Shown: positions 1 to 49,061 of the stretch, one piece after another
How positions within the stretch are numbered: the stretch's first letter is position 1
How the letters are laid out: the number at the start of each line of letters is the position of its first letter
Source of the DNA: a virus
Taxonomy: Duplodnaviria; Caudoviricetes
DNA: 49,061 nucleotides
IMG/VR virus record: IMGVR_UViG_3300042983_000001
Span: 1-49,061 of that record
Strand: one strand, 5' to 3'
Notes under the pieces: generated by a model
Told to the model about the DNA's origin: nothing
Seen by the model: only the letters and a program-made list of their open reading frames with translations
Database searches by the model: none
Program-made: the position numbers and the translations under genes

Positions 1-127
1 CGATTTCGTTGATTTCCCCGAGAAGCTTAAAGTGGATCTCTTCGCAGTCGGCATAGCCATTAGCGTCGAGAAGCTCGGGGATCATTGCTTTTAGCTTTGG
101 GACTAGGATGTCCCAGCTCTCTGCTTC
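1..127 (+). repeat. 127-bp terminal direct repeat, identical to 48935-49061 (circular assembly overlap)
   Basis: Exact identity by eye; the HicB-like ORF reads through the junction. Confidence 0.95.
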
Positions 128-223
128 GGTTACCAAGCCAGGAACATCCTCACTCGTAGCAACCCATACCTTTGCTTCGTCGTCCCACATTGCGTGGACG
201 ACTAAAGGTTTCGCTGCCGTCAT
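1..223 (-). CDS. hicB: HicB-like/DUF1902-type antitoxin, 80 aa, spanning the origin (continues to TAG at 48915-48917)
   Basis: Manual translation: MTAAKPLVVHAMWDDEAKVWVATSEDVPGLVTEAESWDILVPKLKAMIPELLDANG...; lies directly upstream of hicA; absent from the ORF track because it crosses the ends. Confidence 0.85.
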   Translation of the reverse strand, partial: MTAAKPLVVHAMWDDEAKVWVATSEDVPGLVTEAESWDILVPKLKAMIPELLDANGYADCEEIHFKLLGEINEI

Positions 224-529
224 GATTTGCCCCTTCTATGCGTCGCTTGTGCTTAACGCAATACTATCTATTGCGAGACAAAGTATAGGTTAAATTAGTT
301 CCTTTCAACAACTATATGAAATTACGGGCGGAGACCCAGGCGGGAGCGGCGAGCCAAGAATTGTGGCTTTTATGCGCCAATTGGAGCAAAGGGGCTTAGA
401 TACCAAAGACTTAACGGCGCGCCTGAATGATTGGTGTCTCTCGGACGCTTAGGCTTCGCCATGTTGCGATTTTAGCAATGCGTTGCCAGAACCGCACTTG
501 GCGTTACATTCAAACTGCGTCACTACCGG

Positions 530-1042
530 CTATTTCACCATCGCCTTGATCGTCTCGTCCTTGCCCTTGGACCCGGCTGAGCTGCCGAAGTAGTACGCGA
601 TCACCTGCTCAGCCTTGGCAGAGAGGTAGCCAATCAGCGCGCCGGCAAGCACGGAATCGACCTTGCTCCAGCCGGCCAGGGTTGTGATCACGACCCCGAC
701 AAATGCGCCTACAACGAGATATGCGAGGTTCCGGGTGGTCTTGTCACCTACTACTGCCTCCCGCTTCCTGGCTGAATCCCTGTCCCCTGCCGCGATCTTC
801 TCCAGATCCACGTCGAGCGCCTTCATGTCCTTCACGAACTGCTGGTCGGCCTGCTTGAGCTTCAGGAGATCTTCGGGCTTGGCGCCGGCTAGGGCTTGCT
901 GGATGCTCTCCTGCGTCGGCTCAGGAACTCCCAGGGCGTTGCCGATAGCGGTGACCGCCATGCCTGCCAGGGGTCCGCCGACAGCTGTAGCGAGTCCAGG
1001 CGCTACGGTGCGGAGCAAGGCCCTCCAGTCGAAATCAGCCAT
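530..1042 (-). CDS. Putative holin (3TM-holin-like)
   Basis: Hydrophobic segments; 'DRDSARKRE' and 'YYFGSS' motifs; overlaps the endolysin gene. Confidence 0.7.
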   Translation of the reverse strand: MADFDWRALLRTVAPGLATAVGGPLAGMAVTAIGNALGVPEPTQESIQQALAGAKPEDLLKLKQADQQFVKDMKALDVDLEKIAAGDRDSARKREAVVGDKTTRNLAYLVVGAFVGVVITTLAGWSKVDSVLAGALIGYLSAKAEQVIAYYFGSSAGSKGKDETIKAMVK

Positions 1043-1445
1043 CGCGCATCAGCTTAGCTAGGCGGACCGCTCGATTCCCAGTCTGCACCGCCCAGCGAGA
1101 ATTCATCATTTGATTCGCTGCCTCTTGGAAATCGTCGTGGTTCACGGCCTCAATCATCTTGTGGAAGGCCGAGAATCGAGCCATCCCGAGGTTGAAGGAC
1201 ATGTTGATAAGAGCGGCCTTCCGGTTATCCGATAGTGCGTCGAATGCCGGGAAAAGGCTTCGCGCATCGGATTCCGCATGCTGAATATCGTTGTCCAGCA
1301 TGAGGTCTATTTCGTCCGGCCTGAGTCCTTCTTCCAAGTTCCTGCCGACGCCTATTGTTTCTATGCCGAGCGAATCCTTATAGGGATGCGACCTGACACC
1401 TTCATCCGTACGAAGCTGCGACTTAACGAGTTCCAGGTAGCTCAT
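1035..1445 (-). CDS. Endolysin, GH24 phage lysozyme
   Basis: 'DEGVRSHPYKDSLGIETIGVGRNL' (E-x8-D-x5-T triad), 'NMSFNLG', 'SRWAVQTGNRA'; likely start ATG 1445. Confidence 0.9.
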   Translation of the reverse strand: MSYLELVKSQLRTDEGVRSHPYKDSLGIETIGVGRNLEEGLRPDEIDLMLDNDIQHAESDARSLFPAFDALSDNRKAALINMSFNLGMARFSAFHKMIEAVNHDDFQEAANQMMNSRWAVQTGNRAVRLAKLMRDG

Positions 1446-1627
1446 TCTGGTTTCTCCACGCACCGCTTCACCAACTCCGCGCAGTCCTCCGGCAATCCAA
1501 GCGCCTTCAGCGTCAGCCTGAGCACCTTTTCCCCGCTCATGTCCAGGCATGTCACGAGTTCACCGAATCGGGTGTAGGGGCCGCGTTTCTTCTCGAAGCC
1601 GAGTTTCCAGCGTTCAGCGTCGGTCAT
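1442..1627 (-). CDS. Small hypothetical protein in lysis cassette
   Basis: 61 aa; ATGA overlaps with both neighbours. Confidence 0.55.
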   Translation of the reverse strand: MTDAERWKLGFEKKRGPYTRFGELVTCLDMSGEKVLRLTLKALGLPEDCAELVKRCVEKPE

Positions 1628-2034
1628 CTGTTCTTTCGCTCCAGAATTTCCACTCTTCGCCGAAGCTCTGGAATCTCAACCCCGCGCTTGGACGCAAGAT
1701 CGGAAATATCAACTCGCCATTGCTGCAGCACCCGCACCTGATCGCGCATCTCAGCCAATTCCTTCGTCGATGTGACGGTCAATTTTTCCACCTGAATCGT
1801 GAGCAGCGTCACGTTATTCGCAAGCTTCGAAATAGCATCCGCATTGGCCTTGTTCGCCTCTTGCATGGCGCGTATATCGTTGTTTATGATCTCGCGCCCG
1901 CCCCACACTCCGATGAAAGCAGCAAAGAGTACGGAGCCGCCCTGGATTAGCGAGGCTTTAAAAGTGCCGTTCACCGCGCTATCCGCTTGCAAATGCCGGG
2001 CACTCGGCTCTCCCTGTCGGATATTTCCTGACAT
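1624..2034 (-). CDS. Membrane protein with one TM segment and a coiled coil (lysis accessory/holin-like)
   Basis: 'GSVLFAAFIGVWGG' TM segment followed by a heptad-rich tail; start uncertain. Confidence 0.5.
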   Translation of the reverse strand: MSGNIRQGEPSARHLQADSAVNGTFKASLIQGGSVLFAAFIGVWGGREIINNDIRAMQEANKANADAISKLANNVTLLTIQVEKLTVTSTKELAEMRDQVRVLQQWRVDISDLASKRGVEIPELRRRVEILERKNR

Positions 2035-2201
2035 GAGCCGGATTTGACATTGTGATAGGCTCTCCGTCCCTGAGTGGAGGAGGGGCCGTGTTTGCGTACG
2101 GCCGCCCCTATTTTTGGAGGAAACAACATGAAAACTGTCTTCGAATTCCTGCGCTGGTTTATTCCGAGGCACTGGCGACGCATGGTCAGGCGAGGCTGAG
2201 A

Positions 2202-2552
2202 ATGCGGGTCGCCGTTCTGCTGCTCGCGCTCTCCGGGTTCGCTCATGCGGACGACTGGACGCGAACCGATACTGCCCGGCAAGCTGCCTACACGGTTTTG
2301 CACCTCGCCGACTGGGCGCAGACCCGGTACATCGCGACCCACGCTAATTTTAGCGAGACAAATGTCATGCTCGAAGAGCGGCCGTCGCTTGGGCGAGTCA
2401 ACAATTATTTCGCCGCAACCCTGATCGGTCATTACGCAATTTCCGCCATGCTCCCTGCTAAATATCGCCCGACTTGGCAATACGGGACTATCACGATTGA
2501 GGCTTATTGCGTTCTGCATAATAGGGCTATAGGGATAGGAATGCAGTTTTAA
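2202..2552 (+). CDS. Moron: exported/membrane protein with signal peptide
   Basis: MRVAVLLLALSGFAHA|DDW signal peptide; opposite strand to the late operon. Confidence 0.7.
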   Translation: MRVAVLLLALSGFAHADDWTRTDTARQAAYTVLHLADWAQTRYIATHANFSETNVMLEERPSLGRVNNYFAATLIGHYAISAMLPAKYRPTWQYGTITIEAYCVLHNRAIGIGMQF

Positions 2553-4057
2553 CCTGCCGGTAGTAACAGTTTTTCCATTCTGGAAAGGCGCTGCTCCATC
2601 GAGGCCGCCTTCTCGGAAATCTGTCTGACCGCCCCGGTCAGCAGCATCGTCAGTTTCGACATATTGACGAAGTGGTGGCCGTCTTCGTTGAATGTTACAA
2701 GCCGAAGCTCCTCTAGCCGCTTGCGGTTGAAGCCAAGGAATTCCCCGAAATTCTGCTTGATCGGATCGCCATCACGAGACACGTGCACAGAAAGAGCAGT
2801 GAGCAGCGCCACGTCCTCGTGATCGTCGAAGTTCGTCCAGGCTGTTCCTACGTCCTGGTGCGAATCGCCGTCGGCGTCGAGGATAAATCTAGTGGTCGTG
2901 TCCGTTGCGACCACGACCAAGTTTGTGTTTGCTCCGTTGACGCCAGTACCACTTCCTGATCTCAACAACGCGGTCAGACCTATCGCCCCATTTGCGCTTG
3001 TGCTTTTTGTTGCGTCGTCGGTCACATGAGCGCCACTAATTTCTATTCCCTTCGTTCCGGCACTGAATCCTGACAGGATCGCCCCTCCGTTCGCCGCTAT
3101 TCGCTTCTTAATTAATAAATAGGTATCCGTTTCCGTGGCGCCTGTCATCCCGTGCGCTACGTCACTCGACTTGAGCGACAGAATCTCATCGTCGGCTGCG
3201 CCCTGATTGAGAGTCAACCCTTTTGTATTATTGGCGTTCGATGTATCGCCAACCATGAACGCGCCCGCCTCTAGCCTCGCCCCCTCAGCGATTGCGTTGA
3301 CCCCGGTCCGGTAGAACAGGGCTACATACTCACCGCGCAGGTTGAGCTGCTCATAGTCGGTCACCCCGGCATTCACCGCATCCACTGAGAAGCCAGAGCC
3401 AGAGGGTTCGGGCTGGAGGCGCAACCTATCGCGGCCTGCGTCAACAAGCACCACGAGCCCGGAGCCGATACTGGCGATGACCGGTACGGACGGATTGGTC
3501 GCGGAGAGCAGGGCATAGCTCACCGCTGAAAGCCCCGAGTCCAGGACGCCGGAGTCGTTCACTACGGTGATCGTGGTGAGCGTGGTAAATGCAGACGCCG
3601 AGATTCGGCTATAAATTGTCCCGCCTGAATTCGTGGTCTTTACTCTTCGCCCGACATGGAAGATAGTTGTCTGATCGCCAGCGAGCGAGAACGACGTGGT
3701 CGAGATGAAGGTGGGCGTCGGCCCCGCGACCCATTGATCGATTGCCGAGGTCGTATCGTTCACGCCAGTTACAACGTCTATCACACGCACAGACGTTACC
3801 GGCGGATCGCTGTCTGTCGGAGTCGTCAGGTAGAGCTTATAATTGACCCCAGTCGTCAGCCATATCGGTGCCGGCGGCTCTCCACGAGAGTTCAGGACGA
3901 TGGGGTTTGTATGCGGCGTAAGGCCGGCAGAGTCCTGGTAAGCAGTCTGCTTTGTCGTGGAGCCGGACACGTAGGTGAACAGTTGCGCGCCGACATATGG
4001 ATTCCCGCTCGAATCCAGGATCGGGCCTTGAAACACTGGGCTTAACTTCACTGCCAT
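2549..4057 (-). CDS. Tail fibre/spike with N-terminal virion-binding domain and C-terminal chaperone-like coiled coil
   Basis: 'DSSGNPYVGAQLFTY...HTNPIVLNSRGE' resembles P22-like head-binding N-termini; G/T/S-rich body; C-terminal 'VNMSKLTMLLTGAVRQI'. Confidence 0.8.
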   Translation of the reverse strand: MAVKLSPVFQGPILDSSGNPYVGAQLFTYVSGSTTKQTAYQDSAGLTPHTNPIVLNSRGEPPAPIWLTTGVNYKLYLTTPTDSDPPVTSVRVIDVVTGVNDTTSAIDQWVAGPTPTFISTTSFSLAGDQTTIFHVGRRVKTTNSGGTIYSRISASAFTTLTTITVVNDSGVLDSGLSAVSYALLSATNPSVPVIASIGSGLVVLVDAGRDRLRLQPEPSGSGFSVDAVNAGVTDYEQLNLRGEYVALFYRTGVNAIAEGARLEAGAFMVGDTSNANNTKGLTLNQGAADDEILSLKSSDVAHGMTGATETDTYLLIKKRIAANGGAILSGFSAGTKGIEISGAHVTDDATKSTSANGAIGLTALLRSGSGTGVNGANTNLVVVATDTTTRFILDADGDSHQDVGTAWTNFDDHEDVALLTALSVHVSRDGDPIKQNFGEFLGFNRKRLEELRLVTFNEDGHHFVNMSKLTMLLTGAVRQISEKAASMEQRLSRMEKLLLPAG

Positions 4058-4070
4058 TTAGTGGCTCCAG

Positions 4071-4100
4071 AAATGAAAAAACCCGCTCAAACTGCGGGTT
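4071..4100 (-). terminator. Rho-independent terminator
   Basis: Minus strand AACCCGC-AGTTTGA-GCGGGTT followed by TTTTCATTT. Confidence 0.7.
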
Positions 4101-4101
4101 C

Positions 4102-4130
4102 TTGAAAATGCAATAAATTAGGCGTAGGCT
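4102..4130 (+). promoter_or_regulatory. Sigma70-like promoter for the lipoprotein moron
   Basis: TTGAAA-N17-TAGGCT. Confidence 0.55.
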
Positions 4131-4157
4131 TCTTCGCCCGCGCGCCCATACATAATC

Positions 4158-4409
4158 TTGCTGCTACTAGTCGGTTGTGCCAGTACCGGGGTAATTCATA
4201 CTGGGCCTGGCACCTACATGATTGCCAAAACTGGCGCAGCACCAGGAACTTCAGGGGCTGAAGTAACCGCCGATCTTTACCGCGAAGCGAATGCGTTCTG
4301 CTCGAATCAGAAAAAGCAGTTAGTAACCGTCAACGTCATAGCGTTAGATCACAAACCCTTTGTACGACTTGCGAATTCACAACTAGAATTTCGTTGCGTA
4401 GAGAAGTGA
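4158..4409 (+). CDS. Small lipoprotein moron (possible superinfection exclusion)
   Basis: Lipobox LVGC followed by ASTG; antisense to the late genes; the natural start may be 4140 (now GCG). Confidence 0.7.
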   Translation: MLLLVGCASTGVIHTGPGTYMIAKTGAAPGTSGAEVTADLYREANAFCSNQKKQLVTVNVIALDHKPFVRLANSQLEFRCVEK

Positions 4410-4411
4410 CG

Positions 4412-5971
4412 TTACTTCTGCTGTCCCTCGGACATCTCCGTTATTGGCACAAACGGATTCCTTTGCGCCCCCCCAGCCATGCGCAACCGAGAAAGAGCTG
4501 TAGGTCCGTAGCCAGGAGGATTAGCCATTGATGCTTGGTATGGCTTGGACAGGATTGCAGACCTTACCAAGGGCCTGCCAGCAAGAAGTGCTAGGCCGGC
4601 CGGGTTGTGGAGAATGGCCGAGGTTGCGCCGGCAAGACCGACATCAAGGGCGCTTAGAGGAACACCGCCTACACGCTCAGGCTTCTGAGCCGCTTTCGGA
4701 AATTGCTCGCCGAACTCGGCTGCAGTACGCAATTCTCCGGTCAACGGTTTTCTCGTGAGTTCACGCCCCAATCCAACAGCGTCAACATTTCCATCAGGCT
4801 TGAGATGCTTTTGGACTGTGTAGCTCTTGGCGATGACCTCTCGCGCCTTCTGGAAATCGGCCAGCATTTCAGGCGAAGCGCCAGACTTTTCAAGGTGCCG
4901 CCCCAGTTGTTCTTCTAAGGCGTTCGCGATGCCTTTGTAGGTTCCGCCAAGTTTTGTATCTCCGTTGCGATAAGCTTTGTCGGCGTCTTTGCGAAGAATG
5001 CTAATTTGATCTATTGCCGAGCTTGCATCGAAGGACTTGACGCGTACCGCTTCAATAGCGTTTAAGACTTCGGTCTGAGCAGCTTTCGGGAAATCCTTGG
5101 CAGCGTTAAGATAAGGTTCAGCAATCGAATCGAGAGCTTTACCAAAAGCTTCATCAGCAGTAACAGTCCCAGCACTTCGGACACGCTCATATGCAGATCC
5201 GGCCTCTTTTCTGACCTTCTGGAGGGAGTCTACATTCAAAGGCGCGTCTTCCGCTATCCCGAGAGCTTTACGAACAAGACCGTTCGTCACTTCCTGGTTC
5301 TTGATAGATGCGGTTTGTGCGGTCTTGATTTTGCCGGCAACGCCTTCCGCAATCTGATTCAGAATGCTCGGATTGGCTTGGGTCGGAGGCACGACATAAC
5401 CCGCTTCTTTGGCCTTTACAGTTCCGGCGTCGTATTGCTCACTGGCTCGTTTCAAGGCGGTACGTTTTGCCAAAGCCGAAGCGCCCTCGCCCACAGGGGC
5501 GACTCTTCCAAGAGCGAGCGGAACCGATTGGAGCGCCATATTTACACCGGCTCCCGCAGCAGGACTCCCGGTCTTTTCCGCAGTGGCAGCTCCGGCAGTG
5601 TCAGCCGCTTCTCCGAGCTTTTTGAACGGGTAGGTGACGGCAGCACTTATCCCCTTCCCCATTTCCGTCCTAGGCTCGTAGGTGAGTGCGTCCTGCGTAT
5701 TGCGTACCCACTCGGCACCCTGCCCAGGTGGGCCAGGAAGAGCCGCCCCGGCTAAACCAGCAAGACCCGAAACAGGCCCGGCTATCGCTCCAGATCCAAG
5801 AGCTAGGCCGGCGTCGATAATGCCGGCCGTAGGTCTCCTGTCTATCGCCGTTTTGATCGGGTCGTATTTTGCCTCATCGCTGCCGCCATATTTCTTCGCC
5901 AGCGCGTCGTAATCGACGCGATCCTTTCCGCCGTACTTTGACGCCAGCGCGTCATAATCAACGCCATTCAT
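4412..5971 (-). CDS. DNA ejection/internal virion protein (P22 gp16-like position)
   Basis: 519 aa, Ala/Gly-rich and helical; last of three genes after the tail genes; N-terminal 'DYDALA.KYGG' repeat. Confidence 0.65.
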   Translation of the reverse strand: MNGVDYDALASKYGGKDRVDYDALAKKYGGSDEAKYDPIKTAIDRRPTAGIIDAGLALGSGAIAGPVSGLAGLAGAALPGPPGQGAEWVRNTQDALTYEPRTEMGKGISAAVTYPFKKLGEAADTAGAATAEKTGSPAAGAGVNMALQSVPLALGRVAPVGEGASALAKRTALKRASEQYDAGTVKAKEAGYVVPPTQANPSILNQIAEGVAGKIKTAQTASIKNQEVTNGLVRKALGIAEDAPLNVDSLQKVRKEAGSAYERVRSAGTVTADEAFGKALDSIAEPYLNAAKDFPKAAQTEVLNAIEAVRVKSFDASSAIDQISILRKDADKAYRNGDTKLGGTYKGIANALEEQLGRHLEKSGASPEMLADFQKAREVIAKSYTVQKHLKPDGNVDAVGLGRELTRKPLTGELRTAAEFGEQFPKAAQKPERVGGVPLSALDVGLAGATSAILHNPAGLALLAGRPLVRSAILSKPYQASMANPPGYGPTALSRLRMAGGAQRNPFVPITEMSEGQQK

Positions 5972-7356
5972 AGCCCCGCCGCCTCTTTGAATCTCTGTGC
6001 AGCGGCCGGCGTCGGGAAGGTCTTCACCCTGCCATCAGGCAAAGCGACTTGCCGGTCATTTGTCGCCGACTTCTTGGGGTGAGCCGCAGCCCGTCCTGCT
6101 TCGGAAAGGTACTTTGTGTCGAAGTCGTCCTTTCCGGTAGTAGCCTTGTATTGATCTCGCAGGCCGTTCAATTGGCCGCGCATCAACTCCTTGTAGGTAT
6201 TGATTACCCCCTTTAACTGCGCCGGGCTATTTGCTGAAGAAATGGTTTTCGCCGCTTCTTCGCGATCTGTAACACCACCGCCACTTCCGACGATGGCCTT
6301 TACAATCTCGTCGCCGACGATCTTCTTAGCTGCGGCAAACTCAGTAGGGGCAGCCTTTCCGGTCTGCTCGGCATAAGCATTGCCGAGCTTGTTTATTAGC
6401 TGCGTGTCCTTGTTGTTCAAGGCATCCGCAAGCTGCTCAAGCGTGTCCAAGTGAGATAATGCGACGTTGAACGAACGCACTGAATTTCCCTGCTTGCCAC
6501 TAGCGAAGTCTTTCTCTGCTTTCTGTCGAGTGCCAAATTGCGTAGGATCGAACTGCGGGTTTATCTCGGTGACTCTCGCCATGATTTGACGCCCCTGCGG
6601 CCTGGCGAGGGCAAATCCGCTTAAAGGCGCGAGCGTGCCGTTCGCGATAGCCTGCGCAGTGGTTTCAACAGTCTGAGGATCGCCTTCGGAAGCAAGGTTG
6701 TGTCGCTTGGTCTCTGCATGGGCTTCGGCCTGACCAGGTGGAACCGTCTTCGGAATCGGCTGCGCCCCAGCAAGGGGTCCGACAGGCCCCGCCATTGGAT
6801 TTGTCTGCATCGGAGTAATAGCCCCTCCTGTGTCCGTCATGTGGACACTAGGAGCTTGCATCTTCAGATATTGAATCGCCTCTTTCGCCATTCCAATACC
6901 GGAAAAATTCTTATCCGGGTCGAACTGGTCTGGCATCTTTTTCCCATGCTCAGCCCATTTCTGACGGACTTGATCATATACAGGCTGAATTTTCGCAATC
7001 GCCGCATTCTTGTCATTACCAGATTGCTGTAATGCTTGTTTCCAGGCGCTATCGAGCATCATCGCATCAGAGCCGATGGCTTCATAGAGCTTCAACTCGC
7101 GGTCTAAGTCCTCTTTCTTCAGTTTCGACGCCTGTCCCTGCAATGCCATTGCGGGTTGATAATGCCCCTTCGCCATTAGGGCTTGTGACATCTTTTCCGG
7201 GTCGCCGCCAGTAGAGGCGGCAATGTCAGAAACATCCTGATCCATCGTGTACTGTCTTTTAGCATGCGTATAGGCTAGGGCCTTCGATGCCGAGTCTAGC
7301 GGGCTCTCCATCGTGAACGGACGGATGTTGCTGTAAATCGAGGTATCGACAGGCAT
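5968..7356 (-). CDS. DNA ejection protein (P22 gp20-like position)
   Basis: 462 aa, helical, Q/A/K-rich; synteny. Confidence 0.6.
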   Translation of the reverse strand: MPVDTSIYSNIRPFTMESPLDSASKALAYTHAKRQYTMDQDVSDIAASTGGDPEKMSQALMAKGHYQPAMALQGQASKLKKEDLDRELKLYEAIGSDAMMLDSAWKQALQQSGNDKNAAIAKIQPVYDQVRQKWAEHGKKMPDQFDPDKNFSGIGMAKEAIQYLKMQAPSVHMTDTGGAITPMQTNPMAGPVGPLAGAQPIPKTVPPGQAEAHAETKRHNLASEGDPQTVETTAQAIANGTLAPLSGFALARPQGRQIMARVTEINPQFDPTQFGTRQKAEKDFASGKQGNSVRSFNVALSHLDTLEQLADALNNKDTQLINKLGNAYAEQTGKAAPTEFAAAKKIVGDEIVKAIVGSGGGVTDREEAAKTISSANSPAQLKGVINTYKELMRGQLNGLRDQYKATTGKDDFDTKYLSEAGRAAAHPKKSATNDRQVALPDGRVKTFPTPAAAQRFKEAAGL

Positions 7357-8321
7357 CAGGTGTAGAAATCAGAGGTGGAATTGCCGGATACTGAGTTAGA
7401 GCGATTGTTCAACTGGTCCATGTAATAGCGTTGCTGGTACATATTGCCGAGGTTGTTCAACGCTCCAGAATAAGCATTAGACCCGGCAATAGAGGCAGCC
7501 CCTCTCGCATTCGCCGAGCCGATAAGGTTGTTGCCGATCTGATTGGAAGCATTCGCCCCGAGCTGAGCAGTGGTGGTGGTCGCGGCTTGGCCTATCCCAG
7601 AAACTGCGGCAAGCTTGTTAAATTCGTTCGCCTGATCCCCAACAAACCGCTGTTGAGAAGCGCCGGCCTGATTGCCGACATAGTCAGATGCGAATCGCTC
7701 AAGAGCTTTAATTGCACCGCCAGACTTAGACATTCCTCTAGCAGCGAACATCCTATTTACGCCCTTGGTGCCTTCATCAAGTCCGAATCTCATTGATGCC
7801 TGCACTACCGGGTCGTTCTGGAAGTCGTCCATGGTGAAACGGCGCAGCAAGTCGCCGCCACCGCCACCTACTCCAGGCTCACCAGGAGAAGTGGCAAGGC
7901 GATCGTTATAGCTCTTGACATAATCTGCGTAGCCCTGATCCGGGCCATTTTTTTGCAGTTCCCTTGCTATGAGATCATTTACGGATTGCGGATCGCCCTT
8001 TACGCCGATGTCGCCGAGATCAATAGTTTTATTGGTAGGATGATAGTCGCTTGCAATCCACTCCTCCTTGCTTTTCAATGGTTCGCCGGATATAGCAGTC
8101 GGAGATATTCCCATCCGTTGACGCAGTCTGTTAAGGCTGGCTTGCCCGGCATTTCGCCATGGCGCAAGGTCTTCGCGGCTTAGATCGAATTGCCGACGAG
8201 TTTCGGCCGTGGCTTCCTTGGAAGCATCAGCCTGATCCTTGGATGCATCTTTTGCTCCTTTTCCAGAAAGATAACCACCGATCAGAGTCCCAGCCCCAAT
8301 AGCAACATAGCCCCAGCTCAT
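7356..8321 (-). CDS. DNA transfer/pilot protein (P22 gp7-like)
   Basis: Hydrophobic Gly-rich N-terminus; 'DLAPWRNAGQ' and 'DPVVQ...G..GV....AARG' motifs. Confidence 0.75.
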   Translation of the reverse strand: MSWGYVAIGAGTLIGGYLSGKGAKDASKDQADASKEATAETRRQFDLSREDLAPWRNAGQASLNRLRQRMGISPTAISGEPLKSKEEWIASDYHPTNKTIDLGDIGVKGDPQSVNDLIARELQKNGPDQGYADYVKSYNDRLATSPGEPGVGGGGGDLLRRFTMDDFQNDPVVQASMRFGLDEGTKGVNRMFAARGMSKSGGAIKALERFASDYVGNQAGASQQRFVGDQANEFNKLAAVSGIGQAATTTTAQLGANASNQIGNNLIGSANARGAASIAGSNAYSGALNNLGNMYQQRYYMDQLNNRSNSVSGNSTSDFYT

Positions 8322-8809
8322 GATTTGTCCTCTATCAATGGGAACTCAGCGTAGTTTTTTGCAATGATGAATTCCTCTAACTTCTCCAAATCGGTTTCGT
8401 TTGTGGGATTGGCATGTATCGTCGTCCAAACGGTGTCTTCATGCACAAATACCGCCCGCTTAGTTCCTGCTGTAGATACCATCGTGATCGGCCCTACTAG
8501 TCGTTGACGGCCGTCCTTTGTAAGAACGGTTACGTCTCCGTACGAGATAAAGTTCACATGATCGTGTCTGTGAATCTTTCCAACGACTATTGTGCCTTTT
8601 GGTAAGAAAATCTCCCGCATGTACACGCCAGTGGCGAACGTATGTTTTAGCGGGAGGTCAATCTGCTCAATCCCGAGCCTCTCTAAAACACTGAGGATTT
8701 CTTTTTGCAACGCCTCAAGCGTTTCGCGTATTTGCGCCTCGCCTTTGGGCTCATGGAAGGATAGGATTTCTCCCTCTAGAACAGCCGGCAGGATGGCTTG
8801 TTCGGTCAT
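8318..8809 (-). CDS. Cupin-fold phage protein
   Basis: 'HTFATGVYMREIFLPKG...GKIHRHDH...GTKRAVFVHEDTVWTTIH'. Confidence 0.7.
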   Translation of the reverse strand: MTEQAILPAVLEGEILSFHEPKGEAQIRETLEALQKEILSVLERLGIEQIDLPLKHTFATGVYMREIFLPKGTIVVGKIHRHDHVNFISYGDVTVLTKDGRQRLVGPITMVSTAGTKRAVFVHEDTVWTTIHANPTNETDLEKLEEFIIAKNYAEFPLIEDKS

Positions 8810-9177
8810 TGTTGGAACACGATCACCGTATAGATTTGGGACGCCGGATCAATGGCTCCAGCTGAGTAGTTGGCTGCCCTGATCGTCGCCGTATCGTCAG
8901 CGGTTATGGTTCCGTCCAATATGATTCCGTTGACTGCAGTAGTCGGTCTGACCAAGACTGCATCGCCAATCCTGGCGCCGCTTATGGTTACCGTCGTTGT
9001 TGCCTGGGTCTGCGCGAGTATGTTTCCGAAGTCGTGAGTCTTTTTCACGGTCAAGGTCGTATGCCAGCCCGCCAAAGCCCGCATGACGGCTTGAAACCAG
9101 TTTCCCCATTCCGAAGTCCAAGTGGCGGTGTCGCCAGCGACACTCAATCCCTGGCGAAGCGGTACGGGAAATTTCAC
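8806..9177 (-). CDS. Small tail-associated structural protein
   Basis: Follows the gp10-like gene; beta-rich C-terminus. Confidence 0.55.
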   Translation of the reverse strand: MKFPVPLRQGLSVAGDTATWTSEWGNWFQAVMRALAGWHTTLTVKKTHDFGNILAQTQATTTVTISGARIGDAVLVRPTTAVNGIILDGTITADDTATIRAANYSAGAIDPASQIYTVIVFQQ

Positions 9178-10583
9178 GAGTATCCTGGCGTGTAATCCAA
9201 CCCAGCTCCGACAATTACCCGTTTAACTGGATCTGTGATCGCTAGCTCGAATATATAATCTCTAGCCGTTCCGAGCCTTCTGAACTCAGCGCGTTTGGGA
9301 TATTTTCCAATCTTTCCCATAGAAGCCCTCAACTCATTCCCATAGGAATGCCCGCCATCCCTCGAAATCCTCAGCATCACTTGCGGATCTACACCTTGAC
9401 CGGAAACAAGACCGACGCCTGATTCGAAGTCCACGAATAGCCTGTTGATCGTCACCCGGTCGTAATTCTGGAAAAAGTGCCTCGTAACAATGACCGACCT
9501 GATCGCATCTCCGTTGTCCGAATAAAGCGTCGGGTCGATCATGTAGACGTTTCCGTTAGAATAATCGAAAAGGCGCGGCTTGTTGACATAGTCGAGACAC
9601 ATTTCTCCGCGGTCTCTTTCCCCATTCAGACCGTATTGAACCTCTCCCCAAAGACCTGATAAAGCATCGAACTCGAATGATTTCATTCCGGTCGGAAAAT
9701 TGATCTGGTAGAACGGATGCCCGCCTTGCATCCTGGAAAATCCTGTTGCATCGGATACCGTAGTAAAGCTGTTTATGATCGAATCGAGTTCCGGATTTGA
9801 TAAAGGCGTAGGTGTATAGCCTTTCAGCATCATCACCTGAACCTGACCCATTTTGTTTTTGAACAGGCCCGCCAGGGAGTCATTGAATTTAGCGAGTGAC
9901 CATCTCGCAGCCAATCCGTACTCAATCGTGGAGCCTCTTACCGGAGCAAAAGGAAAATCCTGCGCTCCAGTGTTACCCCAAAACTCTGTCGTCGCCTCTC
10001 CGAAAAGTGAGATTTCGCCGTGGTCCGCAAATACCCTGACCAATCCATCAGGGGCACTTTCAGCGCTCGCCACGTCCAGCGCATCCCAGGTCGTGCCGTC
10101 TGAGGAGATCTGGAACGAATCCCCGGAACCCTGATCGACGATAAATTGCCCGTCGAGCCAAGTGCAGGTAGTGGCGGCATCCGGATAATCGGCAGCGGCC
10201 ACGACCGCAAAGACGTTGGTTGCCAGGGTGAATGTATAACCGGCAGTCCCGTCTGTTATTAGGATTACTACTCCGTCAGTCGTCAGATCAACTCGGCCGG
10301 TGGTTGTAGACAGCGTCCCTCTGCTGGTTTGGGTCCCGGCGTTGTTGATTTCCCAAAGGGTCCCGCGATGGACCACGAACCCGCGGACACCTACCGCTAT
10401 TGCTCCGCGTGCTGGGGTGTCGCCGAACGTCGTAAAGAGCGACCTTCCGGCCCTCCCGTAAAACGCTATCCTTGTCTTATCCCCGTCAGGTTGTATTTCC
10501 CCGTACAGGTTGATTCTTTGCTGCGCAGTGACATTCGGTGATTTGCCTTTGAATCCGCCCCCAAACAACGGGACAATCGGCAT
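9174..10583 (-). CDS. Packaged-DNA stabilisation/tail hub protein (P22 gp10-like)
   Basis: 'ASAESAPDGL', 'TEFW.NTG', 'GHPFYQINFP', 'PQVMLRISRDGGHSYG'. Confidence 0.85.
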   Translation of the reverse strand: MPIVPLFGGGFKGKSPNVTAQQRINLYGEIQPDGDKTRIAFYGRAGRSLFTTFGDTPARGAIAVGVRGFVVHRGTLWEINNAGTQTSRGTLSTTTGRVDLTTDGVVILITDGTAGYTFTLATNVFAVVAAADYPDAATTCTWLDGQFIVDQGSGDSFQISSDGTTWDALDVASAESAPDGLVRVFADHGEISLFGEATTEFWGNTGAQDFPFAPVRGSTIEYGLAARWSLAKFNDSLAGLFKNKMGQVQVMMLKGYTPTPLSNPELDSIINSFTTVSDATGFSRMQGGHPFYQINFPTGMKSFEFDALSGLWGEVQYGLNGERDRGEMCLDYVNKPRLFDYSNGNVYMIDPTLYSDNGDAIRSVIVTRHFFQNYDRVTINRLFVDFESGVGLVSGQGVDPQVMLRISRDGGHSYGNELRASMGKIGKYPKRAEFRRLGTARDYIFELAITDPVKRVIVGAGLDYTPGYS

Positions 10584-11524
10584 CAGTCTCGACCTGGTTC
10601 GAAAAACACGTCGGTCGTCTCAGGGTCGGTGTTCTGCGCTATGCTCAAAGCCTCGTTCCTTGCGATCATAAGCTCTTGAGAAACCGGCTTGCCGTACATC
10701 GGGCAAATGTCGATCGCCAGTTGAGCCACGAGCGGCCGATACCATTCCTGTGGATAGTCGGGGGTGTCGGTCAAGGCATCGAAGTCCTCAATCGTCCCCA
10801 GGAACACGATCCTTATTACCTTGGTGACGTCGTCTGGCTCGATATCAAGATAGAGCGTCCCATTGGTCAAAGTCGCTTCGTAGGCCAGCCAGGAAGGCGT
10901 GCCGTCAGCCGTTTTGTCGGGTATGGCCTCGTAGTCCTCACGCTTCTTATTGACTACTAGAGGCGTGTCTAGCGTGTTTGTATCTCGTATAACCGCGGTC
11001 AGGAGGTTGAGCGGTCTTCTTACCTTGGTCGTATAGGCAAAGATTCTAGCCCCACTAGCCGCAGCTCCTAGCGAGTTCGCCGGCAGCGTAATCGTCCCTG
11101 GAATAGCGCTTATGGTCGTCCAGCCGATAGACCCGCTCGAAAGGACGAGCCCGATGTTGTCCCCTATGGTCATTCCTGTGGTGCTGGCAACCGTGATGCT
11201 GGTTGCGTTTGCGGCCTTCGAGACACTTAGCGTCGTGGTGACGTAGGACGACGTTGCGTTATCACCAGAAGGTCCTAGGGAATAGACGGACTGGCCTTTT
11301 TGCAGGAAGACATAACCCGTTTTACGGCTCCACGTCTTCAGGTTCCCACCGAAATCTGCCTTCCCCTGCCATTGCTTCACCAGCATGTTGAGCTTGCGCG
11401 AGCAGTCGGCAATATCGTCCGCGTTTGGCGTTTGATCGATGCCCAAGATCGTGGCGTCCTTCATGGCCTGCGTAATGATTTCGTCCCGGTTAATTGAGAA
11501 ATCAACCGAACCGGAAGTCGTCAC
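10583..11524 (-). CDS. Head-tail adaptor (gp4-like) with an inserted Ser/Thr-rich beta domain
   Basis: 'LNMLVKQW' and 'DYPQEWY' motifs; upstream of gp10-like gene. Confidence 0.7.
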   Translation of the reverse strand: MTTSGSVDFSINRDEIITQAMKDATILGIDQTPNADDIADCSRKLNMLVKQWQGKADFGGNLKTWSRKTGYVFLQKGQSVYSLGPSGDNATSSYVTTTLSVSKAANATSITVASTTGMTIGDNIGLVLSSGSIGWTTISAIPGTITLPANSLGAAASGARIFAYTTKVRRPLNLLTAVIRDTNTLDTPLVVNKKREDYEAIPDKTADGTPSWLAYEATLTNGTLYLDIEPDDVTKVIRIVFLGTIEDFDALTDTPDYPQEWYRPLVAQLAIDICPMYGKPVSQELMIARNEALSIAQNTDPETTDVFFEPGRD

Positions 11525-13080
11525 GCAACTTTCCTTTCAAACTTCGTCAGATGAGCCTGGATCGCGTCCCACATGGCATCTTCTGAAATGTCCTCCTGAC
11601 AAGCCGCCACTCCGATCTTTTTCCCACGCCGGCAACTATCGAAACCGTAATGCATCATGTGGCACGGGTAACAGGAGGTATTCGCAGGAGTCAGGGAGAT
11701 GCAATTTACCCAATCACGACTCAGGTTCTCGACCGAGCTATGCGAGAGCGTCAAGACTTTGGGGACTCCATCCATCGCAGCCGCATTCATAACTCCAGTC
11801 TCAGGACCGACAACTAAATCGGCCACGGAAATGAAAGACAAGCTCTGACGGATCGACCAGATACCGCTTTTCGGGATGACTCGCTTTTCGTTCTCCCACG
11901 GATATTCGATCATCTTGCATAGCTCATCACCGACGAATACGACCCGGCAATCATGATGCCTAATCATCAGCCGCGCAATAACCGCATCGACGTGCGGCCA
12001 TACCTTATGAACCGACGACCCAGCCAGCGACCAAAGGATCACCGGCCCATCGGTTTTCATTCCCTGGCGCTCTTTCCTCGCCCAGGTCTTTTCTTCCTCT
12101 GTCGCGTAGAACTTCTGCCGTGAAGGCATTGGCACATCCGCCAGCTTGTGATGGAACTCGACGTAATTCTGGTTCAGCATTGCGTGTCTGACTTCATGCG
12201 GCCAGCGCGAGGCAATCTTGTCTTGTGTGGCTAGAAACGTACCCTCTACTGACTCGCACAGGTTGATCCACTTGTTATATTTTTTCTCCTCATGCTTCCA
12301 GAAATCACCGAGGGCGGCATTAGGGACTTGATCAACGTCCTGGAGAATCACTTTGTCTATGTGTGGATCGTTCTTGACGACGGCGTAACCCCTGGGGACC
12401 GTGTACAGGGTGATGTGATAGCCCTCTTTTTTCAGTCCCGGGAAGATGCTGGAGGTCATCAGCAAATCACCGAAAGCTCCATACCTAACGACCGCACAAG
12501 TCTTCTCCGGCTTCGGGTCCTTGTAGGACATCCGCCATTTATCGCCCTTGATTTTCTTGTAGACCTGAAAGAAGGAGTATTCGGTATCCTCGTTCCGCTC
12601 CTGGTTATCGATCAAATCCCACGTGCCTTGAGGGACCAACTTCTTCATCACATCGATGATGTCCTCTGGCAGGAAGTCGTGCTTATGGTCGGGGTTAGAA
12701 CCAGGGACTCCGATGTTTGGATAGAAATTCTTGTGCGGGAGGTAGAGTAGCAAAAACCCTCCAACCTTCACCAGACGCCACCATTCTTTTAGCGCGTCTT
12801 CGTGGTCAACAATATGTTCCAGAAGGTGCGAGCTGAATACGAAGTTCATCGACTGCGAGGCGAACATCTCCAACTTCTCGCATGTCTTCACTACGAAATC
12901 CGGCTGCATCCTCGTTCCGAAGAGCTTGATATCGGCTAGGTTGTCCACCCCGATAAAATGCGGGAAGGCTTTATGCGGACCACAACCAAGGTCCAAGCCC
13001 ATCCCTCGGGTGTATTGGACAAGCTCCCAGCGAATCTTCCCGGCTTCGTTGCCTTCCGGGTCGTCAATTTTCCAGACCAA
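11521..13080 (-). CDS. Fusion of class I SAM methyltransferase and GT9-family glycosyltransferase
   Basis: N-terminal 'GLDLGCG', 'FSSHLLEH', 'WWRLVKVGG'; C-terminal 'VRYGAFGDLL', 'ADLVVGPETG', 'CYPCH'; TTG start. Confidence 0.85.
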   Translation of the reverse strand: MVWKIDDPEGNEAGKIRWELVQYTRGMGLDLGCGPHKAFPHFIGVDNLADIKLFGTRMQPDFVVKTCEKLEMFASQSMNFVFSSHLLEHIVDHEDALKEWWRLVKVGGFLLLYLPHKNFYPNIGVPGSNPDHKHDFLPEDIIDVMKKLVPQGTWDLIDNQERNEDTEYSFFQVYKKIKGDKWRMSYKDPKPEKTCAVVRYGAFGDLLMTSSIFPGLKKEGYHITLYTVPRGYAVVKNDPHIDKVILQDVDQVPNAALGDFWKHEEKKYNKWINLCESVEGTFLATQDKIASRWPHEVRHAMLNQNYVEFHHKLADVPMPSRQKFYATEEEKTWARKERQGMKTDGPVILWSLAGSSVHKVWPHVDAVIARLMIRHHDCRVVFVGDELCKMIEYPWENEKRVIPKSGIWSIRQSLSFISVADLVVGPETGVMNAAAMDGVPKVLTLSHSSVENLSRDWVNCISLTPANTSCYPCHMMHYGFDSCRRGKKIGVAACQEDISEDAMWDAIQAHLTKFERKVA

Positions 13081-13090
13081 TCACACCCCC

Positions 13091-13119
13091 AAAGAAGAAC
13101 GGCCCCGAAGGGCCGTTTT
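13091..13119 (-). terminator. Rho-independent terminator after the capsid genes
   Basis: AACGGCCC-TTCG-GGGCCGTT followed by CTTCTTT. Confidence 0.8.
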
Positions 13120-13120
13120 G

Positions 13121-13522
13121 TTACGACGTCACCGCAGCGCCAGGAACCAATGCGTACTCAACAGAGCATCCCAGTTGAATCGTCGCGTCGGTGCCGGCGT
13201 TGTTGATATCCAGGCAGTCCCCAACAGCAAGGGTGAAGGTGCCGAGGATGTTGGTGCTAGCGATTGCCGCCGACCCGTAAGTCGTTAATACATGGGTCGT
13301 GGTTCCCGTGCCATTCGCATTGATCTTCAATGCGGTGATGGCATTGGCAATAGTTCCGGCAGTCTTCGGTTTGAAGTTGTACGCCTTCACCAACATATCG
13401 GTGAAAGCCACAAACCGATGAGCTGAGATAGTCCCAGCAATGCCGCTCCCCGAAATTGGGCCACCAGAGGTGTAACGCGCACGATAAACAGGATCGTCAT
13501 ACGACATGCTTTTTGTTGCCAT
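13121..13522 (-). CDS. Putative capsid decoration/cement protein
   Basis: 133 aa, T/A/G-rich, immediately after the major capsid gene; strong RBS (AGGAG). Confidence 0.6.
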   Translation of the reverse strand: MATKSMSYDDPVYRARYTSGGPISGSGIAGTISAHRFVAFTDMLVKAYNFKPKTAGTIANAITALKINANGTGTTTHVLTTYGSAAIASTNILGTFTLAVGDCLDINNAGTDATIQLGCSVEYALVPGAAVTS

Positions 13523-13595
13523 TTGTATCTCCTACCATGAACGCCTCCCGTTCAGGGAAATGTGGCAGCGGGGGAAGGCCCGATCCGCCTTTAAG

Positions 13596-14603
13596 TTAAG
13601 CTGCTGACTCCCACTTCACGATGCGGGCGTTGGCGACGTTGTTTGCGATGTTCGACTGAATGCTCGCAAACCCGCCGAGGTAGTACCAAGCCACACCTTT
13701 CGAACGTCCATAGTCTGTCGGGATCTTTCCTCGCATCTCCTCGGGGACCGCGATAGCTTCCGCTGCCGTGTCCTCGCCGCAGAAGAAAATCCAGTCCGAC
13801 AGGCCGTTATCCCAGGAGTCCGAGACGTTGTTGAACGTATCGAATGTCGTGGTATTGTCAGCACCGCCGCGCGGGATATTGGTCTGCTCGACATAGCGCA
13901 TGTTGTCGTACCGCCCGATCTCCCCATACATCAGCTGCCTAAACCCTTCGGTCGTGTATTGGAATACCTGCTCCAGATTGTTCTTCAGGGTCCGGAAGGT
14001 GGACGGCCAAGCGATGGCGTAATAGTCGTCCTCCGTGTAGGCCGGAATGTTCCGCTCCTTCATGAAGTCCACCACGAGCTTGGTATGCGGAAGCCCAAAC
14101 GCGATGCTGTTGGTCGCCGTCACCGTCCCCGTGGTGCTGATATGCAATGAGGTCGTTGACGTGCCATTGAGTGCCTGCACGGCAAGCAGCGTGTTGTTGA
14201 ACTGCGCATGCGCTGAAGCGTCGAACCATTTCTTGGCGTCGTTCTTCAGCACCTTGTTGACGATCGTCTTGACATCGTGATACGACAAATCGTCAAGCTT
14301 CCCCGAATACGGAACCGAGTTCCCCGCCTCCGTCAGGGTCAAAGTCCCCTGAACGATGGTGAAGTTAGTTTCCGGCATCGTGGCGGTTTCCGCCAAGCTC
14401 TGAGCCGCCCTCACTGCTACATCCTGGTAGATGTCCCAGGTGAAGATGTCGCCCTTCTTTTTTCCGCCCAGAGAGGCATCCTTCACATCACAGAACTGGC
14501 GAAAGCGCGTCATCGGCTGAACCGCCGCGCGAAGGTCTTTCGACAGATTCAACGAATAGAGGAACCCGCCTAGGCTGTTTGTCAGCCAGACTTGTCCTGC
14601 CAT
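13596..14603 (-). CDS. Major capsid protein (N4-gp56-like family)
   Basis: 'MAGQVW...RFRQFCD', 'EAGNSVPYSGKL', 'GEIGRY', 'DYGRSKGVAWYYLGGF'; follows the scaffold gene. Confidence 0.85.
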   Translation of the reverse strand: MAGQVWLTNSLGGFLYSLNLSKDLRAAVQPMTRFRQFCDVKDASLGGKKKGDIFTWDIYQDVAVRAAQSLAETATMPETNFTIVQGTLTLTEAGNSVPYSGKLDDLSYHDVKTIVNKVLKNDAKKWFDASAHAQFNNTLLAVQALNGTSTTSLHISTTGTVTATNSIAFGLPHTKLVVDFMKERNIPAYTEDDYYAIAWPSTFRTLKNNLEQVFQYTTEGFRQLMYGEIGRYDNMRYVEQTNIPRGGADNTTTFDTFNNVSDSWDNGLSDWIFFCGEDTAAEAIAVPEEMRGKIPTDYGRSKGVAWYYLGGFASIQSNIANNVANARIVKWESAA

Positions 14604-14617
14604 TTGGATCTCCTAAA

Positions 14618-15586
14618 TTAGCGCCGCGCCCTCATTGCGTCAGGTAGTTGCCTCGATCTGCCTCTAGTGGCTGCCATCTCGGCAATAACTTCCTTGGGCG
14701 TTGGCTCTTTCTGTTCTTGCGGAGCCGGTTTCCTTGCGGAAGCGGCTGCTGGTTGCGGGACGGATTGAGACTTCAGGACGCGTTTCTCAGCAAGAGGGTC
14801 CGCCTGCTTTGGGGCTTTGGCTCCGAGCCAGTCCCGGACTTCCTTGACGATGTCGCCGTATAGTTCGAGGTAAGGGCGGTTATCGCCCGCCTGTCTCTTA
14901 CTGCGTTCGCCGTCAAGAAATAGCCTGTGCAGGTAGGGGTCTTCTGCGATGTCTTTGCATTCCCGTTTGTACCAACCTTCCGCGGTCCGAAACTCCATGC
15001 GCTCATCGACCATGGCCGCCGCCTGTTCAGGGGTAAGGCCAGCATTACCTTTGAGCTTCTTGAGTGCTTCGGCTGCTTCTTCCTCGCTACCGTATTGGAT
15101 GGCGTGGGCTAATGCCTTTACGTCCTCTCCGGTGGCTTTCGGAGCGTCTTTCGATGGCTCCGGATTCTGTGAATTCTGTACGTGGGCGAGGAGGCGATTC
15201 GCTTCCTCGCGGGCCTTGTTCGCTTCGACCAAACGAGCGTCAGCGGCCGTCTCTTTTTGCAATGTCTTGATCCCGAATTCAATAACTTTCGACTCTGGGA
15301 CTTCCTGTTCTTTGCCGTCAACCTTGATCTTGAAAGTTTTCTCGGCCGGCTTTTCCGGCTCGGCCGGAGTTTCTGCTTCTGCTGGAGCAGGCGCTTCCTC
15401 GGCCGGCGCTTCAGCCTTCGCCTCGGCCTTCGCTTCCTCGGCAGGAATCAGGTCCTCGCGCTTGCCCCCGCCCTGTTCGATTTCCTTGGCCTTGTTCTCC
15501 AGGTCGTTCGCGATGATCTGTTCCATCAGATCGCGGCGGGGATTGACTAGCACCAGTTCTTTTTCCTGACCTTCTTCTTCAGCCAT
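14618..15586 (-). CDS. Capsid scaffolding protein
   Basis: E/A/K/P-rich; 'FKIKVDGKEQEV' motif; directly upstream of the capsid gene. Confidence 0.8.
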   Translation of the reverse strand: MAEEEGQEKELVLVNPRRDLMEQIIANDLENKAKEIEQGGGKREDLIPAEEAKAEAKAEAPAEEAPAPAEAETPAEPEKPAEKTFKIKVDGKEQEVPESKVIEFGIKTLQKETAADARLVEANKAREEANRLLAHVQNSQNPEPSKDAPKATGEDVKALAHAIQYGSEEEAAEALKKLKGNAGLTPEQAAAMVDERMEFRTAEGWYKRECKDIAEDPYLHRLFLDGERSKRQAGDNRPYLELYGDIVKEVRDWLGAKAPKQADPLAEKRVLKSQSVPQPAAASARKPAPQEQKEPTPKEVIAEMAATRGRSRQLPDAMRARR

Positions 15587-15596
15587 TGGCTCTCCA

Positions 15597-15630
15597 AAAG
15601 AAAAAGCCCGCTGGGCGAACCATGCGGGCC
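15597..15630 (-). terminator. Rho-independent terminator-like hairpin
   Basis: GCCCGC...GCGGGC followed by TTTTTCTTTT. Confidence 0.6.
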
Positions 15631-15646
15631 TGTAGGGAAACTCTGC

Positions 15647-15922
15647 TTACTCTGCTTGTTCCAGCGTGTCTAAGGCTTGGCGCCCCGAGATAATCAGCTC
15701 AACTAACCAGCCCTTGAAACTCTCGGCACGCCGGATGTCATTTTGCAGCTCGGCTATACGTCTCCGCCTCCAGGGCGCGACGTTCTTTAGCTTCTCCGTT
15801 GCTGCCGTCACTTCCTGCTCGGCCATACCTAGGATTGTTCGTCCCAGGTCGGAGGCTAGAAACTCCTCAGCGTCCTTGCCGATCGTCACCGAGGCGATTA
15901 GAGCCTGGCTGTCGTCACTCAT
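15647..15922 (-). CDS. Small head-region protein
   Basis: 91 aa helical protein preceding the scaffold gene. Confidence 0.65.
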   Translation of the reverse strand: MSDDSQALIASVTIGKDAEEFLASDLGRTILGMAEQEVTAATEKLKNVAPWRRRRIAELQNDIRRAESFKGWLVELIISGRQALDTLEQAE

Positions 15923-16238
15923 CGATTAGAGCCACTACAAGCGCCACTATGCGATTCCTCTTTCTTCGTTTCGACGCTTCGTATTCAAGATGAACGAGCC
16001 GCTTCAATTCATCGGCGTGAGCGGTAGAAAATGGCGTCCTGGTTAAAACCGTAACGGGCTCGATAAACGGCATCGATGGCTCGTCAGGATCGCCCCAGTA
16101 GCTACGCTTGCGGCGTTTGAACCTGCCGCTACCGCCAGTCCCGCCGTGCTGAACGACAACATCAGAAACAATAACCTGTTGCTGTCCATTTGTGCTAAAC
16201 GATCCGCTGCTAAAGCTGCCGCCGCTGAAACCAGCCAT
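15915..16238 (-). CDS. Hypothetical protein
   Basis: Overlaps the downstream gene; Gly/Ser-rich N-terminus. Confidence 0.55.
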   Translation of the reverse strand: MAGFSGGSFSSGSFSTNGQQQVIVSDVVVQHGGTGGSGRFKRRKRSYWGDPDEPSMPFIEPVTVLTRTPFSTAHADELKRLVHLEYEASKRRKRNRIVALVVALIDE

Positions 16239-16247
16239 CAGCCCAGA

Positions 16248-17057
16248 TCACAATATAATTACATTGCTTGGAAGGATAACCAAGCCGAGCGTTAAAGCCT
16301 TCGCCACAATTGCCGAAATGATGGCGGCTTCTACTGTCGCTTGCGTAAGGCTACTGGGTAACGACACTTCGACCTCTTGCTGTCTGCCCGTAGCAATATC
16401 GGCCGAAACATCATCTCCAAAGAACGTGGCCGAATAAACTATCCTTTGTAGATTTACTCCACCAAGTCCAGCATTTGCTCGATAGTTTGCTATAGCATTT
16501 ACGACAGGTCCGGCAGTGCCAGTGCAACTCCATTCCAAGAGCCGTGTGTCGAGAGCATTGCCGTAGCCCCACACACCGGGCGCTCCGGAAGCCAGCGATG
16601 CGTCGGTCCCTGAGAACTGGATCACACCGTTTTTCTTGCTCGTTACGGTGGTGCCGACTACACTGATTTCAATATCGTCACCTTGGGCGAAACCGCCGTG
16701 GCTGCCGAGTAAGGTCGGTACTCCATTGACACCCTTCTGGGTAGTCGAGCTAATAGAATGCCCCACTAAGAAATATGCGCTTAGTGAGCCATCTAGCGCG
16801 CATCGCACAGCGACGCCAATCTGGCTGTTAGCAGACGCTTCCCGCTCTACAGTTCCACGCGAAAGCTGGTCGTTGGCGAATGAAGCACCGCTGTATCTGG
16901 CGCATACGTACTCGCTGGCTCCTAGATTCGCCGCGAGCGCATTAGACTGGATCACAAAACTGCTCGTCAACGCGCTCGGATAGCTAGGGAGATTTATAAA
17001 AGGCCCGTGCGCGGTAAGCGCTACTCCGTTCGTGTCAGTGAAAGCATCGGCTATCAT
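16248..17057 (-). CDS. Putative virion protein with lectin/ConA-like beta-sandwich
   Basis: 'DAFTDTNG..L..H', 'GDDIEISVVGTTVTSKKNGV...TDASLASGAPGVWG'; start ATG 17057. Confidence 0.55.
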   Translation of the reverse strand: MIADAFTDTNGVALTAHGPFINLPSYPSALTSSFVIQSNALAANLGASEYVCARYSGASFANDQLSRGTVEREASANSQIGVAVRCALDGSLSAYFLVGHSISSTTQKGVNGVPTLLGSHGGFAQGDDIEISVVGTTVTSKKNGVIQFSGTDASLASGAPGVWGYGNALDTRLLEWSCTGTAGPVVNAIANYRANAGLGGVNLQRIVYSATFFGDDVSADIATGRQQEVEVSLPSSLTQATVEAAIISAIVAKALTLGLVILPSNVIIL

Positions 17058-17650
17058 AGAGTCCCCAACGACCCGATGGAGATCGGAGTCGCACCCCACT
17101 GATCACCCAAAAACTTCAAGCCCTGCCGGTATAGCCAGCTAAGCGAGATGCCGGTGAAGTCGTATCCACGAATGTCCGCTGCCGCCTTGAGGCCCTGGCG
17201 AACCTCTAGCGGGATGTCGTTGATGAGCGTGTCGAGCGTGTAGCCAGGCTCGATGATTCTCCTGTTCGCAATGCGGTTATAGCACTGCGCGAAGAGCATC
17301 AGTTGAGCGACGGTTCGCAGCACTACCCTAAACGTCATTCCGATATCGACCCATCCTGTTGGGATATTCAGCACCTCCAGCTTCGAGCGCACCGTGTCGC
17401 GCTGCGCCGCGTTCGCAATCGTGTCGTCGATGTTCAGCGGCGCCGCAGTCACGTCCGCGTTCGCGACGAGCGTGGTGTGCTGGGCGTCGGACACGTCAGC
17501 CACCACCAGACATGTCGGCTCCAGGCCGTAATCGAGGAATCGAAAGATCGCATCCACGCCGGTCGGATTGCCTGAAATGAGCCCGTCGAATTTCATGTAT
17601 TTCGGCCCACGATCACCAATGAGCGGCATGATGTAGTAGCGGACTGTCAC
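17054..17650 (-). CDS. Hypothetical protein
   Basis: 198 aa ORF with ATGA coupling to the next gene. Confidence 0.6.
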   Translation of the reverse strand: MTVRYYIMPLIGDRGPKYMKFDGLISGNPTGVDAIFRFLDYGLEPTCLVVADVSDAQHTTLVANADVTAAPLNIDDTIANAAQRDTVRSKLEVLNIPTGWVDIGMTFRVVLRTVAQLMLFAQCYNRIANRRIIEPGYTLDTLINDIPLEVRQGLKAAADIRGYDFTGISLSWLYRQGLKFLGDQWGATPISIGSLGTL

Positions 17651-17659
17651 GAAAACACC

Positions 17660-18445
17660 TTAAGCGCCTACGTAATAAGCGCAGTTGCCGCGCCACAGCA
17701 CAGCGGCTCCTGGGACCGGCATTACGATTGTCGTATTCGTATTCGCCACGCTGCTCTTGATCGGCTTGGAGAAGTCATTACGCACGTCGATCTGCGTGCC
17801 GCCGGCAATCATCGCGTTCCCAACGCTCCACGCTGGAGACCCGGTCAAATTTGTGCTCGTTATAACCAACGTCGCGGTGCCGGCAAGCGCCGCCGTAGCA
17901 TTGCGCGTTATGTCCAGCATCGTGAGGTAGTGGAATAACCCAGCACCGGCAGCCGGAAGCGTGATCGTGGCGCCGGTATTTGCCGCTGCCGTGACCGTCA
18001 CCCACAATTGCGCCGGGAAATCCTTGCCGTAGATAATGAGGTCGGCGATCGACCCACGAGCCGCAACGACTACAGTTCCCGACGTGTAGGCGGAAACGCG
18101 GCAACGGATGCGCCGAATTCCCGTAACCCCTACCGTGTACGTCTTGGCGAGCGTCGTCGTGATGACGACCGCAGCTAGATAAGCCTCCGTCAGAATATCG
18201 AGCGCCGGGAGGCCGATGTAGTTGGTGCCGTCTACCGTACCCTCGAAAACAAGCGTTGCGTTCATCGCCGCCGTGCGCAGATCGAACGTCGCAGTGGAAG
18301 CGCCGTTAAGATCCATGACGACTTCGCCGTTAAGAGCCGACAGCGTCGCAGTGATCGGGCGCGCGTCGGTTACGGATTCATTCGTGACATAGTCGGGGAA
18401 CAACCCCCTGATCTCGTTACCGCGCGCATCAACAAGTTGTGGCAT
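17660..18445 (-). CDS. Putative structural protein, beta-rich
   Basis: T/A/V-rich; 'LVFEGTVDGTNY' and 'IRCRVSAYTSG' motifs. Confidence 0.6.
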   Translation of the reverse strand: MPQLVDARGNEIRGLFPDYVTNESVTDARPITATLSALNGEVVMDLNGASTATFDLRTAAMNATLVFEGTVDGTNYIGLPALDILTEAYLAAVVITTTLAKTYTVGVTGIRRIRCRVSAYTSGTVVVAARGSIADLIIYGKDFPAQLWVTVTAAANTGATITLPAAGAGLFHYLTMLDITRNATAALAGTATLVITSTNLTGSPAWSVGNAMIAGGTQIDVRNDFSKPIKSSVANTNTTIVMPVPGAAVLWRGNCAYYVGA

Positions 18446-18446
18446 G

Positions 18447-19133
18447 TCAGCCGACCAAGTAATTCAATTTGAAGGCTCCTGACAATTTGCTCGCATCCTG
18501 CGAGTAAAGTTCGGCTGTGAATTGACCAGTACCAGCGACGGCGTTAAAACCTACCTGCCCCATCCCAGGATGATTGGCGTCGGACTGCGCGCAGTTTCCC
18601 CATCCGAGATCGATTTGAGAACCGGTCGTCACCCCGGCATCGGTGATCGTGAACGATGCCTCCAATGCGGGGGTCGCAACGGTCACTGTCGTCGCCTTGA
18701 TGTCCGTCGAGCCAGCCCCGGGCGCAGCACCGACTACCGTAGCGCCGACACGCCGCAGGAATTCACCATCGGCTACGGCGCCGACGACAAGCGTAGTAGG
18801 GCCTGCGGTCTCTCGAATCCCTCGCGCTTGGGTTACGGTCGGGCTCGGGTAAGTGCCGCCAAGATCTCCACTTGCGGCGTCTCCGTCAATGACGGCAGCA
18901 GCAGCTACGGCAGCCGCAGCGCCGGAGGCATCAAAGTCTGTCGTGGCCGCAGCTGCTGCCGACCCGAGTGTTGGCTTGCCTGTCAGATCGGCATAGGCCC
19001 CGGTCTCAGCTACCGCGGCAAGGCCGGTGACTGCATGGCTACTCGGGGAAACGTAATCTACGCCATAGACCTTGTCCTCTATCCCGCTATCGGGAGAAAC
19101 AAGCGCCTTGGTGTGAGTTACTGAGACGGTCAT
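18447..19133 (-). CDS. Fibre-like structural protein
   Basis: 'LAAVAETGAYADLTGKPTLG' and 'ASGDLGGTYPSPTV' fibre repeats. Confidence 0.65.
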   Translation of the reverse strand: MTVSVTHTKALVSPDSGIEDKVYGVDYVSPSSHAVTGLAAVAETGAYADLTGKPTLGSAAAAATTDFDASGAAAAVAAAAVIDGDAASGDLGGTYPSPTVTQARGIRETAGPTTLVVGAVADGEFLRRVGATVVGAAPGAGSTDIKATTVTVATPALEASFTITDAGVTTGSQIDLGWGNCAQSDANHPGMGQVGFNAVAGTGQFTAELYSQDASKLSGAFKLNYLVG

Positions 19134-21436
19134 TTTTCGTGCATGTGAACGTGAACTTCCTTAGCCGGCTCTGCCTTCTTTGGCTCTGAAGCCTTCTTAT
19201 CGGCCTCGGACTTATCAGCCCTGTCCTTCTCTGCCTGCTCGCGCTGGCGCTTGTCCTCAAGCGTGATTTCCTTCTCGCGTAGCTCGCGCTCCTGGACTAT
19301 CTCTTTTTCCCTCAGCTCCTTTTCCTGGGCGAGCTTCTTTTCCTCAAGTGCAAGCTTTCCCTGATCGGCCTCTCGTTCTTGGGCTAGCTTTTGTTCTTCT
19401 AGGTCGCGCTCCTGGGCGAGCTTTCTATCCTCGATCTCCTTCTCAGCGACGATCTTTTCCTGCCCAAGCTGATGCTGCGAGGAGATTTTCGCCATCTCTA
19501 TGGCGTTCTGTGCTTCTCGATCCGCGTTAGCCTGGGCAGTCTGCTCCGCGGCCTGCTGGCGATTAACTTCAAGTTCGGCCTGCTTGTTTTGCTGCTCGGC
19601 CGCGATCCTTGCCTGCTCTGCCTGTTGATCGGCCTCGATCTTCGCTGACTCGACATGCGCCTTCATGGCGATTTCGTCTTCCTTGACCTTCTGCCCTGAT
19701 AGGGCTTGCTGTAGCTCCTGCTTCAACTGCTGCGCAATCTGCATCAGCTCGGCGAGCTTAGGATCTTGGCCCTCGTCCTGGAGGAACCTTCCTCCGTCCC
19801 GATAGCCCATCATGCCGAAGGCTTCTTTGGCGATTTCGCCCTTGTTCAATCCCGGCGTCTGCATGGCGTAGATTTCAGCAGTAGCCTTAGCGCCTGACAG
19901 GAGACGATTCAGCCGCATGGTCGGGTCTGTGGCGCCCATTCCGACATTGACCGTAATCGTCAAATCCTGGCTCAAGTGCTCCTGCGTTACCTGAAAGCCG
20001 GCGCGATCGCCTATCAACGCGAGGACAGTTTCGTCAGTCTCGTAATGCGCCTCCAAGTCCGCGATCTGCCTAAGAACTGGCTCTACCCACGTCTCCGTTA
20101 CTGTACGAATCGTGTACTCAGTGATCTGGTTGGCGTTTTGGGACATCAAGCCCATACCGCCTACGGTCTCGTTCAGCTTCCGGTTCGTCATTACCGACGA
20201 CTGGGAAAACGCTCCCGACAGTTCATCATGCTCGACGTTAAGCCGGTCCTGCTCCTGGTAAGCAGAGCTGGTAACGTCGTTGAATTCCATCTCGTGAACA
20301 TCTTTTTCCGGGTCATTGGCTAAAGTCACCGACCCGGCGACGTTCCGGACCAAACTCTTAATATCAACCTGCGCCCCACGCTTGACGATGAAGCGCTTGT
20401 TCAGGACCAGCTTCACGTTATCCAGCCGCGAGTTCACGACATCGTTTATCTCGCGCTGGAGATTCGCGCCCAACTCAATGGGTGAAGACGGGTAAATCTT
20501 GTGCGTCTCGATCACCGCAACGCCCATGACATACGGGCGTTTCCCGGTGAAATAGACCTCTTTCAGCCTCTTCGGAGCGGACAGGATATGTTCTGTGCCG
20601 GCCGTGTAATAAACCCAGTCCTCACCCTTATGGCGGATGATGTTGCGATGAATCCAGACTATCTCGTACTCGGTCAGGGAGACTGACTGCGTGCTGTCTT
20701 CACGCTTGCCCTCCCTGACTTGGCGGGTGCTGTCGTACGCCTGACCCGTTGCCCCCTTAAGGTCTCCGTCCGAAAGCGTCTTCCACGCCGGTTCCCCAGT
20801 CTTGGGGTCTTGCGTGTCCATCATTTCTCGTACATCACACACATACATCGGCATTAACTCAACGATGTATGGACTTGTGCCTATCGGGTCGTACCACTTC
20901 GCCGCGGGGTCTATGCGAAGGTTTTCAACTGCGAGGATTTCAACGCTTGGCTCGTCCTCAATGACTTCAACTTTCTCAGCGCCAGCCTCGTCTGCGGTCT
21001 TCTTCTCCTTGTATTTCCAGTGCTGGTAGGAGCACACCACACCTACTGTCGCTGCGTCCTGAATCCCGCCTAGAACGACTTGGAACCACGGGATAGTCTT
21101 GGTCAGCCTGTGCTGAATAAGCTCCTTCATCACCTTGGCGCCTTCGGCCTGCTGCTGATTCTTGGTATTAGCAGGATCGACGCTCATCACGTCCATGTTC
21201 GAGAAAAACGCCGCAGCTGCAGAAGCCTCAAGACGTCTTACCGCTGAACGCGATTTGGGACGGAATATCTTGGAACGGTACTTATAAGCTTCGGAGTTGT
21301 ACTTAGAGCCTTGCGGGTGTTTCGATTGGAACATCTGCAAGTTGGTTTCCCATTGCTTGCGATAGTTCGAATCGACAAAAGACGTTGATGCTTTGTAGGA
21401 CTCCTGAGCTAGGCGAAGCGCCGTAGCTTCATCCAT
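19130..21436 (-). CDS. Portal protein (P22-like) with long C-terminal coiled coil
   Basis: 768 aa downstream of terL; 'NSRLDNVKLVLN', 'LNETVGG', 'ETWVEPVL'. Confidence 0.85.
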   Translation of the reverse strand: MDEATALRLAQESYKASTSFVDSNYRKQWETNLQMFQSKHPQGSKYNSEAYKYRSKIFRPKSRSAVRRLEASAAAAFFSNMDVMSVDPANTKNQQQAEGAKVMKELIQHRLTKTIPWFQVVLGGIQDAATVGVVCSYQHWKYKEKKTADEAGAEKVEVIEDEPSVEILAVENLRIDPAAKWYDPIGTSPYIVELMPMYVCDVREMMDTQDPKTGEPAWKTLSDGDLKGATGQAYDSTRQVREGKREDSTQSVSLTEYEIVWIHRNIIRHKGEDWVYYTAGTEHILSAPKRLKEVYFTGKRPYVMGVAVIETHKIYPSSPIELGANLQREINDVVNSRLDNVKLVLNKRFIVKRGAQVDIKSLVRNVAGSVTLANDPEKDVHEMEFNDVTSSAYQEQDRLNVEHDELSGAFSQSSVMTNRKLNETVGGMGLMSQNANQITEYTIRTVTETWVEPVLRQIADLEAHYETDETVLALIGDRAGFQVTQEHLSQDLTITVNVGMGATDPTMRLNRLLSGAKATAEIYAMQTPGLNKGEIAKEAFGMMGYRDGGRFLQDEGQDPKLAELMQIAQQLKQELQQALSGQKVKEDEIAMKAHVESAKIEADQQAEQARIAAEQQNKQAELEVNRQQAAEQTAQANADREAQNAIEMAKISSQHQLGQEKIVAEKEIEDRKLAQERDLEEQKLAQEREADQGKLALEEKKLAQEKELREKEIVQERELREKEITLEDKRQREQAEKDRADKSEADKKASEPKKAEPAKEVHVHMHEK

Positions 21437-21767
21437 TTTGCAACAGCAGGTGTTTCATGGGCACGCCGTCAACGGACTTGATCGGCGTGTACTCGGGAAC
21501 CTTTCTAGACAGCCCCGCCCTTTCAAGCAGTTCTCCACCTGCCCAAATGACGCCCTTGCGCAAGACGGAGTAATCGTGAGCCACGCGCTTGTAATGCAAG
21601 ACCATCGCCCACTTGGTGCTGATCCTGCCGTGTTTGATCGACAAGGCACCGGAACGCACGTCAACGTGCCATTCGTGGCCGGGATAGGTCTCCGACAGGA
21701 TGCGACCGGCGTCAGTGGCTAATTGCTGGTCGCGGTCGTGCTCATACTCGACGATGATGTGAGTCAC
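21429..21767 (-). CDS. Hypothetical protein
   Basis: 'YPGHEWHV' and 'GGELLERAGL' motifs; between terL and portal. Confidence 0.65.
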   Translation of the reverse strand: MTHIIVEYEHDRDQQLATDAGRILSETYPGHEWHVDVRSGALSIKHGRISTKWAMVLHYKRVAHDYSVLRKGVIWAGGELLERAGLSRKVPEYTPIKSVDGVPMKHLLLQNG

Positions 21768-21949
21768 AACTTGTTGTAGCCCTCGCGCATTGGGTCGTGA
21801 TCGGGAACTGATTTCTTCCCCGCGGTGTGAGCAGTCTTCACTGCTTCATCGGCCGGAACACCCTTCTTCACCATCGCATTCGCCATCCTGGCGGCATGGG
21901 AAGCGTGGGACGGTGGGAGCTTCTTGAACGTCCTGCTGTTATAAGACAT
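21764..21949 (-). CDS. Small hypothetical protein
   Basis: 61 aa, coupled overlaps. Confidence 0.55.
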   Translation of the reverse strand: MSYNSRTFKKLPPSHASHAARMANAMVKKGVPADEAVKTAHTAGKKSVPDHDPMREGYNKL

Positions 21950-22107
21950 TAGTCCTCCGCCACGTCAGGCATGCACTCGCGGTCAATAGCATGTTGTCTC
22001 CCCTCCCAGCCCAGCCACAGCCATTCTTTCGGCGTGTAGAGCAGCTTGATAGCTGCCGGCAATTCGGCATAGCCGTGAACATCAGCTTCCTGGGGTATAG
22101 ATGCCAT
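21949..22107 (-). CDS. Small hypothetical protein
   Basis: Likely start ATG 22107; 'YAELPAAIKLLYTPKEWLWL'. Confidence 0.5.
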   Translation of the reverse strand: MASIPQEADVHGYAELPAAIKLLYTPKEWLWLGWEGRQHAIDRECMPDVAED

Positions 22108-22252
22108 GGTTGGAACCAGAATCCTTGAACTCGCGATCATTTGAGAATTGATATACGGTCTCGGGCTCTCTCCATTCCTCGCCCCACATTTTCATGACCT
22201 CGGCGAGCCAGTTGATGATTTTATAAGTTGGGTTAGGCGTTACTCGATCCAT
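22082..22252 (-). CDS. Small hypothetical protein, 56 aa (not in ORF track)
   Basis: Manual translation MDRVTPNPTYKIINWLAEV...VYQFSNDREFKDSGSNHGIYTPGS fills the gap between neighbours. Confidence 0.5.
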   Translation of the reverse strand: MDRVTPNPTYKIINWLAEVMKMWGEEWREPETVYQFSNDREFKDSGSNHGIYTPGS

Positions 22253-22748
22253 ACAATACCTTTTCTACCCCCAGAAAAACCTCAAACGCTTCCCCAAAGT
22301 TCGGGGTCCCAAGACTTGATGCTCTTTTCGAGATGGACACGCTAAATGCAGCTCTATCAAATAGATCGCCCTGAACTCCACTTGCGTCTCCGCTTTCCAG
22401 CAAGCGCCAAAAATCCTTGTATACGAAATCGCTAATAAGCTCGGCGAGCCGTGATCCGACGTTTTGAAAAAGCAACCTGTCGTAACATTGGCGAGACGCT
22501 AGCCAAGCCACCACATCTTTGGTCTTATCCCCATAAAACCATTCTCCGCGAACATGCTCAGTCCGGATGAACTCATGCAATGACCTTTCCATATCGCGTT
22601 CGCTATCACCCCACATCTGATGGCACCACGCCAACAGGCGCAAATCTGCGCTATTGCCTGTCTGGCATTGCTTCAATCTAACGTGAGGGTCGCCGCCAAA
22701 TCCTATTTTTATACGTCCGCTGTCTCTTTCTTCGATTGCGTAAATCAC
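22233..22748 (-). CDS. GIY-YIG (T5orf172/MUG113-like) nuclease-domain protein
   Basis: 'IYAIE...IKIGF...RLKQCQTGN...VRGEWF'. Confidence 0.8.
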   Translation of the reverse strand: MIYAIEERDSGRIKIGFGGDPHVRLKQCQTGNSADLRLLAWCHQMWGDSERDMERSLHEFIRTEHVRGEWFYGDKTKDVVAWLASRQCYDRLLFQNVGSRLAELISDFVYKDFWRLLESGDASGVQGDLFDRAAFSVSISKRASSLGTPNFGEAFEVFLGVEKVLYGSSNA

Positions 22749-24407
22749 CTAAGTACCATCCTGATATACCTCCGGTAATGTATCGCTCTCGTCAATCAAC
22801 ACTGGCGGCCTTGGCTCCATGTCGTAAATACGACTGGCTGCGTCCATCAAATCCTTGAGCGGGGCAAATGGGTACAGCATCGCTTGCTCGATGAAGTGTC
22901 GGGACAGGTCGTACAGGTTGTTCTCGCTGTCCACCCGTCCCAAAGCCTTTACTATCCGGTAGGGGACGCGCTCGTTCACCATGCGCTGCATCATGCTGGT
23001 AAGACCTTGCTGCTCGGTGAACTTGAACTCCAAGCCTCCAGCCGTACCTGGTTCTAGCTTCCAGAAGCACGGCTTCCCCTGGCTCATCATCAGCGCCGGC
23101 AGGAAGAACTTGTGGCTCCTGAAGTCCGGGCCTAATCGTTGAACCCGATCATCCTTAGAGACTTCCGAGTCCCGCGGCCACTGCAATGGTTCAATCGGGA
23201 ACGAATCGTCCTCGACTTCCATGCGCTCGGTGAAGTAGTCCAGATCGGCTTGGGCTCCATAAGCCTCATAACCGACATGGACGGCCTGTATCCCTATCGC
23301 GCCTGTCCAGGCATTGCGGATGAGCTTCAGAGCCTCCCAGCGCCTTTTTAGGTCCATCCGGTGATTGAAGCCGTCCAGCAGGTATTTGTTGCGGCCGGCG
23401 TCTATACCGATGACCGCCACGGCGGTATTCGCTGAACCCTTCTTCATCGACCGGGCAGGGTCTACCAGGATGTACACGTTCAGCGTTGCCGGCCGTATCT
23501 CGTACCTTTGCAGGTCCAGGATGTTGAACATGGCCTGTTGCCCGGCTATCGGGTTCTGGAGCTGCTGGCAGGCTATAACTGCCGGCCCCTGGATTAGCTT
23601 CTTCTCGGTCCACTGCTCTTGAGTCAGTAGGACCGGCTTGCCGTCCACCCTGCCGTCTTCGGTGGCAGGGTATATCCGCGGCTTTAAGGCCCCGCGTTCT
23701 AGAATGGCATGATAGGTGTCGGCAAAACTGTATCTCGTGCCTTCGTGCCACTTACGTCCGTCAACCATTCCCAAGTTATCGGATAGTTCCCAAGCAGCCG
23801 TGGTCTTTGCTACCTGCTCCGGCGTTGTAATCGACTCAGGAGCCACCACGTCGTTGTACACGCGTAGCTTGTAGTGAGCTGATGTCGGCTGCCCATCCAC
23901 CAGCCCCCACGCCTCCAGCGTCGATTCCTTGGGATTGGTGGCGCGTTTTACGACTAGCCCAGTTTCCTCAGCCCACCTCGGCGCCTCTTTCTGCGGGTTC
24001 TGCCATAGGATGTCCGGGAACGCTTGCTTCAATACCTCGTTCGTTTCCAGCTCGTGCTTGATCTGCCGGAAGAACTTACGGGCTATTCCCTTCGTGTGGC
24101 TGAAGATGCAGACCGTAATCTCAGGGTCCCGGAGAATCTCCTGGATAATCCCGGCGAAGGTAATAAGCGTGGACTTGTAATGCTCCCGAGCCCACAGGTC
24201 TAGGTGATTGTCGGGGTCCTTCTCGACCTCTCGGCACCTGGCATATATCCACGGATGTAAGGCATCGGTCCTGCGGCACACCTTGACCAGCAGGTAATAC
24301 CGATCCTCTAAAGCTAGGGCCCTGATACCAGCTAGATCAGTCCCGGCTTTGTCGTACTTATCCCACTCGCTCAGCAGTTCGGGTAAGGCTAGATCCCACA
24401 GCTTCAC
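22749..24407 (-). CDS. terL: Terminase large subunit
   Basis: Walker A 'AREHYKST'; Walker B region 'LRVYNDVV'; nuclease motifs 'ILVDPA' and 'DLMDAAS'. Confidence 0.9.
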   Translation of the reverse strand: MKLWDLALPELLSEWDKYDKAGTDLAGIRALALEDRYYLLVKVCRRTDALHPWIYARCREVEKDPDNHLDLWAREHYKSTLITFAGIIQEILRDPEITVCIFSHTKGIARKFFRQIKHELETNEVLKQAFPDILWQNPQKEAPRWAEETGLVVKRATNPKESTLEAWGLVDGQPTSAHYKLRVYNDVVAPESITTPEQVAKTTAAWELSDNLGMVDGRKWHEGTRYSFADTYHAILERGALKPRIYPATEDGRVDGKPVLLTQEQWTEKKLIQGPAVIACQQLQNPIAGQQAMFNILDLQRYEIRPATLNVYILVDPARSMKKGSANTAVAVIGIDAGRNKYLLDGFNHRMDLKRRWEALKLIRNAWTGAIGIQAVHVGYEAYGAQADLDYFTERMEVEDDSFPIEPLQWPRDSEVSKDDRVQRLGPDFRSHKFFLPALMMSQGKPCFWKLEPGTAGGLEFKFTEQQGLTSMMQRMVNERVPYRIVKALGRVDSENNLYDLSRHFIEQAMLYPFAPLKDLMDAASRIYDMEPRPPVLIDESDTLPEVYQDGT

Positions 24408-24706
24408 CGAACGGTCTGTCTTAGCGCCTCAGCAGCAGCCACGAGCTGACCGAATAGGTTCTCACCATCCGGGCCGGCTATGGATTGGACGGCTTTCCCG
24501 TCAAGGCGCTCGGCAATCTCCTTAACCGAGTCCTTATCACCAGCAAGCGCACCCTCGACAACCCGGTCAGCAATCTTACGCAGCGCCTCTCCAGCCTTGA
24601 CATCACCAGCCTCGTATTGCGCCAGAGCGCGCTCTAGGGTTTGCGTCCATGGCCTCTTAGTTTGCTTCCCACTAGGATTGCCTGATTGGCCTGGTTCGAA
24701 AGGCAT
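24404..24706 (-). CDS. terS: Terminase small subunit
   Basis: 'PFEPGQSGNPSG' N-terminus, 'ERLDGKAVQ'; overlaps terL. Confidence 0.8.
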   Translation of the reverse strand: MPFEPGQSGNPSGKQTKRPWTQTLERALAQYEAGDVKAGEALRKIADRVVEGALAGDKDSVKEIAERLDGKAVQSIAGPDGENLFGQLVAAAEALRQTVR

Positions 24707-24744
24707 TGCGCTGCAACATTAATTCGTTGATTTCAATTGGTGGG

Positions 24745-24951
24745 TTACCAGCGCCTGCCTTTGGATTTCTTCACTGGCTTGACTGCCGTCTTCTTTGCCG
24801 GCTTCACGACTGCAGCGAGTGTCGCAGCCTCCGCCAGTACACGATCGCGCGCATCATGACCGCGGCCGGCCTCATAGACAGCCCTCAGCCCATCCATGCG
24901 GGATTTGGTGTTGCCTTGGTCAAACACCGCTTCAATCTCTTTGTCGGTCAT
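24745..24951 (-). CDS. Small basic protein, first late gene
   Basis: 68 aa with K-rich tail, after the late promoter/terminator. Confidence 0.5.
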   Translation of the reverse strand: MTDKEIEAVFDQGNTKSRMDGLRAVYEAGRGHDARDRVLAEAATLAAVVKPAKKTAVKPVKKSKGRRW

Positions 24952-24962
24952 GTGGAGTCTCT

Positions 24963-24994
24963 AAAATGAAAAAGGCCCGCCTAAGCGAGCCTTT
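24963..24994 (-). terminator. tR'-like terminator in the late leader
   Basis: AAAGGCTCGC-TTAG-GCGGGCCTTT followed by TTCATTTT. Confidence 0.75.
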
Positions 24995-25034
24995 ACGTTT
25001 CTTTGGGGAACACCTCTCCCCATCCTTGGCGCGC

Positions 25035-25063
25035 AGCATACGCGTTGCTGGATGGGATTGCAA
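25035..25063 (-). promoter_or_regulatory. Late promoter (PR'-like)
   Basis: TTGCAA-N17-TATGCT on the minus strand, followed by a short leader and terminator as in Q-dependent late promoters. Confidence 0.7.
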
Positions 25064-25086
25064 TAGGAGCCTGAAACACGCGCGTT

Positions 25087-26145
25087 TCATGTGGAACTCA
25101 CCACCTCTATTTTCTGCTCCTTCGGCTCACCCAAATAGGTGAACCCGAAGCGTTCATGGTTATGACCAGCCATCAATCCGTCCAGTACAGCCGCCCGCAT
25201 GGTGAAGTCACTGAGCGCTTTGTAATGTATCGATATAGCACTCCGAACCTCCATGATCCGGCTTTTCAAGACGCTGGCAGGATGGGCGTCCAATAGCGTT
25301 GCCAGCCCTTCGACATGCTTCCACAGCTCCGGATGGCTATCATTGGGGTGATTCCCGTACTGACTGATCATGCAGGTAATAAGCCTGTCCCATAGAAAAT
25401 AGGAGTGGTAGCGAAAGAATACGTTGTCGATCGGCGGCTTTAAGATTCCACGCCTCACCATGTCGTGCAGGGCTTCGTCAACGTAGAAATACCTTGTGGC
25501 CGTTTGGTTGCTACTCCACCGTATTACAGTGTCCGGCGTGGTCTGATTGGCTTGGTTGTCTACCAGGGGCATGTCAATGAACATTGCAGGGGAATCGTGA
25601 AGGGCTTCCAACAATCCGCAGGACTGAGGGAAGGCATTCTTCGAATAGAACTCCCAGGACGGCAAATTCACCGCCTGTTTTAATTTCTCCGTCCTCACGA
25701 TGTTGCAGGTTATGAAGCCGGTCATGTCCAACCAGCCCAAGTCACTGCATAGCTCGAACAGGTTAGGCCGGGTGACAATCGACTTTGAATCCTCGGATCG
25801 AATCTTCTCTGCGACGTGGATAAAATCTAACTTGGCCGTTTTCAGGACTTCGGTGATAAGCGCCATGGCTCCAGGCATGAGAATGTCGTCATCCCCAAAG
25901 GTCCAGGTCCACTCCGTTTCCGGGAGGTTGAATGCGTCTTTGAAGTTGTCCTGGAAATCCACGTGGAGTTCGCGGCGAACATGGATTAGGCCAAATTCCT
26001 CCGTCATCCGGTCCAGGACTTCGGGCGTTTCATCCGTTGAGGCGTTGTCCGATACAACAATCCTGCCGCCTTGTTCGGCGATAGATCGAATGCAAACTTC
26101 AAGCTGCTTGGCTCTGTTCCAGGTCGGTATTGCGAAGGTAATCAT
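25087..26145 (-). CDS. Glycosyltransferase family 2
   Basis: 'ITFAIPTWNR', 'VVSDNASTDET', DxD motif 'GDDD'. Confidence 0.9.
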   Translation of the reverse strand: MITFAIPTWNRAKQLEVCIRSIAEQGGRIVVSDNASTDETPEVLDRMTEEFGLIHVRRELHVDFQDNFKDAFNLPETEWTWTFGDDDILMPGAMALITEVLKTAKLDFIHVAEKIRSEDSKSIVTRPNLFELCSDLGWLDMTGFITCNIVRTEKLKQAVNLPSWEFYSKNAFPQSCGLLEALHDSPAMFIDMPLVDNQANQTTPDTVIRWSSNQTATRYFYVDEALHDMVRRGILKPPIDNVFFRYHSYFLWDRLITCMISQYGNHPNDSHPELWKHVEGLATLLDAHPASVLKSRIMEVRSAISIHYKALSDFTMRAAVLDGLMAGHNHERFGFTYLGEPKEQKIEVVSST

Positions 26146-26893
26146 AGATTCTAGTGAGCGATTCGTTCAAAGAAATACCGGGATGGTAAAAACGCACGTC
26201 CGGCTGATAAACAGTTGATGGCTCAGATCCACAAGCAACCGTCGCCCTATACATCTTAGCAATGCGATTAGCCAAATCCTCCATAGTTACTGGCTCATTA
26301 CCCGCTACCTCATAGAGCCAATTTTGCTGTCCGTCCAGGATTCTCAGCAGGCAGTTTGCCGCGTCATCTACGTGCATATAGGAGCGGATACTCTGCGGGC
26401 TTTTCACGACAACATGACCGCTACTCGCCATCTTGAAAAACTGCCCAGCCGCATACTGTCCGTCCAAGGGCATTTCCTCGCCTATCAGGGAGTAAAGCCG
26501 CACGATCCTAGCGCTCTCGCATAGTTTTTCCGCCATTGCCTTAGCACGCCCGTATGGCGTGTCAAGTGTTGCGGCTCCGGAGCTTACGAATAGAACCCGC
26601 CTGGCGCTTGTCCACTCCATCACTCGGCGCGCGCCTTCCACAATCGTGTAGTAGTCAAGATACGGAGTGTTCCTGATTAGCTCGTTCGCATCCCCTGCAG
26701 CATGGATTACGTCAGTGAAGGTGTCGATAGGGAACTCGACCTCGGTTATATCCCCTTTCCAATACTCCACCTTGCCGCTTCGTTCCCTCCGTGTCAGGCA
26801 AACGATCCGCTCGGTATCGCTGCGCTTGAGCAAAGCACGCACAATCGCCCTGCCGAGAAATCCAGTTCCCCCAGTTATGAAATATCTACGCAT
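26099..26893 (-). CDS. NAD(P)-dependent epimerase/reductase (extended SDR)
   Basis: 'ITGGTGFLG', 'SSGA', YxxxK 'YGRAK', 'RSYMHVDD'. Confidence 0.9.
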   Translation of the reverse strand: MRRYFITGGTGFLGRAIVRALLKRSDTERIVCLTRRERSGKVEYWKGDITEVEFPIDTFTDVIHAAGDANELIRNTPYLDYYTIVEGARRVMEWTSARRVLFVSSGAATLDTPYGRAKAMAEKLCESARIVRLYSLIGEEMPLDGQYAAGQFFKMASSGHVVVKSPQSIRSYMHVDDAANCLLRILDGQQNWLYEVAGNEPVTMEDLANRIAKMYRATVACGSEPSTVYQPDVRFYHPGISLNESLTRIYDYLRNTDLEQSQAA

Positions 26894-27990
26894 GGACTCA
26901 TGTCCGCAAATTCAGGCGACACAAACTTACTGTCTCTGATAATGGTAGCGAGCTTGGGAAGATAGGGCTGGTCTGGATCGATAAAGACCTCAATTAGCAC
27001 CGGCCTGTCCGATCCCATCACAACCGGCATTACAGAGTCGAAATCCTTCCGTGTCCGTATAGAATTCGACGCTATGCCAAAAGCTCTACTTACCTCCACA
27101 AAATCAGGACACGAAACTCCGCTCGCTTCGTTCGATCCTACATACGCCATCCCAAGGTTCTTCTGACTTGCCCGTATCATTTGATAGCCGTCATTTGAGA
27201 AGACGATTATCTTTATCGGCAGGTTGTGATGGCGGACGGTTTGTAGTTCCTGAAGGTTGAACATCATTCCGCCGTCTGTGTTCAGGCACAGCACCTCGCC
27301 TTTGTTTCGTGCGAACGATGCTCCTATTGCTGCCGGCAGTCCAAACCCCATCTCCCCTAGGCCCGTAGATGTTATAAGTCTTTGCGGTGGTCTCAGCTTT
27401 AACGCCTGATGCGCACAGAGCAATCCAGCCCCTACGTCGGTGACAATGATTTGATCGGGCTTTAGATGCCGTCCCAGCCGCTCCATGAATCGGTACGAAT
27501 TGATGTAGCTGGTATCGTCATGTGTCGGCGATTCTACCCATGGATATTTAGCGTGCCATCCGCAGCACTGATTCCACCATTCTTTCGGCGACTTGATAGG
27601 CTCGCCGGCAAGACACTCAAGAATAAAATCCCCCGCATCGCCGACTACAGTTTTCTCCGGATTATGTTTTGAGGCTTCTTGTGGATCGATGTCAACCACA
27701 ATCAGCTTGGCCCTGATTTTCGAGATGTCATAGCCGGTCTGGAGCAGGGAAAGCCTTGTGCCGATGGCTAGGATTACATCCGCCTCGGCAATGATCTTGT
27801 TTGCGCAACGCTGACCGTAGACACCCGCTCGGCCGAAGATCATAGGATGTTCCACCATGTCCGCCCCGGCCCATGACAGGATAGTCGGGATGCTGTAGTG
27901 CTCTAGAAACGCCTCCAACAGTTGAACGGAGCCGGCAAGCCTGATCCCATGACCTAACCACATTACTGGCCGCTTAGCCTCTCTCAGCAT
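26875..27990 (-). CDS. TPP-dependent enzyme, central + C-terminal domains (acetolactate synthase/YerE-like)
   Basis: 'AKRPVMWLGHG', 'GLGEMGFGLPAAIGA', TPP motif 'TDGG...NDGY'; start ATG 27990. Confidence 0.85.
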   Translation of the reverse strand: MLREAKRPVMWLGHGIRLAGSVQLLEAFLEHYSIPTILSWAGADMVEHPMIFGRAGVYGQRCANKIIAEADVILAIGTRLSLLQTGYDISKIRAKLIVVDIDPQEASKHNPEKTVVGDAGDFILECLAGEPIKSPKEWWNQCCGWHAKYPWVESPTHDDTSYINSYRFMERLGRHLKPDQIIVTDVGAGLLCAHQALKLRPPQRLITSTGLGEMGFGLPAAIGASFARNKGEVLCLNTDGGMMFNLQELQTVRHHNLPIKIIVFSNDGYQMIRASQKNLGMAYVGSNEASGVSCPDFVEVSRAFGIASNSIRTRKDFDSVMPVVMGSDRPVLIEVFIDPDQPYLPKLATIIRDSKFVSPEFADMSPCVDIS

Positions 27991-28496
27991 TGCGCGGCCT
28001 GTATGTCGGTTGGAATGTCCAGCCACACCGGACCAAAGCGCCGCAGCAATGCTCTGCTGAGTCCATATTCTAGCCAATGCTTCGCCGTCCTGGCATCTTG
28101 AATCATGTGCGCAAACTTCGTTATCTTCTTCATCATGCACACGCTATCGAATCCTTGAACTCCCCAGGCCCTCAATTCCCAATGAGTGTACGTCGGTTCA
28201 TTACCAGAAATGATGATTGTTGGAATGGAATCCATATATGCAGACACAATCCCCGTGACTGCATTAGTCGATCCTGCCCCCGTGGTGACAAGGACAACCG
28301 AAAGCCTCCCGGATACACGATAGTAAGCAGCTGCGGCCATGACTGCCGCTTGCTCATGATGCACGCAGACAAGCTCTGTCTTTCCCAACCTGGATATGGA
28401 ATCGAATAGGCGTACATTGCCGGCCCCTATAATGCCGAAGGCGTGTTTAATATCTTTCTCAGCCAGCCATTCGGCTATCGAATCAGCTACGATCAT
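27984..28496 (-). CDS. TPP-dependent enzyme, N-terminal (PYR) domain
   Basis: 'HHEQAAVMAA' (catalytic Glu), 'VTTGAGSTNA', 'GPVWLDIPTDIQ'. Confidence 0.88.
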   Translation of the reverse strand: MIVADSIAEWLAEKDIKHAFGIIGAGNVRLFDSISRLGKTELVCVHHEQAAVMAAAAYYRVSGRLSVVLVTTGAGSTNAVTGIVSAYMDSIPTIIISGNEPTYTHWELRAWGVQGFDSVCMMKKITKFAHMIQDARTAKHWLEYGLSRALLRRFGPVWLDIPTDIQAAQC

Positions 28497-28678
28497 TTAG
28501 CTTCCCACTTCCTCGCGTTCGCCCCGCATTCAGCACCGCTCACCCGGCGCGTTTCACATAGCTCTGGCTCACCAGTAACGCGATTGACTAATTCAGGCTG
28601 CTTGCAGCAATGCGCGTCGGCAGAAACTGAACTCTTAATCACAACGTGATACTTGCAGTCCAAGCAGATTTTTATCAC
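28493..28678 (-). CDS. Small Cys-rich phage protein
   Basis: 'CLDCKY...C...C.TRR....ECG'; GTG start overlaps the rfbH stop. Confidence 0.55.
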   Translation of the reverse strand: MIKICLDCKYHVVIKSSVSADAHCCKQPELVNRVTGEPELCETRRVSGAECGANARKWEAK

Positions 28679-29883
28679 AGGAAAAACGCCTCTAACTTTT
28701 GACACACGAACTCAAGCATTTCCTCGCTCAATCCAGGCCACACGCCGAGCCATAGCGAATCGTTCATGACCCGATCAGTATTCAAAAGGTCGCCATGGAC
28801 ACGGAACTTTCTGCCCTTCATATACGGTTGCTTTATTATATTTCCTGCGAACAGCAATCTCGTGTCGATTCTGTGACTCGACAAATACTCCTGCAGCGCC
28901 GCTCGCTCCCCATGCCTCTTGATCGTGATCGCAAACCCAAACCATGACGGGTCGGAATTATGAGTCGCTTCCGGCAAGATGACGAAATCCTGCAAGCCCT
29001 CAAGTCTCTTTCGTAGAAATGCCCAGTTTCTTTTTCTCGTCGCGATGAATTCCGGAAGCTTTTCGATCTGAGCCAATCCGCAGGCCGCCTGCATGTCAGT
29101 CATCTTCAGGTTGTAACCCAAGTTCGAATAGGTGTACTTGTGGTCATAGCCGTAAGGCAAAGACCCCAGTTGCCAATCGAATCTCTTCCCGCAGGTATTG
29201 TTATTTCCCGGTTCGCACCAACAATCACGCCCCCAGTCGCGAATAGATTCTATGATCTGCTTCAGCTCTGGCCTACTGGTAAAAACGGCCCCGCCTTCGC
29301 CTGTCGTAATGTGGTGCGCTGGATAAAAGCTGCACGTAGAAATCTGCCCGAATGTCCCGACATTTTGACCCTCGAACTTAGAACCCAGCGCATCGCAACA
29401 GTCCTCTATCAGCCAGACTTCATATTTATCGGCGATGTGTTTCACTTGAGCTAAATTGAACGGATTGCCCAAGGTATGCGCTAGAACGATAGCGCCAGTC
29501 TTACTCGTCATCGACTCTTCCAAGCGCAAGGTATCGACGTTGTAAGTCGGGAGGGTGATGTCAACAAACACCGGGACTAATCCGTTCTGTAGGATGGGAT
29601 TTATAGTAGTCGGAAATCCAGCCGCTACGGTTACAATTTCATCACCTGGAACAATTCGCTTCGCAACCGCACTTACCGCAAGCAGATTCGCCGATGAACC
29701 AGAATTCGCGGTTAGGGCATGCCCGGTCCCCATGAACTGGGCGAGCTTCGATTCAAAGGCTTCGTTGAATCTCCCACTTGTCAACCAGCCGTCTTCAACG
29801 GCTTCGTGCATCAGAGCTTTTTCTGCAGCTCCGACAATCTTCCCGCTAGATGGAATAGGGGTTACACCCGGTTCAAACGCCAA
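28675..29883 (-). CDS. rfbH: CDP-4-keto-6-deoxyglucose 3-dehydrase E1 (RfbH/DdhC)
   Basis: 'SFYPAHHITTGEGG' (His in place of the PLP Lys) and Fe-S motif 'GRDCWCEPG...TCGKRF'; 'YDHKYTYS'. Confidence 0.9.
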   Translation of the reverse strand: MAFEPGVTPIPSSGKIVGAAEKALMHEAVEDGWLTSGRFNEAFESKLAQFMGTGHALTANSGSSANLLAVSAVAKRIVPGDEIVTVAAGFPTTINPILQNGLVPVFVDITLPTYNVDTLRLEESMTSKTGAIVLAHTLGNPFNLAQVKHIADKYEVWLIEDCCDALGSKFEGQNVGTFGQISTCSFYPAHHITTGEGGAVFTSRPELKQIIESIRDWGRDCWCEPGNNNTCGKRFDWQLGSLPYGYDHKYTYSNLGYNLKMTDMQAACGLAQIEKLPEFIATRKRNWAFLRKRLEGLQDFVILPEATHNSDPSWFGFAITIKRHGERAALQEYLSSHRIDTRLLFAGNIIKQPYMKGRKFRVHGDLLNTDRVMNDSLWLGVWPGLSEEMLEFVCQKLEAFFL

Positions 29884-30232
29884 GCCAAAGACCCTTTCTT
29901 TTTAGCCCGAGAACTAGATTCTCTTTTGCATCCTCAATAGCTCTATGGAATGGATACCTCTCCGAAAACCGATAAACCGCATTCAAGTATTCATGGTGAA
30001 TTGCACAGGACTGTGCTGGGACCAGATCGCGAATTACGGCATTGGTCACTGCCGCTAAAGTCCTGTCGGCTGCATCACACATATTGTCGAAGTCGCTGTT
30101 GATGGTCCAGTTCACAGTCCCCGGCGTTTGGTGAGGAAATCCATCAGGAAGACCTCCGGACCTCATCCATCGCGCCCAGTTGATACAGTACCAATCGATC
30201 CACTCAACATCATGGAATGTCATACTTCCCAT
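29873..30232 (-). CDS. Late antiterminator Q-like protein
   Basis: 'NWARWM' and 'AVIRDL...AIHHEYL'; canonical position after the nuclease gene. Confidence 0.6.
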   Translation of the reverse strand: MGSMTFHDVEWIDWYCINWARWMRSGGLPDGFPHQTPGTVNWTINSDFDNMCDAADRTLAAVTNAVIRDLVPAQSCAIHHEYLNAVYRFSERYPFHRAIEDAKENLVLGLKRKGLWLGV

Positions 30233-30236
30233 GGCT

Positions 30237-30548
30237 TCAAGCCGACTCCAGGATCGCTTGAGCGTCGCACACAGACCGAGCTACACCGGCAATGCCGCCG
30301 GCCTCTTTGACACGATTCAGGAAGCTCTCCTGCGATTTGGTCAGCCTTCCACGCTTGGACTTGCACTCGATCGCCAAGAATCGCCCCGTCTTTGTGAAGC
30401 CCACGAAATCGCTAACCCCTTCATGACCAAACCTAATAAATCTGTGTTCAGCGTGAAACGCCCCGTTGTTGTGGCGCCAGCAATAAGCGACTTTAGGGTG
30501 GAGTCCCAGCAGCTGGCCTACCGCTTTCAGGATTTGGGCTTCGCTCAT
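30237..30548 (-). CDS. VRR-NUC nuclease (resolvase-like)
   Basis: 'GVSDFVG...FLAIECK...GRLTKSQ..F'. Confidence 0.85.
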   Translation of the reverse strand: MSEAQILKAVGQLLGLHPKVAYCWRHNNGAFHAEHRFIRFGHEGVSDFVGFTKTGRFLAIECKSKRGRLTKSQESFLNRVKEAGGIAGVARSVCDAQAILESA

Positions 30549-30570
30549 GTTCGCTAAGTCATTGATTTCG

Positions 30571-30616
30571 TGTTATACAAAAAAAGCTTGCATTCCCTAA
30601 TATTCTGTTATACACT
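30571..30616 (+). promoter_or_regulatory. Moron promoter with duplicated operator-like TGTTATACA
   Basis: TTGCAT(30588)-N17-TACACT(30611); TGTTATACA at 30571-30579 and 30606-30614. Confidence 0.7.
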
Positions 30617-30715
30617 GAATTCGTGGTCACCCGATCACACACCCGCCCAGCGGTGAGTAGCTGGGCCCTGATCCAGGCCAGGAGCGCCGCGGAACCAAGA
30701 TAGGGGTAACAGATC

Positions 30716-31225
30716 ATGGCTAAATACTCGATCGATTACGCGTGCGGCCACGGCAGTTTCGAGGAGCAGCTTTTCGGCCCGGGCAAAGATCGCGAGCGCA
30801 AAATCGAATGGCTCGGAAGCAACAAGGTGTGCCCGGATTGCTACAAATCCAAGATGCAAGCGCAGCGCCAGGCTGAGCAATTTTCGGCCGAGGTAATTTT
30901 CAACGCCTTCTCGGGCGGCGTGTGGCTCGCAATCACCAAGGGCGATACCTACTCGATTAAAGATGCGCTCAAGTCCATCGGCTGCCGTTGGCGCGAATAT
31001 TCGGCCAACACCGACATTCTCGGCATGCGCGCCCCGAAAAAATCGTGGATGCTCTTTGTGGCGAAAACTCCGGAAGCAGAAGGTTTTGCGACCACGCTCC
31101 AAGCAGCATTTGATCTGCTCGCAAAGCACGGCATCGCAATTGCGAAACTCGACGAATCGCCGTTCGCCGCAATGAGCTACATTGTGGCCGCCAACCTCGC
31201 GAAAAAGGAAATCAAACATGCGTAG
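30716..31225 (+). CDS. Hypothetical Zn-binding protein (moron gene 1)
   Basis: 'CGH...CPDC' and 'GDTYSIKDALKSIGCRW'; RBS AGGGG. Confidence 0.7.
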   Translation: MAKYSIDYACGHGSFEEQLFGPGKDRERKIEWLGSNKVCPDCYKSKMQAQRQAEQFSAEVIFNAFSGGVWLAITKGDTYSIKDALKSIGCRWREYSANTDILGMRAPKKSWMLFVAKTPEAEGFATTLQAAFDLLAKHGIAIAKLDESPFAAMSYIVAANLAKKEIKHA

Positions 31226-31457
31226 CACCATCATCATCACCAAGCGCGGCGATGGATACATTTCGTCCGTGTCCGGGAAATTCGGCGGAGGGCATCAGGG
31301 CGCGCGTTGCGGCCTCACGCCGTTCGAGGCCGCGGCAAAAGCGGCCGAGTACATGATCGGGTACGCGCAGTCCAACCCGGAGGGCGGCGACCTCATGGCC
31401 CCGCCCGAGGTGCTGGAACTCGTGCCGGCGCATTTGCGCTCGATTGCGGCAACCTAA
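31218..31457 (+). CDS. Hypothetical protein (moron gene 2)
   Basis: RBS AAGGA; overlaps gene 1. Confidence 0.6.
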   Translation: MRSTIIITKRGDGYISSVSGKFGGGHQGARCGLTPFEAAAKAAEYMIGYAQSNPEGGDLMAPPEVLELVPAHLRSIAAT

Positions 31458-31590
31458 CCCCGCTGCCTCGTGCAGCACGCCCGGCCCGCGGCGAGTTGCG
31501 GGCCACAGATAGGAGATAGCGAGCTGTTTGCCTGACCCATGCGCCGCTTCCCCGCCCGCTCCACCCTCCCCATGACGCGCGAGTCCTGAC

Positions 31591-31779
31591 ATGCCGAAAA
31601 AACCCAAGCCCAAGCGCGGCGCCCCGCCTGGCCCGCGCGTCTCAGACGCCTTGCGCCGAGAGCTGATCGCCGTGCGCCTTGAGCACTGGATGGTCGTGTG
31701 GATGCGCTCGCGCGACGAGACGCAGACCGAGCTGATTGAGGAGGCGCTCAAGGAGAAGCACCGGCTGAGGGCGCCGTAG
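31591..31779 (+). CDS. Putative ribbon-helix-helix DNA-binding protein (moron gene 3)
   Basis: 'RGAPP...LIAVRLEHWMVVWM...QTELIEEAL'. Confidence 0.6.
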   Translation: MPKKPKPKRGAPPGPRVSDALRRELIAVRLEHWMVVWMRSRDETQTELIEEALKEKHRLRAP

Positions 31780-31870
31780 GACATTTGGGCTTCGCTCATG
31801 CACTCGTGGCGGTGCAATTCCGAATACGTCGGCGCTGGCGTCTCTGTGCAGTCCTGGCAAAAGCATGCCG

Positions 31871-32206
31871 TCATCGCTTCCTCGGCTTTCCGCGAGAAGT
31901 CAGGCCAATCGCAATTAGCCTTGCGCCCTTCTTTCTCGCCCACACTCGTTGATACGCCCTCACACGCTCCAAATTCCTTTCCTTGTATTCGCGGCTTGTA
32001 ATCCTCCGCCTTTCAAGATTTGCTGCCTGCCAAGCCCTTTTCCTGGCCCTAGCGAGTTCCTTGTTTCTCAGATACCACCGTCTGTAATTGGCGCGTTTCC
32101 TGGCAAGGTGGCGCTCCTTTTTCCTACCAGGATCGTCCGCATACACCCGCCTTCCAGGTGGAACGCGAACCGTCTGCTCGCCGCGAAGGAGTTCCGCCCA
32201 GTTCAT
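31871..32206 (-). CDS. Basic helical hypothetical protein
   Basis: R/K-rich; coupled overlaps. Confidence 0.6.
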   Translation of the reverse strand: MNWAELLRGEQTVRVPPGRRVYADDPGRKKERHLARKRANYRRWYLRNKELARARKRAWQAANLERRRITSREYKERNLERVRAYQRVWARKKGARLIAIGLTSRGKPRKR

Positions 32207-32475
32207 TCGTCATCCCATCCCCAGGCCCGCAACCACGTGGCGGGATACGGTATAAATTGCGGCTCGTCAGAACGCCATGCGCCAGTCTGCAAATTCTTCT
32301 CAATCGTCGCTAGAATCTTCTCAATAGGCGGCCTAACCTTGGCCGTCTGCATCCAAGCTCTTTGCGCATCACCCCAAGACTTTTTCCTAGGGTAAGCAGC
32401 CTTGAATAGCTCGAACCCAGTTAACTCTGGCCTTTCCTGTATTAGCTCTAGAACTTTTCCCATGTCTTTTATCAT
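32203..32475 (-). CDS. Short replication-initiator C-terminal-like protein
   Basis: 'FELFKAAYPRKKSWGDAQRAW...FIPYPATWL...W.DE'. Confidence 0.65.
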   Translation of the reverse strand: MIKDMGKVLELIQERPELTGFELFKAAYPRKKSWGDAQRAWMQTAKVRPPIEKILATIEKNLQTGAWRSDEPQFIPYPATWLRAWGWDDE

Positions 32476-32645
32476 TTGCCCGGTGGTGAACGCACCTAGC
32501 CCATCCCAGGTGCGCCTTCAGTCATTGCCCACGGCGGAGCCACGACACCCGGCAGCCTTATCGCCCAAGCGGTGCTGCCTTCGCCGCCGCCGCCGGTATC
32601 TCAGGGCTTCCCACAGTCCCGGCCTATCACTCGCGCCCCCTGTCG

Positions 32646-33140
32646 TTAAACCATGTCCGACGGGACGGAGTTGTAATCCTTGAGCCATTCCTCATCGATT
32701 TGGGGTTCTGGCGGTTTCTTCGAAATCTCCGCTTCTATCTTCCTGCCTAATTTCTGGCTAGAGAATTTCTCTATTGCCTGGCATGCGCTAAGCGTTTCCT
32801 TTGGCACGAACCATTTGCCTTTGTAGCGACAACGAGAAACCGGAAGCGGCGCCAGCTCATACGTCGGGCTGGCGTTGTTCGATATGCCGTTGTGCAGAAC
32901 AAGCACGATAGCTTCGCCGCCGCCGGCTTGAACTCGGTCACAGACTCTCTCAAGGGCGAGCCTCTGCCCATTGGGCAATTCGGCTCCGAGATGTTTCGTC
33001 TCCATGAAGATAAAGACCTCGTCATCGAACTCGATAAAGCCGTCGATGTCCGTTGGCGTGATAGTCCCGAAGCGCATACCTTTGAAGTCCGCACGCTGCC
33101 GAGCGAATCGGATATTGCGAATAACGCCGCGCTCAGTCAT
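32646..33140 (-). CDS. Putative PD-(D/E)XK nuclease-fold protein
   Basis: 'PTDIDGFIEF...FIFMETK...GQRLALER'. Confidence 0.5.
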   Translation of the reverse strand: MTERGVIRNIRFARQRADFKGMRFGTITPTDIDGFIEFDDEVFIFMETKHLGAELPNGQRLALERVCDRVQAGGGEAIVLVLHNGISNNASPTYELAPLPVSRCRYKGKWFVPKETLSACQAIEKFSSQKLGRKIEAEISKKPPEPQIDEEWLKDYNSVPSDMV

Positions 33141-34039
33141 GAGGATTTAAGCGGGAAAGAAATACAGCCGAACTCGGAAAATCTCGCAGCGAAACTCTTG
33201 GCGCGCTTGCCAAAATAGAAGAACGTCTGGCCTAATGGCGGCGAAGCTGTGAAGCCATCGGAACGCTCAAAGTTGACGCGCCCTCTTGTGTGCATGAATG
33301 CCGTACAAGCTCCATGCGCTTCATGCCACCAAGCCGTATCGCAAGAGTTATGCGTTAGAAGCACCGCCTCTGTGACTGAGCGAGACGCCACGGACACGAC
33401 AAGGCGCGTGACGAACTCGGCGATGGCTTGGCCGTATGGCGGATTGAGCCACACTCGCCCGCCCCATTCTTGCTCTAAACCGCTCTCAGTGAAATACTGC
33501 TTGGCGCGGACGGTCTTCTGCGCGGCTTCTGATGTGGCAGGATCTAGGTCAATGCTGCCCATGAGCTTTCTGGCGGCCTCGATGTATTCTGCTGGCGTGT
33601 ACCATTCGATCTCGCCAGTGAAGGCGTTTCGGTGCTTGTTACCGTAGAACGGCGAAAGCGTGATGAAGATGTTCGGATCTGGCGAGTCTCGAAGATCGGA
33701 AATTCGCGCCTCGAATTCAGACTCTGGAATAGCGGCTACGGATTGCCAGCGCTCTGCGGTATCTCGTGATATGCCTGCCTCATCGCAAAAACTAGCCGCA
33801 GCGGTGCGGGTAGTTTTCCCCCTGCCTCCTTTTTCGCGCGGCAACTCTGCTATCAACGCGCCAGTAACGCGAACCGACCGCACCATCTTTTCGGCGTACT
33901 TGTTGACGATGCCGCGCTCCGCGCCGACAGCACGCGCCATTGCTACGGCCTTGTGGAATGTTTTGACGAATTGCGCGCCCTGCTCCGGCGTCTCGATGAG
34001 CGCCAGGTTGAGTTTGTCGGCGACGACAAGTTGATTCAC
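33137..34039 (-). CDS. Phage N6-adenine DNA methyltransferase with N-terminal HTH-like domain
   Basis: 'EWYTP', 'IDLDPA', 'VWLNPPYG', 'TAWWH', 'GRVNF'; GTG start at 34039 overlaps the cII stop. Confidence 0.85.
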   Translation of the reverse strand: MNQLVVADKLNLALIETPEQGAQFVKTFHKAVAMARAVGAERGIVNKYAEKMVRSVRVTGALIAELPREKGGRGKTTRTAAASFCDEAGISRDTAERWQSVAAIPESEFEARISDLRDSPDPNIFITLSPFYGNKHRNAFTGEIEWYTPAEYIEAARKLMGSIDLDPATSEAAQKTVRAKQYFTESGLEQEWGGRVWLNPPYGQAIAEFVTRLVVSVASRSVTEAVLLTHNSCDTAWWHEAHGACTAFMHTRGRVNFERSDGFTASPPLGQTFFYFGKRAKSFAARFSEFGCISFPLKSS

Positions 34040-34422
34040 TTCGCCACCTTCAGGCGCAGCTCTTCGATCCGCGGTTCCAGCGTTGCTTCTTTTTTCTTCG
34101 TCGCCAGATATTCCCGCAGGAGCTTGGTGAGTTCGTCTTCCGGCTCTATCGGGAGCGGGATTGAATACCCGGCCTCGGCGCAGAAATAGTTCATCGCCTC
34201 GTGACAGCCGGCCTCGCGCGCCCATTTCATGAGCAGGAGAACTTGCTGAGGATCGAGCTTCGCGAGGCGGTCTTTGTTGAGACAGTCGTTCAGGTAGGAC
34301 TGCGCGTCCGACATTGTTTTTTCAGGCCATAGCTTGATGCCGACCGCTTTTGTTCCACCGAGACACTTCACCGCCGACTTCAGGGCGTCGTACAAATCTT
34401 CGTGGAAAAGCGCCTGTTGCAT
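34036..34422 (-). CDS. CII-like regulator
   Basis: 'GGTKAVGIKLWPEK...LNDCLNKDR..KL'; downstream of cro. Confidence 0.65.
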   Translation of the reverse strand: MQQALFHEDLYDALKSAVKCLGGTKAVGIKLWPEKTMSDAQSYLNDCLNKDRLAKLDPQQVLLLMKWAREAGCHEAMNYFCAEAGYSIPLPIEPEDELTKLLREYLATKKKEATLEPRIEELRLKVAK

Positions 34423-34505
34423 CAGGGTTTACGAACCCTTGCGAAACTTACGTAAGCCTTCGTAAAGCCGAACGCAGAGAAAAAAAATAGAGTGCGCGTC
34501 ATGGC

Positions 34506-34700
34506 TCAACGAAGAAACCGCTCCACAGCCGGAAATCGTGCCAAGCCGCTCGCAACGACGAAGTGCGTCATGCCCTTGGCTTTGTCGATCGCTTCCGAGC
34601 CGCTGTGAGCTTCAACCGTTCCGACTGCGACGAACCTTGCGCGCGACGCGCCCTCTTGGTCCGTGGACGGCTGGAGCTGCTGGTAGACGGTGTATTTCAT
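34506..34700 (-). CDS. Small hypothetical protein
   Basis: ATGA-coupled to cro. Confidence 0.55.
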   Translation of the reverse strand: MKYTVYQQLQPSTDQEGASRARFVAVGTVEAHSGSEAIDKAKGMTHFVVASGLARFPAVERFLR

Positions 34701-34909
34701 GCAATGGCCCGTTTCTTTTCCCGCAGGATTTCTTCAGCGGTGACGACCTTTTTAGACTTGCGCTCGACGTGAATCGAGCGGCTAAGCGGGATGCCGTAGG
34801 TCAGCCAAAGACGGATCGCTTCGGGGCTGACCTTCATCGCTTCGGCGGCTTCTACTCTGCCGCCGTAATGATCGACTAGCCGCTTGGCCAGCGCATTGGA
34901 TTCGGGCAT
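34697..34909 (-). CDS. cro: Cro/YdaS-like HTH protein
   Basis: 70 aa, 'YGGRVEAAEAMKVSPEAIRLW...GIP'; divergent from the repressor. Confidence 0.8.
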   Translation of the reverse strand: MPESNALAKRLVDHYGGRVEAAEAMKVSPEAIRLWLTYGIPLSRSIHVERKSKKVVTAEEILREKKRAIA

Positions 34910-34916
34910 GCCAACT

Positions 34917-34990
34917 AAAATACCAAGTTTTGCTTGCCATTGCAAGCGATGCTTGCCGAAGGTGCCAGGCGCAAGTTTTTCTTGTAGCCT
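34917..34990. promoter_or_regulatory. OR switch: three CAAG-N5-CTTG operators with PR and PRM
   Basis: Operators at 34924-34936, 34943-34955, 34972-34984; PR (minus) TTGCAA-N17-TATTTT; PRM -10 TAGCCT at 34985-34990. Confidence 0.85.
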
Positions 34991-34997
34991 GCCCTGC

Positions 34998-35363
34998 ATG
35001 GAAGAGCGGATCGGCGACCGGATCAGGCGTGAGCGGATACTTCGCGGCTGGAAGCGGCCGCGGGTGATCCAGGAGCTGGAAAAGCACGGGGTCGAGCTAA
35101 CCGCCGAGGCCATCCGGCGCTATGAGATGCACAAGGACAATCCCGGCAAGGATGTCAGGCGGGGCCTGTCAATGGTGTTCGGGAAAGACGAGGCGTATCT
35201 AGAATTCGGCTATTCAATCAAGCCCCCTAAAGGCGAGGGGCTATCGGGAAAAGAACTACAAATCGCCGCAGAATTTAGGGAATGTTCGCCGGATATTCAG
35301 GATATTATAGAGGCCCTGCTCATTGTTGGGCGCCGCAAAATAGTGCGGAGCGTGCGAAGGTAA
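34998..35363 (+). CDS. cI: CI-like XRE repressor without peptidase domain
   Basis: 'IGDRIRRERILRGW...AIRRYE...NP'; 121 aa. Confidence 0.8.
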   Translation: MEERIGDRIRRERILRGWKRPRVIQELEKHGVELTAEAIRRYEMHKDNPGKDVRRGLSMVFGKDEAYLEFGYSIKPPKGEGLSGKELQIAAEFRECSPDIQDIIEALLIVGRRKIVRSVRR

Positions 35364-35424
35364 CTGTAAACTGGAATAATTTCGGTGGTCGTGTTATTAG
35401 CCGTGGTAGGGGGATGACAATAGC

Positions 35425-35622
35425 ATGCGCTCCTACCAGCTGAAACCCGACGAGGTCGAGCATATCGACAGTCTGCGTTTGGTGTCGCCGTCCCAAAGGC
35501 GCGCGATCATCGCCTCTACCGCCTTGCTGGCGAAGAGGAAGGCCAACCAGACCCAGGCCAACAATGTCGTTCCGCTGCGTCGAAAATCTGACGCCTACAC
35601 GGATATCCTAACCCCTAAGTAG
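35425..35622 (+). CDS. Small protein downstream of the repressor
   Basis: 65 aa with G-rich RBS; 'NNVVPLRR'. Confidence 0.6.
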   Translation: MRSYQLKPDEVEHIDSLRLVSPSQRRAIIASTALLAKRKANQTQANNVVPLRRKSDAYTDILTPK

Positions 35623-35662
35623 CTATTTCGCGAGCCCCCGCGCGATCGTTTGCCCAATAGCA

Positions 35663-35701
35663 CAAGTTTCGCTTGCGTTCACAAGTTTCTCTTGCTATGC
35701 T
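35663..35701 (+). promoter_or_regulatory. OL/PL: two CAAG-N5-CTTG operators over an early promoter
   Basis: Operators at 35663-35675 and 35682-35694; TTGCGT-N17-TATGCT. Confidence 0.85.
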
Positions 35702-35747
35702 CCTCTCCATCCGCTCCCGAACCTGGGAGCACCACGGGGAGAACGAC

Positions 35748-36912
35748 ATGGCAAAGCAAGTGACCGTCAATTTCTGGCGCTGCAATGTCACCAAGCAAAT
35801 ACGGATCGGCTATTGGCGCGATAACGGCGTGTTTGAAACGCTCTCGACAGTACGCGTGAAGGGGCGGGAATACTCGGACGCCGAAGTCCGCGTCGCGATG
35901 GCAGCTGTCAAGGAATCCTTGACAGCTCAGGGGGCGGCATGAGCTACCAGCCCACAGACCGCGAGCGCGAGTCCCACAAATCCGACAGCAAGCCGCGCGA
36001 TCCGTACAGCGAAGCCGCCATCACCGCCATGCTCACCGGACTGAAGCTGATCGAGGAAGCGCTCCCGGATTACGAGGAACGCGAGCCACGGCAGAGCGGG
36101 AAGACCATCGATGAATACGCGGATGATCCTCGTAGGGGGCAGGCCAATTCTATCAACAGGAGCGGGCGCTGATGGACGCCAAGACCTTGACTGCCTTGCA
36201 AGGCAGCATTATGAAATGGGAAAAGATCGTCGCCGGAACCGGCGTAGATCGCGGGACTGAAAATTGCCCACTTTGCGAGATGTTTTTCAACGAAGACTAC
36301 TTCAACGAAGAGCCTTGCAACGGCTGCCCAGTCGCAAAGAAAACAGGGAAACTATATTGCTACGGCACACCGTATGGCGCATACGCCAACCTATGCGACT
36401 GGGGAGGCAAAGCGGGAGAGCCCGCGACAATGCAAGAACAAAAAGCCGCCGCTCAAGCCGAGCTCGATTTCCTCAGGAGCCTATTGCCATGATCCTGCGC
36501 CGATACGTTCCTGGTCCAGAAAAAACGGTGTGCCCGAATCAAACCTGTCGGCACCGCGAGGCTTCCATCGTTTGCAGCATATGCAAAGCCGACAAGATGA
36601 GCGAGGCGCGGCCGTGTTTTCTTTACCGCGACGAGGTCTGTACGTGCACTGGGCAGTGTGTTCGGGTGGCGGCAGCGTGAAGCCCTGCGTCGAGCACATG
36701 TTAGTAGCTTTGGCCTTTTGTTTGCTGATACGGCTGATATGGGGATGGAGATGAAGCCGACGAAGTCAGTATTGGACCGTGGATTCCATTACACGAGCGC
36801 CAGCATGACAAGCGTCCGCAAGACCTGGGATCGACTCGTGCCGGGCTGGAACAAGAGGAAGAAACCCGAGCCCAAGGTGGGCGTGGTGCGGCCGATAAAG
36901 AGGACAGCATGA
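35748..36912 (+). CDS. Run of small early genes (35748-35942, 35939-36172, 36172-36492, 36489-36680, 36751-36912)
   Basis: Tightly coupled start/stop overlaps; several are Cys-rich. Confidence 0.6.
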
Positions 36913-36963
36913 GCTGGTGGCAAGCGCAATGCCTTCTTGAGCAGGAACAACAGGAGAACGAGC

Positions 36964-37686
36964 ATGACCGAAAAGAAAGCAGTGTACGCCGCAATTGCAG
37001 CGGTAACGGAGAAACTTTCCAAGGAAGGGATTTCAAAGGACCGGAAGAACGAGCAACAGGGCTACAAGTTCCGCGGGATCGATGATGTATATAACGCCCT
37101 GGCTCCGTTCCTGGCTGATGCCAAGCTTTGCATTCTGCCGAACGTACAAAGTCGTGATGTAGTGGAGCGCACGAGTGCAAAGGGAAACGTGCTGTTCTAT
37201 GTGACCGTGAAGGTGGACTTCGCGTTCGTATCAGCCGATGACGGTTCCGAGCACCACGTCATAACCTACGGCGAGGCAATGGACTCCGGAGACAAGGCGA
37301 CGAATAAAGCCATGTCAGCAGCGTACAAATATGCCTGCATGCAAGCGTTCTGCATTCCGACCGAAGGTGACAACGACGCCGATTCGAAGACGCATGAGGT
37401 CGTGGCCGCTTCCAAGGTTACGCCGAACGCTGGCGCAGGTGACGACTTGACGAACAAGGAAAAGCAACGGTGCGCAGATATCGCTGTTGCCGTCAAAGAC
37501 TACCTAAGCGAAGGCAAGGACTGGGACGCCTATCAAGAAATCGAAGTGGCGAACCTGGGAATGGGCGAGAAGCTCTACATCTGGTCGCTGTTCGATTCCA
37601 AGGAGCGGGCGGCGCTCAAGCGCATGCAAAAAGCCGAGCGCGATAAGGAAACCAGGAAAGACCAAGCAGCTGAGGTGGTGGCGTGA
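36964..37686 (+). CDS. erf: ERF-family ssDNA annealing protein
   Basis: 'KNEQQGYKFRGIDDV', 'GEAMDSGDKATNKAMSAAYKY', 'DNDAD'. Confidence 0.9.
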   Translation: MTEKKAVYAAIAAVTEKLSKEGISKDRKNEQQGYKFRGIDDVYNALAPFLADAKLCILPNVQSRDVVERTSAKGNVLFYVTVKVDFAFVSADDGSEHHVITYGEAMDSGDKATNKAMSAAYKYACMQAFCIPTEGDNDADSKTHEVVAASKVTPNAGAGDDLTNKEKQRCADIAVAVKDYLSEGKDWDAYQEIEVANLGMGEKLYIWSLFDSKERAALKRMQKAERDKETRKDQAAEVVA

Positions 37687-38036
37687 ACAAGAACGAGCCG
37701 CGCACTCTCGACCAGTCGGCCAGGTTTCACGCCATGCTGCGCGACATAAGCAAGCAGGTTAAATGGGCCGGCTTGTGGTGGGACGAAACGGACTGGAAAG
37801 TTCTCGTCCTCGGCGCCAAGTACGGGCAGACGGTCGGACCGAATCCGTTCGGACATGGCCTGCTGATCATGAACAACTGGCGGTCGAGCAAGCTGGCGAA
37901 GTCCTCAAAAGACCCGACCGTTCCGAACATGAATGATTTGATTTCCGAGCTGCAGGCATTCGGTGACGAGAACGGCGTCAAGTGGACAGACCCGACCGCG
38001 CCGCCGATTGAAGCTTACGTGCGAGAGTTCGCATGA
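37683..38036 (+). CDS. ninB: NinB/Orf-family recombination protein
   Basis: 'RTLDQSARFHAMLRDISKQV.W.G....E.DWK', 'AFGDENGVKW'. Confidence 0.85.
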   Translation: MNKNEPRTLDQSARFHAMLRDISKQVKWAGLWWDETDWKVLVLGAKYGQTVGPNPFGHGLLIMNNWRSSKLAKSSKDPTVPNMNDLISELQAFGDENGVKWTDPTAPPIEAYVREFA

Positions 38037-38335
38037 GCAAGACCGCTGCCGAGTCCCGCCACATGGAAAAGGTTGCCGCCCTTGGCTGCTGCATTTGCCG
38101 ACGCGTCTTCGGGCGGTTCGTTCAGGCGGAGTTACACCATGTCGCCGAGGGTAGCGGCCTGCGGAGCAATTTCGCCGTCGCGCCTTTGTGCGGAGAGCAC
38201 CACACCGGAGGAAGCGGATTTCACCATATGGGCACGAAAGCCTTTTGCAGCCTGTACCGCGTCCCCGGCGAATCTGAATATGGGCTGCTGGTCCTCGTGA
38301 ACGAGGATCTAGCCAGAACGCGAGAACTCGCATGA
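38033..38335 (+). CDS. Ref/DUF968-like HNH nuclease
   Basis: 'GCCIC...ELHH...PLCGEHH..G.GFH'. Confidence 0.75.
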   Translation: MSKTAAESRHMEKVAALGCCICRRVFGRFVQAELHHVAEGSGLRSNFAVAPLCGEHHTGGSGFHHMGTKAFCSLYRVPGESEYGLLVLVNEDLARTRELA

Positions 38336-38457
38336 TCAACCGTGCCCCAGCTGCGCTCCTCGTTGAGCATCCCGCTCTGCGCCCATCGGATGCGACGGCT
38401 TGGGGCACGACCAATTAGCCGTTACGCCAACGGCGCCGCTAATCAACGGAGGAAAAC

Positions 38458-38874
38458 ATGGCACTGAGCAAACTAGCGGTGAGACGGCTGACGAAGCTGG
38501 CGGACTTTTTGGCGGCCCTGCCCAAGGATGCCAAGAAGAAATTCTGGATGGGGCGTTGGTTCGACCACAACGAAGAGCATGAACACAAGTTCGGCGAATT
38601 CATCAAGCCCGGCGATTTGAAGCATTGCGGAACCACGGCTTGCGCCTTGGGCTGGGCAGCAACCATCCCAAGCTTATACCGAGCTGGGCTGAGGATCAAA
38701 CACTACCCGGCAGGGTTTCGTGGCACAGACGCCCCAGTCAAAACGGCAGCCGAGTTTTTCAACATCGATATGGGGGAGGCCATGTATCTGTTCTTTGACG
38801 TTGCAGAAAACGAAAACATGACGCCGAAACAATGGGCGGCTGTCTGCCGCAACTTCGTCAGCGAGAATCGTTAG
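38458..38874 (+). CDS. Phage hypothetical protein
   Basis: 'CGTTACALGWA' motif; RBS GGAGG. Confidence 0.7.
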   Translation: MALSKLAVRRLTKLADFLAALPKDAKKKFWMGRWFDHNEEHEHKFGEFIKPGDLKHCGTTACALGWAATIPSLYRAGLRIKHYPAGFRGTDAPVKTAAEFFNIDMGEAMYLFFDVAENENMTPKQWAAVCRNFVSENR

Positions 38875-39276
38875 CGCGTATGGCAAGGACTGGCTAATGA
38901 CAAACATCTCGCTTCGCGCGCAATTGGTGTACCACAGTTTAGTGAACTTAAAACTTCGCCTGCAACTCGCTTTCAGAGAGTGGCGTGAGCGAGTTCCATA
39001 CGGCACAAGAGCGCCGCGATAGGTTGAAACCGAGCTAATCAAAGGAGACAGCTGTGGGGCGAGCGAGTAACTACAGGAAGCGTGTAGCAGACAAACAGGG
39101 AAAGCCGCAACCGGCCGCGTCCGAGGATTCTCCGGACACTAAGCCGGATTGGTCCGGCAAGTGCGAGAACTGCGGCGAGAGCCCGATTGTTCCGGCAACC
39201 GGCATGTGCGGCCCATGCACGTTCGGCGAGGCCGATACCGCTGGGGGCAACTGGTGATTTCCTTCGGAACTGGGCA

Positions 39277-39984
39277 ATGCTGAATGTCCTCGACCTCTTC
39301 TCGGGAATCGGCGGCTTTAGCCTCGGGCTCGAACGGGCCGGGATGCGAACCGTCGCCTTCTGCGAGATCGATGAATTCTGCCGGAGCGTGCTCGGGAAGC
39401 ATTGGCCTAGCGTGCCCATCCACAATGACGCCAAGTGGCTCCGCGACGTCAGGGCCGACATCGTCGTCGGAGGGCCGCCCTGCCAGCGCACCAGCGTTGC
39501 CGCCGCAATCCACGGACACCGAACCGGGGAAACGCTCTGGCCCGTCATGTTCCGCATCATCGGCGACTCCGGATGCGATCGGGCCATCGTCGAGCAACCG
39601 CCCGGCAACGCGACGTGGGAGACCCAGGTCGAGACAGATTTGGAGGGCGCTGGCTTCGGACTATCCAGACACGTCGTTGCGGCTGGAAGCCTTGGCGCAC
39701 GCCATAGACGCAGGCGAGTGTTCTATGTTGCCGACCGTGACCGCGCGAGACTTTCGCTCACCAGGCGATCCCTCGCATCCGCGCTTGAACGCCTCCAGGG
39801 GCGAGGCCCTGCCGGAGACCATTGGAGCGCGGATCGCGCCCGAGCTGTGCGAGTGGTTGATGGGGTACCCGGAAGGCTGGACCGCGCTGCCCGAATCCAT
39901 GCCCTCGGAAACGCCGTCGTCCCGCAGATCCCGGAAATCATCGGGCGGGCGATCCTCGAAGCCGAAGGACTAGAGCCGCGATGA
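39277..39984 (+). CDS. C5-cytosine DNA methyltransferase, alpha chain (motifs I-VIII, X)
   Basis: 'LDLFSGIGG', 'GGPPCQ', 'HRRRRVF', 'ALGNAVVPQ'. Confidence 0.88.
   Translation: MLNVLDLFSGIGGFSLGLERAGMRTVAFCEIDEFCRSVLGKHWPSVPIHNDAKWLRDVRADIVVGGPPCQRTSVAAAIHGHRTGETLWPVMFRIIGDSGCDRAIVEQPPGNATWETQVETDLEGAGFGLSRHVVAAGSLGARHRRRRVFYVADRDRARLSLTRRSLASALERLQGRGPAGDHWSADRARAVRVVDGVPGRLDRAARIHALGNAVVPQIPEIIGRAILEAEGLEPR
39284..39973 (+). CDS. Nested alternative-frame ORF carrying C5-methyltransferase TRD/motif IX (beta chain; start uncertain, possibly ATG 39725)
   Basis: 'LPTVTARD...RIAPELCEWLMGYPEGWT'. Confidence 0.65.
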   Translation: MSSTSSRESAALASGSNGPGCEPSPSARSMNSAGACSGSIGLACPSTMTPSGSATSGPTSSSEGRPASAPALPPQSTDTEPGKRSGPSCSASSATPDAIGPSSSNRPATRRGRPRSRQIWRALASDYPDTSLRLEALAHAIDAGECSMLPTVTARDFRSPGDPSHPRLNASRGEALPETIGARIAPELCEWLMGYPEGWTALPESMPSETPSSRRSRKSSGGRSSKPKD

Positions 39985-40436
39985 CTGAATCGTACGCTTC
40001 TGAACGCTGGCAGACGCCACCCGAGATATTCGACCCGCTCATGCGCGAGTTCAATTTCGACCTGGACGCTGCGGCCGATGCCACGACGGCGCGCACAGTG
40101 CGGTTCCTGACCGACGCTCTGGCGTTGGCTGACTGGCCTGGGGAGCGTATCTGGCTCAACCCGCCGTACGGTCGCAAGCTTGAGCCATTCGTTCGCCGAG
40201 CCGCTCAGGAAGCCGGCAAGGGGAAGCTGGTAGTGGCGCTGATCCCGTTCCGGTGCCGCGCCGCATGGTGGCACGACGCCGTGATCGGACAGGCTGCCGA
40301 GGTTCGCTGCGTCCGCAAGCGCATCAAGTTCGTGCGCCCAGATGGCACGCGCGGCAAGTTCACCGGCTCGTGCGATTCATGCATCGTGGTGTGGAGCGGT
40401 CAGCAGCCGCGCCGAACGACATTGAGGGCAGCATGA
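39981..40436 (+). CDS. Phage Dam-like N6-adenine methyltransferase
   Basis: 'WQTPPEIF', 'FDLDAAA', 'IWLNPPYG', 'RIKF'. Confidence 0.88.
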   Translation: MTESYASERWQTPPEIFDPLMREFNFDLDAAADATTARTVRFLTDALALADWPGERIWLNPPYGRKLEPFVRRAAQEAGKGKLVVALIPFRCRAAWWHDAVIGQAAEVRCVRKRIKFVRPDGTRGKFTGSCDSCIVVWSGQQPRRTTLRAA

Positions 40437-40842
40437 CCAAAGCCAGTTGCACGGAAACTCACAAGAAGCTCGACCTCGATTACGCGGGGATGTGGGATGC
40501 CGCCGAAGAGAGGGCCAAGCGAGAGGCCGGCCTTATGTACCCGCCGCACATGGATCAGCACCGCAAGCGGTGTGCGCGCGACTTGGCGCTGAAGTATTTC
40601 CGGCAGATGTATTACCCGCAACGATGAGCAAATACAGCTATACCTACCCTATTTCATCGAGCGAATCATGAAAGCGCTGCGCGACTTACCCAACCTCGAA
40701 GGCTATCGGTTCGTCGGGATTGATCTTGACGGGAAAGAACACGCCTGCATCGTCGTCAAGGACGCTGTTGGCTGCCATACCGTCAAGCGCATTGCCGACA
40801 TGGAGCCGTTCTTTTTCAAGCTCTACGGATGGAGGCGGGCCA

Positions 40843-41196
40843 ATGAAACCTAGCACTCCTACCCCAGACGCACCCCCGTCGCGCGTTCAGCTTTCGCGCA
40901 AAAAGGGATGGCGCATGCCGCCGAATACGGAGAAGGTTACGCGCCCCGGTCTATGGGGCAACCCGTTCTCAGTGGCCCCGAAGCAGCGGGCTGGCAGCAA
41001 AGCCGGCGGTTTCTACATTGCCGTGCCGACAGTGGAGGACGCGATCGCCTGTTACCGCATCTGGCTCAACGAAGGCGCAGGGAAAGAGATCGCCGCCCTG
41101 GCTCGCCGCGACCTGCGCGGGAAGAATCTCGCCTGCTGGTGCGATGCCGACGCGCCGTGTCACGCAGACGTTTTACTGGAGATTGCCAATGGCTGA
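40843..41196 (+). CDS. DUF4326-like protein
   Basis: 'RPGLWGNPF...LRGKNLACWC....PCHADVL'. Confidence 0.8.
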   Translation: MKPSTPTPDAPPSRVQLSRKKGWRMPPNTEKVTRPGLWGNPFSVAPKQRAGSKAGGFYIAVPTVEDAIACYRIWLNEGAGKEIAALARRDLRGKNLACWCDADAPCHADVLLEIANG

Positions 41197-42643
41197 TAGC
41201 ACCCCTGCCACACACGCACTATTGAGAGAGCGGCTGCTCAAGGCGTACAGCGGTCGCTTGGACAACAGTGTCGCGGTCCTCGATGCGCCGGACCTATACG
41301 AAGTGATCGGCATTCTTCAGGATTTGGAAGCGTCATCGTCGGAGAAACAGGAGCGCGATCTAGGATTCTGCGAGGACTGCGGAATGTACGTGGTCTCGCC
41401 TCAACCGAATGCAGCGCCGCAGGCCCAAAGCAGCAATGGAGACCCCACCAGTGCAATAAGCGGGGGTTCGACTCCCTCAACGCCTGCGGCTGCTGCACCG
41501 AGCAACGGCGACTATTCGGCGAGCGATAAGAACGCACTAACGCCAACCGGCAACCCGCTCACCGAGGAGCGGATAGAGGAGTGGCGAAAATTTCTCCTGA
41601 ATGATGTCGGCCTCGCGTTCGGCCATTCCTCGCCTGTCGGTGCGAACGTCCTTTGCGACATGGCGAAGGCCGCGCTTCGCTTTGAGCGCGAGAACACGCG
41701 GTTGAATCTCGAACTCGCCAACGCGCTCGATCTAGCGTCCGAGTCTGCCGCTAGTTCGCGCCACCGAACCTGCTGCGTCTGCGGTGTCTCGGACATCCCG
41801 TTCGGCGTGGATTGGCCTACATGGAAAGACGGGAAACCGTGTCACGCACTCTGCTATTACGCCGACGCGTTGTCTCCCCGCGAAGCGTCATCATCTGCCG
41901 AACTCGCTCCAGATGAGCCGGCGAACAGAGCATGGTCAGCGATGTCTATGCAGGAACGTTCGGCGTACAACCAGGGCTTTGCCCAGAAGGAGCGTATTGT
42001 CGAAGCGATGGCGCGCGAGCTGACCGAGATGACGACGGAGCGGGACACGCTCGCGGACCAACTTGCGAATCGCGAATACGACGCCGAATTAGCGCCACCC
42101 TTCGAGCCCGAGGACGAGGCGCCGGAAGGGCCGGCCGATCCGCTCCCGACAGAGGGGTTCTACGAAAAGTTGTGGAAGGATTTCGTGTCGCTCCAGCGCG
42201 GCGACACGGTCGGCATCTGCGCGAAGGTCGAGCGCTACTACCGCGAACAGGCGTCAGCCTCCCACGAACGCAGCAATGATCCGCGGTTGCTTGTTGATCT
42301 GAGCGTCGCCCTGGACGACTGGCTGCATCAGTATGCACCCGAGCATTGTCACGAGGACCAAGTCCGGGAACGCGCGAAGCGGATATTCGACATGGGCGGC
42401 ACGCTCTACTACCTCGCTGGCCTTCAGAAGCGCATCCGAGCCGCGATAGCGTCGTCGTCCGCAAAACCGGCCATTGACGACTGCCACGATTGCGGGCGAG
42501 GGAAAGCGCACAGCGCGAACGATTGCGCTGCCGGGCTTTGCCCGAAGTGGTACGCGATCCGCGATCCGGATGCAGACGATGATTGCAAGCGCGTGGCAAA
42601 GGCGAATAGTCGCCGTCACGACGGAACGGGAGCTAAGTCATGA
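41189..42643 (+). CDS. Mosaic multi-module (Ead/Ea22-like) accessory protein
   Basis: Unrelated short modules, several with CxxC, joined by repeated 'ASSS' linkers. Confidence 0.6.
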   Translation: MADSTPATHALLRERLLKAYSGRLDNSVAVLDAPDLYEVIGILQDLEASSSEKQERDLGFCEDCGMYVVSPQPNAAPQAQSSNGDPTSAISGGSTPSTPAAAAPSNGDYSASDKNALTPTGNPLTEERIEEWRKFLLNDVGLAFGHSSPVGANVLCDMAKAALRFERENTRLNLELANALDLASESAASSRHRTCCVCGVSDIPFGVDWPTWKDGKPCHALCYYADALSPREASSSAELAPDEPANRAWSAMSMQERSAYNQGFAQKERIVEAMARELTEMTTERDTLADQLANREYDAELAPPFEPEDEAPEGPADPLPTEGFYEKLWKDFVSLQRGDTVGICAKVERYYREQASASHERSNDPRLLVDLSVALDDWLHQYAPEHCHEDQVRERAKRIFDMGGTLYYLAGLQKRIRAAIASSSAKPAIDDCHDCGRGKAHSANDCAAGLCPKWYAIRDPDADDDCKRVAKANSRRHDGTGAKS

Positions 42644-43303
42644 GTAGAACCGCGCCGCTTGTAAGGATAATCGAGAGCAATAAGAAAGACACCGATGAGG
42701 CCATTACAGTCCTGCGATTGCAGAGCAAGGCGTGGCGGATTGTGGCGATGATCGCAGGGCACGATCAAAAGAGAGGCGTTGCGTTATCACGTTGGCTGTT
42801 CTTCAAAACCACCCCGTTTGTTGATGGCGATGCTGTCAGTAAATTTATTGAAGAACATACCATCGAGGCAGAGCAAGCAGGGACTGCTAGCGGAGTATTC
42901 ACTAGTCGCGGTACAGCAGGAACGGCGAAGTGAAAGCCAAAACAGCGGTCGTCGATGGACGGACATGGAAGACGTACGCATGCAGCTACGACTCGCCCGA
43001 TGGGAGGTTCGCCTTCACCATCATGGCGATCTCCATGGAGCACGCGGCGGCGATGCTGGCGGACCTGAAGGACAACGCCAAGCTGGACGGCGAACTGTCG
43101 GACGAGATTCCGGCATGACGAACCGAAAGCGCGCCGGCGAAATCATGGCAGTGGCATGTCCCAGCTGTCGCGCCCAGATCGGGGAGCGGTGCGTGGCGGT
43201 CAATTACGGTCGATACACCAGGCCCGGGATCACGGGTGTCCCGTTTCACCAGAGGCGGCGCGAAATGGCGAATAGTCGCCGACCAGATAGAACCGGCCCA
43301 TGA
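42640..43303 (+). CDS. Three small coupled genes (42640-42933, 42930-43118, 43115-43303 Zn-finger)
   Basis: (A/G)TGA overlaps; last has 'CPSC...ERC...H..R'. Confidence 0.6.
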
Positions 43304-43977
43304 TCCACTACCACGGCACCCCGATTACCCCGCGCGAGCAGCTGCTCCGCATGGAGGGGCGCCACTTCTGCGTCAGCTATGCACAGGACCAGGATCTCAA
43401 GACTTGCCTGCGGATCGCGCAATCTGTGATTTTCGACAACGGCGCCTTCTCGACATGGAAGCGCGGGCGTCCCTTCGACGAAGAGGGTTACATAGCATGG
43501 CTCGTGCCGATCCTGCACCAGCCTCATTGGGCCGTGGTTCCCGATGTCATAGACGGCGACGAGGCGGCAAACGACGCGATGCTCCTGCGGTGGCCCTATG
43601 GCCGTGAACTCGGGGCGCCCGTGTGGCACATGCACGAGTCGATTCCTCGCCTGCTCCATCTCGCCGACCGCTGGCCGAAGGTGTGCATCGGCTCTAGCGC
43701 AGAGTACGCAACCATCGGCACACCGACATGGTGCGGGCGCATGGACGAAGCGTTCAACGCGCTCACGGCTCGGCACGCGCGCCTGCCGTGGATACACGGT
43801 CTGCGGATGCTCGGGCAGGCTGGTAACGAGTGGCCACTTGCGAGCGCCGATTCGACGAACGTCGCGCAGAATTGGAAGCGAGATACCGGCTGCGCGGAGT
43901 GCAAGGCCGGGGCCCTGGACGGTATCCAACCGCCGTCCCTTTGGAACCCAAGACCGCTACAGGAGCGCCTCGCATGA
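43300..43977 (+). CDS. DpdA/TGT-like putative guanine transglycosylase
   Basis: 'FDNGAFS', 'PDVI', 'PVWH', 'IHGLR', 'SADSTN' resemble TGT-fold motifs; coupled to queD. Confidence 0.6.
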   Translation: MIHYHGTPITPREQLLRMEGRHFCVSYAQDQDLKTCLRIAQSVIFDNGAFSTWKRGRPFDEEGYIAWLVPILHQPHWAVVPDVIDGDEAANDAMLLRWPYGRELGAPVWHMHESIPRLLHLADRWPKVCIGSSAEYATIGTPTWCGRMDEAFNALTARHARLPWIHGLRMLGQAGNEWPLASADSTNVAQNWKRDTGCAECKAGALDGIQPPSLWNPRPLQERLA

Positions 43978-44375
43978 TGGAAATCACGAAGTCCTACCGC
44001 TTCGAGGCGGCGCACTCCCTGCCGTTGCTCCCCGAGTCGCACAAGTGCCATCACGTCCACGGACACAGTTACGAGATCGTGGTCGGCGTGAAGGGGCCGC
44101 TAGAGCCGATGCTCGGCTGGGTCCAGGACTACGCCGTCATCAGCGCGTACGTGAAGCCACTAATCGACATGCTGGACCATAAGAACCTGAACGACGTGAT
44201 GGGTGTCCAGCAGACCACCGCCGAGAATCTCGCGCTCTGGTTCGCCGAGCGGCTCAAACTCGGGCTGCCGTGGCTGTCACGCGTCGAGGTGCGGGAGACG
44301 CCGACCAGCAACGTGATACTGCTGATCGAGACTAGCGCCAGTCCTTCCACAAACAACGCCCGGGAGGGTAAATGA
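43974..44375 (+). CDS. queD: 6-carboxy-5,6,7,8-tetrahydropterin synthase
   Basis: 'FEAAHSL...KCHHVHGHSY', 'LDHKNLND', 'TAENLA', 'VRETPTS'. Confidence 0.92.
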   Translation: MMEITKSYRFEAAHSLPLLPESHKCHHVHGHSYEIVVGVKGPLEPMLGWVQDYAVISAYVKPLIDMLDHKNLNDVMGVQQTTAENLALWFAERLKLGLPWLSRVEVRETPTSNVILLIETSASPSTNNAREGK

Positions 44376-44484
44376 GAATGCCGCAATTTTGGGAAGTGGA
44401 CCAGTACGCCGACCTGGCGTGCAAATGCATGGCCGCGTTCGCCCTGTTCTCGCTCGGCATTTTCCTGCTGTATCAGGTGGTGAA

Positions 44485-47044
44485 ATGAGCACTCTGCAAG
44501 AGCACCTTGCCGACCTGAAGAAATTCCGCGACAAGCGCGGCGCGCCGGAGTGGAATGCACTCGTCGTTACCATGGTCAACGCGCACCTGGACGATTTCAT
44601 CGCAGCGCTTGAGCGCCATTTATACGTAGGGGTGCCAGCGCGCAGAGAGAAAATCGAAGCGTTCCGTTCGCTCGGTGCGAATTGGGATAGCTACGGAGCC
44701 TGCGTCTTCAGCCAAAAAAGCGTTGACGCCGCGCTTGCCCTGGAGCCGCGCATTCCTGAGACCTTCAGCAGCGTCGTTCCGATAGCAGACGGCGGGGTCA
44801 TGTTCGGGGCGAATGGTGACGAGATCACCATCGAGGTATACGCAGTTGACGATGCCGACATAGGTCGGTTCATATCAGTGGAACGCTCATGATCGCGTAT
44901 CGACGCTGGCAGAAGCACAAAGGCAGCAAGTCGTGGCTGTGCGACGGCTGGTTTCTTTTCGGATTCATCCCGCTCTACACGCGGAAAATTCCGAATTAGA
45001 GCACCTTCGACATACGGGAACGCACATGAAGAAAAAACGGCCTGTCCTTCAAGCTACTCATATTGTCGAATCAAACGCAGAGGCGTTTGCTAAGTTTTTG
45101 GCGGGAGACCGCAGTGGTCTACGGTGCACAATTTGCAATGCCGCTATAGGCGGATGCGATTGCTGGACGAAGTGCGCTTGCGGCTGGTCGTTTCAGAAGG
45201 GAACGAAGTGCCGCAATCCGCAGTGCACGGGAAAGTCTGATGAGCGCCGATAAGAATTGGCTTGTCGAATACCGTTTCAATGGTGAGGCATTCGTCCTCA
45301 CCGTATGGGCCAAGACGCAGCCAGAGGCGAAGGCCAAGCTGTTCAACGCAGCAGCCTATGGCATCGTCAAGGGCGAAGTGCAGGCGATATTGCCGGCAGT
45401 TCCTGGCGCTGGATTACTGGTACGTCTGATTAGCTGGTGGAAAAACTGGCGTCAGTCTGGAGATGGATTGCCAATGTCGAAAGAGAACGGAGGAGTGAAA
45501 TGAAACGCGTCTACCGACACACCATAGGAGAAGGGTCGCTGCCCGAGTGGCTGGAACTTGGCCCGGGCGTCGCACGGGCTCGTCTAGAGAAGCTTGACGT
45601 GAAAGCTGGCGACGACGTGCGGCTTCAGGTGGAAGGGGACACCTATACCGTCACCATTGAGGGGAATGAAATGAACCTTGACCTGACCATACGAGCAATC
45701 GAAGGATACGTGATCGAGAAGAAGGCCGCGGGCGTGCCTCCAACTACGATGATGGATATCCCTCTCAAGCTCGAACAGTGGGAGGCGATCGCGAAGGCGT
45801 TCCGGGCGCGCTACAACCAGGAGCGCGGCACCCTGATCTATCGGCTGCACAATTGGTGCAACGAAGCGCGCGGCGCCGACCTCGTTGAGGAGGGCCAAGC
45901 ACTAATGAGCGAGGCCGCAGAAGCGCTCGCGTCGCGGCCGGAAGAACTAACGAATAAGCACCTGCGCGATGCTGCCGCCTATATCCTGAATCCGATCAGT
46001 GCAGAGGCAGATATCAGGGATCAGGCCGAAATGCTCGCGCGGCATTTTATGAACAAAGGGGGCGAGTCGTGAGAGTGCCAGCGCCGATTGCCGGCGAATA
46101 CAATCGACTTGGAATAGCGGTGCGCGAAAAGAGAATGACCATAGAGCAGGCTCTGAAGGAGCTTGCTCAAATCTGCATCGACCGTCACGAGCATTTTGGC
46201 CTGATGCTGGCGCCAATCGTTGGCGAGACGTCCTACAAATTCCTCTATAACGAACTGCTCATGCAAGTCAGCAATAAATACCCTGGCGAAACACGCCACC
46301 AGACCGCGCTGCGCTACCTGCGCGCTGCCGAGAACAACGACGGCCAAGGTGAGGAGTGCGCAAAGAGTGCGTTACCTCAGGACTCACGCTAGATGGCTAC
46401 CGCCTTCGTCTTCCCAGAACGTCCGCCCACCGTCGAACGCCTGGCTTGGGATTGGGCCGAGAAGATCGCCGAGGAGCACCACGTAAAGGTGACGGTGACG
46501 CTTGAGCGAGATGGCGGAGGGTTTCATGAACTTTCAATCGACAAGCGTCCGAACGCCGCAAAAGAGGGCTAGTCATGGAAAATCTAGCATTGCTGCTCTG
46601 GTACGCTATCGGCGTGTACGCCACGGCACGATTGGCTTGGGCACTAGTCCCACGAATAACTGTCGGCGATCTGTTCATCATCATCGTCAGCGGTATAGCC
46701 GGGCCGCTCATATTCGTATTCTGGCTGTTCCTGTGGCCGCGCAGGCGCCCATGGTTCGGCTGGCTGGCGCGATGGTTTAGGTTCCTCGATTGGAGGGTGC
46801 TGTGACGCGCGCCGGTTCTCTGGAAAGGGCGCACAGCTTGCAAGAGCGAAAGGCGATGCAGGAGCGCCTGCGCGAGTCGCTGCGCATCCACATCGTCAAG
46901 TGGATCGAGGCGAATTGCGACGACAACCCGTATTGGGCCGAGGCGTGGTTTGCTCCGGAGACCGAGGATCGAATGACAGAAGTGGCATGGCAGGTATTTA
47001 TGTCCAGCCGCGACGGGCAGAGATTTGCTGAGGGGGAGAAATGA
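44485..47044 (+). CDS. Run of small accessory genes (e.g. 44485-44892, 45240-45503, 45500-46072, 46069-46392, 46575-46805 membrane protein, 46802-47044)
   Basis: Coupled plus-strand ORFs with no recognisable function. Confidence 0.55.
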
Positions 47045-47208
47045 CGCGCTCACCTACCATCGAAACCTGCTCTATCTGATGGCCCCTTCACGCGCAACCG
47101 ATCATCCACTCTCGCAGGGTGCCTGCGTAGGTAACGATCAGGGACGCCCGAGCTGCTGGAGCCGTAGGGTTCGCGCATTGGGCGGTTCTGAACCCCTGTG
47201 AGGGATGG

Positions 47209-47400
47209 ATGAGCGCAGCCTTCCTCTCCGCTGACGAAGTCCGGGAACTGACCGGATATAAACTCGCTGCCAAGCAAATCGAGTGGCTTATCAGGAACGC
47301 CATTCCGCATTACGTCAATGCCCTTGGCCGGCCGGTTGTTCCGAAAAATCTACTGGCTGAAAGATCAGTGGCGCATCCTGAATTGGGAACCGTAAAATGA
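47209..47400 (+). CDS. xis: Excisionase (DUF4224-like)
   Basis: 'FLSADEVRELTGYK...QIEWL...GRPVV'; overlaps int. Confidence 0.85.
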   Translation: MSAAFLSADEVRELTGYKLAAKQIEWLIRNAIPHYVNALGRPVVPKNLLAERSVAHPELGTVK

Positions 47401-48371
47401 CGCCCGAAATGGGACGCCCCAAAACGGTGTACCTAAACCTTCCGCCGAGGATGACGGCGCGCCGGCTGAGATCCGGCAGGGTCCTCTACTACTACGGCCA
47501 GAAGAAAATCCCCCTCGGTTCTGACCTCAACGCCGCCCGCATCAAGTGGGCGAGCCACGAGAACGGGGTGTCTGACAGCGGCAGGTTTGCGGTCATTGCG
47601 AAACGCTGGGAAGCCGAGGAATTACCCAAGCTAGCCATTCGTACCCAGCAGTCCTACGGCTTTATGCTGGCTCAGCTTGAGGAGGCGTTCAGGAATTTCA
47701 CCTTGGACCAAATCCGGCCGGTCGATGTCCGGAGATACCTTGACCTACGCTCTGCCAAGGTTTCCGCAAATCGGGAAGTATCGTTGCTTTCCACGATATT
47801 TAACTGGGCGCGTGAGCGGGGCCTGACCAGCAATGCTAACCCGTGCCTCGGGGTGACACGGCACCAAGAGAAGCCGAGGCGCCGGTACGTAACCGACGAA
47901 GAGTACGCCGCCATTATGGCAAAGGCTCCGGCCTTCCTTCAGGACGCCATGGATCTCGCCTTGCTCACCGGGCAAAGGCCCTCGGACGTTTTGAAGATGA
48001 CCCGCCAGGACATGCGGGACGGCTGTTTGTGGGTCGCGCAGGCTAAGACTGGGGCGAAGGTAGGGATTACCCTAGATGGGGACCTAGAAGTCGTCCTACA
48101 GCGCATTCTGGCACGTCCGCACGATGTCCAAAGCATGTACCTCATTTCGGACGAGCAAGGGCAGCGGGTGAACTATTGGAGCCTACATCACGCCTTCCTG
48201 AAAACCGGGGCGGACTGGCAGTTTAGAGACTTGCGGGCCAAGATGGTGACGGACGAAAAGGACCTGAAGGTCGCCCAGCAACGGGCCGGGCATACGACCG
48301 AGGTAACGACTGCCAGGGTCTACCGGCGGGTAAAAGGCAACGTGGTGAAGCCGCTGAAACGCGGGAATTAA
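47397..48371 (+). CDS. int: Tyrosine integrase
   Basis: 'TGQRPSDVL', 'QAKTG', 'FRDLRAK', 'AGH..EVTT..VY'. Confidence 0.93.
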   Translation: MTPEMGRPKTVYLNLPPRMTARRLRSGRVLYYYGQKKIPLGSDLNAARIKWASHENGVSDSGRFAVIAKRWEAEELPKLAIRTQQSYGFMLAQLEEAFRNFTLDQIRPVDVRRYLDLRSAKVSANREVSLLSTIFNWARERGLTSNANPCLGVTRHQEKPRRRYVTDEEYAAIMAKAPAFLQDAMDLALLTGQRPSDVLKMTRQDMRDGCLWVAQAKTGAKVGITLDGDLEVVLQRILARPHDVQSMYLISDEQGQRVNYWSLHHAFLKTGADWQFRDLRAKMVTDEKDLKVAQQRAGHTTEVTTARVYRRVKGNVVKPLKRGN

Positions 48372-48530
48372 GAACCGATTAGGAACCAAATCTCAAAAAC
48401 CTTTTTATAATCAGCGCGCGCTGTTGTAGTGCCCACACTTTACACATTTCGCAAGATCAAGACCTTACGCAAAATCGGTTCATAACGAAACAGACTGCAA
48501 TTGCCCGGGAGAGCGAGAGGATTATGAACG
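48367..48530. other. attP region with arm-type repeats
   Basis: ATTAAGAACC (48367), ATTAGGAACC (48378), inverted GTTATGAACC (48477-48486), ATTATGAACG (48521), directly after int. Confidence 0.7.
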
Positions 48531-48689
48531 GCTATTTGGTAGTGTCTCAGGTTGAGTTGTAACAGGTGATTTGAAGTTTAAAACGTTCGGATTATTGTAG
48601 GATAGTTCGAACGTATTTTACGATGCATTCCAGGACCGAAAACTACCAAGCTTGGTAGATTCTCCTGAGCTTTGGTAAGGTTGTTTTAG

Positions 48690-48714
48690 AAACAAAAAAC
48701 CCGCCGAAGCGGGG
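48690..48714 (-). terminator. Terminator of the hicB-hicA operon
   Basis: CCCGC-TTCG-GCGGG followed by TTTTTTGTTT. Confidence 0.85.
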
Positions 48715-48909
48715 TCAGAATTCTTTGTCTAGACCGGCTTGTTTCAAGACTTCGTTTGCCGTGTGCCTGGATTTTATGTCGCTGTCTACTGGGAATCGCT
48801 TCCCAGAGAGAGGGCTAAACCAAATTTCGTGGTCGCCCTTACCCTGCCGCTCAAAATAACAGCCGTTTTTCTTCAGAAGCTTCTTGAGCGGGCCAGTAAA
48901 CCCGGCCAC
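48715..48909 (-). CDS. hicA: HicA-family toxin
   Basis: 'LKKNGCYFERQGKGDHEIW...ANEVLKQAG'. Confidence 0.9.
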   Translation of the reverse strand: MAGFTGPLKKLLKKNGCYFERQGKGDHEIWFSPLSGKRFPVDSDIKSRHTANEVLKQAGLDKEF

Positions 48910-49061
48910 GCGTGCTACGCAGCTTCTCGATATGCGATTTCGTTGATTTCCCCGAGAAGCTTAAAGTGGATCTCTTCGCAGTCGGCATAGCCATTAGCGT
49001 CGAGAAGCTCGGGGATCATTGCTTTTAGCTTTGGGACTAGGATGTCCCAGCTCTCTGCTTC

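Follow-up and report, generated by a model that had tools for sequence, protein, structure and literature searches.

The closest described system comes from actinophages. The head operon of Corndog, a mycobacteriophage of Cluster O, contains an O-methyltransferase and glycosyltransferases (gp35-38) that are absent from the virions (PMC4351075), and such head-operon enzymes are reported to modify the capsid and the tail tube (PMC11600133, citing Freeman 2023). The protein O-heptosyltransferase TibC relies on Asp110, Thr226/Lys230, Arg286 and Cys339/342/358/370 (PMC4358343). Some phage GT-B enzymes make mono- and di-heptosyl-methylcytosine, and their genes can adjoin structural genes (10.1101/2023.12.21.572611). 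The yersiniose A pathway uses RfbH/E1, YerE and YerF (PMC9306805). The use of virus-encoded NDP-heptose enzymes was left open in a 2024 commentary (PMC11461863), and the literature searched, mostly open-access papers, gave no account of phages of Gram-negative hosts with a GT9-based system.

The window analysed here is a stretch of 49,061 nucleotides of DNA from an uncultured short-tailed phage, which holds at 11521..13080, on the minus strand, a gene with a TTG start encoding 519 aa. Its product joins a class I methyltransferase and a GT9-fold glycosyltransferase in one chain (MT-GT9). Like Corndog gp35-38, it brings methyltransferase and glycosyltransferase functions together inside a head operon; unlike Corndog, the core is a single fusion, the hosts are apparently Gram-negative, the modification is a predicted one, and the relatives encode heptose and branched-sugar synthesis. 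The best reading of the locus is a variant of actinophage virion glycosylation, with virion modification the candidate function here.

Domains and fold of the fusion enzyme

The two-domain architecture proposed in the earlier note is borne out by Pfam, with both domains above their cut-offs, and by the model fold. Methyltransf_11 matches residues 44-111 (E 3.8e-9, above the curated cut-off) and Glyco_transf_9 (PF01075) matches residues 304-440 (E 1.7e-5; 24.7 bits against a curated cut-off of 22), and the AlphaFold model (pLDDT 91) has a class I SAM domain at about residues 1-180 and a GT-B/GT9 domain at about 190-519. When the model was compared with known structures, residues 5-179 matched class I methyltransferases (Z 14-16) and residues 190-514 matched GT9 structures (VIA Z 24.4 for 3tov, 23.4 for WaaF, 21.1 for WaaC and 19.8 for TibC), the next GT-B folds following at a Z of only 14.2. 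A PDB sequence search with the single protein gave no significant match, and the score against the WaaF equivalog TIGR02195 was 18.3 bits, below the cut-off of 134.6. D205, which aligns with the catalytic 'GD' Asp of WaaF, is kept in 141 of 141 ungapped family rows, K359, E279 and E427 are kept in 142 of 142, and each residue of the motif C470/C473/C483/C494 is kept in 139-140 of 140-141; similar four-cysteine motifs occur in some WaaF proteins. Further donor-site and motif residues are S355/K359, R411 and E427-T-G, and on the Rossmann fold of the methyltransferase domain the residues D30/G32/G34/D46, which make up the DxGxG motif I and the acidic motif II, are present in 116-124 of 123-128 ungapped rows.

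WaaC and WaaF are thus among the best fold matches, and their GD, K and D/E-T/S-G motifs align with those of MT-GT9, which differs from them in its identity of 14-19%, its fused methyltransferase and its phage head-operon context. The enzyme shares with the BAHT proteins (TibC, AAH) a GT9-like GT-B fold, an N-lobe catalytic Asp and a Ser/Thr-x3-Lys donor motif. S355/K359, R411 and the C-terminal Cys motif have a spacing similar to that in TibC, the latter reading C-x2-C-x9-C-x10-C against C-x2-C-x15-C-x11-C in the TibC iron finger. Unlike the BAHT proteins, however, MT-GT9 has an N-terminal Rossmann-type SAM methyltransferase and no beta-barrel, its N-lobe is closer to WaaF, and TibC fits it less well (rmsd 9.6) than do the LPS-type GT9 enzymes (Z 23-24).

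A GT9 scaffold might also have lost its activity and contribute to the head as a structural protein or a chaperone, as suggested by the GT9-fold subunits of the plant NDH complex (7wff, 9grx) and by the coupling of the gene to that of the adaptor. We consider this highly improbable, given that the catalytic Asp and the donor-site residues are invariant and that phages with the same head assemble without MT-GT9 (47 loci, as well as Bas95, PTXU04 and Vibrio 219E41.1). Another possible substrate is DNA, hypermodified with heptose or methylheptose after replication, near packaging. The heptosylation of phage DNA (GT53, subclass III clusters) is likewise the work of a phage GT-B enzyme, one that uses heptose, the candidate sugar here, and the window encodes a C5 methyltransferase. 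However, that route needs 5hmC, made through a C5 methyltransferase and an oxygenase, whereas C5 methyltransferases are present in only 7 of 42 carriers of MT-GT9 (3 of 14 near-complete ones) and Tet_JBP in 0 of 40, the latter in a search without a working positive control. In addition, the DNA-heptosylating enzyme has a T4-BGT-like fold and MT-GT9 a GT9 fold, T4 beta-glucosyltransferase is not among the fold matches listed, and MT-GT9 is not basic (pI 6.6, family median 6.3). A DNA substrate is hence very unlikely.

The head-operon slot and the candidate acceptors

The gene order is as the earlier note had claimed: the capsid gene is followed by the 133-aa gene, MT-GT9, the gene at 10583-11524 and a head closure gene (9174-10583, phrog_578). 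MT-GT9 therefore lies between capsid and decoration genes and an adaptor, 'decoration' and 'adaptor' being labels that we infer, the latter from position. The major capsid protein (13596..14603, minus strand; phrog_1357), the main candidate acceptor, has an HK97 fold, is N4-gp56-like and is about 50% identical to the capsids of PTXU04 and Bas95. The portal is SU10-type, so the description of the phage as P22-like holds for its neck and ejection genes but not for its portal and capsid. The probable head-tail adaptor (10583..11524, minus strand) has no Pfam match of its own; SU10_adaptor genes occupy its slot in relatives, and its GTG start is overlapped by the stop codon of MT-GT9. Between MT-GT9 and the probable decoration gene (13121..13522, minus strand; Thr-rich) lies a terminator-like intergenic hairpin (13081..13120, minus strand), with an 8-bp stem, a UUCG loop and then a U-rich run, which would reduce MT-GT9 expression relative to that of the capsid; its folding z is only -1.4, and 23 of 200 shuffles fold equally well.

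The MT-GT9 family, carried by hundreds of relatives of the window phage, comprises 3,082 clusters, and the nearest Atlas clusters are 95-100% viral; two copies (L140, L145) sit among chromosomal metabolic genes. Among 50,697 records of cultured phages there was none with MT-GT9, save for one weak methyltransferase match, and some carriers are prophage regions in cultured, non-pathogenic environmental strains: Paraburkholderia sp. C35 (L100/L034, 96% complete by CheckV), P. rhynchosiae WSM 3937 (L104), Aromatoleum anaerobium LuFRes1 (L119) and Pseudothauera rhizosphaerae (L117). A capsid gene lies upstream in 119 of 155 loci (112 N4/SU10-type and 7 HK97/lambda-type) and downstream in two; none was seen in 34, 30 of which have less than 4.3 kb of upstream sequence. 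An adaptor gene follows MT-GT9 in 114 of the 155 loci, within 100 nt in 100 of these. The slot behind the capsid is conserved across unrelated head modules. GT-only and split forms of the enzyme also exist.

The Ser/Thr-rich character ascribed to the neighbouring proteins was confirmed for the 133-aa protein (21.8% Ser+Thr, against 12.6% for all called ORFs of the window) and for three of the four accessory genes in the portal-scaffold interval (16248..19133, minus strand), namely 16248-17099 (18.4%), 17660-18445 (18.4%) and 18447-19133 (19.3%), but not for the fourth, 17054-17650 (11.6%). These accessory genes have no family match and may encode further acceptors. The adaptor has 19.5% and the capsid 16.1%. 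In the family of the 133-aa protein, a candidate acceptor, the median is 23.5%, and T57 and T74 are invariant in 40 aligned members; T73, T75 and T157 of the capsid are conserved in carriers. Capsid Thr is higher in carriers than in non-carriers (10.5% vs 8.2%), as is the Ser+Thr content of the decoration protein (23.1% vs 17.2%). On the capsid tree, though, MT-GT9 switches between present and absent only 4 times, and a tree-aware pair test was null (2 supported pairs), so that Ser/Thr co-evolution is not established as independent support once relatedness is accounted for. L374, the sole nested loss of MT-GT9, retains T10, T73 and T157, and a shared GTSTT loop was rejected as an acceptor signal since non-carriers have it too. 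The decoration family is found in 107 of 130 carriers, with another decoration family in 3 and none detected in 20; alignment between the two families is marginal (probability 5%). As those three carriers use the other family and HK97-type carriers have none, MT-GT9 does not require the decoration protein as a partner.

The null tree-aware result leaves some room for a non-virion target late in infection. MT-GT9 might then act on a host protein or on a scaffold or assembly intermediate, or it might consume or methylate free NDP-heptose. Other modifying enzymes (PurD-like, Asp hydroxylase and GNAT) do share the head operons of carriers. This explanation is very unlikely: it does not say why MT-GT9 keeps its place behind the capsid gene when the capsids belong to several families, or why GT2, GT4 and sugar O-methyltransferase genes have repeatedly entered the MT-GT9 slot. 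Of 207 carrier loci, 58 contain TylF, FkbM, GT4 or similar genes, against none of 53 non-carrier loci, a count biased by the fact that the queries came from carriers.

Probable sugar donors and the branched-sugar cluster

The GT9 domain likely takes its sugar from a nucleotide-heptose, a donor that the earlier note did not propose. HldE-kinase homologues, all scoring below the TIGR02198 cut-off, occur in 10 of 41 carriers, being absent from the other 31, and in 0 of 24 same-head non-carriers, mostly of one clade (Fisher p 0.02 without the record that prompted the test). Nine of the HldE regions were read, and they contain GmhA in six, an HldE-type adenylyltransferase in six and GmhB in two. 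The sugar may differ from plain heptose, because the donor-site motif is ETG..N in MT-GT9 and DSG..H in WaaF. No hldE was found in the genome of the window phage, so the donor would here be taken from the host.

A second group of sugar genes lies on the minus strand at 25087..29883. It comprises a GT2 glycosyltransferase (25087..26145), which likely performs a second sugar step, an NAD-dependent epimerase/reductase (26099..26893) with a putative YerF-like role, a ThDP enzyme with middle and C-terminal domains (26875..28002) and a putative YerE-like role, its N-terminal domain in a separate gene (27984..28496), and RfbH, CDP-4-keto-6-deoxyglucose 3-dehydrase (28675..29883; 650 bits against an NCBIfam cut-off of 423). 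Judged by these matches, RfbH, a predicted ThDP carboligase and a reductase stand together in one cluster, as in the yersiniose A pathway, with the difference that the ThDP enzyme is divided between two genes. That this split is a sequencing frameshift is unlikely, because the linker is missing, the ATG of 26875..28002 overlaps the end of the N-domain gene, and similar splits or very short gaps occur in other phages. No close relatives of the ThDP gene were found in the scan, the NAD epimerase was found, among 40, only in the window and in G059, and the ORFs scanned contained no upstream cytidylyltransferase or 4,6-dehydratase.

The glycan that the earlier note had MT-GT9 build together with the GT2 cluster is partly supported, the tie to the distant GT2 being borne out: of 12 long matches to the window GT2 family, 10 are placed between capsid and MT-GT9, and one belongs to an rfbH cluster in another carrier. 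A second GT2 family alternates in the same manner, adjoining MT-GT9 in six loci and standing in heptose/ThDP/radical-SAM clusters of three carriers. The predicted co-occurrence with rfbH, on the other hand, failed, since rfbH was found in none of 41 MT-GT9 relatives (0 of 8 near-complete ones), the positive control being detected, nor in any of five records with the window GT2 family, and the reverse search recovered the full enzyme in only 1 of 50 rfbH phages. An obligate link is ruled out by the 0/41 and 1/50 counts; MT-GT9 is only optionally accompanied by the branched-sugar cluster.

Bacterial RfbH and YerE-type enzymes make O-antigen sugars, the best structural matches of MT-GT9 are LPS-type GT9 enzymes, and the window phage encodes an integrase, all of which fits a modification of the host envelope, in which heptose and methyl would go onto the LPS core, with the GT2 and the branched sugar altering the O-antigen. 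This could take place late in infection or in a lysogen, either blocking superinfection or keeping progeny from re-adsorbing to debris. Yet conversion genes are usually separate units, whereas MT-GT9 lies within the head operon, coupled to the adaptor, in a slot kept across unrelated head modules. Moreover, the bins that contain carrier contigs belong to many host groups unrelated to one another, although MAG bins can be mistaken, and the scanned neighbours included neither a flippase nor a membrane glycosyltransferase. We regard this target as unlikely, and likewise the timing and purpose that go with it.

Proposed virion modification

We lean towards a mechanism in which virion proteins receive heptose and a methyl group from MT-GT9, with a branched sugar as an optional addition by the GT2. 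Heptose would be attached during assembly to Ser/Thr of head proteins, namely the capsid and/or the Thr-rich decoration protein and the adaptor, Asp205 activating the hydroxyl as Asp110 does in TibC. The donor would be ADP-heptose or another NDP-heptose, host-derived here and self-made in some relatives. The methyltransferase domain would then O-methylate the sugar, a step that may be optional because GT-only and split forms exist. The second sugar, attached by the GT2, would be a branched 3,6-dideoxyhexose of the yersiniose type, which RfbH, the ThDP enzyme and the reductase would derive from a CDP-sugar of the host; this step is weaker than the rest, and we put it forward only tentatively. 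The purpose is probably, as a guess, to change the particle surface against adsorption, proteolysis or grazing.

On a broader and more doubtful reading, widespread phages of Gram-negative hosts would own a protein O-heptosylation system, in which MT-GT9 primes capsid Thr with methyl-heptose and exchangeable GT2, GT4 and methyltransferase genes, together with phage-made donors, extend this into variable 'serotype' coats. The donors of such LPS-like coats would be ADP-heptose and branched dideoxy sugars, and the window phage might wear a branched sugar of yersiniose type that it makes itself. Carrier prophages in cultured strains and same-head phages without the gene make this reading directly testable. 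If true, virus-encoded NDP-heptose enzymes would gain a use, and hundreds of environmental phages would have LPS-like sugar coats, which would bear on particle stability, adsorption, immune recognition and virion proteomics.

The methyltransferase-GT9 fusion and its fold

The window, a 49,061-base record with direct terminal repeats, has an integrase gene and a portal of the SU10 type. Its capsid is N4-gp56-like with an HK97 fold, and its module for head closure and ejection is P22-like. The capsid gene (13596-14603, minus strand) is followed by a 133-aa Thr-rich gene for a putative decoration protein (13121-13522, minus strand), by a terminator-like hairpin that was not significant against shuffled sequences, and then by ORF 11521-13080 (minus strand), which starts with TTG and whose stop overlaps the start codon of the next gene. 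Its 519-aa product matches Methyltransf_11 and Glyco_transf_9, both over their cut-offs. In a structure predicted from a 31-row alignment (pLDDT 91), the best fold matches of the C-terminal part are GT9 enzymes (Z 24.4 for Veillonella 3tov, 23.4 for WaaF, 21.1 for WaaC and 19.8 for TibC), other GT-B folds scoring far lower (Z 14.2 or less), and comparison of the N-terminal part identifies a class I methyltransferase. Domain matches, fold and gene order thus bear out the two-domain methyltransferase-GT9 enzyme (MT-GT9) that the earlier note had placed in the head operon.

In a profile alignment, D205 matches the catalytic 'GD' of WaaF, K359 matches the lysine of its 'KRWP' motif, and ETG..N stands where WaaF has DSG..H. 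Among 142 distinct family sequences, K359 and E427 are conserved in all, D205 in 141/141 ungapped rows and four C-terminal cysteines in 139-140 rows. A structural role for the protein is at odds with this invariant active site and seems highly improbable. TibC is described as using Asp110, Thr226, Lys230, Arg286 and Trp305, with an iron finger at Cys339/342/358/370 (PMC4358343); the likeness of MT-GT9 in active-site and cysteine residues is judged from their spacing. Lacking the TibC beta-barrel and falling outside the WaaF equivalog, MT-GT9 is a GT9 member in the broad sense and fits neither named group. Some phages (L036:5866-7536; L007; L150; L155) have two GT9-family genes, one L036 gene having a C-terminal extension that by eye resembles TylF-type methyltransferases.

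Position of the gene and candidate acceptors

Of 7,261 candidate clusters, 3,082 were homologous to MT-GT9, an estimated 670 or so IMG/VR stretches contain the family, and the Atlas clusters closest to it are 95-100% viral. Cultured phage records gave no match beyond a weak methyltransferase match, and prophage regions of four isolates contain copies. Among 155 loci, some of them near-duplicates, an N4/SU10-type capsid lies upstream of MT-GT9 in 112 (median 1.3 kb), an HK97/lambda-type capsid upstream in 7 and downstream in 2, and an adaptor (probably 10583-11524, minus strand, in the window) downstream in 114; no capsid is visible in 34, 30 of which have <4.3 kb of upstream DNA. Thirteen loci are without a fused protein >430 aa, GT-only, split and cut-off copies among them. 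A capsid-seeded scan of 77 loci found MT-GT9 in 41 and reached the adaptor without it in 3 (33 undecided). In a scan of 78 loci seeded from non-carriers, the same-head phages without the gene, MT-GT9 was absent from 47, present in 11 and undecided in 20. The cultured phages Bas95, PTXU04 and Vibrio 219E41.1 have the same head and no MT-GT9. Such phages, together with the fixed slot in carriers, imply that the gene is dispensable for this head type and very stably placed where present. Modification of LPS, the reading that the fold favours, is disfavoured by this head-operon coupling and is unlikely. Heptosylation of phage DNA, a genuine phage activity (10.1101/2023.12.21.572611), we consider more doubtful still, as C5 methyltransferases occur in only 7/42 carriers, MT-GT9 is not basic, and TET was found in 0/40 carriers by a search that detected no positive control either.

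At two loci on alphaproteobacterial MAG contigs (L140, L145), the fusion gene lies amid genes of chromosomal metabolism (TauD, FAA hydrolase, MFS), and no capsid was seen. At another locus (L001:4269-9030), five genes are inserted between the capsid gene and MT-GT9; they encode a GT4, a methyltransferase, a methyltransferase-GT4 fusion, a Gfo/Idh/MocA oxidoreductase and a hexapeptide acetyltransferase.

If MT-GT9 heptosylates and methylates virion proteins, its Ser/Thr-rich neighbours are candidate acceptors. A high Ser/Thr content is indeed found in the capsid, the 133-aa protein and the adaptor, both in the window and in carriers generally, as the earlier note had remarked of the structural neighbours. 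Among non-duplicate, decided loci with capsids of 295-350 aa, capsid Thr is 10.5% in 130 carriers and 8.2% in 45 non-carriers; the decoration protein has 23.1% Ser+Thr in 79 carriers and 17.2% in 42 non-carriers. T73 is present in 95% of carrier and 29% of non-carrier capsids, and T75 in 89% and 16%; in the capsid model both fall between strands 53-59 and 83-89, a stretch that we take, from HK97 topology, to be the E-loop. However, on a capsid tree made without Ser/Thr-rich columns, MT-GT9 presence switches only four times, the pair test for Ser/Thr against MT-GT9 was null, and a nested loss of the gene (L374) retains most of these threonines. Hence, the candidate acceptors are proposed from gene position and precedent. 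The head operon of Cluster O mycobacteriophages contains an O-methyltransferase and glycosyltransferases (PMC4351075), and modification of the capsid and tail tube by these enzymes has been reported (PMC11600133, PMC12619734, citing Freeman 2023, also cited in PMC12582341), so the principle of virion glycosylation is already known.

Candidate sugar donor and branched-sugar genes

One relative with an HldE-kinase homologue within its head operon prompted a test across carriers. Such homologues, every match lying under the family cut-off, occur in 10/41 carriers (3/13 near-complete) vs 0/24 non-carriers, or in 9/40 vs 0/24 with the prompting record left out (p 0.02, uncorrected for relatedness). 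The window has none; one HldE carrier (L003) is among its nearest capsid relatives. In nine HldE regions read (63/137 ORFs scanned), we also found GmhA (6/9), an HldE-type adenylyltransferase (6/9), GmhB (2/9), ThDP enzymes with a radical-SAM gene (4/9) and a second GT2 family that elsewhere adjoins MT-GT9 (3/9). This fits a nucleotide-heptose donor and a repeated, optional gain of branched-sugar synthesis. NDP-heptose enzymes are known from viruses, their purpose being described as open (PMC11461863). In four carriers (L418-L421), a single cluster combines genes for HldE kinase, a radical-SAM/SPASM protein and one or more ThDP enzymes, with GmhA in three and GT2 in three, a candidate route to branched or deoxy heptose.

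The window cluster at 25087-29883 encodes RfbH (over cut-off), a two-gene ThDP enzyme, a reductase and a GT2, in the same layout as the yersiniose pathway (PMC9306805). The ThDP enzyme is encoded by two overlapping genes (26875-28496, minus strand; N domain, then M and C domains) with the usual linker missing; L420 shows a similar split, and several rfbH phages have very short N-to-M gaps. The link of MT-GT9 with this cluster that the earlier note proposed is supported for GT2; co-occurrence with rfbH failed as a family rule. RfbH was absent from 41/41 carrier records, 8 of them near-complete, in a search whose positive control worked, and full MT-GT9 was present in 1/50 rfbH records drawn from 80 loci. 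That record (G059) contains rfbH, an E1-type ThDP pair, a reductase, the same GT2 as the window and full MT-GT9. Relatives of the window GT2 were found at 20 viral loci, 8 matching its generic first 100 residues only; of the other 12, 10 are located in the interval from capsid to MT-GT9, several being near-identical, and the remaining two are G059 and a fragment. The true tie between MT-GT9 and the sugar cluster is thus the GT2. No rfbH was found in five records that have this GT2 family, so the GT2 usually relies on sugars from the host. Combined RfbH-ThDP clusters are common in unrelated viral contigs without MT-GT9 (L156-L235) and are a separate, widespread phage branched-sugar module.

Further candidate modification genes and the standing of the system

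In the slot before the ejection genes, the window has a cupin-like HxH protein (8318-8809, minus strand; motif by eye), and other carriers an Asp/Asn-hydroxylase and GNAT pair (L104:14899-15486; L108:9935-10390). These two types, which occur at 25/207 and 12/207 carrier loci, respectively, and at 0/53 non-carrier loci, may perform a second step of virion modification. At L070:18081-19394 and 19 other carrier loci, a PurD-like ATP-grasp gene lies after the ejection genes; it was not detected in the window. The window also has three DNA methyltransferase genes (33137-34225, 39187-39984, 39981-40436) and a queuine tRNA-ribosyltransferase-like gene with a QueD homologue (43300-44375, plus strand), the latter suggesting 7-deazaguanine DNA modification.

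In the literature searched, we found no description of GT9/heptose-based virion glycosylation in phages of Gram-negative hosts. In summary, MT-GT9 is real, widespread and apparently undescribed, and the balance of probability favours a role in virion glycosylation.
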